From Candidatus Nomurabacteria bacterium GW2011_GWC2_42_20 (GTDB lineage Bacteria > Patescibacteriota > Minisyncoccia > Phycocordibacterales > UBA1550): a stretch of DNA of 58,242 nucleotides. How positions within the stretch are numbered: the first letter of the stretch is position 1; the number at the start of each line of letters is the position of its first letter. The stretch spans positions 1-58,242 of the forward strand of contig LCDG01000008.1 of the NCBI GenBank assembly GCA_000998425.1, in the 5' to 3' direction. Both the position numbers and the translations under genes were made by a program. Positions 1-58,242 of this stretch are shown piece by piece. The notes beneath the pieces are model-generated. The model was not told the DNA's origin. It made no database searches and saw only the letters and a list, made by a program, of their open reading frames with translations.

Positions 1-1753
1 GTGTACTTCAAACGGAGGTGTTACTGCGGGAACAAGCGCTACAATATACAAGGTGCGCATCACGCCAAAGTCGCATGCTCTAATGCCAGCTGTTCCAGGC
101 GCTTCGTACGCTACAACAGGTACCGTGACATCATTCACGAGCAGCAACCCACACACTGGAACAGACACATCGAGTGCTACTGTGACGGTTGACAACGGGT
201 CGCCGACAGATGTTACAAATGCAAGCGGAACAGCAGGTACAGGACAAGTAACTATAAACTGGACTAATCCTGTGGACACAGACTACCACAGCGTTGTAGT
301 GCTTAGACGCGCGGGAAGCGCCGTCGCAGACACGCCAGTTGAAGGTGACACGTACTCGAATGGAAACACTATCGGCGCATCGACAGTTGCTTGTGTTGTC
401 GATACTCCTACAGAGACTTGTATCGACTCAAGTCTCACAAACGGCACAGCATATCATTACAAAATTTTCAGCAAAGACACAAACGGCAACTACGCATCTG
501 GAATAGTGCCGACAGGATCGCCGTTCACACCGTCGGCAGTTACTTTTGTTATTACATCAAGCGCTGGAGCAAACGGTACAATTATTCCATTTGGCGCGAC
601 AAATGTTGCACAAGGAAGCTCGCAGGCTTTTGCAATTACGCCTGATTCTGGATATGAAGTTGAGACTCTTTTAGTAGATAGCATTTCGGTCGCAACATCC
701 AGCCCTTACACATTTACAAACGTACAAGCAGATCATACTATTCACGCAACATTCGTTGCCGTCGTGGTGCCACCAGGTTCGTTTATCATTAGCGCGACAT
801 CTGGCACAGGAGGCACAGTGTCCCCCGTCGGATCAACAGTAGTCGCGCAAGGAGGCTCACAGACATACACAATAACTCCAAACACTGGCTACAACATCGC
901 TACCCTCACTGTTGACAGCATTTCTGTTGCTACTTCAACATCATACACATTTACAGACGTACAAGCAGATCATACAATCAACGCCACCTTTATTGCAGTA
1001 CCTGCAGTAGTTGCGCCTGATACTGGAGCATCTAGACCAACAACGATTATATTCTCTGGTAAAGCATTCCCTGGTGGTAAAATATCCGTAATAGACAAAG
1101 AGCTTCGCACAGAAGACACTCTCGGACAAGAAGACATTTCTAGTCAGGATGGGTCATTTAGTGTTTCATTCATTGGTATTTTTCAAGGTCTCCACAGCTT
1201 TGGGCTCATCGTGAAAGACAAGGACCTGCGAACATCGCAAACAAAGTTTTTCTTTGTCGACACCAGGTCAGATAGTTTTCTAGAAAAAGACATTCTTGTT
1301 CCACCAACCATAGATATTGCAAATGGGCAGGTTTCTCGCGGCGGCAATGCAACTATTTTTGGCTATGCGACACCGGGGTATACCCTAGAACTCTATTTAG
1401 ATGATATACTGTTAAAAGAACTTATAGTCGAGCAAAGTGGTTTATATAAATTCGAAATACCAACTGGCGCGCTAGAGTTTGGGCAGCATAAAGTAAGAAC
1501 AAAACAAATCAATCTGACGACGAAAAAGTCGAGTGACTTCTCCACATCAAGAACCTTCATTGTATCGCGTCTTACTGTTGTAAGAGCCGACTTATCCGGC
1601 GACGGAAAAGTCGATATTAGAGATTGGAGTATCTTTTTATCTCGCTGGGGAGCAAAAGAATCTCTTGGTAGAGAGAGTATCGACTTTAATAGCGATGGAA
1701 AAGTTGATATTGCCGATTTTAGTATCTTTATTAAAACAATAAGAAAAAAATAA
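1..1753 (+). CDS. Surface protein, 5'-truncated by the window edge: FN3-like module, two tandem InlB-B-repeat-like domains, Ig-like region, C-terminal type-I dockerin
   Basis: Frame 2 is open from nt 2 (CTSNGGVTAGTSATIYKV precedes the first Met at 53), so the gene starts upstream of the window. 'INWTNPVDTDYHSVVVLRR...GTAYHYKIFSKDTNGN' is FN3-like. Tandem ~73-aa repeats are FVITSSAGANGTIIPFG...HTIHATFVAV (about nt 544-762) and FIISATSGTGGTVSPVG...HTINATFIAV (about nt 781-1000). The C-terminus (nt 1589-1741) carries duplicated Ca-loop segments DLSGDGKVDIRD / DFNSDGKVDIAD, as in a dockerin. Confidence 0.85.
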   Translation, partial: CTSNGGVTAGTSATIYKVRITPKSHALMPAVPGASYATTGTVTSFTSSNPHTGTDTSSATVTVDNGSPTDVTNASGTAGTGQVTINWTNPVDTDYHSVVVLRRAGSAVADTPVEGDTYSNGNTIGASTVACVVDTPTETCIDSSLTNGTAYHYKIFSKDTNGNYASGIVPTGSPFTPSAVTFVITSSAGANGTIIPFGATNVAQGSSQAFAITPDSGYEVETLLVDSISVATSSPYTFTNVQADHTIHATFVAVVVPPGSFIISATSGTGGTVSPVGSTVVAQGGSQTYTITPNTGYNIATLTVDSISVATSTSYTFTDVQADHTINATFIAVPAVVAPDTGASRPTTIIFSGKAFPGGKISVIDKELRTEDTLGQEDISSQDGSFSVSFIGIFQGLHSFGLIVKDKDLRTSQTKFFFVDTRSDSFLEKDILVPPTIDIANGQVSRGGNATIFGYATPGYTLELYLDDILLKELIVEQSGLYKFEIPTGALEFGQHKVRTKQINLTTKKSSDFSTSRTFIVSRLTVVRADLSGDGKVDIRDWSIFLSRWGAKESLGRESIDFNSDGKVDIADFSIFIKTIRKK

Positions 1754-1754
1754 T

Positions 1755-3431
1755 ATGTTACGGAATTTAAAACTTGGAATTTTATTTGGGGTCGCGATAT
1801 TTTTTGCAAATACTGCGGAAGCGGCTTCTCTCTTTTTTGTGCCAGCGACCGGAGAGTTTGGCGTTGGAAGCAAGATCACTGTCGACCTTAAAATCGACAG
1901 TGAAGGTGTCGGAATAAATGCTGCCCAAGCTACAATCCGCTTTCCAAAAGATACACTCACCGTAACATCTGTAGACAAGACGGATTCAACTTTCAACTTT
2001 TGGCTAGAAGAACCTTCGTTTTCTAATGATGATGGAGTAATTACTTTTGTCGGTGGTACCCCATACGGCATATCAGGTGCTTCGATTCAGGTCTTGCGCG
2101 TAGTGTTCACGTCAAAAGGAAGTGGTCCTGCATCTATTACAATAGCCGATGCTGCCATTACCGCATCTGATGGAAGTGGAACAAATGTGTTATCAAAAAC
2201 AACCGACGCCACCTTCACTATTTCACCAACCGCAGTTTCTACTGTAATCCCTGCGCCAACCCAAATCAAACGTGAAGTAGTCCCTGCAAGTGGCCTACCA
2301 ACAAAACCAATAGTGACTGTCCCACTATACCCAAGTGTGTCTGGATGGCACAATGTTTCAAATCTCTTCAGCGCAAGCTGGGAGCTTCCTCGAGATATTT
2401 CTGGGGTTAGAACATCACTAAATAAACAACCTAGCTTCGTACCATCGGAAGAATCCGAAGGGTTATTTGAGAATAAAACCTTTAACGCATTATCAGACGG
2501 TATATGGTATCTACATGTCCGTTTTGCAAACAATGTTGGATGGGGTCCAACAACTCATTATCGTATTGCCATTGACACACAAGCTCCACTCCCCTTCGAG
2601 ATCACATCAGACACAAGCGAGGCAAGCGACAACCCCACACCCATCCTTAACTTTAAAGCAAGCGACGCTCTATCTGGATTAAACGAATATCGCATAAAAA
2701 TTGACAATGAAAATTGGATTGTTGTCACCAGCGAGGACTTCACAGGGTCATACAAGCTTCCTGTACAAAACCCTGGTAAGCACCATTTGATTATTCGCGC
2801 TGTAGACCACGCAGGTAACAGTATTGAAAATACTATTGATTATGAGACACTATCAATAACATTGCCTACATTCACATTTGTTACAAATACACTTTATTCA
2901 GATGAACCAAAGGGGCTTACTGTAAGAGGTACTGGTATCGCATTAGCAGAAGTTGTTGCGACACTCAAAAAGGATGGTGCAACCATAACAAGTAAGATAG
3001 TCGCTGTAGACACGCAAGGCAACTGGGAAGCAACCTTCAACGATGCTCTGCGTAATGGAACATATATTGTGAGTATTCAATCAAAAGATGCGCGTGGAGC
3101 TCTCAGCACTCCTGTAATTTCTGAAAATATTCAAGTTACTGGGAAATACACTGGCTTAATAATTCTGTCATTTATTATCCTTGTTGGGTCTCTTGCATCG
3201 GGATTCTTTTATCATAAAAAGCGTCGTGACCGTACTTCACTTCGTCTTGCTGTTGCTGAAAGCGATGTTGCAAAGGTATTTAAAATGATCGAGGCCGATG
3301 TTGAAAAACTTAAAAAGGCTGACACAACTCCAACACTCGCAGATGATGAATTTATCGCTCAAAAACTCGGTGAGAACGTGAAAAAGATGAGTGGGTATAT
3401 CAAGGAAACAATAAAACGTGCTAAAGAATAG
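1755..3431 (+). CDS. Membrane-anchored cohesin-domain protein (signal peptide, cohesin, Ig-like modules, C-terminal TM helix and cytoplasmic tail)
   Basis: Signal peptide MLRNLKLGILFGVAIFFANTAEA. The cohesin-like segment is 'SLFFVPATGEFGVGSKITVDLKIDSEGVGINAAQATIRFPKDTLTV...IQVLRVVFTSKGSGPASITIADAAI' (about nt 1827-2220). TM helix LIILSFIILVGSLASGFFY is followed by KKRRDR (about nt 3154-3235). The ATG lies 1 nt after the stop of the dockerin gene. Confidence 0.8.
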   Translation: MLRNLKLGILFGVAIFFANTAEAASLFFVPATGEFGVGSKITVDLKIDSEGVGINAAQATIRFPKDTLTVTSVDKTDSTFNFWLEEPSFSNDDGVITFVGGTPYGISGASIQVLRVVFTSKGSGPASITIADAAITASDGSGTNVLSKTTDATFTISPTAVSTVIPAPTQIKREVVPASGLPTKPIVTVPLYPSVSGWHNVSNLFSASWELPRDISGVRTSLNKQPSFVPSEESEGLFENKTFNALSDGIWYLHVRFANNVGWGPTTHYRIAIDTQAPLPFEITSDTSEASDNPTPILNFKASDALSGLNEYRIKIDNENWIVVTSEDFTGSYKLPVQNPGKHHLIIRAVDHAGNSIENTIDYETLSITLPTFTFVTNTLYSDEPKGLTVRGTGIALAEVVATLKKDGATITSKIVAVDTQGNWEATFNDALRNGTYIVSIQSKDARGALSTPVISENIQVTGKYTGLIILSFIILVGSLASGFFYHKKRRDRTSLRLAVAESDVAKVFKMIEADVEKLKKADTTPTLADDEFIAQKLGENVKKMSGYIKETIKRAKE

Positions 3432-3461
3432 AGGCTGCCCTCACTGTTCAAGTTAAGTATC

Positions 3462-3497
3462 CTACACAAAACCCGCCAAATGGCGGGTTTTGTGTAG
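3462..3497. terminator. Bidirectional rho-independent terminator between convergent genes
   Basis: Perfect 16-bp stem ctacacaaaacccgcc / ggcgggttttgtgtag with loop aaat. A/T runs are built into both sides of the stem. Confidence 0.8.
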
Positions 3498-3527
3498 TAG
3501 ATATTTCAATATTCAAATTTCCATTTT

Positions 3528-3941
3528 CTATATTCGCTTCTCTTTGCACGGCACACAACGACAATGTGGCTTTTTGATATACTCATCAAAATACTCCTTG
3601 CCGTAATCATAGTTTAGCTCTTCTCCAGCTTCGATACGTTTTATAGACTTCACGAACACGCGACCACCAACAATCTCAACCTCGCAATTTGGCTTACATG
3701 AGTGATTAATATATCGCGCTGTGTTTGAACGCGCGCTACCATCGATGAGCCTCGTCTTGCTTGTCTCGAATAAATATTTATTTTCTGGGTAATTTTCTAC
3801 TTCTTTTTTCCCATTCACCACCTTCCCAACGTATTCTATGATCCATGTGCCACGCTTAATAGGATCCTCTGCAAAAAGCCCGAGCCCAGCGCTCGACTTC
3901 TTAACCTTGTATTTCACATTTCCTATTTTTGGAATCGGCAT
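3528..3941 (-). CDS. SET-domain protein-lysine N-methyltransferase
   Basis: GLGLFA...WIIEYVG, the NHSCKPNCE (NHSC) motif, the EELNYDY (ELxYDY) motif and a post-SET-like Cys cluster CRCVPCK. Confidence 0.8.
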   Translation of the reverse strand: MPIPKIGNVKYKVKKSSAGLGLFAEDPIKRGTWIIEYVGKVVNGKKEVENYPENKYLFETSKTRLIDGSARSNTARYINHSCKPNCEVEIVGGRVFVKSIKRIEAGEELNYDYGKEYFDEYIKKPHCRCVPCKEKRI

Positions 3942-4020
3942 AAAATCGCTTAATGATTACTTGAAGATTGCTTTATAATGTAACCTCGCCATTATACGCT
4001 AAGTAAAGTAAAATACAATA

Positions 4021-5295
4021 ATGAAAGAGATTATGGAATATGATGTAGCTGTGATCGGTGGTGGTCCTGCTGGGATGATGGCAGCTATTTTTTCAGCACA
4101 AAATGGCGCGCACGTAATTTTGATAGAAAAAAATAAAACACTTGGCAAAAAACTACTTATCACAGGAGGTGGCAGGTGTAATATCACCAACGCAATTTTT
4201 GATAATCGTATTCTCGCCAAAAAATACGGACAAAAAGGTAAATTCCTTCTCTCTCCTTTCTCAAAATGGAACGCTGGCGACACAATAAAATTTTTTGAAG
4301 CCAATGGAATGCCTACTAAGGTTGAGGCTGAGGGGCGTGTATTCCCGAAGAGCGACTCTGCGCGAAGCGTGCTAGATGTTTTAACACATGAACTCAAAAA
4401 GGCTGATGTAAAAATTATAACAAACTCCCCTGTCATAAAAATATATTCATCAAAAGGCAGGGTAACTAAAATTGAAACCGAAGACGCAATTATTTCTGCA
4501 AAAACATTTATCATCACTACGGGTGGTACAGCGCGACCAGAAACGGGTTCGTCAGGGGATGGATTTAGGTGGCTCAAAAAACTCGGGCACACGGTTAACA
4601 CTCCCCTTTCTGCGCTTGTACCAATCAAAACAAAGGAGGTGTGGTCACACAAGCTTCAGGGATTGTCGCTCTCAAATGCGCGAGTTACCATCATCGCTGG
4701 TGGAGCGCGCGCAGACACAAGAGTCGGCAAAATTCTTTTTACACATTTTGGTCTTTCCGGACCCCTTATACTTAATATGAGCCACACTATTGGCGAGGCT
4801 ATACAAAATAGCGTGGTCGCGATAGAGCTTGATATCTTTCCAACACTAGACCATTCTGCACTCGATGAAAAACTTCTATCTCACCTAGCTGTCGCACAGA
4901 ACAAGAAAATATTAAATGCCCTCACAGGGTTCCTACCACCGCAACTTGCGCAAGTTGCCATAGAGCTATCTGACCTTGACCAAGAACTTATTGTAAACAA
5001 GCTGTCCCGTACCGCGCGCATCGCATTAGTTAAAAAGCTTAAATCATTCACAATAACTCCAGTCGGGCTGCTTGGTTCTGAAAAGGCAATCGTTTCATCT
5101 GGTGGCATCGCCCTCGATGAAATTGATTTTAAAACAATGTCATCCAGAAAAATTAAAAACCTCTACTTGGCAGGCGATATTCTCGATTTTGATCGCCCTT
5201 CAGGCGGGTTTAGTTTACAAATCTGCTGGTCAACAGGATTTGTTGCAGGAACAAGCGCCACATACGCCACACTTGATAACCCAATGAAATCCTAG
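4021..5295 (+). CDS. NAD(P)/FAD-dependent oxidoreductase, HI0933/BaiN-family flavoprotein
   Basis: N-terminal dinucleotide fold YDVAVIGGGPAGMMAA, and GGGRCNITN, which is characteristic of the HI0933 family. A C-terminal GDILD...GG motif is present. Confidence 0.8.
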   Translation: MKEIMEYDVAVIGGGPAGMMAAIFSAQNGAHVILIEKNKTLGKKLLITGGGRCNITNAIFDNRILAKKYGQKGKFLLSPFSKWNAGDTIKFFEANGMPTKVEAEGRVFPKSDSARSVLDVLTHELKKADVKIITNSPVIKIYSSKGRVTKIETEDAIISAKTFIITTGGTARPETGSSGDGFRWLKKLGHTVNTPLSALVPIKTKEVWSHKLQGLSLSNARVTIIAGGARADTRVGKILFTHFGLSGPLILNMSHTIGEAIQNSVVAIELDIFPTLDHSALDEKLLSHLAVAQNKKILNALTGFLPPQLAQVAIELSDLDQELIVNKLSRTARIALVKKLKSFTITPVGLLGSEKAIVSSGGIALDEIDFKTMSSRKIKNLYLAGDILDFDRPSGGFSLQICWSTGFVAGTSATYATLDNPMKS

Positions 5296-5349
5296 CTATT
5301 TATTATAGTATCGGTGTATAATATAAAGAACAATTTATAAAATAAAAAT

Positions 5350-6594
5350 ATGGAAAACCAAACAAATACAACGGATACAAAAAAGGTTAACGCTTTGGGG
5401 AAACAGCACACAGGAAGAAACACTCTTATTATTGTTGGGGTCATTCTTATTACTATTGGAGTTCTTGGTTCCTTTTTTTCAGCGCAGGCAATTGAAAAAT
5501 TCTTTTGGGAAGCGCGCACAAAATCTGAGATCAAAACTGTTGCTCAGCTGTACAAAAGTCTGGGAGAGCATGATATCTCTGAATGGCAAAATGTCGACGC
5601 AAATGAACGCATCGGAATCTTTGCTCAAAGCATAAGGCAGTACCTTCCAAGCATTGCGGCAATGAAGATATTCACAGTAGACGGGACAATCGCATGGACC
5701 GACCTAAGAAATGTGAAGCCTGGATATAAAAAAATTGGGATTGAAAAAGAAATAAATGAAGTCGAAAGTGCTGGACAAATGATCAAGCCAGCAAGTGAAT
5801 CCACAAAACAAGAACTTATAAAAGAAAACTTGCTTGAGATTTGGACTACTCTAAAAAATCCTCAAGGGAAAACGCTTGGTTATGTTGAGTTATATTTTGA
5901 TAGTACCGATATCACTGCATTTATCAACAAGATTCAATACGCGATATGGGGAACAACCACAATTGTTTTGAGTGTTATCATAACTCTCATAGGTGTAGTG
6001 TTCAAAAAGCAGGATGAGATTATCTTTGCAAAAGCAAACGAGCTTGAAGACATCGTTGAAAAAGCCCCTATTGGCATTTACACTATTGATAATAAAGGCG
6101 TTGTTTCATCCTTAAATCCAAAAATGAGCGAGCTGATTGCTGAAATTAGTTCTGAAAAAATTCTTGGAAAAAATATTTTTGACTCAGAAAATGCGATGAA
6201 AATGAATATTGAAGGAGATATTCGAGAGGCACTTACAGGGGCTCCATTTAACAAAGAAGTAGTGGCAACAGACAAAAATGGAAACGAGGTTTATCGACAA
6301 TATAGCGGTACTCCCCTCTTTGCGACAGACGGGAAAACCGTTGCGCAGGTACTCTTTATGGTTGTTGACATCACAGAACGAAAAAAACTTGAAAATGAGA
6401 TCGCATTGCACACAAAAGACCTAGAAAATCGCGTTGCGGATAGAACAAAGGAGCTTCAAGCGAAAATCGAAGAGCTTGAGCAATTTGAGCGTCTAACTGT
6501 CGGTCGCGAGCTACGCATGACAGAGCTCAAGCAACAAGTCGAGAAAATGCGTATTAAACTTGAAAGTATGGGAGTAGACTACAATTCTCTATAA
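5350..6594 (+). CDS. Membrane-anchored PAS-domain sensor protein with C-terminal coiled coil and no recognisable output domain
   Basis: Two hydrophobic segments (LIIVGVILITIGVLGSFF; TTTIVLSVIITLIGVVF) flank an extracytoplasmic domain. A PAS-like segment (APIGIYTIDNKGVVSSLNP...FMVVDITERKKLE) follows. The protein ends in a heptad-rich helix (RVADRTKELQAKIEELEQFERLTVGRELRMTELKQQVEKM). No H-box or ATPase motifs are present. Confidence 0.7.
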   Translation: MENQTNTTDTKKVNALGKQHTGRNTLIIVGVILITIGVLGSFFSAQAIEKFFWEARTKSEIKTVAQLYKSLGEHDISEWQNVDANERIGIFAQSIRQYLPSIAAMKIFTVDGTIAWTDLRNVKPGYKKIGIEKEINEVESAGQMIKPASESTKQELIKENLLEIWTTLKNPQGKTLGYVELYFDSTDITAFINKIQYAIWGTTTIVLSVIITLIGVVFKKQDEIIFAKANELEDIVEKAPIGIYTIDNKGVVSSLNPKMSELIAEISSEKILGKNIFDSENAMKMNIEGDIREALTGAPFNKEVVATDKNGNEVYRQYSGTPLFATDGKTVAQVLFMVVDITERKKLENEIALHTKDLENRVADRTKELQAKIEELEQFERLTVGRELRMTELKQQVEKMRIKLESMGVDYNSL

Positions 6595-6669
6595 AATAGG
6601 AAAGTTGATACTGGCTCTGATTTATTTATCACCTTTTTCTATCGCCTATTCTTCTAAAAGGATATTCTT

Positions 6670-8553
6670 ATGAACAACAACGGGTACCTAGATTTTAAAA
6701 AGGCGATCCGGTTTGAAATCACGCTTGTCGTCCTTTTTATTACGACATTTGCGTTATATCTTCTAGGGCTTTTACCAGCGATTCTTCAGGTTGAGATTCT
6801 TAGCATTGTAGGGTTTATAGGACTTTTGCCTGTAGCAAAAAGCGCTCTTGACTCACTAAGGAACAAAAGAATAAATGTTGATCTTCTTGCAACAATAGCG
6901 CTCTTTCTTTCACTTATAAGCGCGGAATGGGGGTCTATGCTTTTTATAAACATAATGCTTGCTGGAGCGCGTGTTCTCGATTTGTACACAAAGAGACGCA
7001 TTAGAACTTCTCTTGAAGGTCTCACAAAATTAAAACCATCAAGGGCTAGGGTAAGAAAAGACGATGAGACGACAGAAATCCCACTTGCAGATGTAAAAGC
7101 TGGTGATATTGTCGTCGTAAACCTTGGTGAACAAATACCAGTCGACGGTATAGTAATAGAGGGCACTGCAACGGTAAATCAGGCGTCTCTTACAGGTGAG
7201 TCTGTTCCCGTGCTTCACGAGGTGGGTTCTTATGTGCTGTCAGCAACCGTTGTAGTCTCTGGAAACATTGTTGTGCAAGCAAAACATATCGGGCTAGAAA
7301 CTACATTTGAAAAGATGATAAACCTCGTTGAGGAATCTGGCGATGCGAAAACAAGAATGAAAACCCTTGCAGAGAAATTTGCAAGCTGGTACATCGGCAT
7401 CATGCTCGTTGTCGCCTTTACCCTCTACTTGATCACAAGGGACACAATGCTTGTGCTTGCTGTGGTCCTCGTAGTCTGCGCAGACGATATTGCTATAGCC
7501 GTACCTATGGCATATATTATTGCAATAGGTACGGCTGCGCGACACGGAATAGTAATAAAGAGTGCTGATTTCCTTGAACTCGCTTCAAAAATCACTACGC
7601 TTATCGTCGATAAAACAGGTACGCTCACCCTTGGAAATCTATCCGTTACAAACGTTAGGACGTTTGGTACTCATGACACTCGACATGTCCTAGAGCTATC
7701 AGGAATAATATGCGCGCGATCGAATCACCCTGTTTCAAAAGCAATAGTAGAATATGCAAAAGAAAAAAGCTGCAGCTGTATATCCCCAGATAATTTCGAG
7801 GAGATTGAGGGACGTGGCATTATTAGTACTGACACAAATGGTAATGAGATAATTATCGGAAGGTATGAATTTTTATACGAACGTGGCATCAAGATTGGAA
7901 ATAATGTAAACAATGCTATCAATGAAGAAATATCAAAGGGAAATAACATAACCTTGCTTGCTTTGGATAATGAAGTGATTGGGTTATTTGCATTTGCAGA
8001 CGAAATGCGTGCTGGAATGGTAGAATCTATCACGGCGCTAAAGCAGAGCGGTATCAAAGAGATCATAATGCTTACTGGGGACAACGATGGTGTAGCAAAA
8101 AATATTGCCAAACGTTTAGGTATCGACAAATATTACTCAAAGCTTCTTCCTGAGCATAAGGTTTTTGTTCTAAAAGACTATCTTGGGAAAAATGGGCGTA
8201 CTGTGGCGATGGTTGGCGATGGTGTAAATGATGCTGCTGTGCTTACACGCGCGGACGTTGGTATCGCCATGGGAGGTGTAGGGTCTGACGCCGCTATAGA
8301 ATCAGCGGATATCGTTCTCATGCAAGACAATTTCGAAAAAATTATTGAATTACGCGGTATTTCTAAAAAAGTTTCTGATGTGGTGCGTGGGAACTTCGTA
8401 ATCTGGGGCGTTGTGAACGCTGTTGGATTGTATCTCGTATTTACCCACGTACTTAATCCAGCAGGAGCAGCCGCTTACAACTTTTTCACTGATTTCATCC
8501 CAATAGCAAATTCTCTTCGACTTTTCCGTTACAGTAAAAATACTATACAATAA
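6670..8553 (+). CDS. P1B-like (heavy-metal type) P-type ATPase lacking an N-terminal metal-binding domain and a canonical CPx motif
   Basis: TGES (SLTGESVPV), DKTGTLT, the HP dipeptide (SNHPVSKAI) and GDGVNDAAVL...VGIAMG. The size and 'HP' fit P1B. The TM segment upstream of DKTGT reads VVCADDIAIAVPMAY rather than xCPCxxxxxP. Confidence 0.8.
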   Translation: MNNNGYLDFKKAIRFEITLVVLFITTFALYLLGLLPAILQVEILSIVGFIGLLPVAKSALDSLRNKRINVDLLATIALFLSLISAEWGSMLFINIMLAGARVLDLYTKRRIRTSLEGLTKLKPSRARVRKDDETTEIPLADVKAGDIVVVNLGEQIPVDGIVIEGTATVNQASLTGESVPVLHEVGSYVLSATVVVSGNIVVQAKHIGLETTFEKMINLVEESGDAKTRMKTLAEKFASWYIGIMLVVAFTLYLITRDTMLVLAVVLVVCADDIAIAVPMAYIIAIGTAARHGIVIKSADFLELASKITTLIVDKTGTLTLGNLSVTNVRTFGTHDTRHVLELSGIICARSNHPVSKAIVEYAKEKSCSCISPDNFEEIEGRGIISTDTNGNEIIIGRYEFLYERGIKIGNNVNNAINEEISKGNNITLLALDNEVIGLFAFADEMRAGMVESITALKQSGIKEIIMLTGDNDGVAKNIAKRLGIDKYYSKLLPEHKVFVLKDYLGKNGRTVAMVGDGVNDAAVLTRADVGIAMGGVGSDAAIESADIVLMQDNFEKIIELRGISKKVSDVVRGNFVIWGVVNAVGLYLVFTHVLNPAGAAAYNFFTDFIPIANSLRLFRYSKNTIQ

Positions 8554-8558
8554 TACTT

Positions 8559-11072
8559 ATGAACTTTTCTGACTATGCCAAAAGTAACACAGAGAAAATT
8601 GCTGAGCTTTTTTCTGTAGATCCAACACGTGGGCTTTCGTCGATTGAAATAGAAGATCGGCGCCTGAAATCTGGAATGAACATCCTTGCCGAAAGCAAAA
8701 CAAGCGCCTTAAGTATTTTCTTTCGTCAGTTCAAGTCGTCATTTATATATCTTCTTTTATTTGCCACAGTGTTGTCATTCTCTCTTGGGCAAAATACTGA
8801 GGGTGTGATGATAATGATTTTTCTCTTTATCAATGCGTCGCTCGGATTTTATCAGGAATATCGCTCAGAGCAAACTATTGAGCTCCTCAGACGCTATGTC
8901 GCTACACGTGTAAAAGTAAGACGTAATGGGAAGGTCGATACTATAAATGCGAGCGAATTGGTCCCTGGGGATATAGTGATTCTCGAGGCTGGTGACGGGG
9001 TGCCAGCGGACATACGCATACTTGAGGAAACAAACCTCATCGTAAACGAGGAGCCACTAACAGGTGAATCTGTTTCTGTAAACAAGGATAGCAATCTTCA
9101 GATAAAAGATGATGTGGAATTGTATGAAGCAAAAAATATTTGTTTTTCAGGCACAACTGTTGTTTCTGGAGGAGCTGTTGGGGTAGTTTTTGCTGTAGGA
9201 AGCCAAACAATGATCGGGGGTATCGCCAGACTCGCAGGCAAAGCCACGAGGGTTAGTAAATTTGAAGAGGAGCTTGCAAAATTTAGCCGTTTCATTTTAT
9301 ATCTTGTCATTGGGACACTTGCATTCATTTTTATGATGAACATTGTCCTAAAGGGCTTTTCAACAAATATAGTCGAGCTCGCAATCTTCTCTATAGCGCT
9401 TGCTGTATCTGTGGTGCCGGAGGCCCTTCCTCTCGTTATGACATTTTCACTTTCGCGAGGGGCTAGACACCTTGCAAAAGAGCGAGTTGTGGTCAAGCGT
9501 CTGTCTGCCATAGAGGACCTCGGGAGTATTCAGATGCTCTGCAGTGACAAAACGGGCACTATTACAGAAAACAAGCTTACTGTTCACCAGACGTGTGGAG
9601 AGGATAAACGCGCTCCTATTTTTATGGGTGTTCTTGGCGGAAGGTATTTGGTCACAAAGGAGCGTGGTGGTGTCCCAGACCCATTTGATGTCGCGCTTTG
9701 GGAGGCGCTTTCCGTCGATGAGCGTGGCAAACTCACGTCCTACACCATTGTTAGCGATATCCCTTTTGACCCAATACACAAAAAGAATAGCGCAATAATA
9801 AAAGACGGCGATGACACTATTCTTATTGTTCGTGGCGCGCCAGAATCAATTATCGATATCTCTACAATATCAAACGACCAGAGTGAAAACACCAAAAAAT
9901 GGGTAGCTAGTGAGGGGCGCGCAGGTAGACGCACCATAGCGATTGCGTCTAAAAAAATTATTAATGATGATATTAGCGATACAGAATTAACATTCCTTGG
10001 ATGTGTATCATTTGTTGACCCAATAAAGGAGAGCGCAAAACAAGCAATAAAAGACGCGCAAGTGCTTGGAGTAAAAATTAAAATTTTAACAGGTGACAGT
10101 CGGGAGGTTGCTGGCACCGTGGCATATGAGGTTGGCCTTGCAAAATCCCAAGAGGACGTCCTCACCGCAAAAGAATTTTTTGCTCTTCCGGACGGGGTGC
10201 GCGAGTCAGCGCTAGAACAGACAAATGTGTTTGCACGCGTTTCTCCAGAGGAAAAGTATCGACTGATTGAGCTACTGCAAAAAAACTATCAAGTGGGCTT
10301 TCTTGGCGAGGGGATCAACGACGCTCCCGCGCTCAAAATAGCCAATGTTGCTATTGTTGTGGAGAGCGCATCAGATATTGCGCGGGAGGTTTCAGATATC
10401 ATTCTTCTTGATAATAGTCTAGAGGTTGTCGTTGGTGGAATACGCGAGGGTCGCGCAATTTTTGCAAATACTATTAAATACATCAGGAGTTCTTTATCCT
10501 CAAATTTTGGCAATTTTTATGCAGTTGCGATCTCTTCCCTCTTTATTCCATTTCTTCCAATGCTTGCCATTCAGATTCTTCTTGTAAATCTCCTGTCTGA
10601 CTTCCCTGCCATTGCTATAGCAACGGATACTGTGGACGATGCGGAGCTCCGCGAGCCACGACAATACGAGGTTGGAAAGCTTTTTGCAATGGGTACTGCT
10701 TTAGGCATAGTCTCAACAGTGTTCGACTTCATAATTTTTGCCTCATTCTACAAGTTGGGACCAGAAATTCTTCAAACACACTGGTTTATCGAAAGCATTC
10801 TAACAGAGCTTTTGTTCCTCTTCTCAATTCGTTCGCGAGGATTCTTTTTCCAAGCAAAAATGCCTTCCTTTACACTTATCGTACTTTCAGTACTTGCAGC
10901 ATCTGCGACACTGATTATTCCATTTACAGATCTTGGTCAATCATTGTTCCATTTTACAGCGCCCACTATGGCATCTCTTGGGTTTGTGCTTGGTATCGTC
11001 GCTCTGTACTTTATCACTACAGAATTTGCTAAAATGTCCTACTATCGCCTTACTAATCACGCGCAGGTCTGA
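8559..11072 (+). CDS. Cation-translocating P-type ATPase (P2/P3-like, Ca2+/Mg2+ type)
   Basis: Cation_ATPase_N-like start (GLSSIEIEDRRLKSGMNIL), PLTGES, the VPEALP TM4 motif, CSDKTGTITENKL and GEGINDAPALK, with a 10-TM-like C-terminus. Confidence 0.85.
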   Translation: MNFSDYAKSNTEKIAELFSVDPTRGLSSIEIEDRRLKSGMNILAESKTSALSIFFRQFKSSFIYLLLFATVLSFSLGQNTEGVMIMIFLFINASLGFYQEYRSEQTIELLRRYVATRVKVRRNGKVDTINASELVPGDIVILEAGDGVPADIRILEETNLIVNEEPLTGESVSVNKDSNLQIKDDVELYEAKNICFSGTTVVSGGAVGVVFAVGSQTMIGGIARLAGKATRVSKFEEELAKFSRFILYLVIGTLAFIFMMNIVLKGFSTNIVELAIFSIALAVSVVPEALPLVMTFSLSRGARHLAKERVVVKRLSAIEDLGSIQMLCSDKTGTITENKLTVHQTCGEDKRAPIFMGVLGGRYLVTKERGGVPDPFDVALWEALSVDERGKLTSYTIVSDIPFDPIHKKNSAIIKDGDDTILIVRGAPESIIDISTISNDQSENTKKWVASEGRAGRRTIAIASKKIINDDISDTELTFLGCVSFVDPIKESAKQAIKDAQVLGVKIKILTGDSREVAGTVAYEVGLAKSQEDVLTAKEFFALPDGVRESALEQTNVFARVSPEEKYRLIELLQKNYQVGFLGEGINDAPALKIANVAIVVESASDIAREVSDIILLDNSLEVVVGGIREGRAIFANTIKYIRSSLSSNFGNFYAVAISSLFIPFLPMLAIQILLVNLLSDFPAIAIATDTVDDAELREPRQYEVGKLFAMGTALGIVSTVFDFIIFASFYKLGPEILQTHWFIESILTELLFLFSIRSRGFFFQAKMPSFTLIVLSVLAASATLIIPFTDLGQSLFHFTAPTMASLGFVLGIVALYFITTEFAKMSYYRLTNHAQV

Positions 11073-11108
11073 TATACTTCAGAAATATTTGGCAAACTAA
11101 AGCAGACA

Positions 11109-12383
11109 ATGACAACAAAAACTCAGCACATTAAAAGGGTCATACAAGTAGCATTTTTTATAGCACTTAAAAATATTCAACGCGGGTCTCTTGCTGTAAA
11201 AATAGTCACTATCTCTATTTTATTGCTTACATTTTTAAACCTTACGGTTGTTGGTGGGCTACTGAACGGGATTGTTGATGATATAGGTAATAAAATAAAG
11301 AATTCATTATTTGGTGATGTGGTTATTCAGCCATCAAAAGAATATTCTTATATTCAAAATCCTGGAGAAGTTATTGATAATCTGAAAAATAATACCGATA
11401 TTTTGGCATATTCAGAGAGGCTTCTTTCAGGCGCAATCATAGAATCAGGATACAGGGAAGTTACAGGCGGTAGTGAAATTCCTCGTCGCGTTGGCGCATC
11501 ACTTGCGGGAGTTTCAGTAGACCACGAAAATCAAACAACTGACATTTCAAAAAAGATTATTGCTGGGCGCTTCCTTGCAGAGTCAGATTGGAACACAATT
11601 GTGCTTGGGTCAACCCTCACAGAGGGATATACAAAAAAGGGAGCGAGTGGTGGTGACACAACCCTTGGGCATGTTCTTATTGGTGAGAAAGTTCGAATAA
11701 AATTTAGTAACAATGTGTCGCGAGAATTCACTGTGGTTGGAATAGTCAACACAAAATCATCAGTCGTTGACCAACGAGCATACATACAGTACAAGGAGTT
11801 ACGACAAATATTAGATCTTCCAGGAAACAAATATTCTGAAATTGCCATTGTTGCAAAGGTTCCTGCAGCCTCAATATATCTTGCGGAATATCTTGGCACG
11901 AGTGTTGAAAATAAAAAAAATGATGTAAAGACATTGAATGATGCAATACCTTCTGGAGTATCTGATGTTAAAGTTGCATTCACTTTGATAGGAAATATTG
12001 TTGCTATTATCGCTGTACTCGTTGGGCTAGTAACGGTGTTTGTTATCATCTTTGTAAATGCATCAAGTAGGAGGAGGTATCTCGGAATACTAAAGGCTCA
12101 AGGTATCGACCCATCGGCGCTTATTCTTTCTTATGTTATACAAGCATTATTTTATACTGTCATTGGTATTGTACTAGGCGTGGTCGTCCTTTTTGGGTTT
12201 TTGCAGGGATATTTTGTTCAGAACCCATTATCATTACCAATGGCGGATGGAAGCCTCTTATTAGATACTTCATATCTAAGTGTTCGTGTGGTTGTCTTGC
12301 TCGTATCGACATTAATATCGGCATTTATTCCAGCGTGGTTCATTATTCGTCAAAACACATTAAACGCCATCCTAGGCAGATAG
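11109..12383 (+). CDS. ABC transporter permease, FtsX/MacB-LolC-like
   Basis: N-terminal TM helix, a large extracytoplasmic domain and three C-terminal TM helices. The next gene encodes the cognate ATPase. Confidence 0.75.
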   Translation: MTTKTQHIKRVIQVAFFIALKNIQRGSLAVKIVTISILLLTFLNLTVVGGLLNGIVDDIGNKIKNSLFGDVVIQPSKEYSYIQNPGEVIDNLKNNTDILAYSERLLSGAIIESGYREVTGGSEIPRRVGASLAGVSVDHENQTTDISKKIIAGRFLAESDWNTIVLGSTLTEGYTKKGASGGDTTLGHVLIGEKVRIKFSNNVSREFTVVGIVNTKSSVVDQRAYIQYKELRQILDLPGNKYSEIAIVAKVPAASIYLAEYLGTSVENKKNDVKTLNDAIPSGVSDVKVAFTLIGNIVAIIAVLVGLVTVFVIIFVNASSRRRYLGILKAQGIDPSALILSYVIQALFYTVIGIVLGVVVLFGFLQGYFVQNPLSLPMADGSLLLDTSYLSVRVVVLLVSTLISAFIPAWFIIRQNTLNAILGR

Positions 12384-12386
12384 AAT

Positions 12387-13067
12387 ATGATTACCGTAAA
12401 AAACATAACGAAGAATTTTACAAATGGAACAGTTGTTACCCATGTTCTACGCGGGGTTAGCCTTGAAATACCTGATGGACAATTTGTTGCCATTGTTGGA
12501 CCGTCAGGAGCCGGTAAGTCTACATTGATGTACCAAATGAGCCTTCTTGATACGCCAAATAGCGGTTCTATCTTTGTAGACGACCGAGAGATAAGCGCGC
12601 TCAATGACACAGAGGCTATAAAATATCGTCTGGAAAATTTTGGCTTTGTTTTTCAGGATTATGCCCTGATTCCAGAGCTTACCGCTCTTGAAAATGTGAC
12701 GCTACTTGGTCTAATGCAGGGCGTTGATTATAGTATTGTAAAAAAAGAAGCAACAACCATCTTGGAGTCATTTAATTTACTAAACCAAGTAGACCATTTA
12801 CCAAGTCAGCTTTCGGGCGGAGAACAGCAAAGAGTGAGTGTCGCGCGAGCAATAATTAAAAAACCAAAAATTCTTTTTGCCGATGAACCAACTGCCAGCC
12901 TAGACAGTGATATGTCTGCGCAGGTGATGAAGGTATTTTTAGATTTACACAAAAAAGGGCAGACAATTGTGATGGTCACACACGAAGAGGAATACGCAGT
13001 AATGGCAGACAGGATTATTAGAGTGAAAGACGGGCGAATTATTGATGATAAAATGCTAAAAAAATAA
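12387..13067 (+). CDS. ABC transporter ATP-binding protein (MacB/LolD type)
   Basis: Walker A GPSGAGKSTL, signature LSGGEQQRVSVARA, Walker B ILFADEPT and H-loop VTHE. Confidence 0.9.
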   Translation: MITVKNITKNFTNGTVVTHVLRGVSLEIPDGQFVAIVGPSGAGKSTLMYQMSLLDTPNSGSIFVDDREISALNDTEAIKYRLENFGFVFQDYALIPELTALENVTLLGLMQGVDYSIVKKEATTILESFNLLNQVDHLPSQLSGGEQQRVSVARAIIKKPKILFADEPTASLDSDMSAQVMKVFLDLHKKGQTIVMVTHEEEYAVMADRIIRVKDGRIIDDKMLKK

Positions 13068-13171
13068 GTTAGTTATTATACTGTCGTAAAACCTAAAAGT
13101 ATATATGCTGCATTTTGTATGATATACTATTTGTATTCTGGGTAAAATAATCAATTAGGGAACCAAAAAAC

Positions 13172-14674
13172 ATGCAATTATCAAAAAAACAAATTATTTG
13201 GGCAATTATTATCATTTCTATAGGTGTTATTTTTTTCTTTTTAAGCAACAAAAAAGAGGAGGTAACGCAAAACACAGCTACAGTAAAACGCGGAGATGTT
13301 GTTCAGGAAGTTAGTGTTACGGGAAGAGTCAAGGCAGTCTCTTCAGTAGACCTTGGGTTTGAAAAAAGTGGTCGAATTCAAAATGTTTATGTTGATGTAG
13401 GCGACCGCGTAAAACAGGGCGCCCTCCTTGCAGAGATTGAATCATCTAGTGCTCAGGCAACACTAAAGGAGACTGAGGCGCGACTTGCGGAGCTAAAGCG
13501 TGGCTCACGCCCTGAGGAAATAGCCGTCAAGGAAGCAGAATTGGCAAAATACACACAGGATCTTACTAATGCATATAGCGGTATCCCAGATATTATCGAC
13601 GATGCATTTACAAAAACTGATGATGCTCTCCATTCAAAAATCGCGGGTACGTTTTCTGGCTTCAAGACTTCATCATACAAGCTTACGTTCCCTGTGTGCG
13701 ACACACAGCTAGACGTAAATACAACATGGCTTCGCTATACTACAGAGCTTGATTTTGACAATTGGCGCAACGAAAGAAGCAACTTCTCATCAACTGGCTC
13801 ACAGTCGGAGCTAAAATCTGCCCTAGACAACACGACACTTCACCTTGAACAAATGCGTACATTCCTTGAGTCATTGAACCGCGTACTCACACTCGATTGC
13901 ACTATTGCTAGCCCAAGCCTCGACACATACAGAACAAACATAAACGCAGCTCGCGCAAATATTACAACTGCTGCAGCCACGGTGAACACAAAAGGTCAAA
14001 GTATAGCCTCACTAGCACTTTCTGTAGCAAAGGTTCAAGACGAACTCTCGCTACTAAAAGCGGGTACGGCCACAGAAGTAATCGATGCTCAGGAAGCGCG
14101 CCTGCTTTCCGCGCATGGGGAACTTCGCAAGCATAAAATTTATTCTCCGATAAGTGGCACGGTGACGAAGGTAGATGCAACAACTGGCGAGTTTGCAAAC
14201 GCCGCTACGCCTCTCATAAGCGTAATTTCCGACAACTCGTTTGAAATAGATGCGAACATACCAGAAGCCGATATAGCAAAAGTGACAATAGGAAACAAGG
14301 CGCGCATAACGCTTGATGCATATGGCTCAGACACATTCTTCGATGGCCATGTTATAACTATTAATCCTGCAGAAACTATTATAGACAACGTACCTACATA
14401 TAAAGTAACATTCGTTTTTGAAAAAAATGATCCTCGTATTAAATCTGGGATGACTGCAAACATAGACATCGCAACAGCGTCACGCACGAGTGCACTCATT
14501 GTTCCAACCCGTGCCATAATCACAAAGGACGGCAATAAGCTTGTTACTGTTATAAACGCAGATAATACAGAGACAGAAACGCATGTGACTATCGGACTAA
14601 GAGGATCTGATGGGTTCACGGAAATACTAGATGGCGTATCTCTAGGCACACAGGTCCTTACAGGTACTAAGTAA
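13172..14674 (+). CDS. HlyD/MacA-family periplasmic adaptor (membrane fusion) protein
   Basis: N-terminal TM anchor, a lipoyl-like hairpin (VKQGALLAEIESS ... ISGTVTKVD), a long coiled-coil insert and a C-terminal beta-barrel region. Confidence 0.75.
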   Translation: MQLSKKQIIWAIIIISIGVIFFFLSNKKEEVTQNTATVKRGDVVQEVSVTGRVKAVSSVDLGFEKSGRIQNVYVDVGDRVKQGALLAEIESSSAQATLKETEARLAELKRGSRPEEIAVKEAELAKYTQDLTNAYSGIPDIIDDAFTKTDDALHSKIAGTFSGFKTSSYKLTFPVCDTQLDVNTTWLRYTTELDFDNWRNERSNFSSTGSQSELKSALDNTTLHLEQMRTFLESLNRVLTLDCTIASPSLDTYRTNINAARANITTAAATVNTKGQSIASLALSVAKVQDELSLLKAGTATEVIDAQEARLLSAHGELRKHKIYSPISGTVTKVDATTGEFANAATPLISVISDNSFEIDANIPEADIAKVTIGNKARITLDAYGSDTFFDGHVITINPAETIIDNVPTYKVTFVFEKNDPRIKSGMTANIDIATASRTSALIVPTRAIITKDGNKLVTVINADNTETETHVTIGLRGSDGFTEILDGVSLGTQVLTGTK

Positions 14675-14675
14675 T

Positions 14676-15398
14676 ATGTCCTTAATAGAGGTTGAAAAAC
14701 TTACAAAAGTATATAGTGATGGTGTTACTGAAACAGCAGTTCTTCATGGCGTTTCATTTAAAATAGAACGAGGTGAGTTTGTGGCGATTATGGGTCCATC
14801 TGGCTCAGGCAAGTCTACCCTACTTCATCTTCTCGGTTTTTTGGACGACTACACTGCTGGGGCATACAAATTTGACGGAACACTCGCGCGTGAATATACA
14901 GGTGACGATATAGCTGCAATACGAAACCAGAAACTTGGTTTTGTTTTCCAATCATTCAATTTACTTCCAAACACAAGTGTTCTAGAAAATGTAAAGCTTC
15001 CACTTCTTTATTCGCCAATACCAGAGGCAGAGTGGGATGAGCGCGCCATGAATGCCATTCGTTCTGTAGGGCTGGAGCACCGCACATTCTTTGACTCAAC
15101 AAGACTTTCAGGCGGAGAGCGCCAGCGTGTTGCCATTGCTCGTGCTCTAGTCTGTAACCCGGAGGTTATTTTTGCCGACGAACCAACTGGGAATCTTGAT
15201 TCAAAATCAGGTGGAGCAGTAATTGACATTCTTCAAAAATTAAACAAGGAATTTGGGCATACTATTATCCTCATCACACACGAATCAGAGACAGCCGAGT
15301 ATGCAGAGCGCATCATTCGTATCAAGGATGGACTGATTGAGAGCGACACAATGGTCAGAGCTCAACGACGAGCAAACGGCAACGCAATAAACAAATAA
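14676..15398 (+). CDS. ABC transporter ATP-binding protein (MacB type)
   Basis: [36 protein letters not shown] and ITHE. The ATG is 1 nt after the adaptor gene stop. Confidence 0.9.
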
Positions 15399-15399
15399 A

Positions 15400-16635
15400 A
15401 TGATAATCAAGCATAGCATCAAAACTGCATTTCGAGGACTAGAAACAAACAGAGCACGCTCGCTACTTACTGTGCTTGGTATTGTTATAGGTGTTATGTC
15501 TATTATTCTCGTTATGTCGCTTGGGCAAGGCGCGCAGAGCCTCATTCTTGACCAGGTAAAAGGTATGGGGACAAGAACTATTATTGTTGGCGCAGGGCGT
15601 GAACCTACAGGACCATCGGATGCGGCACAAATATTTAATGATTCACTAAAAAAACGAGATCTTGACCTACTGCTACGTAAAGAGAATACGCCAAGCTCAA
15701 AATATATAATGCCACTTGTTTTCGGAGCATCTAGCGCTTCGTATCAAAGTGACACATTCAACCTAACGATTTTTGGGGCCTCCCCTCTCATGGAAAATAT
15801 ATTTGATATGCCTATCAAGGATGGTTCATTTTTTACTGACGAAGATATCCGCGCGAGAGCAAAGTATGTCGTTATTGGCAATAAAGTAAAAAAAGAACTT
15901 TTTGGTTCTGACGATGCAGTTGGAAGAGTATTCAAAATGAAAGGTCATAATTTTAGAGTCATTGGTGTTCTTGCAGAACGTGGGCAAGATTTTTTCAATT
16001 TTGACGAAGCGGCTATCATCCCATATACCACAGCTCAGGATTATGTTCTTGGTATCAAGCATTTCAATCGTCTCATCGTCGAGGCAGAGAGCGAGGCACT
16101 TATCAATACAGCCGCAGAGGAGATCAAGTTAACCCTGCGCGAATCGCATGATATTACCGACCCAGACAAGGATGACTTTTTTGTAATCACCCAGGTAGAC
16201 CTCGCTGGGCGTCTTTCATCTATTACTTCTGTTCTTACAATATTTCTAGCTGCAGTAGCGGCAATTTCGCTTGTTGTAGGCGGTATAGGGATAATGAACA
16301 TCATGCTGGTTTCTGTTACTGAGCGCACGAAAGAGATCGGCCTTCGCAAAGCGCTTGGGGCAACATACAAGGATATCCTTACACAATTTCTTCTTGAGGC
16401 AGTGATGCTCACTGGACTAGGAGGATTAATTGGTATTTTATTGGGAGCATTTTTATCATGGGTAATATCGAATAGCATCACACAATTTACTGCGATTGCT
16501 TGGACATTTAGCTTTCCAATTTCAGCAGCGCTCTTAGGCATTGGGGTGTCTGGTGCAATAGGGCTAATCTTTGGTCTCTACCCTGCCCGCAAAGCTGCTC
16601 GAAAAAGCCCGATTGAAGCCCTTCGCTACGAATAA
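15400..16635 (+). CDS. ABC transporter permease, MacB-like (FtsX domain with periplasmic core domain)
   Basis: TM1 followed by a ~230-aa extracytoplasmic domain and an FtsX 3-TM bundle (TERTKEIGLRKALGA motif). Confidence 0.85.
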   Translation: MIIKHSIKTAFRGLETNRARSLLTVLGIVIGVMSIILVMSLGQGAQSLILDQVKGMGTRTIIVGAGREPTGPSDAAQIFNDSLKKRDLDLLLRKENTPSSKYIMPLVFGASSASYQSDTFNLTIFGASPLMENIFDMPIKDGSFFTDEDIRARAKYVVIGNKVKKELFGSDDAVGRVFKMKGHNFRVIGVLAERGQDFFNFDEAAIIPYTTAQDYVLGIKHFNRLIVEAESEALINTAAEEIKLTLRESHDITDPDKDDFFVITQVDLAGRLSSITSVLTIFLAAVAAISLVVGGIGIMNIMLVSVTERTKEIGLRKALGATYKDILTQFLLEAVMLTGLGGLIGILLGAFLSWVISNSITQFTAIAWTFSFPISAALLGIGVSGAIGLIFGLYPARKAARKSPIEALRYE

Positions 16636-16699
16636 ATAGAGCTTTGGTAAATGCTAAGTAGCTACTGTAACATTACAATACTACGTATTAAAATCTATA

Positions 16700-16737
16700 A
16701 TTCCCAAATATGGTACTATCGTACCATATTTGGGAAT
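16700..16737. promoter_or_regulatory. 38-bp palindrome, copy 1 (attcccaaatatggtac-tatc-gtaccatatttgggaat)
   Basis: 17-bp perfect inverted arms at 16700-16716 and 16721-16737. It is nearly identical to the copy at 17350-17389. It lies 3' of the PaaX-like gene, between that gene and the convergent ABC permease gene. Confidence 0.7.
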
Positions 16738-16790
16738 ACCAACTAGGTCTGGCGATATTCTATAATTCTCCATATTGCGAATATTAATAT

Positions 16791-17345
16791 TTAAATATTA
16801 AAATGTTTCCTGATACAATTAACACCCTCAACATCATTTGCGGTAATGATCCGAATATGTTTTCGCACACCATAACACTCTCCGGCAAAATCAATCTCTT
16901 TTGAGCACGAGTACGGCGTGATAAATACAGATTTTTGATATTGGAGGCATCCAAGTTTCTGAATAGCATGCCCGATAGAGCGCCGTGCAAGTTTCTTGTC
17001 TTCAGGAATATCAAACATGACTATTCTCCATAAACCGTCCCATTTTGGTGGACGCTCAATTGTCATTGACTTTAGTTTGTACCGCATCGCTCGCTCCCTG
17101 CCAGTTGATGTAAGTGTGTAATATTCCTCTCCTTGCACTCTCTTTCTTCTTACAAAGCCACGTTTTTCGAGACTAGAAACAGACCTTCTCATATGCCATT
17201 GTTCCTTTGGTGTCCTTTTCCCGAAGTACTTGAAAAGCTGCACTGCATTAGGCATAGTGACAGCAACCGCGAGCACGCCAACTGTTAATAGTGTCGAGAA
17301 TACGATTTCCAGAACATCATCCTTTGTTGTATTTTTCATAGCCAT
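16791..17345 (-). CDS. PaaX-like regulator (N-terminal hydrophobic segment, winged-HTH, Cas2-fold middle domain)
   Basis: wHTH-like SVSSLEKRGFVRRKRVQGEEYYTLTSTG, followed by WDGLWRIVMFDIPEDKKLARRSIGHAIQKLGCLQYQKSVFITPY. This matches the W-G-W-xV-FDIPE...R...L...G...Q-SV pattern of PaaX-family / Cas2-fold proteins. Confidence 0.6.
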   Translation of the reverse strand: MAMKNTTKDDVLEIVFSTLLTVGVLAVAVTMPNAVQLFKYFGKRTPKEQWHMRRSVSSLEKRGFVRRKRVQGEEYYTLTSTGRERAMRYKLKSMTIERPPKWDGLWRIVMFDIPEDKKLARRSIGHAIQKLGCLQYQKSVFITPYSCSKEIDFAGECYGVRKHIRIITANDVEGVNCIRKHFNI

Positions 17346-17349
17346 GGTT

Positions 17350-17389
17350 AATTCCCAAATATGGTACTATAGTACCATATTTGGGAATT
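17350..17389. promoter_or_regulatory. 40-bp perfect palindrome, copy 2 (aattcccaaatatggtactatagtaccatatttgggaatt), candidate operator
   Basis: The sequence equals its own reverse complement over 40 bp. It ends 4 nt upstream of the ATG (17345) of the PaaX-like gene. Its centre, tggtactatagtacca, contains extended -10-like TGGTACTAT on both strands. Confidence 0.7.
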
Positions 17390-17561
17390 TAATGTAGTAA
17401 TAATATTTTGAATTGATGATGTAGAGAATTGTGGAATAAAACCAAAAAAGAATGTGCGAAATATTGGCCAAATCTCCATTAGCCATAACGTTCGTTGGAA
17501 CAATTTAGAGAGAATATTGTAATGTGGAGCCAAACGGCAATAAACATATTGCGTATACAAC

Positions 17562-18008
17562 TTATATCTCCGTCCAAACTGTTTGAGCTGTGCTAGTTGC
17601 GATTAAACCGCTACTGTCAATTACTACACTTACCTGTATCGTACGCGTGCTTGATTTCATTATACCTTTTGATGTTATGACCTTGGGGTCACCTGTAGTT
17701 CCAACACCTCCGCTTACAGACACTTTTGCGCAGTCGTTTCCAGAACTACATCCATTTGAACTAAAATCTATCGTATAGCAGTCAACAGCACTGCATGTAT
17801 AATTTTTTTTGCGCGCGATTTTTACAAGAGCATCTCTAGCGCCTGCCTCAGCATAAAAATGCGCTCGCGAAGACTGAGACCCGCCCTGGGATATAAAAAG
17901 CTCTGTATAGGAAAGGGTCGTCACACTCACAGCCACTACGAGCGCCATTACACCAAGTACCATTACAGTAGGAAGTGTAGCGACTCCATGTTTTAGTGAT
18001 TTTTTCAT
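17562..18008 (-). CDS. PilX-like / minor pseudopilin-like protein
   Basis: The N-terminus MKKSLKHGVATLPTVMVLGVMALVVAVSV is a hydrophobic pilin-type helix of the PilX_N style, without the canonical GFTLxE. It is the last gene of the pseudopilin operon. Confidence 0.5.
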   Translation of the reverse strand: MKKSLKHGVATLPTVMVLGVMALVVAVSVTTLSYTELFISQGGSQSSRAHFYAEAGARDALVKIARKKNYTCSAVDCYTIDFSSNGCSSGNDCAKVSVSGGVGTTGDPKVITSKGIMKSSTRTIQVSVVIDSSGLIATSTAQTVWTEI

Positions 18009-18015
18009 ATATCCT

Positions 18016-18621
18016 TTATCTTAATGTAATCGTTGTGCGAAAAGCGTTCTCGTATACCCAATCTGTACTATTCGAGCTGTACCGAAAAGTCATCGCAACT
18101 TGTATAGCAGTCGTGGTCGCGTTTAAAATAGGGTTATAATTCTCAATTCGTGTAAAGGTTGGCGTATCGACCGTAACAGCACCCCCTGTAACAAGTTCTG
18201 GTTCACTCACATCAACCTTGCGACGAAGTGCGCCAGAAGACACATCATATAGGATTGTAGAACCAGCCACGGTGAGACTAAGTGTATTTGATGGTGTTCC
18301 AAAGATGGGGGTAGAGACCAGCGAAGCATTTTTTATATCTTGCTTTATGCGTTCCGAAGCAAAGCGCACCGCGCTATTTACCTCACTCCGCGCTTCAGAC
18401 TGTCCACGACCTTTTGACAGAGAAATAAAAGCATCTGAAACCACAACCATCAATCCAGAAAGTATTGCAACATATATCAAAAGCTCAAGGAGAGTGACGC
18501 CACGGGAGCGCGAAGCGCTACCACTGACCACTGACCACTGACCTTTAACAGCGGATTTTCGCATAGCGAAAATCCGCTGGTTGTTTGTGGGTTGCAAATT
18601 GTAAATTGTAAGTTGTTTCAT
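18016..18621 (-). CDS. Prepilin-type N-terminal cleavage/methylation-domain protein (pseudopilin)
   Basis: SRSRG|VTLLELLIYVAILSGLMVVV is a class III signal peptide. The start is ambiguous: M1 at 18621 or M20 at 18564. Confidence 0.75.
   Translation of the reverse strand: MKQLTIYNLQPTNNQRIFAMRKSAVKGQWSVVSGSASRSRGVTLLELLIYVAILSGLMVVVSDAFISLSKGRGQSEARSEVNSAVRFASERIKQDIKNASLVSTPIFGTPSNTLSLTVAGSTILYDVSSGALRRKVDVSEPELVTGGAVTVDTPTFTRIENYNPILNATTTAIQVAMTFRYSSNSTDWVYENAFRTTITLR
18521..18615. repeat. Heptamer-repeat leader element: (ccactga)x3, perfect 14-bp hairpin, (nnnnttg)x5
   Basis: ccactga x3 sits at 18521-18541. The hairpin cagcggattttcgc-ata-gcgaaaatccgctg sits at 18549-18579. Period-7 units ttgtttg/tgggttg/caaattg/taaattg/taagttg sit at 18581-18615. 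Confidence 0.8.
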
Positions 18622-18634
18622 GTCAGTTGTTCTT

Positions 18635-19450
18635 CTATGGCGCCCAACTCACAATAACATCATCAACTGTTGGTGTGTACGTACCGGCGACGACACAGTC
18701 ATCCGAGCAGATACGTATTTTATAACGAAAATAACGCTTATTATTCCACGCCAATCGGCAAGTTTCCGCATTTATTCCTGTCCCCAATAATTCTACCGCT
18801 GTATCCGACGCACCAGGGTCAAACCAGTCGCCCGACGAACAAGTAGCGCCACCGATATAGGTCCACGGTCCAGCAGAGTCATCTGCTGCCGCAAATTGAA
18901 AACGCACATGACCTTGGTTCAACCCTGGCCCACCAAGCACCCCCTTCCACATGACAGAATTATACCCTGCGCCATCTGCGCTTCCTGTCGAGTCAAAGAT
19001 TGCTGAAATAAGATCCCCATAAATAGGCATGCCTGCACACGATGGTGGCTTATATCGATGCGTCTCCGACATTTTGATACCAAGTCCATAAATCGTCACA
19101 CCAGGCACACCAGAAGGATTGAAGTTGAGAGAGTATGAGTATGAGCCTGCGGAGGAGATCTCAAATGGTGTTGGTGTGGCTCCAACGTTCGGAAGTGTGA
19201 ATGTTTTTGACGTTGCTCCATCGCCGTCGATCATAAATGTAATAGTTCCGCCACCAGTGTAAACACCTGACGTGGTGAAATGAATCGATTTAATCGGGTT
19301 TGTAACGCCAGTAAGGTCGTCTCCAATGTATAGAGTAAATGGGTACGATTGGTTTGTTGACACCGCAATATCAGAATCTGCAACCATGGTTTCGGTGGTT
19401 TTGATAATGCCAAATCCTAAGATAAAAAATAGTGAGCGTATAATTTTCAT
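18635..19450 (-). CDS. Exported hypothetical protein (pilus-operon associated)
   Basis: Signal-peptide-like MKIIRSLFFILGFGIIKT. Cys-containing C-terminal domain. Tight operon spacing. No family recognised. Confidence 0.6.
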   Translation of the reverse strand: MKIIRSLFFILGFGIIKTTETMVADSDIAVSTNQSYPFTLYIGDDLTGVTNPIKSIHFTTSGVYTGGGTITFMIDGDGATSKTFTLPNVGATPTPFEISSAGSYSYSLNFNPSGVPGVTIYGLGIKMSETHRYKPPSCAGMPIYGDLISAIFDSTGSADGAGYNSVMWKGVLGGPGLNQGHVRFQFAAADDSAGPWTYIGGATCSSGDWFDPGASDTAVELLGTGINAETCRLAWNNKRYFRYKIRICSDDCVVAGTYTPTVDDVIVSWAP

Positions 19451-19459
19451 AAGTAATAA

Positions 19460-20140
19460 TTATCGCACAATCATTGTCGTATTCCCTCTTGATGTCGAAA
19501 GTGCATATTGCCAAACGTCCCCATCTTCACTATAGAAAAAAATGAGTGAATTCAATGTAGCATCTGAAAATTGCGACAATGATTGCAGCGACTTGATTGC
19601 ATCGCCAGAATCATACCAATTCTTTGGCAATCCAAAACCAAAAGAAGTTGAGGTTACTTCTTTTTTTTCTATAATATTTTCACCAACAGTGGTAACCACA
19701 TATCCCTTCATTTTCGTTCTTGAACCAAATGCAATTTCCCATCCACTTGAAACACCCTCAGCTGTGACAGTCCCCAATGAATGAACGTACACAAGCTTCG
19801 CATCCTCTGCCCAAGTAAGAGCGATAGGCTCAGCAATCATATAACTTTCTTTCGATGTCTTCCCTCCTTCGATAACCACGCGTTCATCGCCAATAAAAGG
19901 GATTGCTTCCCCTGTCGAAATTATTTTTCGCCCACTCGCAACAGAAACACTGTCAACAACACGAGGAGCAGGTGTCTCTCTCACAATGCGCTCATTGTAA
20001 AAGATCGCTCGGTTTGCATTTCGAGGCCCACCATAATAAAGAACAACTCCAATGACAGAGATGACTATCAGGATAAGTGTTATCCAAGAAATTCGCTTAT
20101 GGTTGTTTATAAAATTATTCATATTATGGGGTATACGCAT
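19460..20140 (-). CDS. Membrane-anchored hypothetical protein (pilus-operon associated)
   Basis: Single N-terminal TM helix ISWITLILIVISVIGVVLYY. It overlaps the upstream gene by 17 nt. Confidence 0.6.
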   Translation of the reverse strand: MRIPHNMNNFINNHKRISWITLILIVISVIGVVLYYGGPRNANRAIFYNERIVRETPAPRVVDSVSVASGRKIISTGEAIPFIGDERVVIEGGKTSKESYMIAEPIALTWAEDAKLVYVHSLGTVTAEGVSSGWEIAFGSRTKMKGYVVTTVGENIIEKKEVTSTSFGFGLPKNWYDSGDAIKSLQSLSQFSDATLNSLIFFYSEDGDVWQYALSTSRGNTTMIVR

Positions 20141-21224
20141 ACGTTGTGATTATCCTTGCCGATAAGACGTACATACTTACAGTTGCTGGAGTAATGATGG
20201 CCTTGTTGCATGGAGGTGTTCCTAGTGGGTTGCCATTTGTACAAGGGGCCGCATCCTCTATGTTCAAATTTGCCTCCGTACCTGGTGATGGAATTCTGTA
20301 TAGAAAACGATACAATGTTGGGCTTGTGGCCTCCACAGCGTATGCTCGAGCCGGTGCCCCGTTAACCTGCAGAGTAATTGTTCCGCTTCCTCCAGACACA
20401 ACACCAAACAGCTCAACATATGAATTCTGTACAGCAGGAGTTGTCTCGGGAAGATTTAATGTAAAATAGTACGTTGTTTCTGCAGACACCACTCCAACAG
20501 CTCCGTCAATATACGCTTTTGTTGTCTTTGCTGGCTGAGAAATACTTGCGGTTGTGAATGAATAATTCGAGCTAATAGATTCATTTCCCGCAGCGTCCTT
20601 TGAACGCACACGGTAGTAATATGTTGTACCTGAGCTAAGATTTGAAAATGCAACACTATGCGCGTTGACCCTTGGAGAGGTGTCCGCAAGAGCTGTACAC
20701 TCACTAGTGCCTGCGCAATCATAACCGCCTATAAATGTTCCGCTAGTATCGTACTCGACACGACTTGTGGAAATCTCGCTCAATGTGTTCCATGTGATAG
20801 TCGCACTATTCGTTCCTGGTGTGCCAGATGACACACTTGTTATCCCAGGCGCAGTAGTGTCAATTTGAAAATCAGTTGATGTTTCTGGATTTACATCGTC
20901 AAAGGATACCCACGCGCTGTAATAATCTGACCCGCCCTTATTGTGTCGCACGCGTGCCTGCCAATGATACACTTCGTCGGCTGGAGTAATAGATATTGCA
21001 CATGTATTCCCAACGATTCCACAATCCACCGGTCCTGGCCCTGCAACACCGCTACCCTCAATAGCGCTGACACAGGCCCCAGCTCCGCAGGTAAACGCTG
21101 TGCCTATTGCCTTATACTCAACCTGCGGATACAGCGTACCTCCAGAAATACCAGGAACTTCCATAATCATGGTTAAATAAAGCGGTGTTGAACTAGCTAC
21201 TCCGTAAGACCAGAGTTCTTCCAT
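20124..21224 (-). CDS. FN3-domain protein without a signal peptide (possibly continuous with the upstream 1080-aa protein)
   Basis: The FN3 segment is TTAPGITSVSSGTPGTNSATITWNTLSEISTSRVEYD...TTYYYRVRSKDAAGNES. There is no N-terminal hydrophobic segment and no SD. It overlaps the upstream ORF by 28 nt. Confidence 0.6.
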   Translation of the reverse strand: MEELWSYGVASSTPLYLTMIMEVPGISGGTLYPQVEYKAIGTAFTCGAGACVSAIEGSGVAGPGPVDCGIVGNTCAISITPADEVYHWQARVRHNKGGSDYYSAWVSFDDVNPETSTDFQIDTTAPGITSVSSGTPGTNSATITWNTLSEISTSRVEYDTSGTFIGGYDCAGTSECTALADTSPRVNAHSVAFSNLSSGTTYYYRVRSKDAAGNESISSNYSFTTASISQPAKTTKAYIDGAVGVVSAETTYYFTLNLPETTPAVQNSYVELFGVVSGGSGTITLQVNGAPARAYAVEATSPTLYRFLYRIPSPGTEANLNIEDAAPCTNGNPLGTPPCNKAIITPATVSMYVLSARIITTYAYTP

Positions 21225-24200
21225 TGGTTTAAGCTAATTGGAGGAGTAGGAGTATTTGAAAGAACTGTAAATACTTTCCCGTTTGATGTATACGAATTGG
21301 AGGTAACAACCACGTCACCAGACACTGCTCCTGTAGGAATTGCAGTCACTATTGATGTTGCAGACCAGCTTGTAAACACAGTAGCCTGCACGGCGGATGT
21401 AAAGACAACTTTATTGTTTGCATCAAATGCTACTGGGCATCCTGCTCCCTGACAAAAATGATTTCCGTTTATTGTTACGCTATTCCCCTCGCTTCCGCTT
21501 GTTGGGACAAAATCAGTGATGCGTGGGAAAATACGAAAATTTGTTGAGGTATAGGTGTGCGTTTTATTATTTGAACCAACACCTTGCTGTACTACGAGAC
21601 TGCCAGTATATAATGCGGAGGATGGAACTCTTGCACGGATAAGTTCGTTCGTCCAGGATGGTGTCGTTGCTCCGATTCCGAAAATTTGAACGTATCCTCC
21701 TGTAGATGCTGTCCCGAAACGCGTACCATTTAAAAATATCTCTCCATCTGTAAGACCATTTGGACACACGGAATCACTCGCATTGTACTCACGCGCACCA
21801 TCACCAACAGGAAAACCTGCCGAATTACAAGTACTAAGACTAGTCACCTGTGGAAATACATAAAAGTTTAACCCTGCGCTCGTAGCCCCGGAGGCAGTAA
21901 CTGTCAGCGCGCTCGTTCCGCCAAACTCTGCGCCCCAATCTGTGTCTGTGTCTCCTGCAACAGCCGAGTCTGTTAAAAATGTGATTGATGTTGCAGACCA
22001 AGCAGTCACGTTTGCAGACGCAATCTGTTGTGCACCAATCTTGATATTATTTGTAGCCGACGACCTATTCCCCACTCCTGGATCTGCCCCGAATCCAATA
22101 CCTGCTATTGTGACTGTCTGCCTAAACCCAGCACCACCACCGATGCGCGCGCCACAGCCAGTACATGATGCCGTATAGTTGAGTCCTGCCTCTGTTTCGT
22201 TTGTGTATCCGTCCACAGAAAGCGTGACTGCTGCTACCGTTTCGGTGACAATAAGTTTTTCGCTGTTAGCGGTCGCGTTCATCGAAATACGCACACCCAA
22301 GGGGTCATCCCAAGAAAACTCAACGCCGAGTTTTGAACCAGCCGGAACGCCCGTTGCAGACAGACCAGCCAGACTGACGGTAAATTCTGTTCTGGTGGCG
22401 GTTAGTGCTTGTGTGGGTGGTGTACCGGTAAAATATACTTTAGCGCCACCTGGTTCAGTATAAAATAATTTGAGTGTAAGTATAGCGCTGGCAGATTGAG
22501 ATCTAGCCCTAAAACCAATACTCACACCAGTGACATCCATAGCAGACGCATAACCAGCTCCATTGTAATAAAATGAGAAGGTCGGAGCTGAGGAGCTCCA
22601 TATAATATCCCTAGTGGCGCCAGGGATACATGTCGCGTCATCAACATCATCCAACAATGATATTCCAGAAACTGTCCCAAGATTAGTATCTGACGCCACT
22701 GGGCAAACAGCATTTGTTGTAACAGCAGGAAGAGTCACTGCGGTTCCTGAGTTCAGATACCCGTAGTATGTTCTTGTGGGAACTGGCGTAAACGGCGACC
22801 CAGTTGGTACAACGCCGACATCATAGTTGCCATTTGTGTCTTTTGTAAAAATCTCGTAATGATACGCAGTGCCATTGGTGAGTCCAGTGTCATTACAGGT
22901 TGCCGTTGGCGTTGCCACCACGCATGCAACTATTGCGGTGCCGATAGTGTTACCTACAATATAGGTTGTCCCTTCCACTGGAACATCAGCGACTGCGACC
23001 GCTTCACGACGAAGCACTACAGCACTGTGGTAGTCCGCATCCACAGGGTTCGTCCAGCTCGTTGTTACTTGCCCGTTATCAACACTCCCACCCGCCCCCG
23101 TCACATTTCCGGGAGAAAGGTTGTCTATGGTGAGCGTTGAGCTGCCAGAATCCGTCCCAGCCTGCGGATTGGTGCTCGTAAAAGCAGTCACAGTACCTGT
23201 CACCGCATATGAAGCCCCAGGCACGGCGGGCATAGAACCATGCGAAATTGCAGTGATTCTTATTTTAAATTGCGTATTGGTGGTAGTGACAGGAATACCG
23301 CAACTTGTAAGTGTCGCCGTATCACCCGATGGCGTGGCGCTACAGTATGTGACAGTGTCACCATCATTGGTAATGGCGACGGTAGCCACACGCGCGCCGG
23401 TTCCCGCGGCAAGTGTTACCGTCGCGCCAGTAACTGTGTCGCTGCCAGAATTTGTCGCGAGTCCAAATGAATCAACATAACCCGCCGAGCCAGGAGCAAC
23501 GGTAGAATTCCCCGGCTCCGCGCTGACAAAATTACTGAGAGATGTTGTGGTGAGGGTCGGCGCCGGCTTAAACGCTATCGTAACGGCACCTCCTATACCA
23601 GCAGTCCACGCGCTCCATGCCGGGGGGTCGTAGGTCCCCGGAGCGCCAGCCACCACATAAGCCGTTTGAATATTAATATCATTTGAATCATTTCCAGCAG
23701 CTGCAGTGAAAAGCGTATAGCCACTGACTGTGCCACGCGATGTATCTATTACACTGTTTGCCGCATGAGTCACAACGAACGCTCCGTCAGTCTGCGTGAC
23801 AATAGCGGGACCGTTTGGAACCCACGACGACAACTGGCCAGTGCTGACTGCGACCTGGTCAAAAATAGCCGGATCAATAGTGGTACCATCTATCACATAA
23901 GCACCGTACGCAACGCCGTGTGCCGTACTGGCACCTCCCTCGCCTTGAACAGTTGTATCTGGTGTCACGCCCATAACCTTGTACCAAACTCCGAATTTCG
24001 GTCCTGTACTATTGATGGTAGCGATGGGTGTATATCCGGAGGTAATTGGACCAAAGGCTTGTGCATCGCTTGTGTTTCCACGACCGCCATACAAAATAAC
24101 AACATCTCCTGTTTGTGGAGCCCCTCCTCCGGTGTCAAATGTAAGCGTAATATCGCTACCATTCGTACCGCTCCCCTGTTTATTCGCGCCACGCAAAGCA

Positions 24201-24439
24201 ACCGCGGCGCGCGCCTCGTGAATCTTCACCCACCCGGCTACTTCATTAAGCGAATTGAATTTATCTACAATATTATCGTCTTGAGACAAATTCCATGCCT
24301 TATCCACAATGTTAGCAACTCTAGAGGATTCTTTGATTACGCTTGTTAAAGCGTAAAAAGGAATATTGGAAAACAATACGCTAAAAATGACTAGAAAGAG
24401 AAAACTATTGCGGAAAATTTTTAATGTTTTTTTTAACAT
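21197..24439 (-). CDS. Large exported surface protein (1080 aa): N-terminal anchor/signal, unknown domains, FN3-like module paralogous to the gene at 1-1753, three IPT/TIG-like C-terminal repeats
   Basis: N-terminus FRNSFLFLVIFSVLFSNIPFYA. The FN3-like block SWTNPVDADYHSAVVLRR...GTAYHYEIFTKDTNGN is present. IPT/TIG-like segments include PRITDFVPTSGSEGNSVTINGNHF...VVFTSAVQATVFTSWSATSIVTAIPTGAVSGDVVVT. Confidence 0.8.
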   Translation of the reverse strand: MLKKTLKIFRNSFLFLVIFSVLFSNIPFYALTSVIKESSRVANIVDKAWNLSQDDNIVDKFNSLNEVAGWVKIHEARAAVALRGANKQGSGTNGSDITLTFDTGGGAPQTGDVVILYGGRGNTSDAQAFGPITSGYTPIATINSTGPKFGVWYKVMGVTPDTTVQGEGGASTAHGVAYGAYVIDGTTIDPAIFDQVAVSTGQLSSWVPNGPAIVTQTDGAFVVTHAANSVIDTSRGTVSGYTLFTAAAGNDSNDINIQTAYVVAGAPGTYDPPAWSAWTAGIGGAVTIAFKPAPTLTTTSLSNFVSAEPGNSTVAPGSAGYVDSFGLATNSGSDTVTGATVTLAAGTGARVATVAITNDGDTVTYCSATPSGDTATLTSCGIPVTTTNTQFKIRITAISHGSMPAVPGASYAVTGTVTAFTSTNPQAGTDSGSSTLTIDNLSPGNVTGAGGSVDNGQVTTSWTNPVDADYHSAVVLRREAVAVADVPVEGTTYIVGNTIGTAIVACVVATPTATCNDTGLTNGTAYHYEIFTKDTNGNYDVGVVPTGSPFTPVPTRTYYGYLNSGTAVTLPAVTTNAVCPVASDTNLGTVSGISLLDDVDDATCIPGATRDIIWSSSAPTFSFYYNGAGYASAMDVTGVSIGFRARSQSASAILTLKLFYTEPGGAKVYFTGTPPTQALTATRTEFTVSLAGLSATGVPAGSKLGVEFSWDDPLGVRISMNATANSEKLIVTETVAAVTLSVDGYTNETEAGLNYTASCTGCGARIGGGAGFRQTVTIAGIGFGADPGVGNRSSATNNIKIGAQQIASANVTAWSATSITFLTDSAVAGDTDTDWGAEFGGTSALTVTASGATSAGLNFYVFPQVTSLSTCNSAGFPVGDGAREYNASDSVCPNGLTDGEIFLNGTRFGTASTGGYVQIFGIGATTPSWTNELIRARVPSSALYTGSLVVQQGVGSNNKTHTYTSTNFRIFPRITDFVPTSGSEGNSVTINGNHFCQGAGCPVAFDANNKVVFTSAVQATVFTSWSATSIVTAIPTGAVSGDVVVTSNSYTSNGKVFTVLSNTPTPPISLNQWKNSGLTE

Positions 24440-24442
24440 AAA

Positions 24443-25390
24443 TTATTCTTCATACTCGCTTATATAATTATACACCTTTCTAGAAATGTCCGCCATCATT
24501 TTTTGCGCAATTTGTTCATCTTTGTTTTTTGTCATAACGGTAAGGATATATGGTCTATCTTTTGCATACACGATGCCTGAGTCCAAAAACACATTCTCTT
24601 CGTCAGAGATACCTATCTTGTGAGCAAAAGTAATGTCTTCAGGGAGACCGCTCTGTATATAATCCTTAAAAGACGACTTAGATAAGTAAGAAAGCAGTTT
24701 CTGCGAGGATCCCTCAGACAAATATGACGCATTGTAGACAGAGCGTAGGATTACAGAATACCTTTTTGCGCTTAGATTACCTTTACCGGTGAGAAACCCA
24801 TCAAGTCCCATATGATTATAAACATCTTCAATTTCTTCTATTTCCAAATTTCTTGTCAGTATAAAATGGGCGGTGTTGTCAGAGTCAGACAAGGATCGGC
24901 GTACGAGTTCTTCTATTGAGTGGGCTGAGTTGCTGGGTTCCTTGTAGAGGTCCCCAAATCCGTCATCCTTATCGGCAGGCATCAAGACGAGCTCGTTTGC
25001 CCACTTCCATTCGCCATTTTCAATCTTTTTAGCCACAGCAATTGCCACTGGCAATTTCAATAAGCTTGCAGGATAAAACTCCGTATCCTTACTGATAGCA
25101 ATATTAGAACCAGTCGGAAGGTATTCAAAATAAATAGAAACATTTGGGTCCATCTCATACTTTTCATTCAAATAATCGCGAAGCGGTTGAAAATTAACAA
25201 TAAGGTCTTTTTGTTTGATAAATGCACGCGCTGGATTAAGCATTGAAAAACTCAATACGGCTACTCCATTTTCGACGCGTGACATAAAGAAGTATGTACC
25301 TACATTTGTAGCTCCGAGCACCACCAAAAAAATTGCGATATATATAACGCTGAGTTTTTTCTCTGATTGATGTTCCTGTTTCTTTTTCAT
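24443..25390 (-). CDS. Membrane-anchored class A beta-lactamase-like serine hydrolase
   Basis: TM anchor LSVIYIAIFLVVLGA. SxxK is present (PASLLKLPV), as is SDN (LSDSDNTAH) and a KxG variant (HKIG). Confidence 0.65.
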   Translation of the reverse strand: MKKKQEHQSEKKLSVIYIAIFLVVLGATNVGTYFFMSRVENGVAVLSFSMLNPARAFIKQKDLIVNFQPLRDYLNEKYEMDPNVSIYFEYLPTGSNIAISKDTEFYPASLLKLPVAIAVAKKIENGEWKWANELVLMPADKDDGFGDLYKEPSNSAHSIEELVRRSLSDSDNTAHFILTRNLEIEEIEDVYNHMGLDGFLTGKGNLSAKRYSVILRSVYNASYLSEGSSQKLLSYLSKSSFKDYIQSGLPEDITFAHKIGISDEENVFLDSGIVYAKDRPYILTVMTKNKDEQIAQKMMADISRKVYNYISEYEE

Positions 25391-25394
25391 ACAT

Positions 25395-26048
25395 TTATTG
25401 CAATTTCAATGTTCCCCCTGTCGTATTTATTTCCGTGCCAATCGGCCCAATTGACCCATAGGTTGTATCAGGACAATTTTTCCAACCACTCCCTATGCCA
25501 CCCGACCAATCCGTCTGATTGCATATCTTGTTGCGCCATCTAAAAAAGTAGTCGCTCACCACAACAGGACTCCCAGCCCCTAACCACTCGACAGTCACAG
25601 TTACCTTTTGCGTACTTGGATCATCATTTGCGGAGTCGTATGTTGACTCAACCATTCGCGTAGACAGGTCGCGACTTACATTATCAATCACAATATATCG
25701 CGTATACCTTGCAGTGTTGAGCGCGATAGTCTCATCCCCTGACACAAGTGTCCACTTCCCACCTACTACCGCAGGATAATAATGCTGGCTTCCTTTTGTA
25801 AGAGAATAGATATTTTGCCACTTTTCATCAACAACTCCGCGTGTGGCCTCGAGCGCCTCGCCTGCAAGCCCTATTGCCAAATCGCTTTCGCTGGAAATCT
25901 TGCCACTTTGCATACTTACCCACACGGCTTGCGAGCCTACTGAAAGAATCGCGGCGAGTATAGAGATAGAAATAAGGAGCTCTAGCAAAAGCACTCCGCG
26001 AGAATGATTCTTCTGTTTGATTTTAAATTTAGAATATTTTGATTTCAT
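25395..26048 (-). CDS. Prepilin-type N-terminal domain protein (pseudopilin)
   Basis: NHSRG|VLLLELLISISILAAILSVGS. Confidence 0.75.
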   Translation of the reverse strand: MKSKYSKFKIKQKNHSRGVLLLELLISISILAAILSVGSQAVWVSMQSGKISSESDLAIGLAGEALEATRGVVDEKWQNIYSLTKGSQHYYPAVVGGKWTLVSGDETIALNTARYTRYIVIDNVSRDLSTRMVESTYDSANDDPSTQKVTVTVEWLGAGSPVVVSDYFFRWRNKICNQTDWSGGIGSGWKNCPDTTYGSIGPIGTEINTTGGTLKLQ

Positions 26049-26049
26049 A

Positions 26050-26580
26050 TCAATATACTGTTCCTATATTCGAAATAGTGAGTGTTTGTGTTGAGCCCTC
26101 AGAATCAATAACGATGGTCGCTGGTGTTGTTGCGCCACTAATTTTTAAAAAAATAATATCCTTGCTTGTCCCTGCAGATGGGTCAGAAAAAGTTATTCCT
26201 GCTGGTAGCGTTGATGTAGAGATTGTTGTACCAGCAGCATAGTCTGTAGCTGTTGAAAAAAGCTCATAATACTGACTTCCACCATTTTCATTTACAATAT
26301 GCGCGCCCCATTTTAACCCATCCTCGCCTATCATTGATTTTGACCGCACATACCGGAGATCGCTCGCAATAGCCTTTGAAGCCGACTGAAGCTCAACATT
26401 CTTAACAAACCCACGATAAAATCCTGCTCCAGCAGAACCCAAAAGAGCAATAATAGAAATAACTATAAGAAGCTCGAGAAGGGAGAACCCGCGGGTACGC
26501 GGAGAATATTGAATATTGAATATTGAATGATGCAAACCAGATTCGTTCAACATTTTTTGTTTTTCTTTTTTTTCTTTCAT
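26050..26580 (-). CDS. Prepilin-type N-terminal domain protein, GspH/FimT-like pseudopilin
   Basis: RTRG|FSLLELLIVISIIALLGSAG, then ...SASKAIASDLRYVRSKS (GspH/FimT-like). The long leader is partly encoded by the heptamer tract. Confidence 0.8.
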   Translation of the reverse strand: MKEKKEKQKMLNESGLHHSIFNIQYSPRTRGFSLLELLIVISIIALLGSAGAGFYRGFVKNVELQSASKAIASDLRYVRSKSMIGEDGLKWGAHIVNENGGSQYYELFSTATDYAAGTTISTSTLPAGITFSDPSAGTSKDIIFLKISGATTPATIVIDSEGSTQTLTISNIGTVY

Positions 26581-26615
26581 ATTCTGTATTCCTTATTCAG
26601 TGTTCTATATTCTAC
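26504..26615. repeat. Inverted heptamer-array element A: (gaatatt)x3(+gaatg) ... (attcnnn)x5
   Basis: gaatatt x3 is perfect at 26504-26524. The units attctgt/attcctt/attcagt/gttctat/attctac lie at 26581-26615. The arms are complementary in kind (GAAT vs ATTC) and flank the start codon region of the pseudopilin gene. Confidence 0.8.
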
Positions 26616-26622
26616 CCAAATT

Positions 26623-27840
26623 CTATGTAAAATGCCCGACAAGCTGATAAATAGGGAGAATGATAGAAAATGCAATAGCCCCAACAAGTAGACCCATAAG
26701 CAATAGGAGGGCTGGTTCTAGAACAGCTGTCAAGTCTTTTAGCTTATTATCAACATCCTCTTCGTAAAAATCAGAAAATGTGACAAGGATTTCAGACAAA
26801 GAACCAGTCCGCTCGCCAACTGTGGTAAGGCTCACAAGGAGTCGCGGGAACAGTTCTGGAAACTTTGACAGGGCATCTGAAATGGAAATACCGTTTTTAA
26901 CATGGTCGACCACCGTGTTGATTGCCACCTCGTATTTTTGGTTCCCGATAGAATTTGCCGATGATTCAAGAGATGACACGGCAGAAAGACCACTCGACAT
27001 AAGGTTGCCGAGGGTACGCGTAAAACGCACGAGAGCTACTTTTTTTACAAGCTCACTTGCCACGGGAATATGTGAAATAACCCAAAAGAAAAATTTCTTT
27101 CCTGTGCGCGTAGTGCGAAAATAAAGAAAAAACCATATTAGAAAGACCAGCACTGCGCCATCCAAAAGAAAACTGTATGTAAGCATACTCGAGAGCCAAA
27201 GGAAGAACTTTGTAACCCACGGAAGCTCTACACCACTTGAAGCAAACGCCTTAGTAAGACGCGGAAGTACAAAAATAAGAAGTAACGAAACCACGCCAAC
27301 AGATGCAGATAAAAGAATTACTGGGTACATCAATGCAGACTTTACCTTTGCGCGAAGCGCGAACTCCTTTGAAAGATACTGGCCAAGCTCTGCAAGCGTA
27401 TGTGAGAGCTGACCAGAAGTCTCCCCTGCTCGCAACATCCCTAGGAAAACTGGAGGAAAATCATTTTTGTAATTCTCAAAACCAGCAGATAATGGTTGGC
27501 CATTTTTCACGAGTGCTTGCACTTCGATGAGCGTATCCTTCATTATCTTTTTTTCAGTATCCGCTATCAAAATATCTAAGGCTTCGACGATAGAAAGTCC
27601 GGCCTTCACCGTAGCAGAAAGATTGCGTACCAAAAACAAAATGTCGACCGATGTTATTTTTTCAAAAAGAGAGATAGACATGCCTAGTCCTCCTTTTCCG
27701 CTACGCAAAGAGCTTATCGAAACCGGCGTTAGGTCTCTGCGAAGCATATAATCAGCAACACCATCACGTGTGTCCGCTTCGTATTCCCCTTTTACAATTG
27801 CTCCGTCGCGATTGTAACCTTCGTAAATAAAAATTGGCAT
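26623..27840 (-). CDS. pilC: Type IV pilus / T2SS platform protein, GspF/PilC family
   Basis: 405 aa with two T2SSF repeats and three TM segments. Typical C-terminal LEPALLLLMGLLVGAIAFSIILPIYQL. Confidence 0.9.
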   Translation of the reverse strand: MPIFIYEGYNRDGAIVKGEYEADTRDGVADYMLRRDLTPVSISSLRSGKGGLGMSISLFEKITSVDILFLVRNLSATVKAGLSIVEALDILIADTEKKIMKDTLIEVQALVKNGQPLSAGFENYKNDFPPVFLGMLRAGETSGQLSHTLAELGQYLSKEFALRAKVKSALMYPVILLSASVGVVSLLLIFVLPRLTKAFASSGVELPWVTKFFLWLSSMLTYSFLLDGAVLVFLIWFFLYFRTTRTGKKFFFWVISHIPVASELVKKVALVRFTRTLGNLMSSGLSAVSSLESSANSIGNQKYEVAINTVVDHVKNGISISDALSKFPELFPRLLVSLTTVGERTGSLSEILVTFSDFYEEDVDNKLKDLTAVLEPALLLLMGLLVGAIAFSIILPIYQLVGHFT

Positions 27841-27850
27841 AACTTTGAGT

Positions 27851-28308
27851 TGAATATTGAATATAGAATGTTGAATTTAGAATAGACTCAAGATTCTACC
27901 TTATATTATAAATTGTTTGTCTTATTAATGAAAGCGTTTAGGAGTTGATGAGAATTTCCTAATTGATTATATATGCCATCAAACTCATCAGCTGGAAGAA
28001 ATGCAACATCTCGAGCTACCAAAAGCTGACTTTCTAGCTCTACAAGGGACCCTCTTGCAACTGAATAAAACTGTAATTTTTCCTTATTACCTCTCCGAGC
28101 AAATCCTTCTGCAATATTTGATGTTATTGAAACCGCAGATCTTCTCATTTGTGACGTTAACCCAAAAATTTCTTCTCGTGGAAATTTTCTTGTTATCTGA
28201 TAAATCATCAAAACAAGTTTATGCGCCTCTTGCCAAACAATAAGATCTGTAAATGCATAGATTTTGGGATTCCTATTCTGCATTTTTATTCGATATTCGA
28301 TATTCTAT
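27851..28308. repeat. Inverted heptamer-array element B, carrying the four-helix-bundle gene
   Basis: The (ngaatnn)x5 units tgaatat/tgaatat/agaatgt/tgaattt/agaatag lie at 27851-27885. The units attcgat/attcgat/attctat lie at 28288-28308. The two arrays are in inverted orientation and bracket CDS 27906-28283. Confidence 0.8.
27906..28283 (-). CDS. Four-helix-bundle protein (23S rRNA intervening-sequence protein / Avd-like family)
   Basis: The 125-aa protein reads LIVWQEAHKLVLMIYQITRKFPREEIFGLTSQMRRSAVSITSNIAEGFAR...FYSVARGSLVELESQLLVA. These are the hallmark motifs of the TIGR02436-type four-helix-bundle family. Confidence 0.85.
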   Translation of the reverse strand: MQNRNPKIYAFTDLIVWQEAHKLVLMIYQITRKFPREEIFGLTSQMRRSAVSITSNIAEGFARRGNKEKLQFYSVARGSLVELESQLLVARDVAFLPADEFDGIYNQLGNSHQLLNAFINKTNNL

Positions 28309-28313
28309 CAAGT

Positions 28314-30029
28314 TTACTCCTTCACCACCCTGAGAATCTCCTCAATAGTAGTAATCCCACGCTCGACTTTATCCAACCCATCCTCAAACATTGTTTTCAT
28401 ACCATCCTCAATAGCCTTTTTTCGCACCTCGCCAACCGTCGCTTCACGCAAGATAAGCTCTCGGACAGAATCATTTATGCGAAAAAGCTCATAGATTCCA
28501 ATCTGCCCCTGAAAACCCGAATTCCCGCACACCTTGCATCCACGCCCACGGTAAAGAGTTGTGGGTATATCTCCTGTCGTGTTGCCAGAGAGCTCCATTT
28601 GCGCCTTAATAAGGCGTATAATCTCTGGGCTTGCTACGTATGACTCTGGGCACGAGGCGCAGATACGACGAACAAGACGCTGAGCGATAACAAGGTTTAT
28701 TGTTGATGAGAGAAGGAACGCTGGCGCACCCATATCTAGAAGGCGTGGCAAAGCAGATGTTGCATCGTTGGTGTGTAGTGATGACACAACAAGATGCCCC
28801 GTAAGAGCAGCGTGAATTGCAATTTCGACTGTCTCGTTGTCACGAATCTCACCAATCATAATAATGTCTGGGTTTTGGCGAAGTAGAGCACGAAGACCGT
28901 TTGCAAAAGTAATCCCAGCTTTTGGATTTACTTGTGTCTGGTTTACACGTGGGAATTCGTACTCAACAGGATCTTCAATGGTTGTAATGTTGACTGATGG
29001 CGTATTAAGAATTTGAAGTATCGCATATAGCGTTGTTGTCTTGCCGTGTCCAGTAGGACCAGTCACAAGCACCATGCCGTGAGGTTTTTTAATTTCATTA
29101 AAAAGAATATCGGTAGCAGCGTCAGAGAACCCAAGATCTTTTAGTGTGAGGGGCCGAGCAGCGCCCTTAAGAATACGCATTTCAACTTTTTCACCATGAA
29201 AGACTGGCATAATGTTTACACGTACATCTATAGACATACCGTCGTCCATATCAAAACGAAAACGACCGTCTTGTGGCATACGATGTTCGTCTATTTGCAT
29301 ACCTGCGAGGATCTTTACACGCGCCACAAGCACAGGAGCAATAGCTTTTGGCAAACTTACAATCTCCTGCATGATGCCATCAATACGAAAGCGTATAAGT
29401 AATTCCTTTTCGAGTGGTTCAAAATGAATGTCTGAAGTATTTAGGCTTGCTGCATGATCAATGACATTATCGAGAATACTCACAATAGGAACAGCTGCGG
29501 CTCCCTTTGTAACATCCGCCTCGTCCGCGACTGACATGGACTGCTCAACATTTTCAGAAATAATTTGATCAAAATTAATACCAACTTTTTTCTTGTACTG
29601 CTTGAGCCCATAACGAAGGCTTGGTAGCGTGGTCAAATACACATCAACCCATACGTTAAGCTTCGCGCGGACGTACTCGATAGTCTCGTAGTCAAAAGGG
29701 TCAAGCATCGCGAGTTTGGCTCGCCCTTGCTCCTTGTCGTATGCAAACAAAACTATATTTTTTGACTTTGCGTAAACCTCTGGGATAAGCTCGAGTATCT
29801 CATGGTCTATTGTCTCTGCTTCCTTTTTAAGGTTTACAATCGGCGCTGAATAGTATGGGCTTAAAAGCTCGGTAAAATAATCCTCGGGAATCTTGCCACT
29901 GCCAATGAGCACATTGGCTATAGACTGTCCTGAACGACGAGACTCCTCGGCCACAGCATCAAAATCTTCATCGGTAATAAGTCCAGACTCAAGCGCGATT
30001 TCTCTTAATTTATCTTTTGAGATGTGCAT
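28314..30029 (-). CDS. pilB: Type IV pilus assembly ATPase, GspE/PilB family
   Basis: T2SSE N-terminal domain, Walker A VTGPTGHGKTTT, Asp box, Walker B, His box and the tetracysteine CASC...CKVCGNSG. Confidence 0.92.
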   Translation of the reverse strand: MHISKDKLREIALESGLITDEDFDAVAEESRRSGQSIANVLIGSGKIPEDYFTELLSPYYSAPIVNLKKEAETIDHEILELIPEVYAKSKNIVLFAYDKEQGRAKLAMLDPFDYETIEYVRAKLNVWVDVYLTTLPSLRYGLKQYKKKVGINFDQIISENVEQSMSVADEADVTKGAAAVPIVSILDNVIDHAASLNTSDIHFEPLEKELLIRFRIDGIMQEIVSLPKAIAPVLVARVKILAGMQIDEHRMPQDGRFRFDMDDGMSIDVRVNIMPVFHGEKVEMRILKGAARPLTLKDLGFSDAATDILFNEIKKPHGMVLVTGPTGHGKTTTLYAILQILNTPSVNITTIEDPVEYEFPRVNQTQVNPKAGITFANGLRALLRQNPDIIMIGEIRDNETVEIAIHAALTGHLVVSSLHTNDATSALPRLLDMGAPAFLLSSTINLVIAQRLVRRICASCPESYVASPEIIRLIKAQMELSGNTTGDIPTTLYRGRGCKVCGNSGFQGQIGIYELFRINDSVRELILREATVGEVRKKAIEDGMKTMFEDGLDKVERGITTIEEILRVVKE

Positions 30030-30037
30030 ATTGAACT

Positions 30038-30114
30038 GAATGTGGAATATAGAATTTTGAATATTGAATAGGGAAACGAAATGTATCAGTATTATATAAT
30101 ATTCAATATTCTAT
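30038..30114. repeat. Inverted heptamer-array element C (no cargo)
   Basis: The units gaatgtg/gaatata/gaatttt/gaatatt/gaatagg/gaaacga lie at 30038-30079. The units attcaat/attctat lie at 30101-14. gaatattgaata and tattcaatattc are exact reverse complements. Confidence 0.8.
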
Positions 30115-30174
30115 CCAATCAGTATATCACACCTATTTTTAATAAGTACAACTTAGCTGTGGATACTGACGTCT

Positions 30175-30837
30175 TTAGAGCATAAGAAGTGGATAGAGGT
30201 TTAATGCGGTAAGAATTTTTACAGTAAACAGCAATGCGATTGGAGCAGAAAAAAGAAATGTGGGCGCAAGTGGGATTCGTTCAATTCCATAAAAAATGCG
30301 AGCCACAATAGAGAAAATGACCGCAGAAATAAGCCCTATTGGCAAAAGTACAACAACCCCTGGCCACCCGGAGATAAGCATTGCAAGGACAATAAGCATG
30401 ATATCTCCTTCTCGAAAATTATACGCTCGGTATCGAGAGCGAGTAATGAGGAAAAGATAAAAAAGTCCTGTAATTACGAGTAGTGCGACAGTACTTAAGA
30501 AAAAATTTTGAAATGAATAGAAAGCAAAGTACCCATGAGTGCCAACAAAAAATGGTCGCATCCACTCAAGCAAATAAGGAAAAGGCACTTCAGGAGAAAG
30601 GGCTGATGAAAGAAGTATCCTTGTGAACTCACTTTTACCCCAAACAACATACTGCCCCCAAGTAGCGAGGATCCCGTACAAAAGGTGTATGCCGGTAGCA
30701 ATAGTAGCCAGCAAACCGTAAGAAACATTTTTTAGTATCTGCGGACGAGTGAGACGCACAACAACTATACTAAAAAATAACAGCCATATTGTAAGAGTAA
30801 TTGTATTAAAATTTGTAAGAAGAAAATCTAACGACAT
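30175..30837 (-). CDS. Polytopic membrane protein, possible divergent A24 prepilin peptidase
   Basis: About 6-7 TM helices. One GD motif, FREGDIMLIVLAMLISGWPG, resembles the second catalytic-Asp box (GDxKLxxxxGxxLG). The gene sits between the pilin and pilB genes. No clear first catalytic Asp box was seen. Confidence 0.4.
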   Translation of the reverse strand: MSLDFLLTNFNTITLTIWLLFFSIVVVRLTRPQILKNVSYGLLATIATGIHLLYGILATWGQYVVWGKSEFTRILLSSALSPEVPFPYLLEWMRPFFVGTHGYFAFYSFQNFFLSTVALLVITGLFYLFLITRSRYRAYNFREGDIMLIVLAMLISGWPGVVVLLPIGLISAVIFSIVARIFYGIERIPLAPTFLFSAPIALLFTVKILTALNLYPLLML

Positions 30838-30855
30838 AGCCTTATCATGCTAACA

Positions 30856-30901
30856 AAAAAACACACAGCTTGTCTAGATACTAGACAAGCTGTGTGTTTT
30901 T
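30856..30901. terminator. Strong rho-independent terminator after the pilin genes
   Basis: aaaaacacacagcttgtctag-ata-ctagacaagctgtgtgttttt is a perfect ~21-bp stem that includes the A/T runs. It lies immediately 3' of pilin CDS 30911-31678 on the minus strand. Confidence 0.85.
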
Positions 30902-30910
30902 AAAATTTAA

Positions 30911-31678
30911 CTAGAATGCTCCAGATGCAGGTAGTAAGTATAAACTATTTCCTGATTCGTACATGCCATTGTTGTCGCCACCATCTTTTGACATTTTATT
31001 ATCCTCGGACGTATAGGCATTACTTTCAAACACAGCATTTATTTCAAAAATGTATGCTGGTTTGCCAGATCCCACAGTCGCTGATGTTCCATTTTGACAT
31101 GCATAACGGTATACAAGATCAGAAGCATTTGGGGTTGTAGCACTAACCATATTTACTGGATCAACTGGGTAACTTGAAATTGGCGTACCGCCAGTTAGAG
31201 CCTTGAGGTTTACTGGAATCCAACCAGTACCGTCAACCTTGCTTACTGATCCTGCTACCCCGTTGCGACACCAGCTACCACTTGGACCAAAGGCCGCAGT
31301 ACCACCAGCTGCATCAATTCCTGCCGTAGGTCCAACACCGGTACATGCTACTGTTCCGTCATAACTATACGAAATCTTTGCTGAAGCGTTTGCTGTAGTC
31401 ACACCAGCAGGTGTTGTCGAAGTAAGACATACCGAGCCATATCCATCCAAGCTTGGTGTCGATGATGCAGTGAGAATGATGCCAAGCGCTGTTTTAACAG
31501 ACTTCAAGTCAGAAATACGCTGAGCATCGCGAGCTTTTTTGAGTGTTTCTGCAGGGTTCAACATAAACACAAGCGCGATTGATAAGATTGCAATAATCGC
31601 TATAACAATAAGGAGCTCGAGGAGAGTGAAGCCTTTCTCGTGTTTTTCTTTTAAATTAAAATTTATGAATGATGTCAT
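30911..31678 (-). CDS. Type IV pilin (major pilin candidate 2)
   Basis: EKG|FTLLELLIVIAIIAILSIALVFMLNPAETLKKARDAQRISDLKSV. It is paralogous to 31720-32439, including the shared C-terminal motifs GTGWIPVN...LTGG.PIS..PVDPVN. Confidence 0.9.
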   Translation of the reverse strand: MTSFINFNLKEKHEKGFTLLELLIVIAIIAILSIALVFMLNPAETLKKARDAQRISDLKSVKTALGIILTASSTPSLDGYGSVCLTSTTPAGVTTANASAKISYSYDGTVACTGVGPTAGIDAAGGTAAFGPSGSWCRNGVAGSVSKVDGTGWIPVNLKALTGGTPISSYPVDPVNMVSATTPNASDLVYRYACQNGTSATVGSGKPAYIFEINAVFESNAYTSEDNKMSKDGGDNNGMYESGNSLYLLPASGAF

Positions 31679-31719
31679 GATTGTTTAGGATTGCTTAGAG
31701 ATAATTTAAAAAAATATTA

Positions 31720-32439
31720 TTAGAAGTCTACTCCGCCAGCGGTAGCCCCCATAATCTTTAGGTTTGTGCCTACTTCATAATAGTTTGTACTATTACCACC
31801 ATCCGCAGTTAATTTATTTTCCGAAGATGTGTAGGCAATACTTTCAAGTACTGCGTCCATCTCAAATGTAAGTGGTGATGCTGCGCATGCATAACGATAT
31901 GCCAGCGTTGCGCTTGTAATAGATGTTACTGAGTCGCCTGTGCCAAGGGCATTTACTGGATCAACTGGGAGATTTGAGATTGGTGAACCACCTGTTAGTG
32001 TGTCAAAGTTTACTGGAATCCAGCCAGTGCCATCTGTAAGAGATGGACTTGCTACGTTTACCGATGCGGGAACGCTAGCAGAACCACCATCTAGTGTAGT
32101 GTCAGCAAGGGTGCCTGCTGATGTAGGAAGTGAGTAAAAAATATCGTCTCCAGAAACATAAGCGCTGGTTGGACTTGCCTTGCATGCTGTGTTTGTGGTG
32201 AGACTACCAAGGTATGGGGTGCTTGTACTAGTCAAATAAAGACCGAGAGCGGTTTTCATTGTGCTTAAATCTGAAATACGCTGAGCGTCGCGTGACTTAC
32301 GGAGAGCTTCTGCAGGGTTTAGAACGAGTACGAGAGCGACTGACAAAATTGCAATAATCGAAATAACAATAAGGAGTTCGAGGAGGGTAAAGCCAGCGTC
32401 GCGCTTCTTTTTTACATTCATATTTAAATTCAAATTCAT
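31720..32439 (-). CDS. Type IV pilin (major pilin candidate 1)
   Basis: RDAG|FTLLELLIVISIIAILSVALVLVLNPAEALRKSRDAQRISDLSTM. Confidence 0.9.
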   Translation of the reverse strand: MNLNLNMNVKKKRDAGFTLLELLIVISIIAILSVALVLVLNPAEALRKSRDAQRISDLSTMKTALGLYLTSTSTPYLGSLTTNTACKASPTSAYVSGDDIFYSLPTSAGTLADTTLDGGSASVPASVNVASPSLTDGTGWIPVNFDTLTGGSPISNLPVDPVNALGTGDSVTSITSATLAYRYACAASPLTFEMDAVLESIAYTSSENKLTADGGNSTNYYEVGTNLKIMGATAGGVDF

Positions 32440-32470
32440 ATTTATTAAATTATTCGTAATTAATGCTTTT

Positions 32471-32500
32471 ATTGTACCAAATAATAATTAAAAAACACAA
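32471..32500 (-). promoter_or_regulatory. Putative sigma70-type promoter for the pilin genes
   Basis: On the minus strand: TTGTGT (32500-32495), an 18-nt spacer, then extended -10 TGGTACAAT (32479-32471). It lies about 30 nt upstream of the pilin ATG. Confidence 0.3.
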
Positions 32501-32527
32501 TAGTACTGTGGATAACTACACTGGGCA

Positions 32528-32666
32528 GAATATTGAATGTAGAATGTTGAAGATAGAATGAATGCAGGAAATTCGTTTGCTTCGCTAAGCGGCGGGCTTT
32601 TGCCGTATGCAAAAACACCGCACCATTCTATATTCTATATTCTATATTCGAAATTCTACATTCTAT
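32528..32666. repeat. Inverted heptamer-array element D (60-nt GC-richer core)
   Basis: gaat occurs in phase 7 at 32528/35/42/(49)/56. attc occurs in phase 7 at 32625/32/39/46/53/60, and attctat x3 is perfect at 32625-32645. The last unit overlaps the response-regulator stop codon. Confidence 0.85.
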
Positions 32667-33040
32667 CCAAGATAGCCCATTGCCTTGTTTATCACGTCTT
32701 GTATTGAATAGTCTACTTTTACCAAATATTCATTTGCCCCCAATGCAAGCGCGCGATCTTGATCTGTCTTTTGACCAAGGTTTGAAAGAATAATAACAGG
32801 TATATTTGCAAGCTCTGGATTTTTCTTTATCTCCTCAAGGACACCGAAACCATCTTTTTTAGGAATCATAAGGTCAAGTAAAATAACGTCTGGCTTCTCA
32901 GCGGTAATTTTTACAATCGCCTCCTCACCATCGCGCGCCAAGGATACATCAATCCCCTCTTTCGCGAATTTGATTTCATATACCTTTGAAATATGCTCGT
33001 CGTCCTCGACAACCATTATCTTTTTTTTGTTAGTATCCAT
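32663..33040 (-). CDS. Single-domain response regulator (CheY-like receiver only)
   Basis: VVEDDE, the phospho-acceptor context VILLDLMIPKKDG, IILSN and EYLVK. There is no output domain. Confidence 0.9.
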   Translation of the reverse strand: MDTNKKKIMVVEDDEHISKVYEIKFAKEGIDVSLARDGEEAIVKITAEKPDVILLDLMIPKKDGFGVLEEIKKNPELANIPVIILSNLGQKTDQDRALALGANEYLVKVDYSIQDVINKAMGYLG

Positions 33041-33045
33041 ATAGT

Positions 33046-33435
33046 TTATGTATAGCTCAGAACCTTCCCAACAAGGTCATCCAGGCCGTAATCTCCCTTT
33101 ACTAAATAATCAGTAGCACCGAGCTTGAGCGCTGTGTCTCTTGTATTTTCGTCCCCCGACACAGAGCAAACAACCACTTTCATATCCCTGTATTTCTCAT
33201 CCTCGCGAACCTTTGCAAGGAACTCTAGGCCGTTCATCCCTGGCAAAAGTATGTCTAGCCAGATCACAAAGATATCAGGATGCTCAGAATTAAGCACTTC
33301 GAGCGCATCCTCAGCGCGCATAGTAGAAATGACACGATGACCTTTTTTCTCAAGCATTAGAGTTATTGCGTGATTTAGCGCGCTGTCATCTTCAAGGAGA
33401 AGTATTGTTTTACGATTTTCTAATTGCTCTGTCAT
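33046..33435 (-). CDS. Single-domain response regulator (CheY-like receiver only)
   Basis: LLLEDD, IWLDILLPGMNG, VVCSVSG and DYLVKG. There is no output domain. Confidence 0.9.
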   Translation of the reverse strand: MTEQLENRKTILLLEDDSALNHAITLMLEKKGHRVISTMRAEDALEVLNSEHPDIFVIWLDILLPGMNGLEFLAKVREDEKYRDMKVVVCSVSGDENTRDTALKLGATDYLVKGDYGLDDLVGKVLSYT

Positions 33436-33445
33436 TTTAGTCTAA

Positions 33446-35932
33446 TTATTCCTTACCTTCTATCTTACCATGCTCATTATTATCGGCAACCTCTGTATAA
33501 AGAGGAACGGTAAAGAAGAAGCTTGTGCCCTTGCCATCCTCGGTCTCAAACCACACTCTCCCGCCCCATGAAATAACCAGGTCTTTTACAAGCGCAAGGC
33601 CTAGTCCTGAGCCGTCTGGTACCTGCGCTCGCGCATTTTCAGCACGGAAGAATTTCGAAAAGATGCGTGAACGCTGAGCCTCGGGAATACCGATACCGTT
33701 GTCGTGAACCATATATACGACCTCCTTGCCTTCGTCGCCTAGCCACCATTTTATCTCGATAATTCCTTTTGGATTTGTATAACGAATTGCATTAGAAATA
33801 AGATTTAAAATAACCTGTCTCAACGTAAGCGAATCGAGCCAAACGCTTACTGGCGCGCCTTCTGGTGGAACAACCGTAAGGGCAAGCTCTTTCATGTCTA
33901 TCTGTGGAGCAAGCTCTTTTGTTATCTCAGCAGTAAATGAGCCAAGTTCTACTTGTGTCCTGTCAGATTTCAATTTTCCACTCTCGACACGCGATATACC
34001 AAGGAGTAAGTCCACTGTCTGATACAAGCGCTCTGCTCCCCCATGTACCTCCTTCATAAAATCTTTTTGTGTCTCGTTTAACGCACCTGCATCCTCCGAC
34101 AAGAGCATTTCAGAATACCACCTAATAGAGGTTAATGGCGTGCGAAGCTGATGCGATGCCACAGAGATAAAGCCTGATTTTGCATCATCAAGCTCACGCT
34201 CTTTTGATGCGTCACGAAATGTAATAACAACACCAGAGAGCCCGCCACCAAGCGGAGAAATGGAGAACACTATCGGAGTTTTTTCTGGATGTTTCTCTGT
34301 GGAAATAGAGAAGTCTTGATCAAGGGTACCTACAACAACCTTTTTTGTCAAAAATACTTCTTCAGTTGGCCACATACTGTGCGGGATGACATCTTTTTGT
34401 TTTTTCCACAGAGTAACAATTGTGCGTAGATCCTTGCCAACAAGCTCCCCCATCTTCATTCCAAACATTTCCATTGCTATATTGTTTATAAGTGTAATAC
34501 TATACGTACCATCAACAAGAATGAGTCCATCTCCAATAGAAGCGAGAATTGTCTGCAGTCTATATCCCTCCTCCTCAAGTCGTTCCTTTGCCTTCCACGA
34601 GTCTTCTAGCAAGTTCAATGTGGCTCTCTTTGATTCATCAAGAAATTTTTCCTGCTTCTCGTGTTTTTCGATATCCGTTTGCAAGAGCATGGCCTTTTCC
34701 TCGATCTGGATCTTTGATTTTTGCAATTCTATTTGTGAAGAACGAAGTGATGTGATCATCGTATTGAACATAGAGGCAAGCGCCCCGATTTCATCCTTCG
34801 TTTTTACGCCTACCGTTACACTTAGATCGCCATCCCTTACACGTTTTGCAACATTTACAATATTACTGAGGTGAGCTAGTGGTTTCCGAATAAAAAAAGT
34901 GGCAATAAGGATTCCGATAACAATAACACTGATCCCGCCTGCAAGTGTAATACGATTGATAATGTCGAGTGGCGCAAAAATCTCGTCCTTTTGAACCTCC
35001 ACAATTAGCACCAGCCCGTCGTCAGGAAAGCACATCGATGCACCTAGTACGCGAACCCCTTGAAAATTTTCGTATTCAGCGGTTATTTCTTTTCCGTTAT
35101 CAATACATTCACGCACTGGGAGAGTATCCACCTTTTGCATTAGCCGAACATTTCTCATATAGCGGGATGGTGTTACCATTACGCTCTCGCTATTTACCAA
35201 ATATATATCGGAAGTTTTGTAGCTTTCCAAAAATGCTGTTCTTGAAACTCGCGTTTCGGGAATATCACCATCTGCCTCAAATACGTCGACACCAAGGGTA
35301 TGAGCGATCTGGTCTGTATTTGCAAAGTGAATGAGGATTACCGCATCAAACTCCTCAGGGACTCCTTCTTCGTTCAACTCAAAAACTCTCATAGCGACGT
35401 GCGTCATAGGCTCGTCCGACTCGTCCGACTCGAAAACAAAACTTTTTACAAAAACCTCTCCAAACGATGAGACTATCGCTTTACTAAAGTGGTGAGCTCC
35501 TAATTTTAATTCTTCGTCCAATTCATTCGTGCCGATGCGGTCTGCCTTTGTAGATGCGATAACGATGCCGTTTTTGTCTAGCAAATCAACAAGGAAGACT
35601 GTTTTATGATATGGCATTTTTGACTTGGTAAAATAAGTCAAAAAGTCCTTTTCATAACGAGCTCGTTCTGATGTGCCAGCCTTGCTACTGAGCACTTTCT
35701 TTGAAAGGTCCTGAACCTTCGTATCGGAGAGCCAGTTTGTAGCGTGAATCTTTAAACCATCCAAAAATGCAAAGTATGTGCCTTCGCTCTGCTCGGCTAT
35801 GACAAAGAAATCAGTGGCTATTTGTTTTCTAAATGTGTTACTGACAACGCTTTCAATAAAAAGAACAATGACTGCTGTCACTACAATAAAAAATATTCCA
35901 AAGAAGAGCGTTGTTTTTGTACGCAGATTCAT
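33446..35932 (-). CDS. Sensor histidine kinase (TM - large extracytoplasmic domain - TM - HAMP - coiled coil - PAS - HisKA - HATPase_c)
   Basis: HAMP (IRKPLAHLSNIVNVAKRVRDGDLSV...KDEIGALASMFNTM), H-box SHQLRTPLTSI, N-box LISNAIRYT, G1 DNGIGIP and G2 GSGLGLALV. Confidence 0.9.
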   Translation of the reverse strand: MNLRTKTTLFFGIFFIVVTAVIVLFIESVVSNTFRKQIATDFFVIAEQSEGTYFAFLDGLKIHATNWLSDTKVQDLSKKVLSSKAGTSERARYEKDFLTYFTKSKMPYHKTVFLVDLLDKNGIVIASTKADRIGTNELDEELKLGAHHFSKAIVSSFGEVFVKSFVFESDESDEPMTHVAMRVFELNEEGVPEEFDAVILIHFANTDQIAHTLGVDVFEADGDIPETRVSRTAFLESYKTSDIYLVNSESVMVTPSRYMRNVRLMQKVDTLPVRECIDNGKEITAEYENFQGVRVLGASMCFPDDGLVLIVEVQKDEIFAPLDIINRITLAGGISVIVIGILIATFFIRKPLAHLSNIVNVAKRVRDGDLSVTVGVKTKDEIGALASMFNTMITSLRSSQIELQKSKIQIEEKAMLLQTDIEKHEKQEKFLDESKRATLNLLEDSWKAKERLEEEGYRLQTILASIGDGLILVDGTYSITLINNIAMEMFGMKMGELVGKDLRTIVTLWKKQKDVIPHSMWPTEEVFLTKKVVVGTLDQDFSISTEKHPEKTPIVFSISPLGGGLSGVVITFRDASKERELDDAKSGFISVASHQLRTPLTSIRWYSEMLLSEDAGALNETQKDFMKEVHGGAERLYQTVDLLLGISRVESGKLKSDRTQVELGSFTAEITKELAPQIDMKELALTVVPPEGAPVSVWLDSLTLRQVILNLISNAIRYTNPKGIIEIKWWLGDEGKEVVYMVHDNGIGIPEAQRSRIFSKFFRAENARAQVPDGSGLGLALVKDLVISWGGRVWFETEDGKGTSFFFTVPLYTEVADNNEHGKIEGKE

Positions 35933-36099
35933 TATGTAGATATTGTAACATGTAAATAAACAACTTTGTATACTTTATCCATGTGATGGTGGCGACGACT
36001 AAAAGAAAAATATTAACCAGTGCGATAAAGACAATACGTAATATGCACACAAGGGGTATGCAAAAAATATGGATGGGGGTATACTATACTGAACACAAG

Positions 36100-37539
36100 A
36101 TGAGTATTCTGAACATTCTCACAAAAGAAAGATATGTCGCTGGAATCGAAATAAGCGATTCTGTAGTTCGTATTGCTCTTTTTCGTTCTCACAAAAAAGG
36201 AAAGGCTGTGCATCCGGACCAAGACGAGCTCATCCTCATCGAAGAACCTATCTCAGCAAATATTATCGCGGATGGAGTCGTGCTTGATGTAGAGCTACTT
36301 TCAAAAACACTTCGAGAGATATGGGATAGAGCAAAGCTTGGTACAGACTACGCTATTGTTGGTATACCGGATGACAAGATATACTCAAAGATTTTTTCAT
36401 TCCCAAAATCCGTAGACGGAATGCGTCTAACCGAAGCAATGCGTCTCGCTATAGGCTTTCAACTTCCGATGAAGACTGAGGATATATATCTAGACTGGGA
36501 GCGCACAGGAGGAACCTCAACAACAAACGAGATTCTTCTTTCAACTATCCCACGCGAGGTCGCAAATGGATATGTTGAAGCTCTTGAAAAAGCGGGAATA
36601 AAAATAATTGCTCTCGAGAGTCATCTCGCATCCATTGCGCGGGCGGTCAAAACTACACCAGGAACGACCACACTTTTTTCAAAAAAAACACCAGACGGAG
36701 CTACGATATTTGCTCTAAAAGACGGTATATTGCGTTTCTCGCGCACGCTCCCTCTTCGATTCGTTTCTGAGGACCAAATTTCGAGCGAGGTTGAAAAGGT
36801 TAGAACTTCTCTTGCGTCGGAGGAAGCTGGAGATATTGTAGTACAGGAACTTACAGAGGCGACAGTACGTGATGAATATGCGGAGCGCGCGGAAATTACA
36901 AATCCAAAATCAAAGTGGCTTGTAGCACTTGGTTCAACAATTCGTGGCAAGATGCCGGAAGGTACGGATAATCTCGTATCACTCCTTCCTATTGGGACTG
37001 AAGAAGCCTACGCTTACCAACGTGTAACATCGTTTGCTTTATTGATGAGGAATTTAACGATAAGTGTTTCTATGTTCTTTATTGTTGCATATGTCGCAAC
37101 ATACTTTTTTATGTACTCCTTGCTACAAAATACAACTAAGCAAATAGCCACACTTTCAGACTCAGTAATACCTCCAGAAATAATCGAAAGAGAGCAACAG
37201 ATCAGCGATGTCAACTCTGGCACAGAGACTGGAGTGTGGTTCCTTTCTCAAACTCCAAAATGGAGTACTGTTCTTGAAGAGATTACAAGGATTACGCCAG
37301 ACGGAATTGCAATCTCGATGTTTTCTGCTCCGATTTTTTCCGAAAAAATGTTCTTTACGGGAACTGCGATAAATCGAGTAGCCCTCAATGATTACAAAAA
37401 GATTCTTCAGGAGTCACCGCTTCTTTTAGATATTGAGCTCCCACTCACAAATCTTGAGAAAAAAGAAAAGATTCCTTTTACAATATCATTTCGACTAAAG
37501 GACCCTAGTGGGCTATACTATACTAATGCGAGTGAGTGA
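36100..37539 (+). CDS. pilM: Type IV pilus assembly protein PilM fused to a PilN-like TM/periplasmic segment
   Basis: Actin-like ATPase fold motifs: VAGIEISDSVVRIALF..., AIVGIPDDKIYSKIFSFP, MRLAIGFQLPM and IKIIALESHLASIARAV. TM helix LTISVSMFFIVAYVATYFFMY comes next, followed by a ~140-aa tail. The start was chosen at the Met at 36100 because tatactatact lies just upstream. The ORF-track start at 35983 adds 39 unlikely residues. Confidence 0.8.
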   Translation: MSILNILTKERYVAGIEISDSVVRIALFRSHKKGKAVHPDQDELILIEEPISANIIADGVVLDVELLSKTLREIWDRAKLGTDYAIVGIPDDKIYSKIFSFPKSVDGMRLTEAMRLAIGFQLPMKTEDIYLDWERTGGTSTTNEILLSTIPREVANGYVEALEKAGIKIIALESHLASIARAVKTTPGTTTLFSKKTPDGATIFALKDGILRFSRTLPLRFVSEDQISSEVEKVRTSLASEEAGDIVVQELTEATVRDEYAERAEITNPKSKWLVALGSTIRGKMPEGTDNLVSLLPIGTEEAYAYQRVTSFALLMRNLTISVSMFFIVAYVATYFFMYSLLQNTTKQIATLSDSVIPPEIIEREQQISDVNSGTETGVWFLSQTPKWSTVLEEITRITPDGIAISMFSAPIFSEKMFFTGTAINRVALNDYKKILQESPLLLDIELPLTNLEKKEKIPFTISFRLKDPSGLYYTNASE

Positions 37540-37602
37540 GATACAAATTTAATATTTGTATCTGCGAGCGCCAAATAGTATATAATATTCTATATAAATA
37601 AT

Positions 37603-38160
37603 ATGTTTACCACAAAAAATCTCTTTAAACTCATAGGCAAACAGTTGTTAATATCGCTAGGATTTGTAGTTTTTGCATTTATTACTGTTTTTATTGTTTC
37701 TGACCAAATTTCAAAAATGTCAAAAAAGGCAATAAGGGATCGCAACACTGCAACCACACTCAGTGAGCAAACATCCCTTCTTTCAAGCTTAAAATATGAA
37801 GCATCAATTATTGGCTCTAATGACCAGGTGATTAAGCATGCGTTCATTCCCTCGAATAACATTCTGGAATTTATAGCAATCCTAGAAAGCCTTGCACTCA
37901 AAAACGGAATTACTCAAACATTCAGCTTTTCATCGCCAAATCCAGCTATTGAGGAGACACCACTCCCTATTTCAATGATTAATTACCAAAACAATATTTC
38001 ATCAAATATTTTCACATTTATAAAATATCTCAAGGAATTTGAACAGCTTCCATATTTTACAAAAATCGACTCTATAGCTATTTCCTCTGGCAGCGCAGAT
38101 TGGCGGACTGCGTCGAACATAACATTTAGCGCATCTGTTGCGGCACAGGTGGCACAATAA
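37603..38160 (+). CDS. Single-pass membrane protein, possible PilO-like pilus alignment component
   Basis: N-terminal TM helix LLISLGFVVFAFITVFIV and a ~150-aa extracytoplasmic domain. The assignment rests only on its position after pilMN. Confidence 0.4.
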   Translation: MFTTKNLFKLIGKQLLISLGFVVFAFITVFIVSDQISKMSKKAIRDRNTATTLSEQTSLLSSLKYEASIIGSNDQVIKHAFIPSNNILEFIAILESLALKNGITQTFSFSSPNPAIEETPLPISMINYQNNISSNIFTFIKYLKEFEQLPYFTKIDSIAISSGSADWRTASNITFSASVAAQVAQ

Positions 38161-38171
38161 ATATAATAATT

Positions 38172-38774
38172 ATGTCTCAATTTTTAAGTAACATACGTGT
38201 GGTAATGTCCAAGGTAAAACCCAAGGACTTGATATATCCGGCAATAATTTTGTTCTTTATTATTATTGTAGGGATACTTTTTTCTGTTGCAATGAAGTTT
38301 ATAACCAAGAATTTTAATGATGCTTTTTCTGGGACTATTGCAACAGAGCGCAGTGTTCTCAATATGGAAAACTACACTCTCGTTGCAAAGAAGCTTGGTA
38401 TAAGCATTGAGCCACAAAAAAACGCTATTATTACTGTGCCAGAAAAAGCTACTGCAACAACAACAGAAGATGTAATAGTTGAAACTGAAGAGATTTTGGA
38501 TAAAAAATCTATTACTATCAGCGTTCTCAACAGCACAACAAAAAAAGGCGCTGCTGGTGCCCTTGCGCAAGCGCTCGAGAATGATGGGTTTGCAAAAGCA
38601 ACAACTGGAAATGAAAAGAAACAATATGCGACTACAACTATATTTATAAATGAGGATAAATTAGAATACGAAGAACTTATTCTTGATACCGTACAAAAAA
38701 CATATCCAGATGCTATTGTATCAACCACAAGCGCAGGTAAATCTGATGTGGTCATCATCATCGGCACTCTCTAA
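38172..38774 (+). CDS. Membrane-anchored LytR_C-domain protein
   Basis: TM helix YPAIILFFIIIVGILFSV. The C-terminal segment ITISVLNSTTKKGAAGALAQALENDGFAKATTGN...TTTIFINEDK...VVIIIG is LytR C-terminal-domain-like. Confidence 0.65.
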   Translation: MSQFLSNIRVVMSKVKPKDLIYPAIILFFIIIVGILFSVAMKFITKNFNDAFSGTIATERSVLNMENYTLVAKKLGISIEPQKNAIITVPEKATATTTEDVIVETEEILDKKSITISVLNSTTKKGAAGALAQALENDGFAKATTGNEKKQYATTTIFINEDKLEYEELILDTVQKTYPDAIVSTTSAGKSDVVIIIGTL

Positions 38775-38809
38775 TTTTTAACGTAACAATCTGCTATAAT
38801 GTAGGAATT

Positions 38810-40462
38810 ATGGAAAAAAATAGTCAAATAGCGGAATTAATTCGTGGCATAGGATTTGAAGGTGAAATTTTAAGCGATAGTGCTGACCTCATTAGTTATG
38901 AAAACGATACCAGTCTTTTTGAGGTTAAACCAGCTCTTGCAGTAAAACCAAAAAACATTGACGATATTAAAAAGATTGTTTCCCTTGTTTCAAATAAAAA
39001 AGCAGAAGATCCGTCACTCTCGCTCACGGCTCGTGCAGCAGGCACAGGGATGGCAGGTGGGGCTCTCAATGATTCTATTATTGTAGATGTCGCAAATTTA
39101 AATCACATAAAAAGCACGACTGTTGAAAGAGCCGTTGTGGAACCGGGAGTGTTTTATCGTGATATGGATGCCGAGACACAAAAGCTTGGTGTGATAATGC
39201 CATCCTTCCCTGCTTCTCGAAGTCTGTGCGCGGTGGGTGGCATGACAGGCACCAACGCATCTGGAGAAATGACTTTGTCCTATGGAAGTACTGAAAATTG
39301 GGTAAAGCGCCTAAGGGTTGTTCTTTCAGATGGTAATGAGTACGAATTTGGCCCATTAACGCTGACACAACTTGAGGAGAAAAAGAAACTACAAAATTTT
39401 GAGGGTGACGTATATCGACGCATGCACGAGCTCCTTGAAAAAAACTACGATCTTATTAGGGGTGCGAAGCCAAATGTTGCAAAAAATTCTACTGGTTATG
39501 CTCTATGGAACATATGGGATAAAAAAACATTTGATCTCACAAAACTTTTCACTGGCTCTGAGGGGACACTCGGCATATTTACAGAGATTGAGTTTGCGCT
39601 CATTAAGCCCAAGCAACACAGAAAACTTGTAGTAATATTCCTAAAGGATTTTGATAAGTTATCAGATGTCGTTACAAGAGTACTTGCTCACAAACCAGAA
39701 ACATTTGAATCCTACGATGACCATACATTTCAATTTGCTATTCGTTTTTTCCCAGACATTGTGAAATCTCTAAAAACTGGGATTATAAAACTTGGTCTAT
39801 CATTTATCCCTGAAGCAATAATGGTGTTAAAAGGCGGTTTCCCAAAACTTGTACTCCTTGCTGAGTTTACTGGCGACTCCGAGGAAGAAGCTGATCAAAA
39901 AGCAAATACTGCTTTTGCAGATTTAAAGCAATTCAAGGTTCAGATAGAAATAATGCGCACGCAAAAAGATGCAGAAAAATTCTGGACAATTCGTCACGAA
40001 AGTTTCAATCTGCTGCGCAAGCATGGAGGAAGCGACAAAACTGCGCCATTTATAGACGACATTATTGTAAGCCCAGAAAAACTTCCTGAATTTTTACCAA
40101 AACTTTCAGAGGTCATGAAAGACTATAAGCTTACTTACACCATCGCAGGGCATATTGGTGACGGTAACCTGCATATTATTCCTCTTATGAATCTTAGAAA
40201 TGAGAATGACCGTGATATTGTAATGGAGCTTTCGCAAAAGGTATTCGATTTGGTCTTCTCATTTGGTGGCTCAATGTCAGCAGAGCACAATGATGGACTG
40301 GTCCGTACAGCATTCCTTCGCCAAATGTATGGTGATAAGGTGTATAGTCTATTTGAAGAAACAAAGAATATCTTTGATCCAAAAAACATTTTTAATCCTG
40401 GGAAAAAGGTGTACGGCCACGATCTAGAGTACATCAAAGATCATATAGATAAGGTGTACTAG
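38810..40462 (+). CDS. FAD-binding oxidoreductase (GlcD-like; FAD_binding_4 + FAD-oxidase C-terminal domain)
   Basis: RAAGTGMAGGAL, the GSEGTLGIFTEIEF motif and C-terminal HIGDGNLH...GGSMSAEHNDG. Confidence 0.85.
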   Translation: MEKNSQIAELIRGIGFEGEILSDSADLISYENDTSLFEVKPALAVKPKNIDDIKKIVSLVSNKKAEDPSLSLTARAAGTGMAGGALNDSIIVDVANLNHIKSTTVERAVVEPGVFYRDMDAETQKLGVIMPSFPASRSLCAVGGMTGTNASGEMTLSYGSTENWVKRLRVVLSDGNEYEFGPLTLTQLEEKKKLQNFEGDVYRRMHELLEKNYDLIRGAKPNVAKNSTGYALWNIWDKKTFDLTKLFTGSEGTLGIFTEIEFALIKPKQHRKLVVIFLKDFDKLSDVVTRVLAHKPETFESYDDHTFQFAIRFFPDIVKSLKTGIIKLGLSFIPEAIMVLKGGFPKLVLLAEFTGDSEEEADQKANTAFADLKQFKVQIEIMRTQKDAEKFWTIRHESFNLLRKHGGSDKTAPFIDDIIVSPEKLPEFLPKLSEVMKDYKLTYTIAGHIGDGNLHIIPLMNLRNENDRDIVMELSQKVFDLVFSFGGSMSAEHNDGLVRTAFLRQMYGDKVYSLFEETKNIFDPKNIFNPGKKVYGHDLEYIKDHIDKVY

Positions 40463-40474
40463 TATAAACCAACG

Positions 40475-40520
40475 AACATAACCAATTTGTGGCCATAGCC
40501 ACGAATTGGTTATGTTTTTT
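40475..40520 (+). terminator. Rho-independent terminator of the FAD oxidase gene
   Basis: aacataaccaatttgtggc-cata-gccacgaattggttatgtt forms a 19-bp stem with one G:U pair, followed by tttttt. Confidence 0.8.
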
Positions 40521-40528
40521 GTTTTTAT

Positions 40529-40706
40529 ACCATCTCTAATAAAATGCTTCCGATAGAATCCAAAAATTCGAGACAAAACAAGAGAAAAATTTGAAGAATA
40601 TGTCTTACCCTTGGGTCAATGTGCTCATTGAGATATTTTGAGGATTTTTCTCAAAGGCGCAGTCTGAATTTTTGGATTGTTTCGGAAATGATTTTTTAGA
40701 GATGGT
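40529..40706. repeat. ~178-nt long imperfect inverted repeat (MITE-like element or structured RNA)
   Basis: The left arm accatctctaataaaatgcttccgatagaatccaaaaattcgagac (40529-40574) was compared with the reverse complement of the right arm (40662-40706), accatctctaaaaaatcatttccgaaacaatccaaaaattcagac. About 38 of 46 positions match. An inner second tier, gagaaaaat...aatat / atatt...atttttctc, also pairs. Confidence 0.75.
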
Positions 40707-40707
40707 T

Positions 40708-41511
40708 TTACTTGCTTCCCCTCGTAAACCCAAGACTCAGTAAGAAAATAATAAGGGCAACAAGAACTATTGCTCCTCCGGATGCAAGGTTAAGGTAGTA
40801 TGACGCAAATAGCCCGACTATAACAGATATTAGTGAAAATATTACGGACAGAATAAGTGTTTTTAGAAAGCTCATACCATACTGCATCGCAGCAATCACT
40901 GGTATAACCATGAGTGCGCCAATAAGCAAGACTCCAACGATACTAATTGATATAGCCACGGCTATAGCTGCCAACATAACGATAGTTAGGTTTATAACCT
41001 TTACAGGAAGCCCGCTTGCCTCGGCAAGCTCTGAGTCAAACGATGTAAAAAATAATTCTTTATATAAGAACACTACATCCAAAAATACGATGATTGCAAG
41101 AGAAACAGTCACCCACAAGTCTGCAGTTGAGACTGTTCCGATGCTACCAAACAAATAACTAAATAAATTGGCATTAAACCCCTTCGCCAATGAAAGAATA
41201 ATTACTGCGATAGCAAGCGAGCCAGACAAAAACAGCGCCAAAACAGACTCACCAAATACTCGCCTAGAATTTCGCAACGACTCGATACCAAACGCCGCAA
41301 TGAGAGACAAACCTATTGCAGAAAAGACTGGGTTTATTTTAAGAAGCAGACCAATAGCAACACCAGCAAAAGACACATGAGCAAGCGTATCTGCCATTAG
41401 CGAATATCTTCTCACTACAAGGAACGTACCAATGAGTGGCGCAATAACGCCTATTGCAACTCCTGCCTCAAAGGCGCGTATCATAAAATCATATTGAAAT
41501 ATTTCTAGCAT
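40708..41511 (-). CDS. Metal (Zn/Mn) ABC transporter permease, ABC-3/ZnuB family
   Basis: 267 aa with 8-9 TM helices. It is adjacent to the cognate ATPase and TroA-like binding protein genes. Confidence 0.85.
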   Translation of the reverse strand: MLEIFQYDFMIRAFEAGVAIGVIAPLIGTFLVVRRYSLMADTLAHVSFAGVAIGLLLKINPVFSAIGLSLIAAFGIESLRNSRRVFGESVLALFLSGSLAIAVIILSLAKGFNANLFSYLFGSIGTVSTADLWVTVSLAIIVFLDVVFLYKELFFTSFDSELAEASGLPVKVINLTIVMLAAIAVAISISIVGVLLIGALMVIPVIAAMQYGMSFLKTLILSVIFSLISVIVGLFASYYLNLASGGAIVLVALIIFLLSLGFTRGSK

Positions 41512-41518
41512 AATTTTA

Positions 41519-42274
41519 CTATTTATGGTGAGGTACGCGTTGCGAATGCTTGCCGTACAAACGCTCCAGTATGTGCTCGTTTAGTAGATCCTGTGGAAGT
41601 CCGTGGCAAACAAGGTTGTGATTGAGGCACAGCACAGTCTTTGTCTCATGAGAGACTGCGTCAATATCATGTGAGATGAATATAATCGTAATGTTGTGCT
41701 CCTTGTTTAAAGATGACAAGAAATCATAAAATGTTTTCTGCGCACCAATATCAACACCAACCGTTGGCTCATCAAGTATCAGCACATCAGGCTCGCTTGC
41801 AAGCGCTCGAGCAATAAAAACTCGCTGCCTTTCTCCGCCAGAAAGGTTTCCGATAAGCGTGTCTCGATAACGCGCAATACCAGAAATCTCCATTGCCCGC
41901 TCTACTGCATCAGTGTCGTCCTTTGTAAATCTTTCAAAAAATCCGAGTCGCGCAATACGACCAGTTCGCACCACTTCAAACACAGTAGCAGGAAAACTTT
42001 TTTCTGCCTGTGTTATCCGTTGTGGCACATATCCAATGCGGTATTTTTCCTTGAAATCGTGACGGTCCTTCCCAAAAAGTGAGATTGTACCACTCGTTGG
42101 TTGCAAAAGCCCTAAAATTATTTTAATGAGTGTCGTTTTCCCGCCACCATTTGGACCAATAATACCTAAATACTCGCCCTTGCGAACAGTAAAGGAAAGG
42201 TTTTCCAATACTGAGGTGTGGTCGTATGAAAAACTCACATTATTGAGCTCGATGTATGGTTCTTCTAATTGCAT
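41519..42274 (-). CDS. Metal ABC transporter ATP-binding protein (ZnuC-like)
   Basis: [32 protein letters not shown] and ISHD. Confidence 0.9.
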   Translation of the reverse strand: MQLEEPYIELNNVSFSYDHTSVLENLSFTVRKGEYLGIIGPNGGGKTTLIKIILGLLQPTSGTISLFGKDRHDFKEKYRIGYVPQRITQAEKSFPATVFEVVRTGRIARLGFFERFTKDDTDAVERAMEISGIARYRDTLIGNLSGGERQRVFIARALASEPDVLILDEPTVGVDIGAQKTFYDFLSSLNKEHNITIIFISHDIDAVSHETKTVLCLNHNLVCHGLPQDLLNEHILERLYGKHSQRVPHHK

Positions 42275-43203
42275 ACCATTGCTTTTCGTAAATTATTTAG
42301 ATTTTTTTCCATAATCGAAAAATAGTCTTCTCCGAATTGTACATCATTTGGGGTAAGACTTTCAATGGGGTTCAGGACGAGTGTTGAACCGCCTACCTCA
42401 CGCGCTATCAGCTCTGAGAACTTTGGGCTTGCAACTGTTTCAAAAAATATATGCTTGACGCCTTTTTCTCGCACAAGATTGATAATGCGCACAAGATCCT
42501 TTGGTGAGGGCTCCTCCTCTGGAGAGATGCCTTCGATCGAAGTTGCGGTAAAATTATACTGGTGTGCAAGATAACTAAACGCATCATGCAAAACAACAAT
42601 ATCGCGCAAGGAACATGTGGACAACCCGGTACGAAAACGCTGGTCAAGCATATCAAGTGTGCTCAAAAAAACTAATGCGTTATTATTAAACAACTCCTTG
42701 TGTGACGGGTCAGCCCGTACAAGCATGTCGCGAATAATTTCTACCTCTCTTTTCATAATAACTGGATCAAGCCAAAAGTGTGGGTCCACCACTCCGTCAT
42801 TTTCAATGAGACTTACGCCTTGCTCCATAAGCGCTAGAGACATGCTGATAGCATACATTGGTCTAGCCTTGGTACTCCTTTCCCATTTTTTGACCCATGG
42901 TTCAAATGATGCACCGTTGTAAAACAAGATGTCTGCATTCCCTATTTCAACAAGATTGCGTGGGGATGGTTCAAAATCATGCGGTTCTACACCAGCTGGA
43001 ACTAAATTTATTACGGACACAAGATTCCCGCCAACCATTGTAGCAATGTAAGAAAGAGGATAAAAACTCGTTACAACTTGTATCCGCTCATCCTGAACAT
43101 CATTTTGAGGAGTGCGAGCTACAAGCAAAAAAATTGCTCCACCAACAATGGCTACAGCAATTATTATAGAAATAATTTTTTGACTGATGACTATTTTTGA
43201 CAT
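42265..43203 (-). CDS. Metal ABC transporter substrate-binding protein (TroA/ZnuA family)
   Basis: N-terminal anchor, and the metal-ligand contexts EPHDFEPSP, DPHFWLDP and VLHDAFSY. Confidence 0.85.
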   Translation of the reverse strand: MSKIVISQKIISIIIAVAIVGGAIFLLVARTPQNDVQDERIQVVTSFYPLSYIATMVGGNLVSVINLVPAGVEPHDFEPSPRNLVEIGNADILFYNGASFEPWVKKWERSTKARPMYAISMSLALMEQGVSLIENDGVVDPHFWLDPVIMKREVEIIRDMLVRADPSHKELFNNNALVFLSTLDMLDQRFRTGLSTCSLRDIVVLHDAFSYLAHQYNFTATSIEGISPEEEPSPKDLVRIINLVREKGVKHIFFETVASPKFSELIAREVGGSTLVLNPIESLTPNDVQFGEDYFSIMEKNLNNLRKAMVCN

Positions 43204-43204
43204 G

Positions 43205-43780
43205 TTATTTAATCAACTTACTAATTGTTTCAAGTAGTTCGTCTCTACCACTGTGTGTTCGAGCAGAATACGGCAAAACTAACGCACCAAGGGATGACTC
43301 GATTGCTTTCATATTGTGCGAGCGCTCTGTTTGATTCAGTCTATCTATCTTATTTGCAACGACAACAAACGGAATATTTTCAGCACGAAGAATATCAGCC
43401 ATTTCCTTATCGTATGCCATTGGCTTTACAACAGAATCTACAATGAGTACCACCATATTTACACGCGCCTCTCCGCTCCCCAAATACCACAAGATAAGCT
43501 TTCGAATTTTTTCAGCTCCTTTTGCCCCCATACGCGCAAAACCATATCCAGGAAGGTCGACAAAATAGTATTTTTTGTTGATAATAAAAAAGTTAATTTC
43601 TCTCGTCTTGCCTGGCATCGAGCTCGATTTCACAAGGTCCTTCCTCATTACGAGGGAGTTGATAACGCTTGATTTCCCAACATTTGAACGACCAACAAAT
43701 GCTATTTGTGGATATTTCTCCTTCAAAATAGGGTCTGTGCCTATAATACCCTTCACAAATTCAGCACTAGTGATATTCAT
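43205..43780 (-). CDS. engB: Ribosome biogenesis GTPase YihA/YsxC (EngB)
   Basis: G1 GRSNVGKSSVINSL, G3 DLPGYG and G4 NKIDR. The size and order of motifs are typical of EngB. Confidence 0.9.
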   Translation of the reverse strand: MNITSAEFVKGIIGTDPILKEKYPQIAFVGRSNVGKSSVINSLVMRKDLVKSSSMPGKTREINFFIINKKYYFVDLPGYGFARMGAKGAEKIRKLILWYLGSGEARVNMVVLIVDSVVKPMAYDKEMADILRAENIPFVVVANKIDRLNQTERSHNMKAIESSLGALVLPYSARTHSGRDELLETISKLIK

Positions 43781-43821
43781 AGCATTAGCTTATCATAAAT
43801 GCGTGAATATTTATATATTTA

Positions 43822-43830
43822 TGCTATACT
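43822..43830 (+). promoter_or_regulatory. Putative extended -10 element (TGCTATACT) for the DsbA-like gene
   Basis: tgctatact lies about 39 nt upstream of the ATG at 43869. No good -35 was seen. Confidence 0.25.
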
Positions 43831-43868
43831 ATTGACACTTAACAAATGTTAATTTTTTAGAAAATATT

Positions 43869-44570
43869 ATGGAAGGAGAAAACACAGCAGTAACACAAAA
43901 GCAGGTATCACAAACATATGCAATCCCATTTGCAATCGTTATTGCAGGACTTGCAATCGCAGGTGCAATTTATTTTGGAGATGGGAAAAATGCTGCAGTA
44001 GCGGCTCAACCAACTGGCTCGGTTGAAGCTGTAACCTCCGATGACCATATCATCGGAAACCCGAATGCAAAAATTGTTATTGTGGAATACTCAGATACCG
44101 AATGTCCCTTCTGTAAATCATTTCATCCAACGATGCAGCGCATAATGAACGATTACGGCAATGATGGAAAAGTAGCGTGGGTGTATCGACACTTCCCGCT
44201 TCCTTTCCACACGAAGGCTCCTCGAGAAGCTGAAGCAACTGAATGTGCGAATAAGCTCGGTGGCAATACAAAATTCTGGGAATACCTTAATAGCGTATTT
44301 CAGGTAACAGCTGGTAATGACCAGCTTGATCCAGCCGAACTTCCAAAGATTGCGGAATCAATCGGTCTCGATGTAAATGCATTCAATACCTGTCTCGATA
44401 GCGGCGAAATGAAGTCAATCGTAGACAAGCATATTGATGGTGGCAAAAAAGCTGGAGTAAGCGGTACACCATTCTCAATAATTCTCGTTAATAAAAAACC
44501 AGTATCCAGCATAAACGGCGCACAGCCATACGAGGCAGTAAAGGCTCAGATTGACGAATTGTTGAAGTAG
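43869..44570 (+). CDS. Membrane-anchored DsbA-family thiol:disulfide oxidoreductase
   Basis: TM helix AIPFAIVIAGLAIAGAIYF, the thioredoxin-fold active site ECPFCKSF and a C-terminal GTPFSII cis-Pro loop. Confidence 0.85.
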   Translation: MEGENTAVTQKQVSQTYAIPFAIVIAGLAIAGAIYFGDGKNAAVAAQPTGSVEAVTSDDHIIGNPNAKIVIVEYSDTECPFCKSFHPTMQRIMNDYGNDGKVAWVYRHFPLPFHTKAPREAEATECANKLGGNTKFWEYLNSVFQVTAGNDQLDPAELPKIAESIGLDVNAFNTCLDSGEMKSIVDKHIDGGKKAGVSGTPFSIILVNKKPVSSINGAQPYEAVKAQIDELLK

Positions 44571-44581
44571 AGACAATTAGA

Positions 44582-44613
44582 AAAAAGGCGGGCACGTAAG
44601 TGCCCGCCTTTTT
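44582..44613. terminator. Bidirectional rho-independent terminator (GNRA loop)
   Basis: aaaaaggcgggcac-gtaa-gtgcccgccttttt, between convergent genes. Confidence 0.85.
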
Positions 44614-44686
44614 CCTTTTACTCTCTCCTAAAAGGAGATTACTATTCATTGTAATAAATCTATTCTTGCAGAACAAACCCTTACAA

Positions 44687-45196
44687 TTACCAAGGAACTA
44701 CCACGCGATAGTTGATTGCTCCTCCGTAAGTGCATGCACTACCTGTCATCGTTGCAATATCACTACTAGAAGGATCTTCTAGAGTTACTCCAAACTGAGC
44801 ATACGTTCCAGAAACATCGGTATAATAGTAAAATCTACAATAGTTTGGTGAGTACGATGGGTCGAGAGGAGACACGGGGATATACCCACGACTTTTCATA
44901 TAGTCTCCTATATACCAATCATTAGGACTAGTGATGTGGTTCATACATAACCCGTGTACCTCTCCTACCCTTGCCATTCCGCACTCGTTACTTATAGGAA
45001 TAGAACCTCGATCATCCATATAAAGAGTAAATGCTTTCACTAGTTGTTGGATCTCTTGTTTCCGATAAGCATCTCTCGCCTTCACCCGCGTACTATTCAA
45101 GCTCGCCAACACAATAGAAGAAAGTAAGCTAATGATTGAAATCACCACAAGTAATTCAATGAGTGTAAAGCCTTTTGTTTTTCTTGGAATGTTCAT
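44687..45196 (-). CDS. Type IV pilin-like protein (orphan, outside the main pilus locus)
   Basis: TKG|FTLIELLVVISIISLLSSIVLASLNSTRVKARDAYRKQEIQQL. Confidence 0.85.
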   Translation of the reverse strand: MNIPRKTKGFTLIELLVVISIISLLSSIVLASLNSTRVKARDAYRKQEIQQLVKAFTLYMDDRGSIPISNECGMARVGEVHGLCMNHITSPNDWYIGDYMKSRGYIPVSPLDPSYSPNYCRFYYYTDVSGTYAQFGVTLEDPSSSDIATMTGSACTYGGAINYRVVVPW

Positions 45197-45429
45197 AGAA
45201 ATGATAGCGTGGGCGGGATTTGCGGTGGTGATATTTCTGCACTACTAGGCAAAAGAAGAAATGACAATGTAAACGCAACAAGAGCAATACCGAGCAAAAC
45301 ATAGTTTGCTTGAGCTTCATCAATGCGACCACCAGACCACTTCACCACCAACCTTGTGAGTTTTGAGCCTTGACGTCTATACTCTGGGCTCTGGTCTTCG
45401 TCAAAATCAAATTGTACTTCGTTGGACAT
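45193..45429 (-). CDS. Small membrane protein, hypothetical
   Basis: 78 aa with one TM helix (YVLLGIALVAFTLSFLLL). A 4-nt overlap with the pilin-like gene suggests translational coupling. Confidence 0.5.
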   Translation of the reverse strand: MSNEVQFDFDEDQSPEYRRQGSKLTRLVVKWSGGRIDEAQANYVLLGIALVAFTLSFLLLPSSAEISPPQIPPTLSFL

Positions 45430-45487
45430 GGTATAAGTATAATATACATCAAGTCAGTGTCAATTTTTCATTGCTAATATATAATGC

Positions 45488-45516
45488 AAAAAATGGGCAC
45501 GCAAGTGCCCATTTTT
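45488..45516 (-). terminator. Rho-independent terminator after rpoD (GNRA loop)
   Basis: aaaaatgggcac-gcaa-gtgcccattttt. Confidence 0.8.
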
Positions 45517-45535
45517 CTTTTCATCTTCTCAAAAA

Positions 45536-46774
45536 CTAGTAATTTCGCAGCTTATCCACTTTATCATGGGATCGAATCTTTTCAATCGCTTTTGCTTCAA
45601 TCTGTCGGATACGCTCACGAGTAACCTGAAACTCACGACCTACTTCTTCTAGTGTATGGACTACTCCATCAACAAGCCCGTGCCTAAGTTCAAGTATCTT
45701 ACGCTCCTTTTCAGAAAGGTCATTTAGGATTTCCTTTACTTGGTCAGACAGAATACGCTGTGCCGAGTCCTGTGCTGGTGAAAGAATCTTGTCGTCTGCA
45801 ATAAATTCGCCTAGAGTAGATTTGTCATCATCATCACCGATCGGCTTTTCGAGGGACACGGTATCCTGATCAATTTTTTTGATGTTATAAATCTTTTCAA
45901 CATCAAGCCCCATTTCAGTAGCAACTTCTCCAGGAAGTGGTTCGCGCCCTAGGTCCTGCGACAGGCGACGTACGACCTGCTTATATTTTGAGATTGTCTC
46001 CACCATGTGCACAGGGATACGGATTGTACGCGACTGATCCGCAAGAGCGCGTGTAATAGCCTGGCGAATCCACCATGTCGCATATGTAGAAAACTTGTAT
46101 CCCTTAAAAAGGCCAATGTTCCCTTCTTGAATAAGGTCTAGGAGGGTTAGGTCAGCGCTTCTGCCAACATATTTCTTTGCAATAGATACTACGAGGCGGA
46201 GATTCGCTCGCGCGAGAAGGTTTTTCCCCTCTTCGTCGCCAAGCTCGATACGCTGGGCGAGGTCGCGCTCCTCACTCGCTGAGAGAAGCGGGTACTGACC
46301 GATTTCCTTCAAATACATTTGAATAGAGTCGTATGATGAATCACCACTCTTGTAAGTATATTTTTTATGGGTCAAAACTTCTTCCGGCTCAAGGTCAAGT
46401 AGCCCGCCACTTTCGAGAATATCCACACCAGCATCACCAAGCTTCTCATACAGAGTGTCAAGAAAAATAACATCTTGCTCAACTGCAGGAAACTCTTTTA
46501 GAATTTCATTATATGTGATAAAACCACGTCCGCGACCTTTCAAAATAAGAAGTTGCGCTTTTTGCTCCCACCCCTCCGTCGAACTTTTCTTTGTTGGAAC
46601 TTTTTTTGTAGCCTTCTTTACAACTACTTTTTTTACAATAGCTTTTTTGATAGCCTTTTTCACGGGCTTTTTTGAAACTACATTCTTCCTAACATCTCTT
46701 TTGGGAGGTTTTTTGGCGGTCTTCTTTACTGCCTTTTTTGTGCTAGGCTTTTTTGTATTTTTGTTATTTGGCAT
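45536..46774 (-). CDS. rpoD: Primary RNA polymerase sigma factor (sigma70/RpoD) with a lysine-rich N-terminal tail
   Basis: Region 2 YATWWIRQAITRA...TIRIPVHM, region 3, and region 4 TLEEVGREFQVTRERIRQIEAKA. The first ~65 aa are K/A/P/V-rich (KKPSTKKAVKKTAKKPPKRDVRKN...). Confidence 0.92.
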   Translation of the reverse strand: MPNNKNTKKPSTKKAVKKTAKKPPKRDVRKNVVSKKPVKKAIKKAIVKKVVVKKATKKVPTKKSSTEGWEQKAQLLILKGRGRGFITYNEILKEFPAVEQDVIFLDTLYEKLGDAGVDILESGGLLDLEPEEVLTHKKYTYKSGDSSYDSIQMYLKEIGQYPLLSASEERDLAQRIELGDEEGKNLLARANLRLVVSIAKKYVGRSADLTLLDLIQEGNIGLFKGYKFSTYATWWIRQAITRALADQSRTIRIPVHMVETISKYKQVVRRLSQDLGREPLPGEVATEMGLDVEKIYNIKKIDQDTVSLEKPIGDDDDKSTLGEFIADDKILSPAQDSAQRILSDQVKEILNDLSEKERKILELRHGLVDGVVHTLEEVGREFQVTRERIRQIEAKAIEKIRSHDKVDKLRNY

Positions 46775-46775
46775 A

Positions 46776-48494
46776 TTATAAAGTGTTTTTTGTTAGCGTG
46801 TGTAACTCTTTTGAAATTGCTTGGCACTCAGAGAGTATCTTCTCGGCATCTGAAACATCTCCATTAATCTCCGCTTGTTTAAGCTCCGCCATTTTTACAG
46901 TAAACTTTTCGCGAAGAATTTCTTCTGCGAGGCTCTTTAAGAGACTATTTAGCTCTTCTTCTATTTTTTCACTTCCTTGAAGCCGGGCTTCTGCTTCAAA
47001 TATGAGCTCGTCCCCGTTTACAACTTCAACAGGCGGTGATCCTTCGATTAGTTTTGTAAAACGCTCACGATATTCTGAAATATTATTAACAGAAGGATTT
47101 TCTAACCCTGCCTGCCACACCAATACGCCTTCTATGGTGCGAGATATACGCGTATACCGTGACAACTGCGCGACCTTTTGTTCGAGCTTCTCAGTCTCAC
47201 GAACCACACCGACAGTTTTAGCTCGTTTTTTTACCTCATCCCAGATTGGGTCTTCCTTCATCTTGATTAGATCAGCTATTTTCCCAACAAAATGAGCCTG
47301 ATCTAGAGAGCCCTTCAAGTGCGGAATAAACGGTATTACTATTTCAGAAATTTTTGCGCGGAGCGTGTCCTTGTCAGTATAAAGCTCTGGTAAAAGTTCC
47401 AAATAGAAATCAATAACATGTCTTGCGTTTTTGATTGCATTCTGCCACAACGCAGGATCCTTGAGAATCAGGTCTGCTGGATCTAGCCCGTCTGGAAGTT
47501 GAGCAATTTTTACATCCATATCCTGATCAAGAGCAAGCTCTATAGCGCGATGAGTAGCAGAGAGTCCTGCTTTGTCTGCATCGAGGGCGAGAATGATATT
47601 TTTTGTAAAACGCTTTATCATCTCAAGATGCTCTGGTGTCAATGCTGTACCAGACGAGGCAACAGTATTTGTTGCTCCTGCTTGGTGAGACAAAATGAGG
47701 TCCATCTGCCCTTCCACAAGTATACACACATCATCATGACGTGCCTTCTCACGCGCCTGATAGAAACCGAAGAGCGCGCGTGACTTGTGGAACACTTCGG
47801 TCTCTGGGCTGTTTACATACTTTGCGCTCGCAGACGCACCGAGAGTCTTCCCTGCTTCTTCTTTCAAGATTCGTCCAGAGAATGCAATCACACGACCAGA
47901 GCTATCGGTAATAGGAAACATCACACGTCCACGAAACCTATCGTAGAAACCTTTTGGTGATCGCACGATTAAACCGGCGCGTTCCATTACGCTTTCAGAT
48001 ATCCCTTTTTTCGCTAGAAAATCCCCGAGTGCCCTCCATTCATCTGGCGCAAAACCAACATGAAAGTTTTTTATTGTCTCTGATGTGAGCCCTCTGTTTT
48101 CTATGTACGTCAGCGCATCTGGGAATTTAGGCAATACAGCCTCATAAAACTTTGTTGCAAGGAGAAGAGCAGAATGTATCGCGTCGCGTTCATCCTTTGC
48201 GCCAGCTTTTTCGCGTGTAAGTGTAACACCCGCTTTATCTGCAAGAAGCTTTAGAGCGCCCTGAAAATCGAGTCCCTCAACCTCCTCAACAAACGAAATG
48301 ATATCGCCCCCTTTGTTGCAACCAAAGCAATGGTATGTTTGACGTGACGGCGAAATAAAGAACGATGGTGTTCGTTCGCTATGGAACGGACAACACGCCT
48401 TGAAATTCCCCCCAGCTTTTTCAAGCTTGAGGTATCCGCTGGCAACGTCAACAATGTTGAGTCGTGATTTGATATCTTCAATGACAGATGACAT
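46776..48494 (-). CDS. dnaG: DNA primase
   Basis: Zinc ribbon CPFHSERTPSFFISP...YHCFGCNKGGD, RNAP core and TOPRIM EGQMDLI...LDADKAG. Confidence 0.92.
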   Translation of the reverse strand: MSSVIEDIKSRLNIVDVASGYLKLEKAGGNFKACCPFHSERTPSFFISPSRQTYHCFGCNKGGDIISFVEEVEGLDFQGALKLLADKAGVTLTREKAGAKDERDAIHSALLLATKFYEAVLPKFPDALTYIENRGLTSETIKNFHVGFAPDEWRALGDFLAKKGISESVMERAGLIVRSPKGFYDRFRGRVMFPITDSSGRVIAFSGRILKEEAGKTLGASASAKYVNSPETEVFHKSRALFGFYQAREKARHDDVCILVEGQMDLILSHQAGATNTVASSGTALTPEHLEMIKRFTKNIILALDADKAGLSATHRAIELALDQDMDVKIAQLPDGLDPADLILKDPALWQNAIKNARHVIDFYLELLPELYTDKDTLRAKISEIVIPFIPHLKGSLDQAHFVGKIADLIKMKEDPIWDEVKKRAKTVGVVRETEKLEQKVAQLSRYTRISRTIEGVLVWQAGLENPSVNNISEYRERFTKLIEGSPPVEVVNGDELIFEAEARLQGSEKIEEELNSLLKSLAEEILREKFTVKMAELKQAEINGDVSDAEKILSECQAISKELHTLTKNTL

Positions 48495-48602
48495 GAGATT
48501 AGTTAAAAGTTAATAAAGTTTTTAAAGTTGAAAGTAAATGCAAAAACAAATGCATTCGCGTTATCAACTTTATAAACTTGATAACTTTATAAAGTTTACA
48601 AA

Positions 48603-52241
<3,639 letters not shown>

Positions 52242-52258
52242 AATGATTAGAATTAAGC

Positions 52259-55200
52259 TTATTTGTTCTCTCCCTTTTTCAAGAGTGATATATCGAGTGA
52301 GAGCCCGCGTAGATAATTTAGGAGCACATTGAATGACTCAGGAATATTTGTGTTGACAACATCATTTCCTTTCACAATAGAATCAAATGCCTCTGAACGC
52401 CCTGTAATGTCGTCCGACTTTACCGTGAGCATTTCGCGAAGAACGTTTGATGCGCCGTATCCTTCGAGAGCCCACACTTCCATTTCTCCAAAACGCTGAC
52501 CTCCACCCTGCGCCTTTCCACCAAGAGGTTGCTGTGTAATGAGAGAGTACGGTCCAACTGAACGCATGTGAATTTTGTCTTCAACCATATGGTTTAGTTT
52601 CAAAATATACATGTACCCTACTGCAATATCCTGGTCAAAACTATCACCTGTGCGCCCGTCAAAAAGCTTCATCTTGCCATCCTCACGATATCCAGCCTTT
52701 ACAAGCTCACCTTTGATTTCATCAACAGTTGCCCCCATAAATGGAGGAACGATTGCCTGATAACCAAGAGTGTTTGCTGCTAAACCAAGGTGAAGCTCAA
52801 GAATCTGACCAAGGTTCATACGAGAAGGCACACCGAGTGGCGTCAAAACGACATCGATTGGAGTGCCGTCTGCCATGTATGGCATGTCTTCCTCTGGAAG
52901 AATCACCGATATAACGCCTTTGTTACCGTGACGTCCTGCGAGTTTGTCACCAACAGAAATGTTACGTACCTGCGCAACTTCAATATGAATTTTCTTGATG
53001 ATACCACTGTCGAGTGCGTCACCTTTTTCACGTGAGAATACTTTTACTCCAATAACGCGACCGCGCTTGCCGTGATCCATTCGAAGTGAGGTATCTTTCA
53101 CATCGCGCGCCTTGTCTCCAAAAATAGAACGAAGGAGTCGCTCTTCTGGAGTAAGCTCTGTTTCACCCTTTGGTGTAATCTTGCCAACCAAAATATCTCC
53201 TGGATGCACCTCTGCGCCAATACGGATGATTCCGTCTTCGTCTAGGTCTTTCAACTTTAGCTCTCCAACATTTGGAATATCGTGAGTTGTAACCTCGGGC
53301 CCGAGCTTTGTGTCGCGCACGTTTACTACAAACTCATCCATGTGAATGGATGTGAACTTGCTGTCTTTTACAAGACGCTCAGAGAGAATAATAGCGTCTT
53401 CGTAGTTGCTACCTGCCCATGACATAAATGCCACAAGTGCGTTTTGTCCAAGCGCAATCTGACCCTTGTCTGATGATGAAGTGTCTGCGAGAGTTGTGCC
53501 TTTCTTTACCTTATCACCGACGTTTACGATAGGACGCTGATGAAACGCAGTGAAACCGTTTGTGCGAGAAAATGTTACGAGGTTGTATGTATGATCTTTG
53601 CTATTCTCATCTTTAAGAACAATTTTTCTTGAATCTGAATGAGTAATAGTGCCGTCCATTTCCGCAATAATAAGGCGACCTGTATCACGAGCTGCAGCCC
53701 CCTCCATGCCAGTAGCAACAAGAGGCGCCTCAGGAATAACACAAGGGATTGCCTGCTTTTGCATGTTTGAACCCATGAGTGCGCGGTTTGCGTTGTCGTG
53801 TTCGAGGAATGGGATCATTGATGTTGCCACAGAGTATGCCTGGTTTGCTGCGATGTCCATATAGTGCACATCAGCACGGGCTACAAGCTCTGGATGTCCA
53901 GCGCGACGAACCTCCACTTTTTCTTCAACGATTTGGTCGCCATCCATCTTTAGAGATGCGTGCGCAATATTGTACTGCTCTTCTTCGAGCGCATCCATAT
54001 AAATGATTTCCTTTGTGATTTTGCCATTCTTTACCTTTGCGTATGGGGTTTCAATCATGCCGAAATCATTGATACGAGCATAGCAGGAAAGGCGGAGGAT
54101 AAGACCGATGTTTGGGCCTTCTGGAGTGTGAATAGGACAAAGGCGTCCGTAGTGCGATGTATGCACGTCACGAACCTCAATACCTGCGCGCTCGCGTGTA
54201 AGACCACCGGGCCCAAGAGCAGAGAATGTACGGAGGCTCTCAATTTCTGAAAGCACATTGTACTGCGTCATGAACTGCGAAAGCTGGTTTGTCGCAAAGA
54301 ACTCCTTGAGACGAGCCTGAAGTGGACGAGGGCTAATAAAATTCACAGGCATTGTAGCGTCGGTGTCGATAGTCGACATTCTGTCCTGAATGTTACGCTT
54401 CATCTGTGTCATACCAACCCGGATTTTCTGCTGAAGCATTTCACCTACCGAACGAATACGGCGTGAACCCAAGTGGTCAATGTCGTCTGGAAGAGAACGT
54501 GGGTCAGCGTTAAGTTTCACAATCTGTCCAACGATTGCCGCAACATCACTTGCGTCAATTGTGCGTCTTGCAATATCAGCCTTCTCAAGACCCTTTCCAA
54601 AACGCTTGTTAAACTTGAAGCGTCCCACTTCTGAAAGGTCATACTTCTCCTTTGCAAAAATAGAGTTCACGAAACCACGAGCATTTTCTGCTGTTGCAAG
54701 GTCGCCATCGCGAAGCTTCTTGTGAATTTCGATGAATGACTCGTCGGGAGTTTTTGCTATGTCCTTTGCGAGAGTTGTCTCAATAACCTTTTTTGCATTC
54801 TCATCTTTTGCAAAAGCCTTTAGAATCTCCTCGTTTGTTTCTGCACCAAGCGCGCGAAGAAGCACAGTCACAGGGAACTTGCGCTTCTTGTCGATGCGTA
54901 CATACACAGCTCCATCTGGGTCAGACTCTATTTCTACCCATGCTCCACGTCCAGGGATAATCTTTGCGCCAAAATAACGCTTTCCTTTGAGCTCATCTAC
55001 AGTGAACGACACGCCGAACGAACGAGAGATCTGTGGCACAACCACGCGTTCAACCCCGTTCACGATAAATGTACCGTGCGAGGTCATCATAGGGAAATCT
55101 GCCATAAAGATTTCCTGTTCCTTTTCACTCTTAAATGTTTTGTTTATAAGTTTTACGCGCGCCTTGAGAGGAGCCTCGTAAGAGAGGTTGTTTTCTTTTG

Positions 55201-55417
55201 CAAAATACTCGTCGTACTTTGGCGCTGAAAGTTCAATGCCAACGAATTCGAGTGCAAACTTTTTCCCTGAATAATCTTCAATAGGGGAAAATTCTTTAAA
55301 TGCTTCTTTGAGTCCTGTTTCGAGGAGCCATTTGTATGACTTCAAGTGTGTCTCCACAAGGTTAGGCATCTCTACTTGCGGCTTCTTGTAGCGCGCAAAA
55401 TGTTTCTGTTCTCGCAT
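52259..55417 (-). CDS. rpoB: DNA-directed RNA polymerase subunit beta
   Basis: Conserved blocks GRHGNKGVIS, RFGEMEVWALE, SRMNLGQ and the rifampicin-cluster region QLSQFM. 1052 aa (compact form). Confidence 0.97.
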   Translation of the reverse strand: MREQKHFARYKKPQVEMPNLVETHLKSYKWLLETGLKEAFKEFSPIEDYSGKKFALEFVGIELSAPKYDEYFAKENNLSYEAPLKARVKLINKTFKSEKEQEIFMADFPMMTSHGTFIVNGVERVVVPQISRSFGVSFTVDELKGKRYFGAKIIPGRGAWVEIESDPDGAVYVRIDKKRKFPVTVLLRALGAETNEEILKAFAKDENAKKVIETTLAKDIAKTPDESFIEIHKKLRDGDLATAENARGFVNSIFAKEKYDLSEVGRFKFNKRFGKGLEKADIARRTIDASDVAAIVGQIVKLNADPRSLPDDIDHLGSRRIRSVGEMLQQKIRVGMTQMKRNIQDRMSTIDTDATMPVNFISPRPLQARLKEFFATNQLSQFMTQYNVLSEIESLRTFSALGPGGLTRERAGIEVRDVHTSHYGRLCPIHTPEGPNIGLILRLSCYARINDFGMIETPYAKVKNGKITKEIIYMDALEEEQYNIAHASLKMDGDQIVEEKVEVRRAGHPELVARADVHYMDIAANQAYSVATSMIPFLEHDNANRALMGSNMQKQAIPCVIPEAPLVATGMEGAAARDTGRLIIAEMDGTITHSDSRKIVLKDENSKDHTYNLVTFSRTNGFTAFHQRPIVNVGDKVKKGTTLADTSSSDKGQIALGQNALVAFMSWAGSNYEDAIILSERLVKDSKFTSIHMDEFVVNVRDTKLGPEVTTHDIPNVGELKLKDLDEDGIIRIGAEVHPGDILVGKITPKGETELTPEERLLRSIFGDKARDVKDTSLRMDHGKRGRVIGVKVFSREKGDALDSGIIKKIHIEVAQVRNISVGDKLAGRHGNKGVISVILPEEDMPYMADGTPIDVVLTPLGVPSRMNLGQILELHLGLAANTLGYQAIVPPFMGATVDEIKGELVKAGYREDGKMKLFDGRTGDSFDQDIAVGYMYILKLNHMVEDKIHMRSVGPYSLITQQPLGGKAQGGGQRFGEMEVWALEGYGASNVLREMLTVKSDDITGRSEAFDSIVKGNDVVNTNIPESFNVLLNYLRGLSLDISLLKKGENK

Positions 55418-55680
55418 ATGTGATGTATGTGATGATTATGTTTGTTCATCCCCCTAAACGACAAAAAACAAAAAAGCAGTGATTACCACCTTTTTGATGT
55501 GTTTTAAGGACGACGATTAAACGAGACCTTGTAAAATTGTAGCTACTCTATCGTACGGCGCCAAGTACGCAATCAAATTACCGTTAAAAACAGTATACCA
55601 CGCCCAAAACTGGTGTCAAACAGCTGTAAAGTTACCTTTGTAAAATAAGTATTTACAAGAAATAAGCCATCACAAAGATA

Positions 55681-55712
55681 GACAGCTCATTTTCATAAAA
55701 ATGGGCTGTCTA
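55681..55712 (-). terminator. Putative terminator hairpin after the 173-aa ORF
   Basis: gacagctcatttt-cat-aaaaatgggctgtc forms a 13-14 bp stem with one mismatch. Confidence 0.45.
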
Positions 55713-55718
55713 AATATA

Positions 55719-56240
55719 CTACTTTGTTCCAACAATCTCCTTGGCTTCAGATTTGGCGATTCTGCCAAGTATTTCGTCTCTTTTTCTAATAACACCCAAG
55801 AGCTCATCATAAACAGCCTCGCCCTCTTGTTGGTTCATTTCAATATCCTGTCCGTTGATCTGAGCCTCATACGAATAGTCAACATGATTGTCATCCTTGA
55901 CATGATTCTCTCTTTTAACCAAAACCTGATTCCCGTGCACAATACCATTAATCGTGTTATGTGTACCAATTATCCCAAGACCACCTTCGTTTGCTTCAAT
56001 ATCATTTTCGGTCAAATAAACGAATTCCTCTTCACTTATTTCGCCATCCTTTAGGAGTGAGCGATATTTGTCCTCTGCTTTTGCGTCAGCAAAAATCACA
56101 CCTTCTTTTGTAAGGCCTCTTCCAAGAAGCTTCTCAATGAGATGCGTTCCCGCTTGAACCTTATTTAAGGAATTTTTTTCGTAATTTTCCCGTTGTTGCT
56201 CTGTAGTAGCCCCCAATTCCAATGATTGTTTAAATTCCAT
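55719..56240 (-). CDS. Hypothetical acidic protein
   Basis: The 173-aa ORF has a normal soluble-protein composition, whereas the overlapping plus-strand ORF is low-complexity hydrophobic. A hairpin lies downstream. No family recognised. Confidence 0.55.
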   Translation of the reverse strand: MEFKQSLELGATTEQQRENYEKNSLNKVQAGTHLIEKLLGRGLTKEGVIFADAKAEDKYRSLLKDGEISEEEFVYLTENDIEANEGGLGIIGTHNTINGIVHGNQVLVKRENHVKDDNHVDYSYEAQINGQDIEMNQQEGEAVYDELLGVIRKRDEILGRIAKSEAKEIVGTK

Positions 56241-56297
56241 AGTGAATAATTATTACTTATTTATACAAAATAAGTATACCCTTGAGGTGAAATTCTG

Positions 56298-56756
56298 TCA
56301 ACTTTTGTAGCATTGCAGCGTCAAGTTTACACTTGCGCATTCTTTTAGCTTTTGGATAGGGGTTCTCCCCTCCATGCCTAAGCCACGGTGTTTCTTTTGG
56401 TAATTGTAGTAGTGAAGAAAGAGATTAAGTTTGTACTGCATTGTCTCAAGCGGGTCTTTTGGGTAGAAACCAAAACGGAGAGCCTTCTCGTTGAGTGTTC
56501 TGTGGAATCGTTCGATCTTCCCGTTTTCCTCAGGGCAGTACGGTGTATTCCGTCGATGAGGGATGCCATGGGAGCGCATGAAATTCTCGACGAGAGTCGC
56601 GGTAAACTCCGTTCCCTGGTCGGTGCGAATCTTTTGTATGAGAAATGGAGCACGTTGCAAAACTTTTTTAAGAAAATCTACGGTGTTCGCTGCATTGGCG
56701 GTTTCATACGACCATGCGAATACCCACCTGCTCGAGAATGGGGTCAGGAGCCATTC
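56298..56756 (-). pseudogene. 5'-truncated IS481/IS3-type DDE transposase remnant (rve integrase-core C-terminal half)
   Basis: The reading frame is open from 56756: ...RWVFAWSYETANAANTVDFLKKVLQRAPFLIQKIRTDQGTEF...CPEENGKIERFHRTLNEK...YNYQKKHRGLG...TPIQKL. It contains the second D (TDQGTEF) and the E (NGKIERFH) of the DDE triad. It lacks the N-terminal HTH and the first D. No ATG is present, and no terminal inverted repeats were seen. Confidence 0.75.
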
Positions 56757-56793
56757 CTACCAGAGAAACGGGGTCAGGTACCTTTATTTAGGT

Positions 56794-57051
56794 TTAATAC
56801 AAATTACTATGCGTATCTATATCAATCAATAGCACAGTTTCCTCATCGTATTGTTCATAAACAAGACGATAATCTCCCGTGATATTAATACTTCTGCAAG
56901 GTTGCCTATCTCCTTGCAGGGCGTGGTTGTTAAGAATAGGAGAAAACGGATCATTCATAAAAAGTTGTAACCTCTCAGCAAGTGCTCGCTTCGCCTGAAC
57001 AGGTAACCTAATTACTACTTTCGAAAAATACTTCGTGCGAACAACAATCAT
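56794..57051 (-). CDS. Type II toxin, RelE/YafQ-family mRNA interferase
   Basis: 85 aa: ...FMNDPFSPILNNHALQGDRQPCRSINITGDYRLVYEQ...IDIDTHSNLY (H-x-L-x-G ... D-x-R-L-x-Y ... THSxLY pattern). It overlaps the antitoxin gene by 4 nt. Confidence 0.8.
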   Translation of the reverse strand: MIVVRTKYFSKVVIRLPVQAKRALAERLQLFMNDPFSPILNNHALQGDRQPCRSINITGDYRLVYEQYDEETVLLIDIDTHSNLY

Positions 57052-57323
57052 AGTAATTTCAAATCGGCAATCAAATCATCGGCATTTGTGTAGCGCTTAG
57101 CCGTCTTCATTTCTTTATGAGCTTCCTTGCTGATTGATTCCCACAGTGTGAGTTTTGCAATATTTGGAGTTGGCTCAATAGAAAGACTTATCCTGCGATC
57201 TCGCACAAACTGACGAAGGTAAGCATTCACCACAGTGGTCAAAGGCACGCCAAGCTCCTTTGCAACGCGTGACGCCTCATCTTTAAGCGTTTTGTCTGTC
57301 TTTAAAAGTATTGTCGTGTTCAT
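57048..57323 (-). CDS. Type II antitoxin, RelB/DinJ family (ribbon-helix-helix)
   Basis: MNTTILLKTDKTLKDEASRVAKELGVPLTTVVNAYLRQFV. The start was chosen at the Met at 57323, because the ORF-track start at 57368 lies upstream of the predicted promoter. Confidence 0.75.
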   Translation of the reverse strand: MNTTILLKTDKTLKDEASRVAKELGVPLTTVVNAYLRQFVRDRRISLSIEPTPNIAKLTLWESISKEAHKEMKTAKRYTNADDLIADLKLL

Positions 57324-57330
57324 ATACCAA

Positions 57331-57358
57331 AGTATATATAATGGTATCTTTTTGTCAA
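57331..57358 (-). promoter_or_regulatory. Putative sigma70-type promoter of the TA operon (near-leaderless)
   Basis: On the minus strand: TTGACA (57358-57353), a 16-nt spacer, then TATACT (57336-57331). The ATG lies 7 nt downstream of the -10. Confidence 0.4.
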
Positions 57359-57381
57359 CCTTTAACATAGGGTAACCCTAT

Positions 57382-57416
57382 GGAATTCCCCCTAGGACGG
57401 TCCTAGGGGGAATTCC
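57382..57416. repeat. GC-rich 35-bp palindrome ggaattccccctaggac-g-gtcctagggggaattcc
   Basis: Perfect 17-bp arms around a single central base. It lies in the divergent region between the TA operon and the small plus-strand gene. About 60% GC in an AT-rich context. Confidence 0.8.
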
Positions 57417-57433
57417 GACTATTCCGGCTTCCA

Positions 57434-57462
57434 TTGACAGCGTGACTCTCTGCGTGTAGATT
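57434..57462 (+). promoter_or_regulatory. Putative sigma70-type promoter
   Basis: TTGACA (57434-39), a 17-nt spacer, then TAGATT (57457-62). Confidence 0.4.
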
Positions 57463-57503
57463 TCATTTGTTGTACTTCCTAACTACAGACGAGGAGAAAC
57501 ACG

Positions 57504-57755
57504 ATGGTGTACAGGACTGAAGTAAAGAAAATGGGGCTTACGATAAAAATAACAACGGATCGTAAGCATGGAAACGGTGCAAAAGGTGGAGGGCGTAAAA
57601 ACACAAGCGGCAAAAAGGCAGTTGTCTCCAAGGAAGGCATCGAAGATACTACCGTCAGGAACAGCACCACAACAGGTCTTTTGAGGGACTTACGGAATCA
57701 ATTTAAAATTCCCCACAGCGTACAAATAAATAGAGAGGGAGAGACGCATATTTAA
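57504..57755 (+). CDS. Small basic Gly/Lys/Thr-rich hypothetical protein (83 aa)
   Basis: SD gaggag lies 7 nt upstream of the ATG. A promoter-like element lies upstream and a strong terminator downstream. No family recognised. Confidence 0.5.
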   Translation: MVYRTEVKKMGLTIKITTDRKHGNGAKGGGRKNTSGKKAVVSKEGIEDTTVRNSTTTGLLRDLRNQFKIPHSVQINREGETHI

Positions 57756-57760
57756 TATGC

Positions 57761-57806
57761 AAAAACGCCAGCATATCCATAGCCGGATATGTTGGCGTTT
57801 TTTTAT
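57761..57806. terminator. Bidirectional rho-independent terminator
   Basis: aaaaacgccagcatatcc-atagcc-ggatatgttggcgttttt(ttt) forms an 18-bp stem with one G:U pair. It serves the small plus-strand gene and probably the trmD operon on the minus strand. Confidence 0.8.
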
Positions 57807-57876
57807 TTTCTTTGATCATTACAAATGACGCTACTTCATTTTCCCACTAAACCAAATTCCCAATTTGTTCGGGCGA

Positions 57877-58242
57877 CTAACTTTTCTGAGGAAGCGTTAT
57901 CTTAGCCTTCCTCCACTCCTCAATCTTTTTATGATCACCTCCAAGTAGGACTTTTGGGACGCGGTATTTTTTGCCTTTCCATTCCAAAATTTCAGGGCGT
58001 GTATACATCTCAGGGGAAGCCGTGCGTTCTTCTTCCAGTGATTCGTATGTACCAAGCACTCCTTCAACATGGCGCGCGCAGGCATCCACCACAACCATTG
58101 CTGGCACTTCCCCACCTGTGAGCACAAACGGCCCCACGGAGACCACATCACCTTTAAAAATTTTATTTACCCGCGCATCAATACCCTCGTAGCGACCTGC
58201 AATCAAAATAATATCCGTATATTTAGCGACGAGATTCTTTGC
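57877..58242 (-). CDS. trmD: tRNA (guanine37-N1)-methyltransferase, C-terminal part (gene runs off the window)
   Basis: The frame is open to the window edge: AKNLVAKYTDIILIAGRYEGIDARV...VSVGPFVLTGGEVPAMVVVDA...YTRPEILEWKGKKYRVPKVLLGGDHKKIEEWR. Confidence 0.9.
   Translation of the reverse strand, partial: AKNLVAKYTDIILIAGRYEGIDARVNKIFKGDVVSVGPFVLTGGEVPAMVVVDACARHVEGVLGTYESLEEERTASPEMYTRPEILEWKGKKYRVPKVLLGGDHKKIEEWRKAKITLPQKS

What the first reader, a model, noticed from the sequence alone, without database searches (positions are those of the whole stretch)
26504..32666. Family of inverted heptanucleotide tandem arrays (GAATNNN)n...(ATTCNNN)n at four junctions of the pilus operon
Four intergenic or 5' regions of the same minus-strand operon share one architecture. 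Each has an array of 3-6 period-7 units with a GAAT core. A spacer follows, then an array of 2-6 period-7 units with the complementary ATTC core.

The four elements are A (26504-26529 / 26581-26615), B (27851-27885 / 28288-28308), C (30038-30079 / 30101-30114) and D (32528-32562 / 32625-32666). On the transcribed minus strand the order is always the same: the GAAT-type array is 5' and the ATTC-type array is 3'. Each pair can therefore fold into a long AU-rich stem.

The sequence just inside the plus-strand GAAT array is also similar in A and D (gaatgatgcaaaccagattcgtt vs gaatgaatgcaggaaattcgtt). This argues for common descent rather than chance low complexity. I saw no such arrays in the other ~40 kb of the window.

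I do not recognise this as a described repeat class. It is too short-period for CRISPR and is not a REP/BIME-like palindrome. Candidate roles are RNase III-type processing sites that segment the polycistronic pilus mRNA, binding arrays for an RNA/DNA-binding protein, or scars and landing pads of a small mobile cassette.
Basis: seen in the sequence. Interest (0 to 1): 0.78.

Follow-up and report, generated by a model that had tools for sequence, protein, structure and literature searches.

The report
Heptamer-repeat hairpins bracketing an IVS-protein gene
The four repeat pairs are real and are the hairpin arms of "intervening sequence" type insertions, one still carrying its small four-helix-bundle protein gene between pilB and pilC, and the same repeat-gene-repeat design surrounds this gene family in several bacterial phyla, linking it to the unexplained excess of 7-base repeats in bacterial genomes.

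Summary
GAATNNN x3 occurs 15 times in the window, all inside the four elements (0.02 expected).

Element B is not a spacer. Its two arms bracket a 125-aa PF05635/TIGR02436 gene (23S-rRNA intervening-sequence protein, IVP/S23p), and this arrangement is kept in relatives at 96, 82 and 73% protein identity.

In 69 metagenomic IVP loci, 54 have a period-7 array upstream, 51 downstream and 46 both, 38 of them with complementary cores. The 5' arm has G>C in 51/52 and the 3' arm C>G in 50/51. Periods 6, 8 and 9 show no such enrichment. Nine of ten distant IVP genes on plasmids of cyanobacteria, Bacteroidota and Alphaproteobacteria show the same design.

The Coxiella 23S IVS carries tandem heptamers before its S23p start codon and is cut there by RNase III. 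The elements are therefore IVS-type heptamer hairpins. B is a full cassette in an mRNA. A, C and D are ORF-less versions, like cyanobacterial STRR and Xanthomonas GGGAATC pairs.

RNase III processing of the transcript is the most likely function, but it is inferred, not shown. I did not find the family-wide IVP-heptamer link in the searchable literature.

The parts
27850..28311 (-). Element B: a complete IVS-type cassette between pilB (stop at 28314) and pilC (ATG at 27840). The 5' arm is TTGATAGAATATCGAATATCGAATAAAA (28311-28284), ending 0 nt before the ORF's ATG. The IVP ORF is 28283-27906. Next comes a local hairpin, AGAAT-N10-ATTCT. The 3' arm is (ATTCNNN)5 (27885-27850), ending 10 nt before the pilC ATG.
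   Evidence: Sequence. PF05635 at E 7e-37, and TIGR02436 at 119 bits against a cut-off of 24. The arms form 16 pairs at -13.3 kcal/mol, z -4.7. The same architecture is found in L121, L122 and L127.
27906..28283 (-). The IVP/S23p gene: 125 aa, a four-helix-bundle protein and a homologue of the pentameric XCC0516 (PDB 2GSC).
   Evidence: It is the only IVP in the window.
26504..26625 (-). Element A: an ORF-less heptamer hairpin between pilC and a minor pilin. The 5' arm (26625-26578) starts with the pilC stop codon, which is the TAG of its first TAGAAT unit. The A-rich spacer and the 3' arm, (ATTCAAT)3-ATTC (26531-26504), lie inside the long leader-peptide coding region of the pilin ORF 26050-26580.
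   Evidence: It is conserved in L121 and L122, and in L127 as a GAAC/GTTC variant. The reading frame stays open through it in all four loci.
30038..30118 (-). Element C: an ORF-less heptamer hairpin. Its 3' arm ends 8 nt before the pilB ATG (30029).
   Evidence: 22 nt, 86%. (z -3.7). (19 pairs, -16.6 kcal/mol). It is reduced to a remnant in the relative L121, which is 84% identical.
32527..32668 (-). Element D: the longest ORF-less heptamer hairpin. Its 5' arm contains the stop codon (TAG, 32665-32663) of the response-regulator gene. The loop carries its own GC-rich stem. The 3' arm ends about 90 nt before the first major pilin gene.
   Evidence: 34 nt, 82%. (z -4.7). (26 pairs, -23.4 kcal/mol). 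It is absent from L121, where unrelated sequence fills the site.
18520..18616 (-). Element E, a related but atypical element. On the minus strand it reads (ACAAYTT)~5, then a perfect 12-bp hairpin, then (GGTCAGT)3. It lies in the leader-coding 5' end of the pilin-like ORF 18016-18621. Its arms are not complementary.
30857..30901 (-). An intrinsic terminator with a perfect 21-bp stem, after the second major pilin gene. It divides the region into at least two transcription units.

Best explanation
The four elements are heptamer-array hairpins of the 'intervening sequence' (IVS) type.

**Anatomy.** Each element has a 5' arm of 3-6 G-containing heptamers (T[AT]GAATA), a loop, and a 3' arm of the complementary C-containing heptamers.
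- In B the loop still holds the gene that typifies large IVSs, a PF05635/S23p four-helix-bundle protein. B is therefore a full IVS cassette wedged into an mRNA between pilB and pilC instead of into 23S rRNA.
- A, C and D are ORF-less copies of the same local family. They compare with the roughly 100-nt ORF-less IVSs of enterobacteria (my own knowledge), with cyanobacterial STRR hairpins and with Xanthomonas GGGAATC inverted pairs.

**Mechanism (inferred).** In the transcript the two arms pair into an imperfect AU-rich duplex of 16-26 bp. RNase III cuts this duplex. The cut excises the insert or splits the polycistronic RNA at the gene junctions. Because the arms abut the upstream stop codon and the downstream start codon, the insertion is tolerated, and it may set the relative stability or translation of the flanking pilus cistrons.

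**Origin.** The cassette is a selfish or neutral element that spreads or turns over on evolutionary time scales.

**Shown:** the anatomy, the gene identity, conservation of the design across phyla, the complementarity of arms within a locus, and turnover of C and D.
**Inferred:** RNA-level pairing in vivo, RNase III cleavage, and derivation of A, C and D from the cassette.
For: **In the window**
- 15 of 15 GAAT x3 matches lie inside the elements.
- B encloses a PF05635/TIGR02436 gene.

**In close relatives**
- pilB-[GAAT array]-IVP-[ATTC array]-pilC is kept in L121, L122 and L127, at 96, 82 and 73% protein identity, while unit number and sequence drift.
- Element A is also kept in these loci.

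**In metagenomic IVP loci (67-69 used, depending on the filter)**
- Period-7 arrays: 5.5/kb in IVP flanks, 1.15/kb in other intergenic DNA, 0.15/kb in coding DNA. Periods 6, 8 and 9: at most 0.31/kb.
- Of 69 loci, 54 have an upstream array, 51 a downstream array and 46 both. In 38 of the 46 the cores are complementary: GAAT/ATTC, GTAT/ATAC, GATT/AATC.
- Own-partner arm duplexes average -30.7 kcal/mol, against -21.6 for arms paired with partners from other loci (p 8e-13).
- Polarity: G>C upstream in 51/52 and C>G downstream in 50/51.
- The upstream array ends a median of 1 nt before the IVP ATG. The upstream neighbour is on the same strand in 47/58 loci and the downstream neighbour in 45/53.
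- Neighbouring proteins fall into 75 clusters, so the cassette is dispersed among many gene contexts.

**In other phyla**
- 9 of 10 plasmid-borne IVP genes from Nostoc, Stanieria, Geminocystis, Picosynechococcus, Pseudanabaena, Calothrix, Riemerella and Azospirillum have inverted heptamer flanks.
- The same holds for a Chitinophagaceae locus, L074.
- A GGGAATC repeat overlaps the start codon of Xanthomonas XCC0516, the homologue solved as PDB 2GSC.

**Experimental precedents**
- Coxiella 23S IVS: three tandem GACAGAT heptamers precede the S23p ATG, inside the terminal stem. RNase III cleavage was mapped to the first repeat (PMC4990558).
- H. influenzae hmw: an (ATCTTTC)n 5'-UTR hairpin is processed by RNase III (PMC12721329).
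Against: - No transcript data exist for this organism. Cleavage is argued by analogy only.
- There is no strand asymmetry of the kind G-U pairing would leave if the sense RNA were under selection. The sense duplex is more stable in 29 loci and the antisense in 38. In the window the plus-strand (antisense) folds of A and D are more stable than the sense folds.
- The full 475-nt fold of B is not better than shuffles (z -0.73), although the arms do pair within it.
- Arms of different window elements pair with each other as well as with their own partner. Alternative long-range pairings are therefore possible.
- Only 2 of 120 genome loci chosen for GAAT arrays contain an IVP gene. Descent of ORF-less arrays from cassettes is not demonstrated.
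- Distant arrays share a core with the IVP arms of the same locus only modestly more often than expected: 16/49 against 9.1 +/- 3.0.
- No RNase III gene lies in the window. This is uninformative either way.
Confidence: 0.6

Rival explanations
1. The arrays are binding sites for the IVP protein. The pentameric ring binds about five consecutive heptamers on single-stranded RNA or DNA, in the way ring proteins such as TRAP or HutP read periodic triplets. Binding would autoregulate IVP translation or help the element to copy itself. This can coexist with RNase III cleavage.
For: - The XCC0516 homologue is deposited as five chains and is described as a homopentameric toroid (Lin 2006, cited in PMC4990558).
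- Arrays have 3-6 units, with a mode of 4-5.
- The 5' array abuts the IVP start codon, a median of 1 nt away.
- IVP proteins that share a heptamer class are more alike than those that do not: 61.1 against 57.3% identity, with 0 of 2000 permutations reaching the observed difference.
- The family is homologous to the DGR protein Avd (weak hits). Avd is a nucleic-acid-binding partner of the DGR reverse transcriptase (my own knowledge).
Against: - No binding data exist.
- The class effect is small and is confounded with host phylogeny.
- Most arrays genome-wide have no IVP gene nearby.
- In Coxiella, S23p appears not to be made and its ORF is decaying (PMC4990558).
Confidence: 0.25
2. The elements are DNA-level mobile elements, MITE-like. 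The arrays act as terminal inverted repeats or cruciform sites for a recombinase supplied in trans, and RNA folding is incidental.
For: - The cassette sits in many unrelated gene contexts.
- C and D are present in the window but absent or reduced in a relative 84-87% identical.
- Complementarity is equal on both strands.
- In relative L127, a gene with a weak Y1-transposase hit, flanked by other hairpins, lies next to pilB.
Against: - There is no transposase in the window.
- No target-site duplications are visible at A-D.
- At the D site the relative carries unrelated sequence, not a clean empty site.
- The B insertion is stable in position down to 73% protein identity.
- The arrays fill operon junctions exactly, from stop codon to start codon, co-oriented with transcription. 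This fits selection at the RNA or translation level.
Confidence: 0.2
3. The arrays are slippage-prone simple-sequence repeats that switch pilus genes on and off (phase variation). In element A, a 7-nt unit change inside the pilin leader-coding region would shift the reading frame.
For: - The 3' arm of A is a perfect (GAATATT)3.6 repeat inside the leader ORF.
- Heptamer copy number varies between Coxiella strains.
- Heptamer copy number drives hmw phase variation in H. influenzae.
- Pilus and adhesin genes are classic phase-variable loci (my own knowledge).
Against: - Most arrays are imperfect, with 66-85% matches. This disfavours slippage.
- Five contigs of one population from different samples carry identical arrays.
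- The same arrays flank IVP genes in operons unrelated to surface structures.
- The model does not explain the inverted pairing.
Confidence: 0.1
4. The arrays are chance low complexity in AT-rich intergenic DNA, or operator/promoter arrays for a DNA-binding regulator of the pilus operon.
For: - TAGAAT and TTGAAT resemble -10 and -35 hexamers.
- Two response-regulator genes lie just upstream.
Against: - 15 matches against 0.02 expected.
- The enrichment is specific to period 7.
- Arms are complementary within each locus.
- The heptamer sequence differs between loci (GTAT, GATT, GGAGTCA and others) while the architecture is kept.
- Both response regulators are receiver-only proteins without a DNA-binding domain.
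- The promoter scan finds fewer sites than in shuffles.
Confidence: 0.02

Closest known systems
23S rRNA intervening sequences (IVS) carrying an S23p/PF05635 ORF (Coxiella burnetii, Leptospira, Brucella)
   Same: - The same gene family lies in the loop.
- Terminal inverted repeats form the stem.
- Tandem heptamers of the purine-rich strand sit directly before the ORF's start codon.
- The ORF is in the sense orientation within the host transcript.
- RNase III cleavage in the repeat stem has been shown for Coxiella (PMC4990558).
   Different: - Here the host transcript is a protein-coding pilus operon (the pilB-pilC junction), not helix 25 or 45 of 23S rRNA.
- Both arms are multi-unit arrays with a different heptamer (GAATNNN against GACAGAT).
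- ORF-less copies sit at neighbouring gene junctions.
Intergenic heptameric simple-sequence repeats: cyanobacterial STRR, Xanthomonas GGGAATC repeats, Beggiatoaceae TAACTGA repeats
   Same: - They are tandem 7-nt units in intergenic DNA close to stop and start codons.
- Xanthomonas has 70-75 convergent inverted pairs built on a GAAT-containing unit (PMC4692102).
- STRR hairpins lie between hupS and hupL and have been proposed to stabilise transcripts or couple translation (PMC2670836).
   Different: - Those papers do not connect the repeats to PF05635 genes or to IVSs. G-quadruplex or regulatory roles were proposed instead.
- TAACTGA repeats are mostly direct repeats, not inverted pairs (PMC4679880).
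- Here one pair encloses an IVP gene.
H. influenzae hmw1A 5'-UTR heptamer hairpin (PMC12721329)
   Same: - A heptamer array in the transcribed leader of an adhesin gene forms one arm of a long hairpin.
- RNase III cleaves that hairpin and thereby sets expression.
   Different: - Only the left arm is a repeat array there; the right arm is a G-rich tract.
- That array is long, perfect and hypervariable.
- It has no associated ORF.
Avd of diversity-generating retroelements
   Same: - It is a homologous four-helix-bundle fold that forms a pentamer.
- Weak hits: bAvd at E 5.6e-5 and NF033474 at 27 bits.
   Different: - The score is far below the equivalog cut-off of 80 bits.
- There is no reverse transcriptase and no template/variable repeat pair in the window.
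MITEs and REP/BIME elements
   Same: They are short, ORF-less, hairpin-forming intergenic insertions present in several copies.
   Different: - The arms here are tandem heptamer arrays, not unique terminal inverted repeats.
- No target-site duplication is seen.
- No cognate transposase or RAYT lies nearby.

Membership tests
IVS element (intervening sequence with S23p ORF) | Contains a PF05635 / TIGR02436 (S23p, IVP) ORF, in sense orientation within the host transcript | tested here: met
   This applies to element B only. PF05635 at E 7e-37; TIGR02436 at 119 bits against a cut-off of 24. The ORF is co-oriented with pilB and pilC.
IVS element (intervening sequence with S23p ORF) | Terminal inverted repeats able to form a stem that encloses the insert | tested here: met
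   The arms pair with 16-26 bp. In 67 IVP loci, own-partner duplexes average -30.7 kcal/mol against -21.6 for permuted partners.
IVS element (intervening sequence with S23p ORF) | Tandem heptamers immediately upstream of the ORF's start codon (as in the Coxiella IVS) | tested here: met
   B: GAATATC GAATATC GAATAAA, followed directly by ATG. In other loci the array ends a median of 1 nt before the ATG. The Coxiella description is in PMC4990558.
IVS element (intervening sequence with S23p ORF) | Inserted in 23S rRNA (helix 25 or 45) | tested here: not met
   The elements lie at junctions of protein-coding genes. There are no rRNA or other Rfam matches in the window.
IVS element (intervening sequence with S23p ORF) | Excised from the primary transcript by RNase III | not testable with these tools
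   This needs transcript end-mapping or an in-vitro cleavage assay.
Heptameric SSR / STRR-type intergenic repeats | Head-to-tail repeats of a 7-nt unit, located mainly between genes | tested here: met
   TRF reports period 7 at all eight arms. The window has 13 period-7 core arrays, against 1-6 for periods 5, 6, 8, 9 and 10.
Heptameric SSR / STRR-type intergenic repeats | Convergent inverted pairs (as in the Xanthomonas GGGAATC class) | tested here: met
   All four window elements are convergent pairs. In other genomes, GAAT-first pairs number 18 and ATTC-first pairs 5. See PMC4692102.
MITE | Unique terminal inverted repeats plus a target-site duplication | tested here: not met
   No direct duplication flanks A-D (inspection). 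At the D site the relative has unrelated sequence, not an empty site.
DGR accessory protein Avd | Scores as the Avd equivalog and is adjacent to a reverse transcriptase and a TR/VR pair | tested here: not met
   NF033474 scores 27 bits against a cut-off of 80. No reverse transcriptase is found among the window's ORFs.
CRISPR array | Repeats of 25-40 nt separated by unique spacers of similar length | tested here: not met
   The units are contiguous 7-mers.

The most novel reading that the evidence does not exclude
PF05635 'IVS protein' genes together with their inverted heptamer arms form one widespread cassette class. It inserts into any transcribed stem or gene junction, whether in rRNA, operons or cas loci. 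The pentameric protein reads the heptamer arrays and promotes their formation or spread. ORF-less derivatives of this cassette would then account for much of the long-noted excess of intergenic heptamer repeats in bacteria: STRR, GGGAATC pairs, and elements A, C and D here.
Probability: 0.25. Interest if true: 0.85.

Novelty: new variant of a known kind. Interest (0 to 1): 0.62.

Why it matters
Three puzzles have been treated separately:
- what bacterial rRNA intervening sequences and their S23p ORF are for;
- what the very common orphan 'four helix bundle protein' (TIGR02436) genes do;
- why 7-nt tandem repeats are over-represented between bacterial genes.

This locus, with the roughly 80 related loci examined, shows one shared architecture. 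A G-strand heptamer array abuts the start codon, the gene follows, and the complementary array comes after it. This holds in Patescibacteria, Cyanobacteriota, Bacteroidota and Pseudomonadota.

The shared design turns the three puzzles into one testable question: RNase III processing and/or pentamer-heptamer recognition.

There are also practical consequences for annotation:
- It affects how operons in CPR genomes should be annotated.
- It may explain why IVP genes score as 'CRISPR-associated', since they are wedged into cas operons.
- It warns that long pilin 'leader peptides' can be encoded by repeat elements.

Tried and rejected
1. **IVP genes next to GAAT arrays in other genomes.** I searched 120 genome loci chosen for GAAT arrays. 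tblastn with the single protein found 1. An HMM built from 120 homologues found 2. Most arrays are therefore ORF-less, and 'every array marks an IVP gene' is rejected.
2. **Known RNA family.** Rfam at gathering threshold gave nothing. At E<=1 it gave only weak miRNA-hairpin noise at element C and at the terminator.
3. **Promoter or terminator role of the arrays.** The scan found fewer promoter-like sites than in shuffles. The only strong terminator is at 30857-30901.
4. **Stop codons in the 5' arm, open frames in the 3' arm.** This holds in the window, but 3' arms elsewhere contain TAA (for example ATTCTAA units). It is dropped as a general rule.
5. **G-U strand asymmetry as a sign of selection on the sense RNA.** No signal: the sense duplex is more stable in 29 loci and the antisense in 38.
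6. **Unit-number polymorphism within a population.** None was seen in five contigs.
7. **Target-site duplications.** None were seen at A-D.
8. **Ralph & McClelland 1993 (Leptospira IVS).** I tried to read it, but the paper is not held.
9. **Prior description of the IVP-heptamer link.** Literature searches found only the Coxiella remark.
10. **Element-specific pairing inside the window.** Rejected: arms of A-D cross-pair as well as they pair with their own partner.

Full report
**1. The observation**

The sequence at 26.5-32.7 kb contains the arrays as described.
- GAATNNNGAATNNNGAAT matches 15 times on both strands. Every match lies in elements A-D. Dinucleotide shuffles give 0.02.
- Tandem Repeats Finder calls period 7 at all eight arms.
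- A generic scan for a 4-mer core recurring three or more times finds 13 period-7 arrays in the 58-kb window, against 1-6 for periods 5, 6, 8, 9 and 10. Nine of the 13 are the arms of A-D.
- The arms are complementary. D is 34 nt at 82% and C is 22 nt at 86%.
- Arm-arm RNA duplexes have 16-26 pairs at -13 to -23 kcal/mol, with z of -2.3 to -4.8 against shuffled arms.
- Whole-element folds of A, C and D give z of -2.1, -3.7 and -4.7 on the transcribed strand.

Two points of logic need correcting.
- (GAAT)n...(ATTC)n is its own reverse complement, so 'GAAT arm 5' on the transcribed strand' holds for either strand. What is informative is that all four elements are GAAT-first.
- A perfect 21-bp terminator at 30857-30901 splits the region into at least two transcription units.

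**2.

The genes on the minus strand are as follows:

| Feature | Coordinates |
|---|---|
| Histidine kinase | 33446-35932 |
| Receiver-only response regulator | 33046-33435 |
| Receiver-only response regulator | 32663-33040 |
| Element D | 32527-32668 |
| Major pilin | 31720-32439 |
| Major pilin | 30911-31678 |
| Terminator | 30857-30901 |
| 220-aa protein | 30175-30837 |
| Element C | 30038-30118 |
| PilB ATPase | 28314-30029 |
| Element B | 27850-28311 |
| PilC | 26623-27840 |
| Element A | 26504-26625 |
| Minor pilin | 26050-26580 |

The 400-nt 'spacer' of B is a 125-aa ORF (27906-28283).
- It matches PF05635, '23S rRNA-intervening sequence protein', at E 7e-37.
- It matches TIGR02436, 'four helix bundle protein', at 119 bits against a cut-off of 24.
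- Its closest solved relative is XCC0516 of Xanthomonas campestris (PDB 2GSC, five chains, E 3.5e-22).

The GAAT arm ends directly at the ORF's ATG. The ATTC arm ends 10 nt before the pilC ATG. In A and D, the stop codon of the upstream gene is the TAG of the first TAGAAT unit.

**3. Relatives of this locus**

The IVP protein has thousands of homologues, the closest in Parcubacteria/Patescibacteria. Contigs encoding homologues at 96%, 82% and 73% identity all have pilB-IVP-pilC.
- In each, a GAAT-type array abuts the IVP start codon and an ATTC-type array follows the stop codon. Unit number and the three variable bases differ between loci.
- Element A is also present in all three. In L127 it occurs as a GAAC/GTTC variant.
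- In all four loci the reading frame stays open from an upstream ATG, through the spacer and the 3' arm, into the G|FSLLE prepilin cleavage site. The 3' arm is therefore translated as part of an unusually long pilin leader.
- C and D behave differently in L121, which is 84-87% identical in DNA. C is a remnant there, and the D site is filled by unrelated sequence.
- So B and A are old and stable, while C and D turn over.

**4. Is the gene-array association general?**

A scan of metagenome contigs returned 80 loci encoding relatives at 53-82% identity.

| Period | IVP flanks (within 150 nt of the ORF), arrays per kb | Other intergenic DNA | Coding DNA |
|---|---|---|---|
| 6 | 0.00 | 0.19 | 0.13 |
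| 7 | 5.51 | 1.15 | 0.15 |
| 8 | 0.31 | 0.31 | 0.01 |
| 9 | 0.13 | 0.22 | 0.14 |

(Table.)

- Of 69 distinct loci with full flanks, 54 have an upstream array, 51 a downstream array and 46 both. In 38 of the 46 the cores are reverse complements.
- The heptamer differs between loci. Upstream cores are GAAT in 26, GTAT in 9 and GATT in 6. Downstream cores are ATTC in 28, ATAC in 10 and AATC in 6.
- Arms pair better with their own partner (-30.7 kcal/mol) than with arms from other loci (-21.6; p 8e-13).
- Polarity is almost invariant. Upstream arrays have G>C in 51/52 and downstream arrays have C>G in 50/51.
- The cassette usually runs in the same direction as its neighbours: the upstream neighbour in 47/58 loci and the downstream neighbour in 45/53.
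- The median distance from the upstream stop codon to the IVP ATG is 33 nt, so the array is the whole spacer. Arrays have 3-6 units.
- The neighbouring genes fall into 75 clusters among 109 proteins. Only three loci are pilB/pilC sites. The cassette is therefore dispersed.

**5. Other phyla**

tblastn against plasmids found IVP genes at 31-48% identity, mostly in Nostocales. Of ten fetched, nine have inverted heptamer flanks:

| Source | 5' arm / 3' arm units |
|---|---|
| Nostoc | GGAGTCA / CTGACTC |
| Stanieria and Nostoc PCC 7120 | GGCAGAA / CTTCTGC |
| Riemerella | GGTTTAA / AACCTTG |
| Geminocystis | AAAAGGG / CCCTTTT |
| Azospirillum | CAGAGGA / TCCGTCC |
| Picosynechococcus (between cas10 and cmr3) | GGAGATA / TCTCC |
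| Pseudanabaena (between cas6 and cas4) | (AAAGCTA)15 upstream, (AAAGCCA)9 downstream in direct orientation; TTAGC-type inverted copies further upstream |

- A Chitinophagaceae locus has GGGAATA x6 upstream and CCCTATT x3 downstream.
- The supplement of Rehm et al. 2015 lists a GGGAATC repeat that overlaps the start codon of XCC0516 itself.
- In Shine-Dalgarno-using organisms the 5' arms are SD-like (GGAG).

**6. Link to the literature**

- **Coxiella IVS.** Warrier et al. 2016 (PMC4990558) describe the 428-nt IVS in helix 45 of the 23S rRNA. It has a 28-bp terminal inverted-repeat stem and an S23p ORF preceded by AGAAGA and three tandem GACAGAT heptamers. Copy number varies between strains. 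RNase III cleavage was shown in vitro and mapped by RACE to the start of the first repeat. Apart from its host RNA, this is the anatomy of element B.
- **H. influenzae hmw.** Rapun-Araiz et al. 2025 (PMC12721329) show that the (ATCTTTC)n array in the hmw adhesin 5'-UTR forms one arm of a hairpin cut by RNase III.
- **ORF-less heptamer arrays are known but unexplained.**
  - STRR hairpins lie between hupS and hupL (PMC2670836).
  - Xanthomonas has 70-75 convergent GGGAATC pairs (PMC4692102).
  - Beggiatoaceae carry TAACTGA repeats (PMC4679880).
- **Breadth of GAAT arrays.** These span more than 20 phyla, and many are inverted pairs. GAAT-first outnumbers ATTC-first 18 to 5.
- **Prior description.** I found no paper that states PF05635 genes in general are bracketed by inverted heptamer arrays. 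The library is incomplete, so this is absence of evidence only.

**7. Interpretation**

The best-supported reading is that A-D are IVS-type heptamer hairpins. B is a full cassette living in an mRNA. A, C and D are ORF-less members of the same local family.

The committed mechanism is as follows. The arms pair in the transcript, RNase III cuts the stem, and the insert is thereby excised or the junction is cut. This makes the insertion tolerable at operon junctions and may tune the flanking cistrons.

The anatomy, the family-wide conservation and the arm co-variation are shown. RNA pairing in vivo and cleavage are inferred from the two experimental precedents.

Evidence that weakens the RNA reading:
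- There is no sense/antisense asymmetry.
- The full fold of B is unremarkable.
- Arms of different elements cross-pair.
- Only 2 of 120 array-selected loci carry an IVP gene.
- Distant arrays share a core with the IVP arms of the same locus only modestly more often than expected: 16/49 against 9.1 +/- 3.0.

**8. Rivals**

- **Binding of the pentameric IVP to the roughly five-unit arrays.** This is attractive. Support comes from the pentamer structure, the position of the array at the start codon, and higher IVP similarity within a heptamer class (0.611 against 0.573, 0/2000 permutations). It is untested and is compatible with the main model.
- **A DNA-level MITE-like element.** This fits the dispersal and turnover. 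It lacks a transposase, target-site duplications and a clean empty site.
- **Phase variation.** This is conceivable for the perfect array in the leader of A. It is not supported by the imperfect arrays or by five identical population contigs.
- **Chance, or an operator role.** This is excluded.

**9. Verdict**

The feature is real and is not a new repeat class. It belongs with IVS elements and heptameric SSR hairpins.

What appears new is twofold: an IVS-type cassette sitting in a protein-coding operon, and the family-wide, cross-phylum coupling of PF05635 genes to polarised inverted heptamer arrays.

I rate it a new variant of a known kind, of moderate-to-high interest.

Noticed in passing
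window 18520-18616 (minus strand), inside ORF 18016-18621: A fifth period-7 element with different units. On the minus strand it reads (ACAAYTT)~5, then a perfect hairpin AGCGGATTTTCGC/GCGAAAATCCGCT, then (GGTCAGT)3. It lies in the roughly 40-codon leader of another pilin-like protein (N_methyl, E 2.6e-4). Unlike A-D, its two arms are not complementary.
   Followed up: partly
window 26504-26580, and L121, L122, L127: The spacer and 3' heptamer arm of element A are in frame with the minor pilin. They encode a long leader (MKEKKEKQKMLNESGLHHSIFNIQYSPRTRG|FSLLE). The frame is kept open in three diverged relatives even though the repeat units differ. A repeat element has in effect become signal-peptide coding sequence.
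   Followed up: partly
window 32507-32517 and 30157-30167 (plus strand CTGTGGATAAC / GCTGTGGATAC): A DnaA-box-like motif ([T/G]TATCCACAG on the minus strand) lies about 35-40 nt upstream of -10-like hexamers, ahead of the major pilin gene and ahead of element C/pilB. It is conserved in L121. It may be a site for a transcription factor.
   Followed up: no
L211 (Pseudanabaena plasmid, cas6-IVP-cas4) and L212 (Picosynechococcus plasmid, cas10-IVP-cmr3): IVP cassettes with heptamer arms are wedged inside CRISPR-cas operons. This could explain why '23S rRNA IVP' scores as CRISPR-associated in large-scale surveys (PMC10910872), without implying any functional link.
   Followed up: no
L127 329-1051 and flanks 245-335, 1040-1110: In the 73%-identity relative, a gene with a weak Y1 (IS200/RAYT-like) transposase hit sits just upstream of pilB. 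It is flanked by a different hairpin repeat (GTTGAAGCCAGGCTTCAAC). A second IVP gene follows the minor pilin in the same locus (5282-5674).
   Followed up: no
window arms of A-D: Arms of different elements pair with one another as well as, or better than, with their own partner. For example, the A 5' arm with the B 3' arm gives -22.2 kcal/mol, against -13.1 with its own 3' arm. Long-range alternative pairings across the operon transcript are therefore possible.
   Followed up: partly
window 27886-27905, 26532-26553, 32563-32580: In A, B and D, each 3' arm is preceded by a single inverted unit that forms a mini-hairpin ([A/T]GAAT-N10-12-ATTC). It is conserved in the pilB-pilC cassettes of L121, L122 and L127.
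   Followed up: partly
window 3528-3941 (minus strand): A 137-aa SET-domain protein (PF00856, E 3.7e-24), in what is evidently a Parcubacteria-like chromosome segment that also carries rpoB, rpoC, dnaG and sigA at 45.5-55.4 kb.
   Followed up: no

Follow-up and report, generated by a model that had tools for sequence, protein, structure and literature searches.

Why does a gene for a small four-helix-bundle (4HB) protein lie between pilB and pilC, and why is it bracketed by short tandem repeats? The question arises from a pilus gene cluster in a 58,242-nt stretch of DNA (the window, which is the whole stretch analyzed here). The DNA belongs to a Patescibacteria population of groundwater that is close to Candidatus Yonathbacteria. 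CPR operons, including those of type IV pilus genes central to the lifestyle, carry turnover-prone inserts of this kind, and annotation pipelines label them only "four helix bundle protein". To our knowledge, ORF-bearing intervening sequences (IVSs) of rRNA have been a curiosity since the early 1990s, with a protein of unknown function and an unexplained origin. Heptanucleotide repeats are also documented to be over-represented in bacterial genomes, for which no mechanism has been given. Here, the two puzzles are tied by one testable rule, namely that 4HB genes are wrapped in inverted heptamer arrays; the rule spans messenger operons and rRNA, from Patescibacteria to Xanthomonas. With a probability of roughly 0.7, the feature between pilB and pilC is a single copy of a cassette that is widespread and mobile in evolution, and that belongs to one type with the ORF-bearing 23S rRNA IVSs. 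Such a cassette would consist of a 4HB gene of about 125 aa, tightly bracketed by two inverted arrays of about four to five copies of an element-specific heptanucleotide.

The 4HB gene and its heptamer arms in the window

The order on the minus strand is pilB, a 125-aa ORF, and pilC. The host genes, the cassette, and the other heptamer-bearing elements of the window are as follows.

28314-30029, minus strand: pilB (T2SSE ATPase), upstream host gene (ORF call and Pfam T2SSE, E 5e-128)
28284-28313, minus strand: 5' arm (mRNA sense), three in-phase GAATATC/GAATAAA units at 28288-28305 plus outer ACTTGA
27906-28283, minus strand: cargo gene, intact, encoding the 125-aa 4HB protein of the 23S rRNA IVS protein family (ORF and profiles)
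27841-27905, minus strand: 3' arm region, five in-phase units (ATTC in mRNA sense) at 27852-27883 plus outer TCAAAGT
26623-27840, minus strand: pilC (T2SSF platform protein), downstream host gene (ORF call and Pfam T2SSF, E 1e-58)
26501-26614, no strand: element A, ORF-less inverted GAAT heptamer pair between pilC and the next pseudopilin gene
30035-30115, no strand: element C, ORF-less inverted pair directly before the pilB ATG
32527-32667, no strand: element D, ORF-less inverted pair between a response-regulator gene and the pilin promoter region
3503-3536, minus strand: lone, partnerless GAAT-type heptamer array at the 3' end of a SET-domain gene

The first-pass annotation had placed a 4HB gene between pilB and pilC, and the ORFs and profile matches bear this out. 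The 125-aa product scored 126.3 bits against Pfam 23S_rRNA_IVP (PF05635; cut-off 33.8) and 119.4 bits against NCBIfam TIGR02436 (cut-off 24), and it belongs to both families. Its nearest solved structure is XCC0516 of Xanthomonas campestris (PDB 2GSC; E 3.5e-22, residues 2-120), which is cited in a passage of PMC4990558 as a homopentameric toroid of four-helix bundles. Comparison with the orthologue in the related locus L105 gave a pN of 0.14 and a pS of 0.60; with a dN/dS of about 0.13, the window 4HB is a functional protein under purifying selection. The pS of the 4HB gene against L105 is below the saturated pS values of pilB and pilC. No recognizable nuclease or recombinase domain was found in the 4HB protein. 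Viral contigs scanned with this single protein yielded no relative, so carriage by phage is unsupported. We know of no catalytic activity of 4HB proteins.

Avd, the accessory protein of diversity-generating retroelements (DGRs), is a pentameric, nucleic-acid-binding protein whose four-helix-bundle fold is distantly related. The window protein matched bAvd (24 bits) and DivGenRetAVD (27 bits) at sub-threshold scores, as might be expected if it were the Avd of a DGR. These scores are far below the cut-offs (PF22296, 24 vs. 40 bits; NF033474, 27.4 vs. 80), the genes called in the 10 kb to each side include no reverse-transcriptase domain, and no TR/VR-like repeat pair was found in the window. Membership in the DGR/Avd group was rejected on these three grounds and is extremely improbable.

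The 5' arm starts 0-5 nt past the pilB stop codon and ends 4 nt short of the 4HB ATG. The 3' array starts 22 nt past the 4HB stop codon and ends 11 nt before the pilC ATG; with its outer TCAAAGT, the 3' arm region reaches to 3 nt before that ATG. The outer ACTTGA of the 5' arm can be paired to the distal end of the 3' arm. The cassette occupies, in sense orientation, the gap between two cistrons of a co-directional operon, with its edges at the upstream stop codon and the downstream start codon. The five and three in-phase units confirm the earlier claim that inverted heptamer arrays bracket the ORF. The accompanying claim that the period of 7 nt continues into the first codons does not hold strictly, as the GAAT motifs there are out of phase, with offsets of 13 and 6 nt. 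These first-codon motifs (ATG CAG AAT AGG AAT), though out of phase, lengthen the predicted arm duplex. The three-unit pattern GAATNNNGAATNNNGAAT, with one mismatch allowed, had 20 matches in the window against 0.72 expected, a count reached in 0 of 100 shuffles, and all matches fall in four loci of the pilus cluster (the 4HB pair and elements A, C, and D). The predicted arm-arm duplex of the cassette is interrupted, at -15.8 kcal/mol, or -23.7 kcal/mol when the first 4HB codons are included. Long-range pairing of the arms is present in the minimum-energy fold of the whole 473-nt cassette, and this fold is not better than those of shuffles (z -0.8).

Judging from its sequence, the cassette very probably lacks a promoter of its own and is transcribed with pilB and pilC. 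A conserved motif, TATCCACAG...TGNTAYAMT, is located upstream of element C and is plausibly a promoter for the pilB-4HB-pilC unit. Several other readings of the arms were rejected. TTGAAT/TAGAAT units resemble promoter hexamers; a period of 7 permits hexamer spacings of 15 or 22 nt, and sigma-70 sites were fewer than in shuffles (9 vs. 15.3), with one weak match on the 5' arm. As terminators, the arms have no T-run, and the only strong terminator is at 30858-30900. As a known RNA family, they have no Rfam match, no Rfam family being matched anywhere within the window. No RNase III gene is located within the window. The element lies outside any rRNA gene, and its host is the pilB-pilC mRNA.

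Elements A, C, and D are genuine inverted pairs, their loops measuring about 22-63 nt, and their hairpin folding z-scores are -2.1, -4.0, and -4.7, respectively. They had been described as empty or decayed cassettes; of the two terms, "empty" is established for these ORF-less pairs and "decayed" is not. The position of element C also holds an empty array pair in two relatives (L103 and L104), and element D is swapped wholesale for a different hairpin in strains with 99.5% identical flanks. The ORF-less pairs of the window match the arms of the local cassette far better than those of other cassettes (ranks 0.00-0.04). This close match is what would be expected if the 4HB protein were a resident regulator of the pil operon, with the GAAT arrays as its binding sites and the bracket as a sign of autoregulation and not the boundary of a mobile element. 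It might act as a TRAP-like ring protein on periodic RNA motifs or on a DNA operator array, with sites upstream of pilB, pilC, pseudopilin, and pilin genes. Consistent with such a regulator, the GAAT pairs of the 58-kb window, four in number, are all confined to 6 kb, where each immediately precedes a pilus gene, and the hairpin of element A has been kept at the equivalent place in L011, where the orthologous unit is GAACACN. A post-transcriptional network has also been suggested for TAACTGA heptamers (MacGregor 2015, PMC4679880).

Turnover at the pilB-pilC junction and flanks of homologous genes

The pilB-pilC junction was compared among six related loci. Identities are relative to the window PilB and PilC.

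L105: PilB 80%, PilC 72%; orthologous 4HB (72.8% identity), GAAT arms
L011: PilB 78% (C-terminal 167 aa), PilC 69%; L105-type orthologous 4HB, GAAT arms
L102: PilB 88%, PilC 83%; unrelated 4HB (30.6% identity), TTGACAN arms
L103: PilB 89%, PilC 81%; pilB and pilC adjacent, 13-nt gap
L104: PilB 87%, PilC 76%; pilB and pilC adjacent, 16-nt gap
L106: PilB 73%, PilC 65%; pilB and pilC adjacent, 25-nt gap

The leader TACCCAAYAAY before the pilC ATG is common to occupied and empty junctions; therefore, the insert sits directly after the pilB stop codon. Because three junctions are empty and L102 carries a non-orthologous cassette, the 4HB gene is an insert and the junction turns over. The comparison shows that cassettes have been gained, lost, and replaced at one junction, in agreement with the first-pass annotation, which had proposed a cassette-like, possibly mobile element of the IVS type and a look at relatives with adjacent pilB and pilC. 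The insertion in the window is old, as its orthologue in L011 and L105 is 73% identical, similar to its neighbours. The empty junction of L104 reads GAATAATATTC, a mini-palindrome with one unit per arm. Occupied and empty junctions are too diverged to give base-level boundaries, and a target-site duplication is undefinable. A second 4HB cassette lies between two pseudopilin genes in L011 and L105; the same two genes are 1 nt apart in the window.

This turnover argues against a resident regulator. The pilus clusters of L103, L104, and L106 lack a 4HB gene, while L103 and L104 still keep an array pair upstream of pilB, and L102 has an unrelated 4HB at the junction itself.

One genome per species was scanned for homologues, which gave 80 loci with proteins 50-73% identical, nearly all from Patescibacteria MAGs; these loci were picked by likeness to the window 4HB, and generality across the family rests on about ten further examples. 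Lag-7 identity at the start and stop of the 4HB gene was 0.47 and 0.46 against a background of 0.27 (75 loci). Lag-14 identity around the start and stop codons was 0.43 and 0.41, and every other lag, as well as control DNA of the same loci, gave 0.25-0.32. At 70 of the 74 loci, complementarity between the 5' and 3' flanks exceeded the 99th percentile obtained by shuffling; its median was 34.5 within a locus against 18 between loci (p 1e-29), and 15 after shuffling. The suspicion that 4HB genes of relatives are systematically flanked by arrays was thereby upheld. No rRNA motifs were found in the 80 homologous loci.

The heptamer units vary by cassette. About half are GAATNNN, and the others include GATTTAN, GTATTNN, AAGTATC, GATTCAA, and GC-richer ones; a single MAG can hold two cassettes of differing units (L034 and L054). 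Whatever the unit, the 3' array is the reverse complement of the 5' array in every cassette, and the modal arm length is four units. The median end of the 5' arm is at +3.5 relative to the A of the ATG, and the median start of the 3' arm is 5 nt before the end of the stop codon. Towards the neighbouring genes, the median outer edge is 1 nt past the stop codon upstream and 3 nt short of the start codon downstream. Both neighbours are in sense with the 4HB gene in 59 loci and both are antisense in 2. In 70 of 71 loci, the G-rich arm precedes the other. Taking this polarity as a strand-specific sign was rejected, because an inverted pair reads identically on both strands; the order reflects a conserved or inherited arrangement only and carries no information on RNA versus DNA.

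In 603 kb, 306 period-7 arrays were found, compared with 7 in shuffles. The arrays form 133 inverted pairs, 81 of which enclose a 4HB gene and 34 of which are ORF-less. The distance between arms is 1-145 nt in the ORF-less pairs and mostly 347-470 nt in those that enclose a 4HB gene. The sole true cargo between arms is the 4HB gene, including one divergent 4HB in L078; other candidate cargo ORFs were rejected as host genes sitting between separate elements. The heptamer class is shared with the nearest protein neighbour in 47 of 56 cases, against 42% expected. Because the class tracks 4HB phylogeny, arms and gene are inherited, and travel, together.

Under another reading, the pairs are MITE- or REPIN-like DNA elements that are non-autonomous and depend on a transposase acting in trans, such as one of the Y1 (IS200/RAYT) type, and the 4HB gene is a passenger. 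The abundance of ORF-less pairs (34 in 603 kb; 70-75 pairs in Xanthomonas) is consistent with this, as are the Y1_Tnp genes at site C of L104 and L105 and the exchange of element D between near-identical strains. However, the hairpins on either side of those Y1 genes are of a different, REP-like kind without heptamer arrays. Also against this reading, the only cargo ORF between arms is a 4HB, the divergent L078 copy included. No transposase was found in or beside the cassettes, nor were target duplications, in junctions too diverged for base-level boundaries. We regard this reading as very improbable.

Nature of the arms

Each unit consists of a conserved 4-nt core and three variable positions. 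Among arm mismatches in the sense transcript, G:U pairs were not in excess over A:C pairs (72 vs. 82), and the three variable positions lacked mirror-register complementarity (0.685 vs. 0.697 with the unit order shuffled). Selection for an RNA stem is therefore not visible. Unit similarity is 0.564 within an arm and 0.554 across arms, and in the GAAT class the 5' arm of a cassette is paired better by its own 3' arm than by the arms of other cassettes (rank 7 vs. 18 expected). Both arms draw on one element-specific pool of units, in about four to five copies. They resemble recognition-site arrays more than a tuned palindrome, which favours an oligomeric reader, possibly the pentameric 4HB.

These results bear on a reading of the cassette as a pure RNA device, in which the arms only form a stem for RNase III to cleave, by which the insert is excised or insulated, the protein is idle at the arms, and the heptamer periodicity is a by-product of replication slippage. 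Experimental precedent exists in Coxiella and other IVSs. The sense orientation and the arms abutting host stop and start codons fit such a device, and the repeat number varies among Coxiella strains, as expected of slippage. Nevertheless, the arm mismatches and register comparison do not behave like a selected stem, the 4-nt core is kept in every unit while three positions float, and the period of 7 nt holds in at least five phyla with differing unit sequences. Slippage alone explains neither the unit shared by both arms nor the constant period, and the direct-repeat flanks in Pseudanabaena are unable to form a stem. The probability of a pure RNA device is accordingly small in our estimate.

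Under the preferred reading of a mobile cassette, the arms in the pilB-pilC transcript could pair in any 7-nt register. Pairing would loop out the 4HB ORF and bring the pilB stop codon next to the pilC start codon again. The insert would be tolerated through this loop-out, and the arm duplex would be a candidate substrate of RNase III, like the rRNA versions. Taken jointly, we give these steps slightly less than an even chance. Counting against them are the modest, interrupted arm duplex of the window (-16 to -24 kcal/mol), the negative tests for RNA-stem selection, and the z-score of -0.8 for the whole 473-nt fold.

The heptamer may also be what an oligomeric protein recognizes; the most plausible candidate is the homopentameric 4HB, each subunit of which would read one unit. 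The 4HB would then act on its own flanks and on ORF-less pairs. This we propose tentatively, and two observations weigh against it. GAAT-type and GTAT-type 4HB proteins differ only in the C-terminal codons overlapping the arm; no residues in the protein body separate the two types of cassette, and sequence-specific recognition by the 4HB is therefore not supported. In the specificity-residue analysis, a monophyletic GATT clade alone separates. Moreover, taken overall, only about one locus in three has nearby ORF-less pairs with the unit of the local cassette (mean rank 0.41, p 0.05). The difference of units in most loci is also awkward for a resident regulator, even though a core plus variable spacer without register complementarity would suit binding sites.

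Two routes of movement are candidates, namely recombination within the arms, for which ORF-less pairs would act as landing pads, and loss or gain at the base of the hairpin. Both would fit the sequence of the empty site in L104.

Occurrence in other phyla and relation to known systems

Among plasmid matches, inverted heptamer arms flank the 4HB gene in Nostoc (GTCAGGA), Geminocystis (AAGGGAA), and Riemerella (AAGGTTY, inside the suf operon). The accB and accC genes are normally one operon, and in Xanthomonas the XCC0516 orthologue lies between them, with GGGAATC-type and ATTCCCN arms. The period of 7 nt is kept across at least five phyla despite the differing unit sequences. Some cyanobacterial genes (L092-L094) are exceptions and count against the preferred reading. 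In Pseudanabaena, the 4HB between cas6 and cas4 is flanked on either side by long direct arrays, and in Nostoc 7120 and Calothrix only one side of the 4HB gene bears an array. Overall, the bracketed gene occurs in accBC, suf, cas, mreB, and carB operons and in rRNA. So many unrelated hosts are not expected of a regulator resident in the pil operon, and we consider that reading improbable.

The rRNA example is Azospirillum lipoferum AZO_p2 (L098), in which the LSU rRNA gene (Rfam, 2529 bits) contains, about 1150 nt from the gene start, a 4HB ORF between inverted GAGGACG/GATGACA arms. We take this position to be the classical helix-45 IVS site, by E. coli numbering. In the Coxiella IVS, two to three tandem GACAGAT units plus a degenerate one precede the S23p start codon, the repeat number differs among strains, and the 5' cut of RNase III is at the first heptamer repeat (PMC4990558). 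The IVS-like logic that the first-pass annotation had seen in the window thus proved to be literal.

ORF-bearing 23S rRNA IVSs (Coxiella burnetii S23p, Leptospira, and Azospirillum L098) and the window cassette both encode a PF05635 protein, are of equal size (about 430-470 nt), and carry the ORF within terminal inverted repeats, which in the window are the stem-capable arms at 28284-28313 and 27841-27905. In both, the terminal repeats are tandem heptamers (GACAGAT in Coxiella; GAGGACG/GATGACA in Azospirillum), and the insert is in sense in the host transcript. At the level of sequence, the window element has every feature of an ORF-bearing IVS except the host RNA, which is a polycistronic pilus mRNA instead of an rRNA. 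In addition, the window insert lies between a stop and a start codon, whereas the classical IVS lies in a helix loop. The stem in the window is weaker and interrupted, whereas that of the Coxiella IVS is a nearly perfect 28 bp. Cleavage by RNase III has been reported for the Coxiella IVS, whereas for the window cassette it is a prediction.

The 4HB protein family, the rRNA IVSs, and the heptamer repeats were already known separately. As far as we found, the cassette in messenger operons, the cross-phylum rule of inverted heptamer arms, the turnover at one junction, and the link to dispersed heptamer repeats are new. A literature search of partial coverage returned no paper stating a general 4HB-array rule or a link to bacterial heptamer repeats.

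In REPIN-RAYT systems, a gene is flanked by inverted short repeats that are also dispersed as intergenic hairpin doublets, and repeat and gene co-evolve. These systems were reportedly described by Nunvar in 2010 and by Bertels and Rainey in 2011. The layout in the window is alike, with a gene between inverted repeats and dispersed hairpin doublets. The difference is that REPIN-RAYT systems enclose a Y1 transposase and use single REP palindromes, whereas the window element encloses a 4HB gene and uses tandem heptamer arrays.

Intergenic heptanucleotide repeats have been described in several groups. X. campestris has 186 GGGAATC arrays of unknown function, most with four units and with 70-75 convergent pairs, and GGGGAYT is an over-represented intergenic heptanucleotide repeat in Nostoc (Rehm 2015, PMC4692102). 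TAACTGA arrays occur in Beggiatoaceae, cyanobacteria, and Bacteroidetes (MacGregor 2015, PMC4679880). In both studies the repeats are considered by themselves, as G-quadruplexes or translational signals, with no mention of a 4HB gene, whereas the array pair of the window encloses a gene. Pentameric 4HB proteins might be the missing partner of dispersed heptanucleotide arrays (GGGAATC, cyanobacterial STRR, TAACTGA, and those of CPR), a proposal that we consider rather doubtful. Under it, each 4HB gene would lie within its cognate arrays, and the ring would read one heptamer per subunit, on RNA or DNA. Scattered ORF-less pairs would be dependants in a two-component system of gene plus repeat with a non-enzymatic ring protein, and the classical rRNA IVSs would be copies that landed in rRNA. 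The published repeats (Xanthomonas, Nostoc, TAACTGA, and cyanobacterial STRR) and the arrays of the window are alike in having tandem 7-nt units with a modal count of about four, in being intergenic in co-directional operons, and often in forming convergent, hairpin-capable pairs; the window arrays are intergenic, convergent pairs of at least three to four units. The Xanthomonas unit GGGAATC contains the GAAT core of the window and is also the arm unit around the Xanthomonas 4HB gene.

Promoter-like boxes and a terminator-like hairpin in the pilus cluster

A conserved box, TATCCACAG, was found in the window at 30158-30170 and 32506-32516, and also in the pilus clusters of three relatives (L103, L104, and L105) at site C, the spot just upstream of the pilB ATG. 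The box variant near element D, TTATCCACA, is DnaA-box-like. At 25-30 nt past the box lies TGNTAYAMT (TGTGATATACT, TGGTACAAT, and GTGGTATACT); both in the window and in relatives, this arrangement is placed upstream of pilB as well as the pilin gene. TGNTAYAMT with the conserved box is probably an extended -10 promoter plus a conserved upstream site. If so, element C, an inverted array pair lacking an ORF, would lie at the extreme 5' end of the pilB transcript, and element D, another such pair, would be upstream of the pilin promoter. A terminator-like site on the minus strand (30857-30901) consists of a perfectly paired 21-bp hairpin and, after it, a T-run. Lying directly past the second pilin gene, it sets the pilin genes apart from what follows downstream: a 220-aa gene, pilB, the four-helix-bundle (4HB) gene, and pilC.

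Hairpin elements at site C and turnover of element D

Site C is an intergenic spot where at least two kinds of hairpin element accumulate. In relatives, a Y1_Tnp (IS200/RAYT-like) gene occupies the site (L104, 3289-4269; L105, 2745-3752) and carries its own REP-like flanking hairpins, CCAGGAATTGCCTGG in L104 and TTGAAGCCNGGCTTCAA in L105. A solo hairpin in L102 (3718-3803) is a copy of the L105-type TTGAAGCCNGGCTTCAA. Element D (window 32527-32667) is swapped wholesale for a shorter, unrelated hairpin in the near-identical strains L005, L009, and L010, with flanking DNA 99.5% identical to that of the window. The replacing hairpin has the core GATGTGGCGACGC-GAA-GCGTCGCCACATC and different flanking repeats.

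Array arms and pseudopilin leader peptides

In several array pairs, the 3' arm falls within the sole available ORF upstream of a G|F(S/T)LLEL prepilin cleavage motif:

Window, 26500-26580: 3' arm within that ORF
L011 (relative's pilus cluster), 2222-2330 and 3162-3290: the same arrangement
L015 and L018: the same arrangement, downstream of the 4HB gene

On one reading, the heptamer array itself would encode the long pseudopilin leader peptides, for example ...HHSIFNIQYSPRTRG|FSLLELL; alternatively, the true start codons would be non-canonical.

Atypical arrays and a differently bracketed gene

At window 3503-3536, five GAAT-type units form an array that stands alone, with no inverted counterpart. 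It runs across the stop codon of a gene for a SET-domain protein (3528-3941, minus strand) and adjoins a convergent terminator hairpin. A separate short period-7 array, CCACTGA x3 (18519-18549), has no relation to the GAAT family. In the cassette at locus L014 (3404-4513), nested blocks of arrays surround a single 4HB gene and make up arms of unusual length (11+3 and 5+5+6 GAAT/ATTC units). In the Pseudanabaena galeata plasmid pPg_01 (L092), a 4HB gene is inserted between cas6 and cas4, flanked by long heptamer arrays, (CTAAAAG) ~15x upstream and (CCAAAAG) ~10x downstream; these are direct, not inverted, so a stem is impossible there.

An ORF of 184 aa (window 16791-17345, minus strand), which has a PaaX central Cas2-like domain at E 6e-17, is another type of bracketed gene than the heptamer cassette. 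On either side of it stands one copy of a sequence of 40-52 nt that is perfectly palindromic in itself (TAATTCCCAAATATGGTACTA|TAGTACCATATTTGGGAATT), and the whole unit spans 16686-17402.
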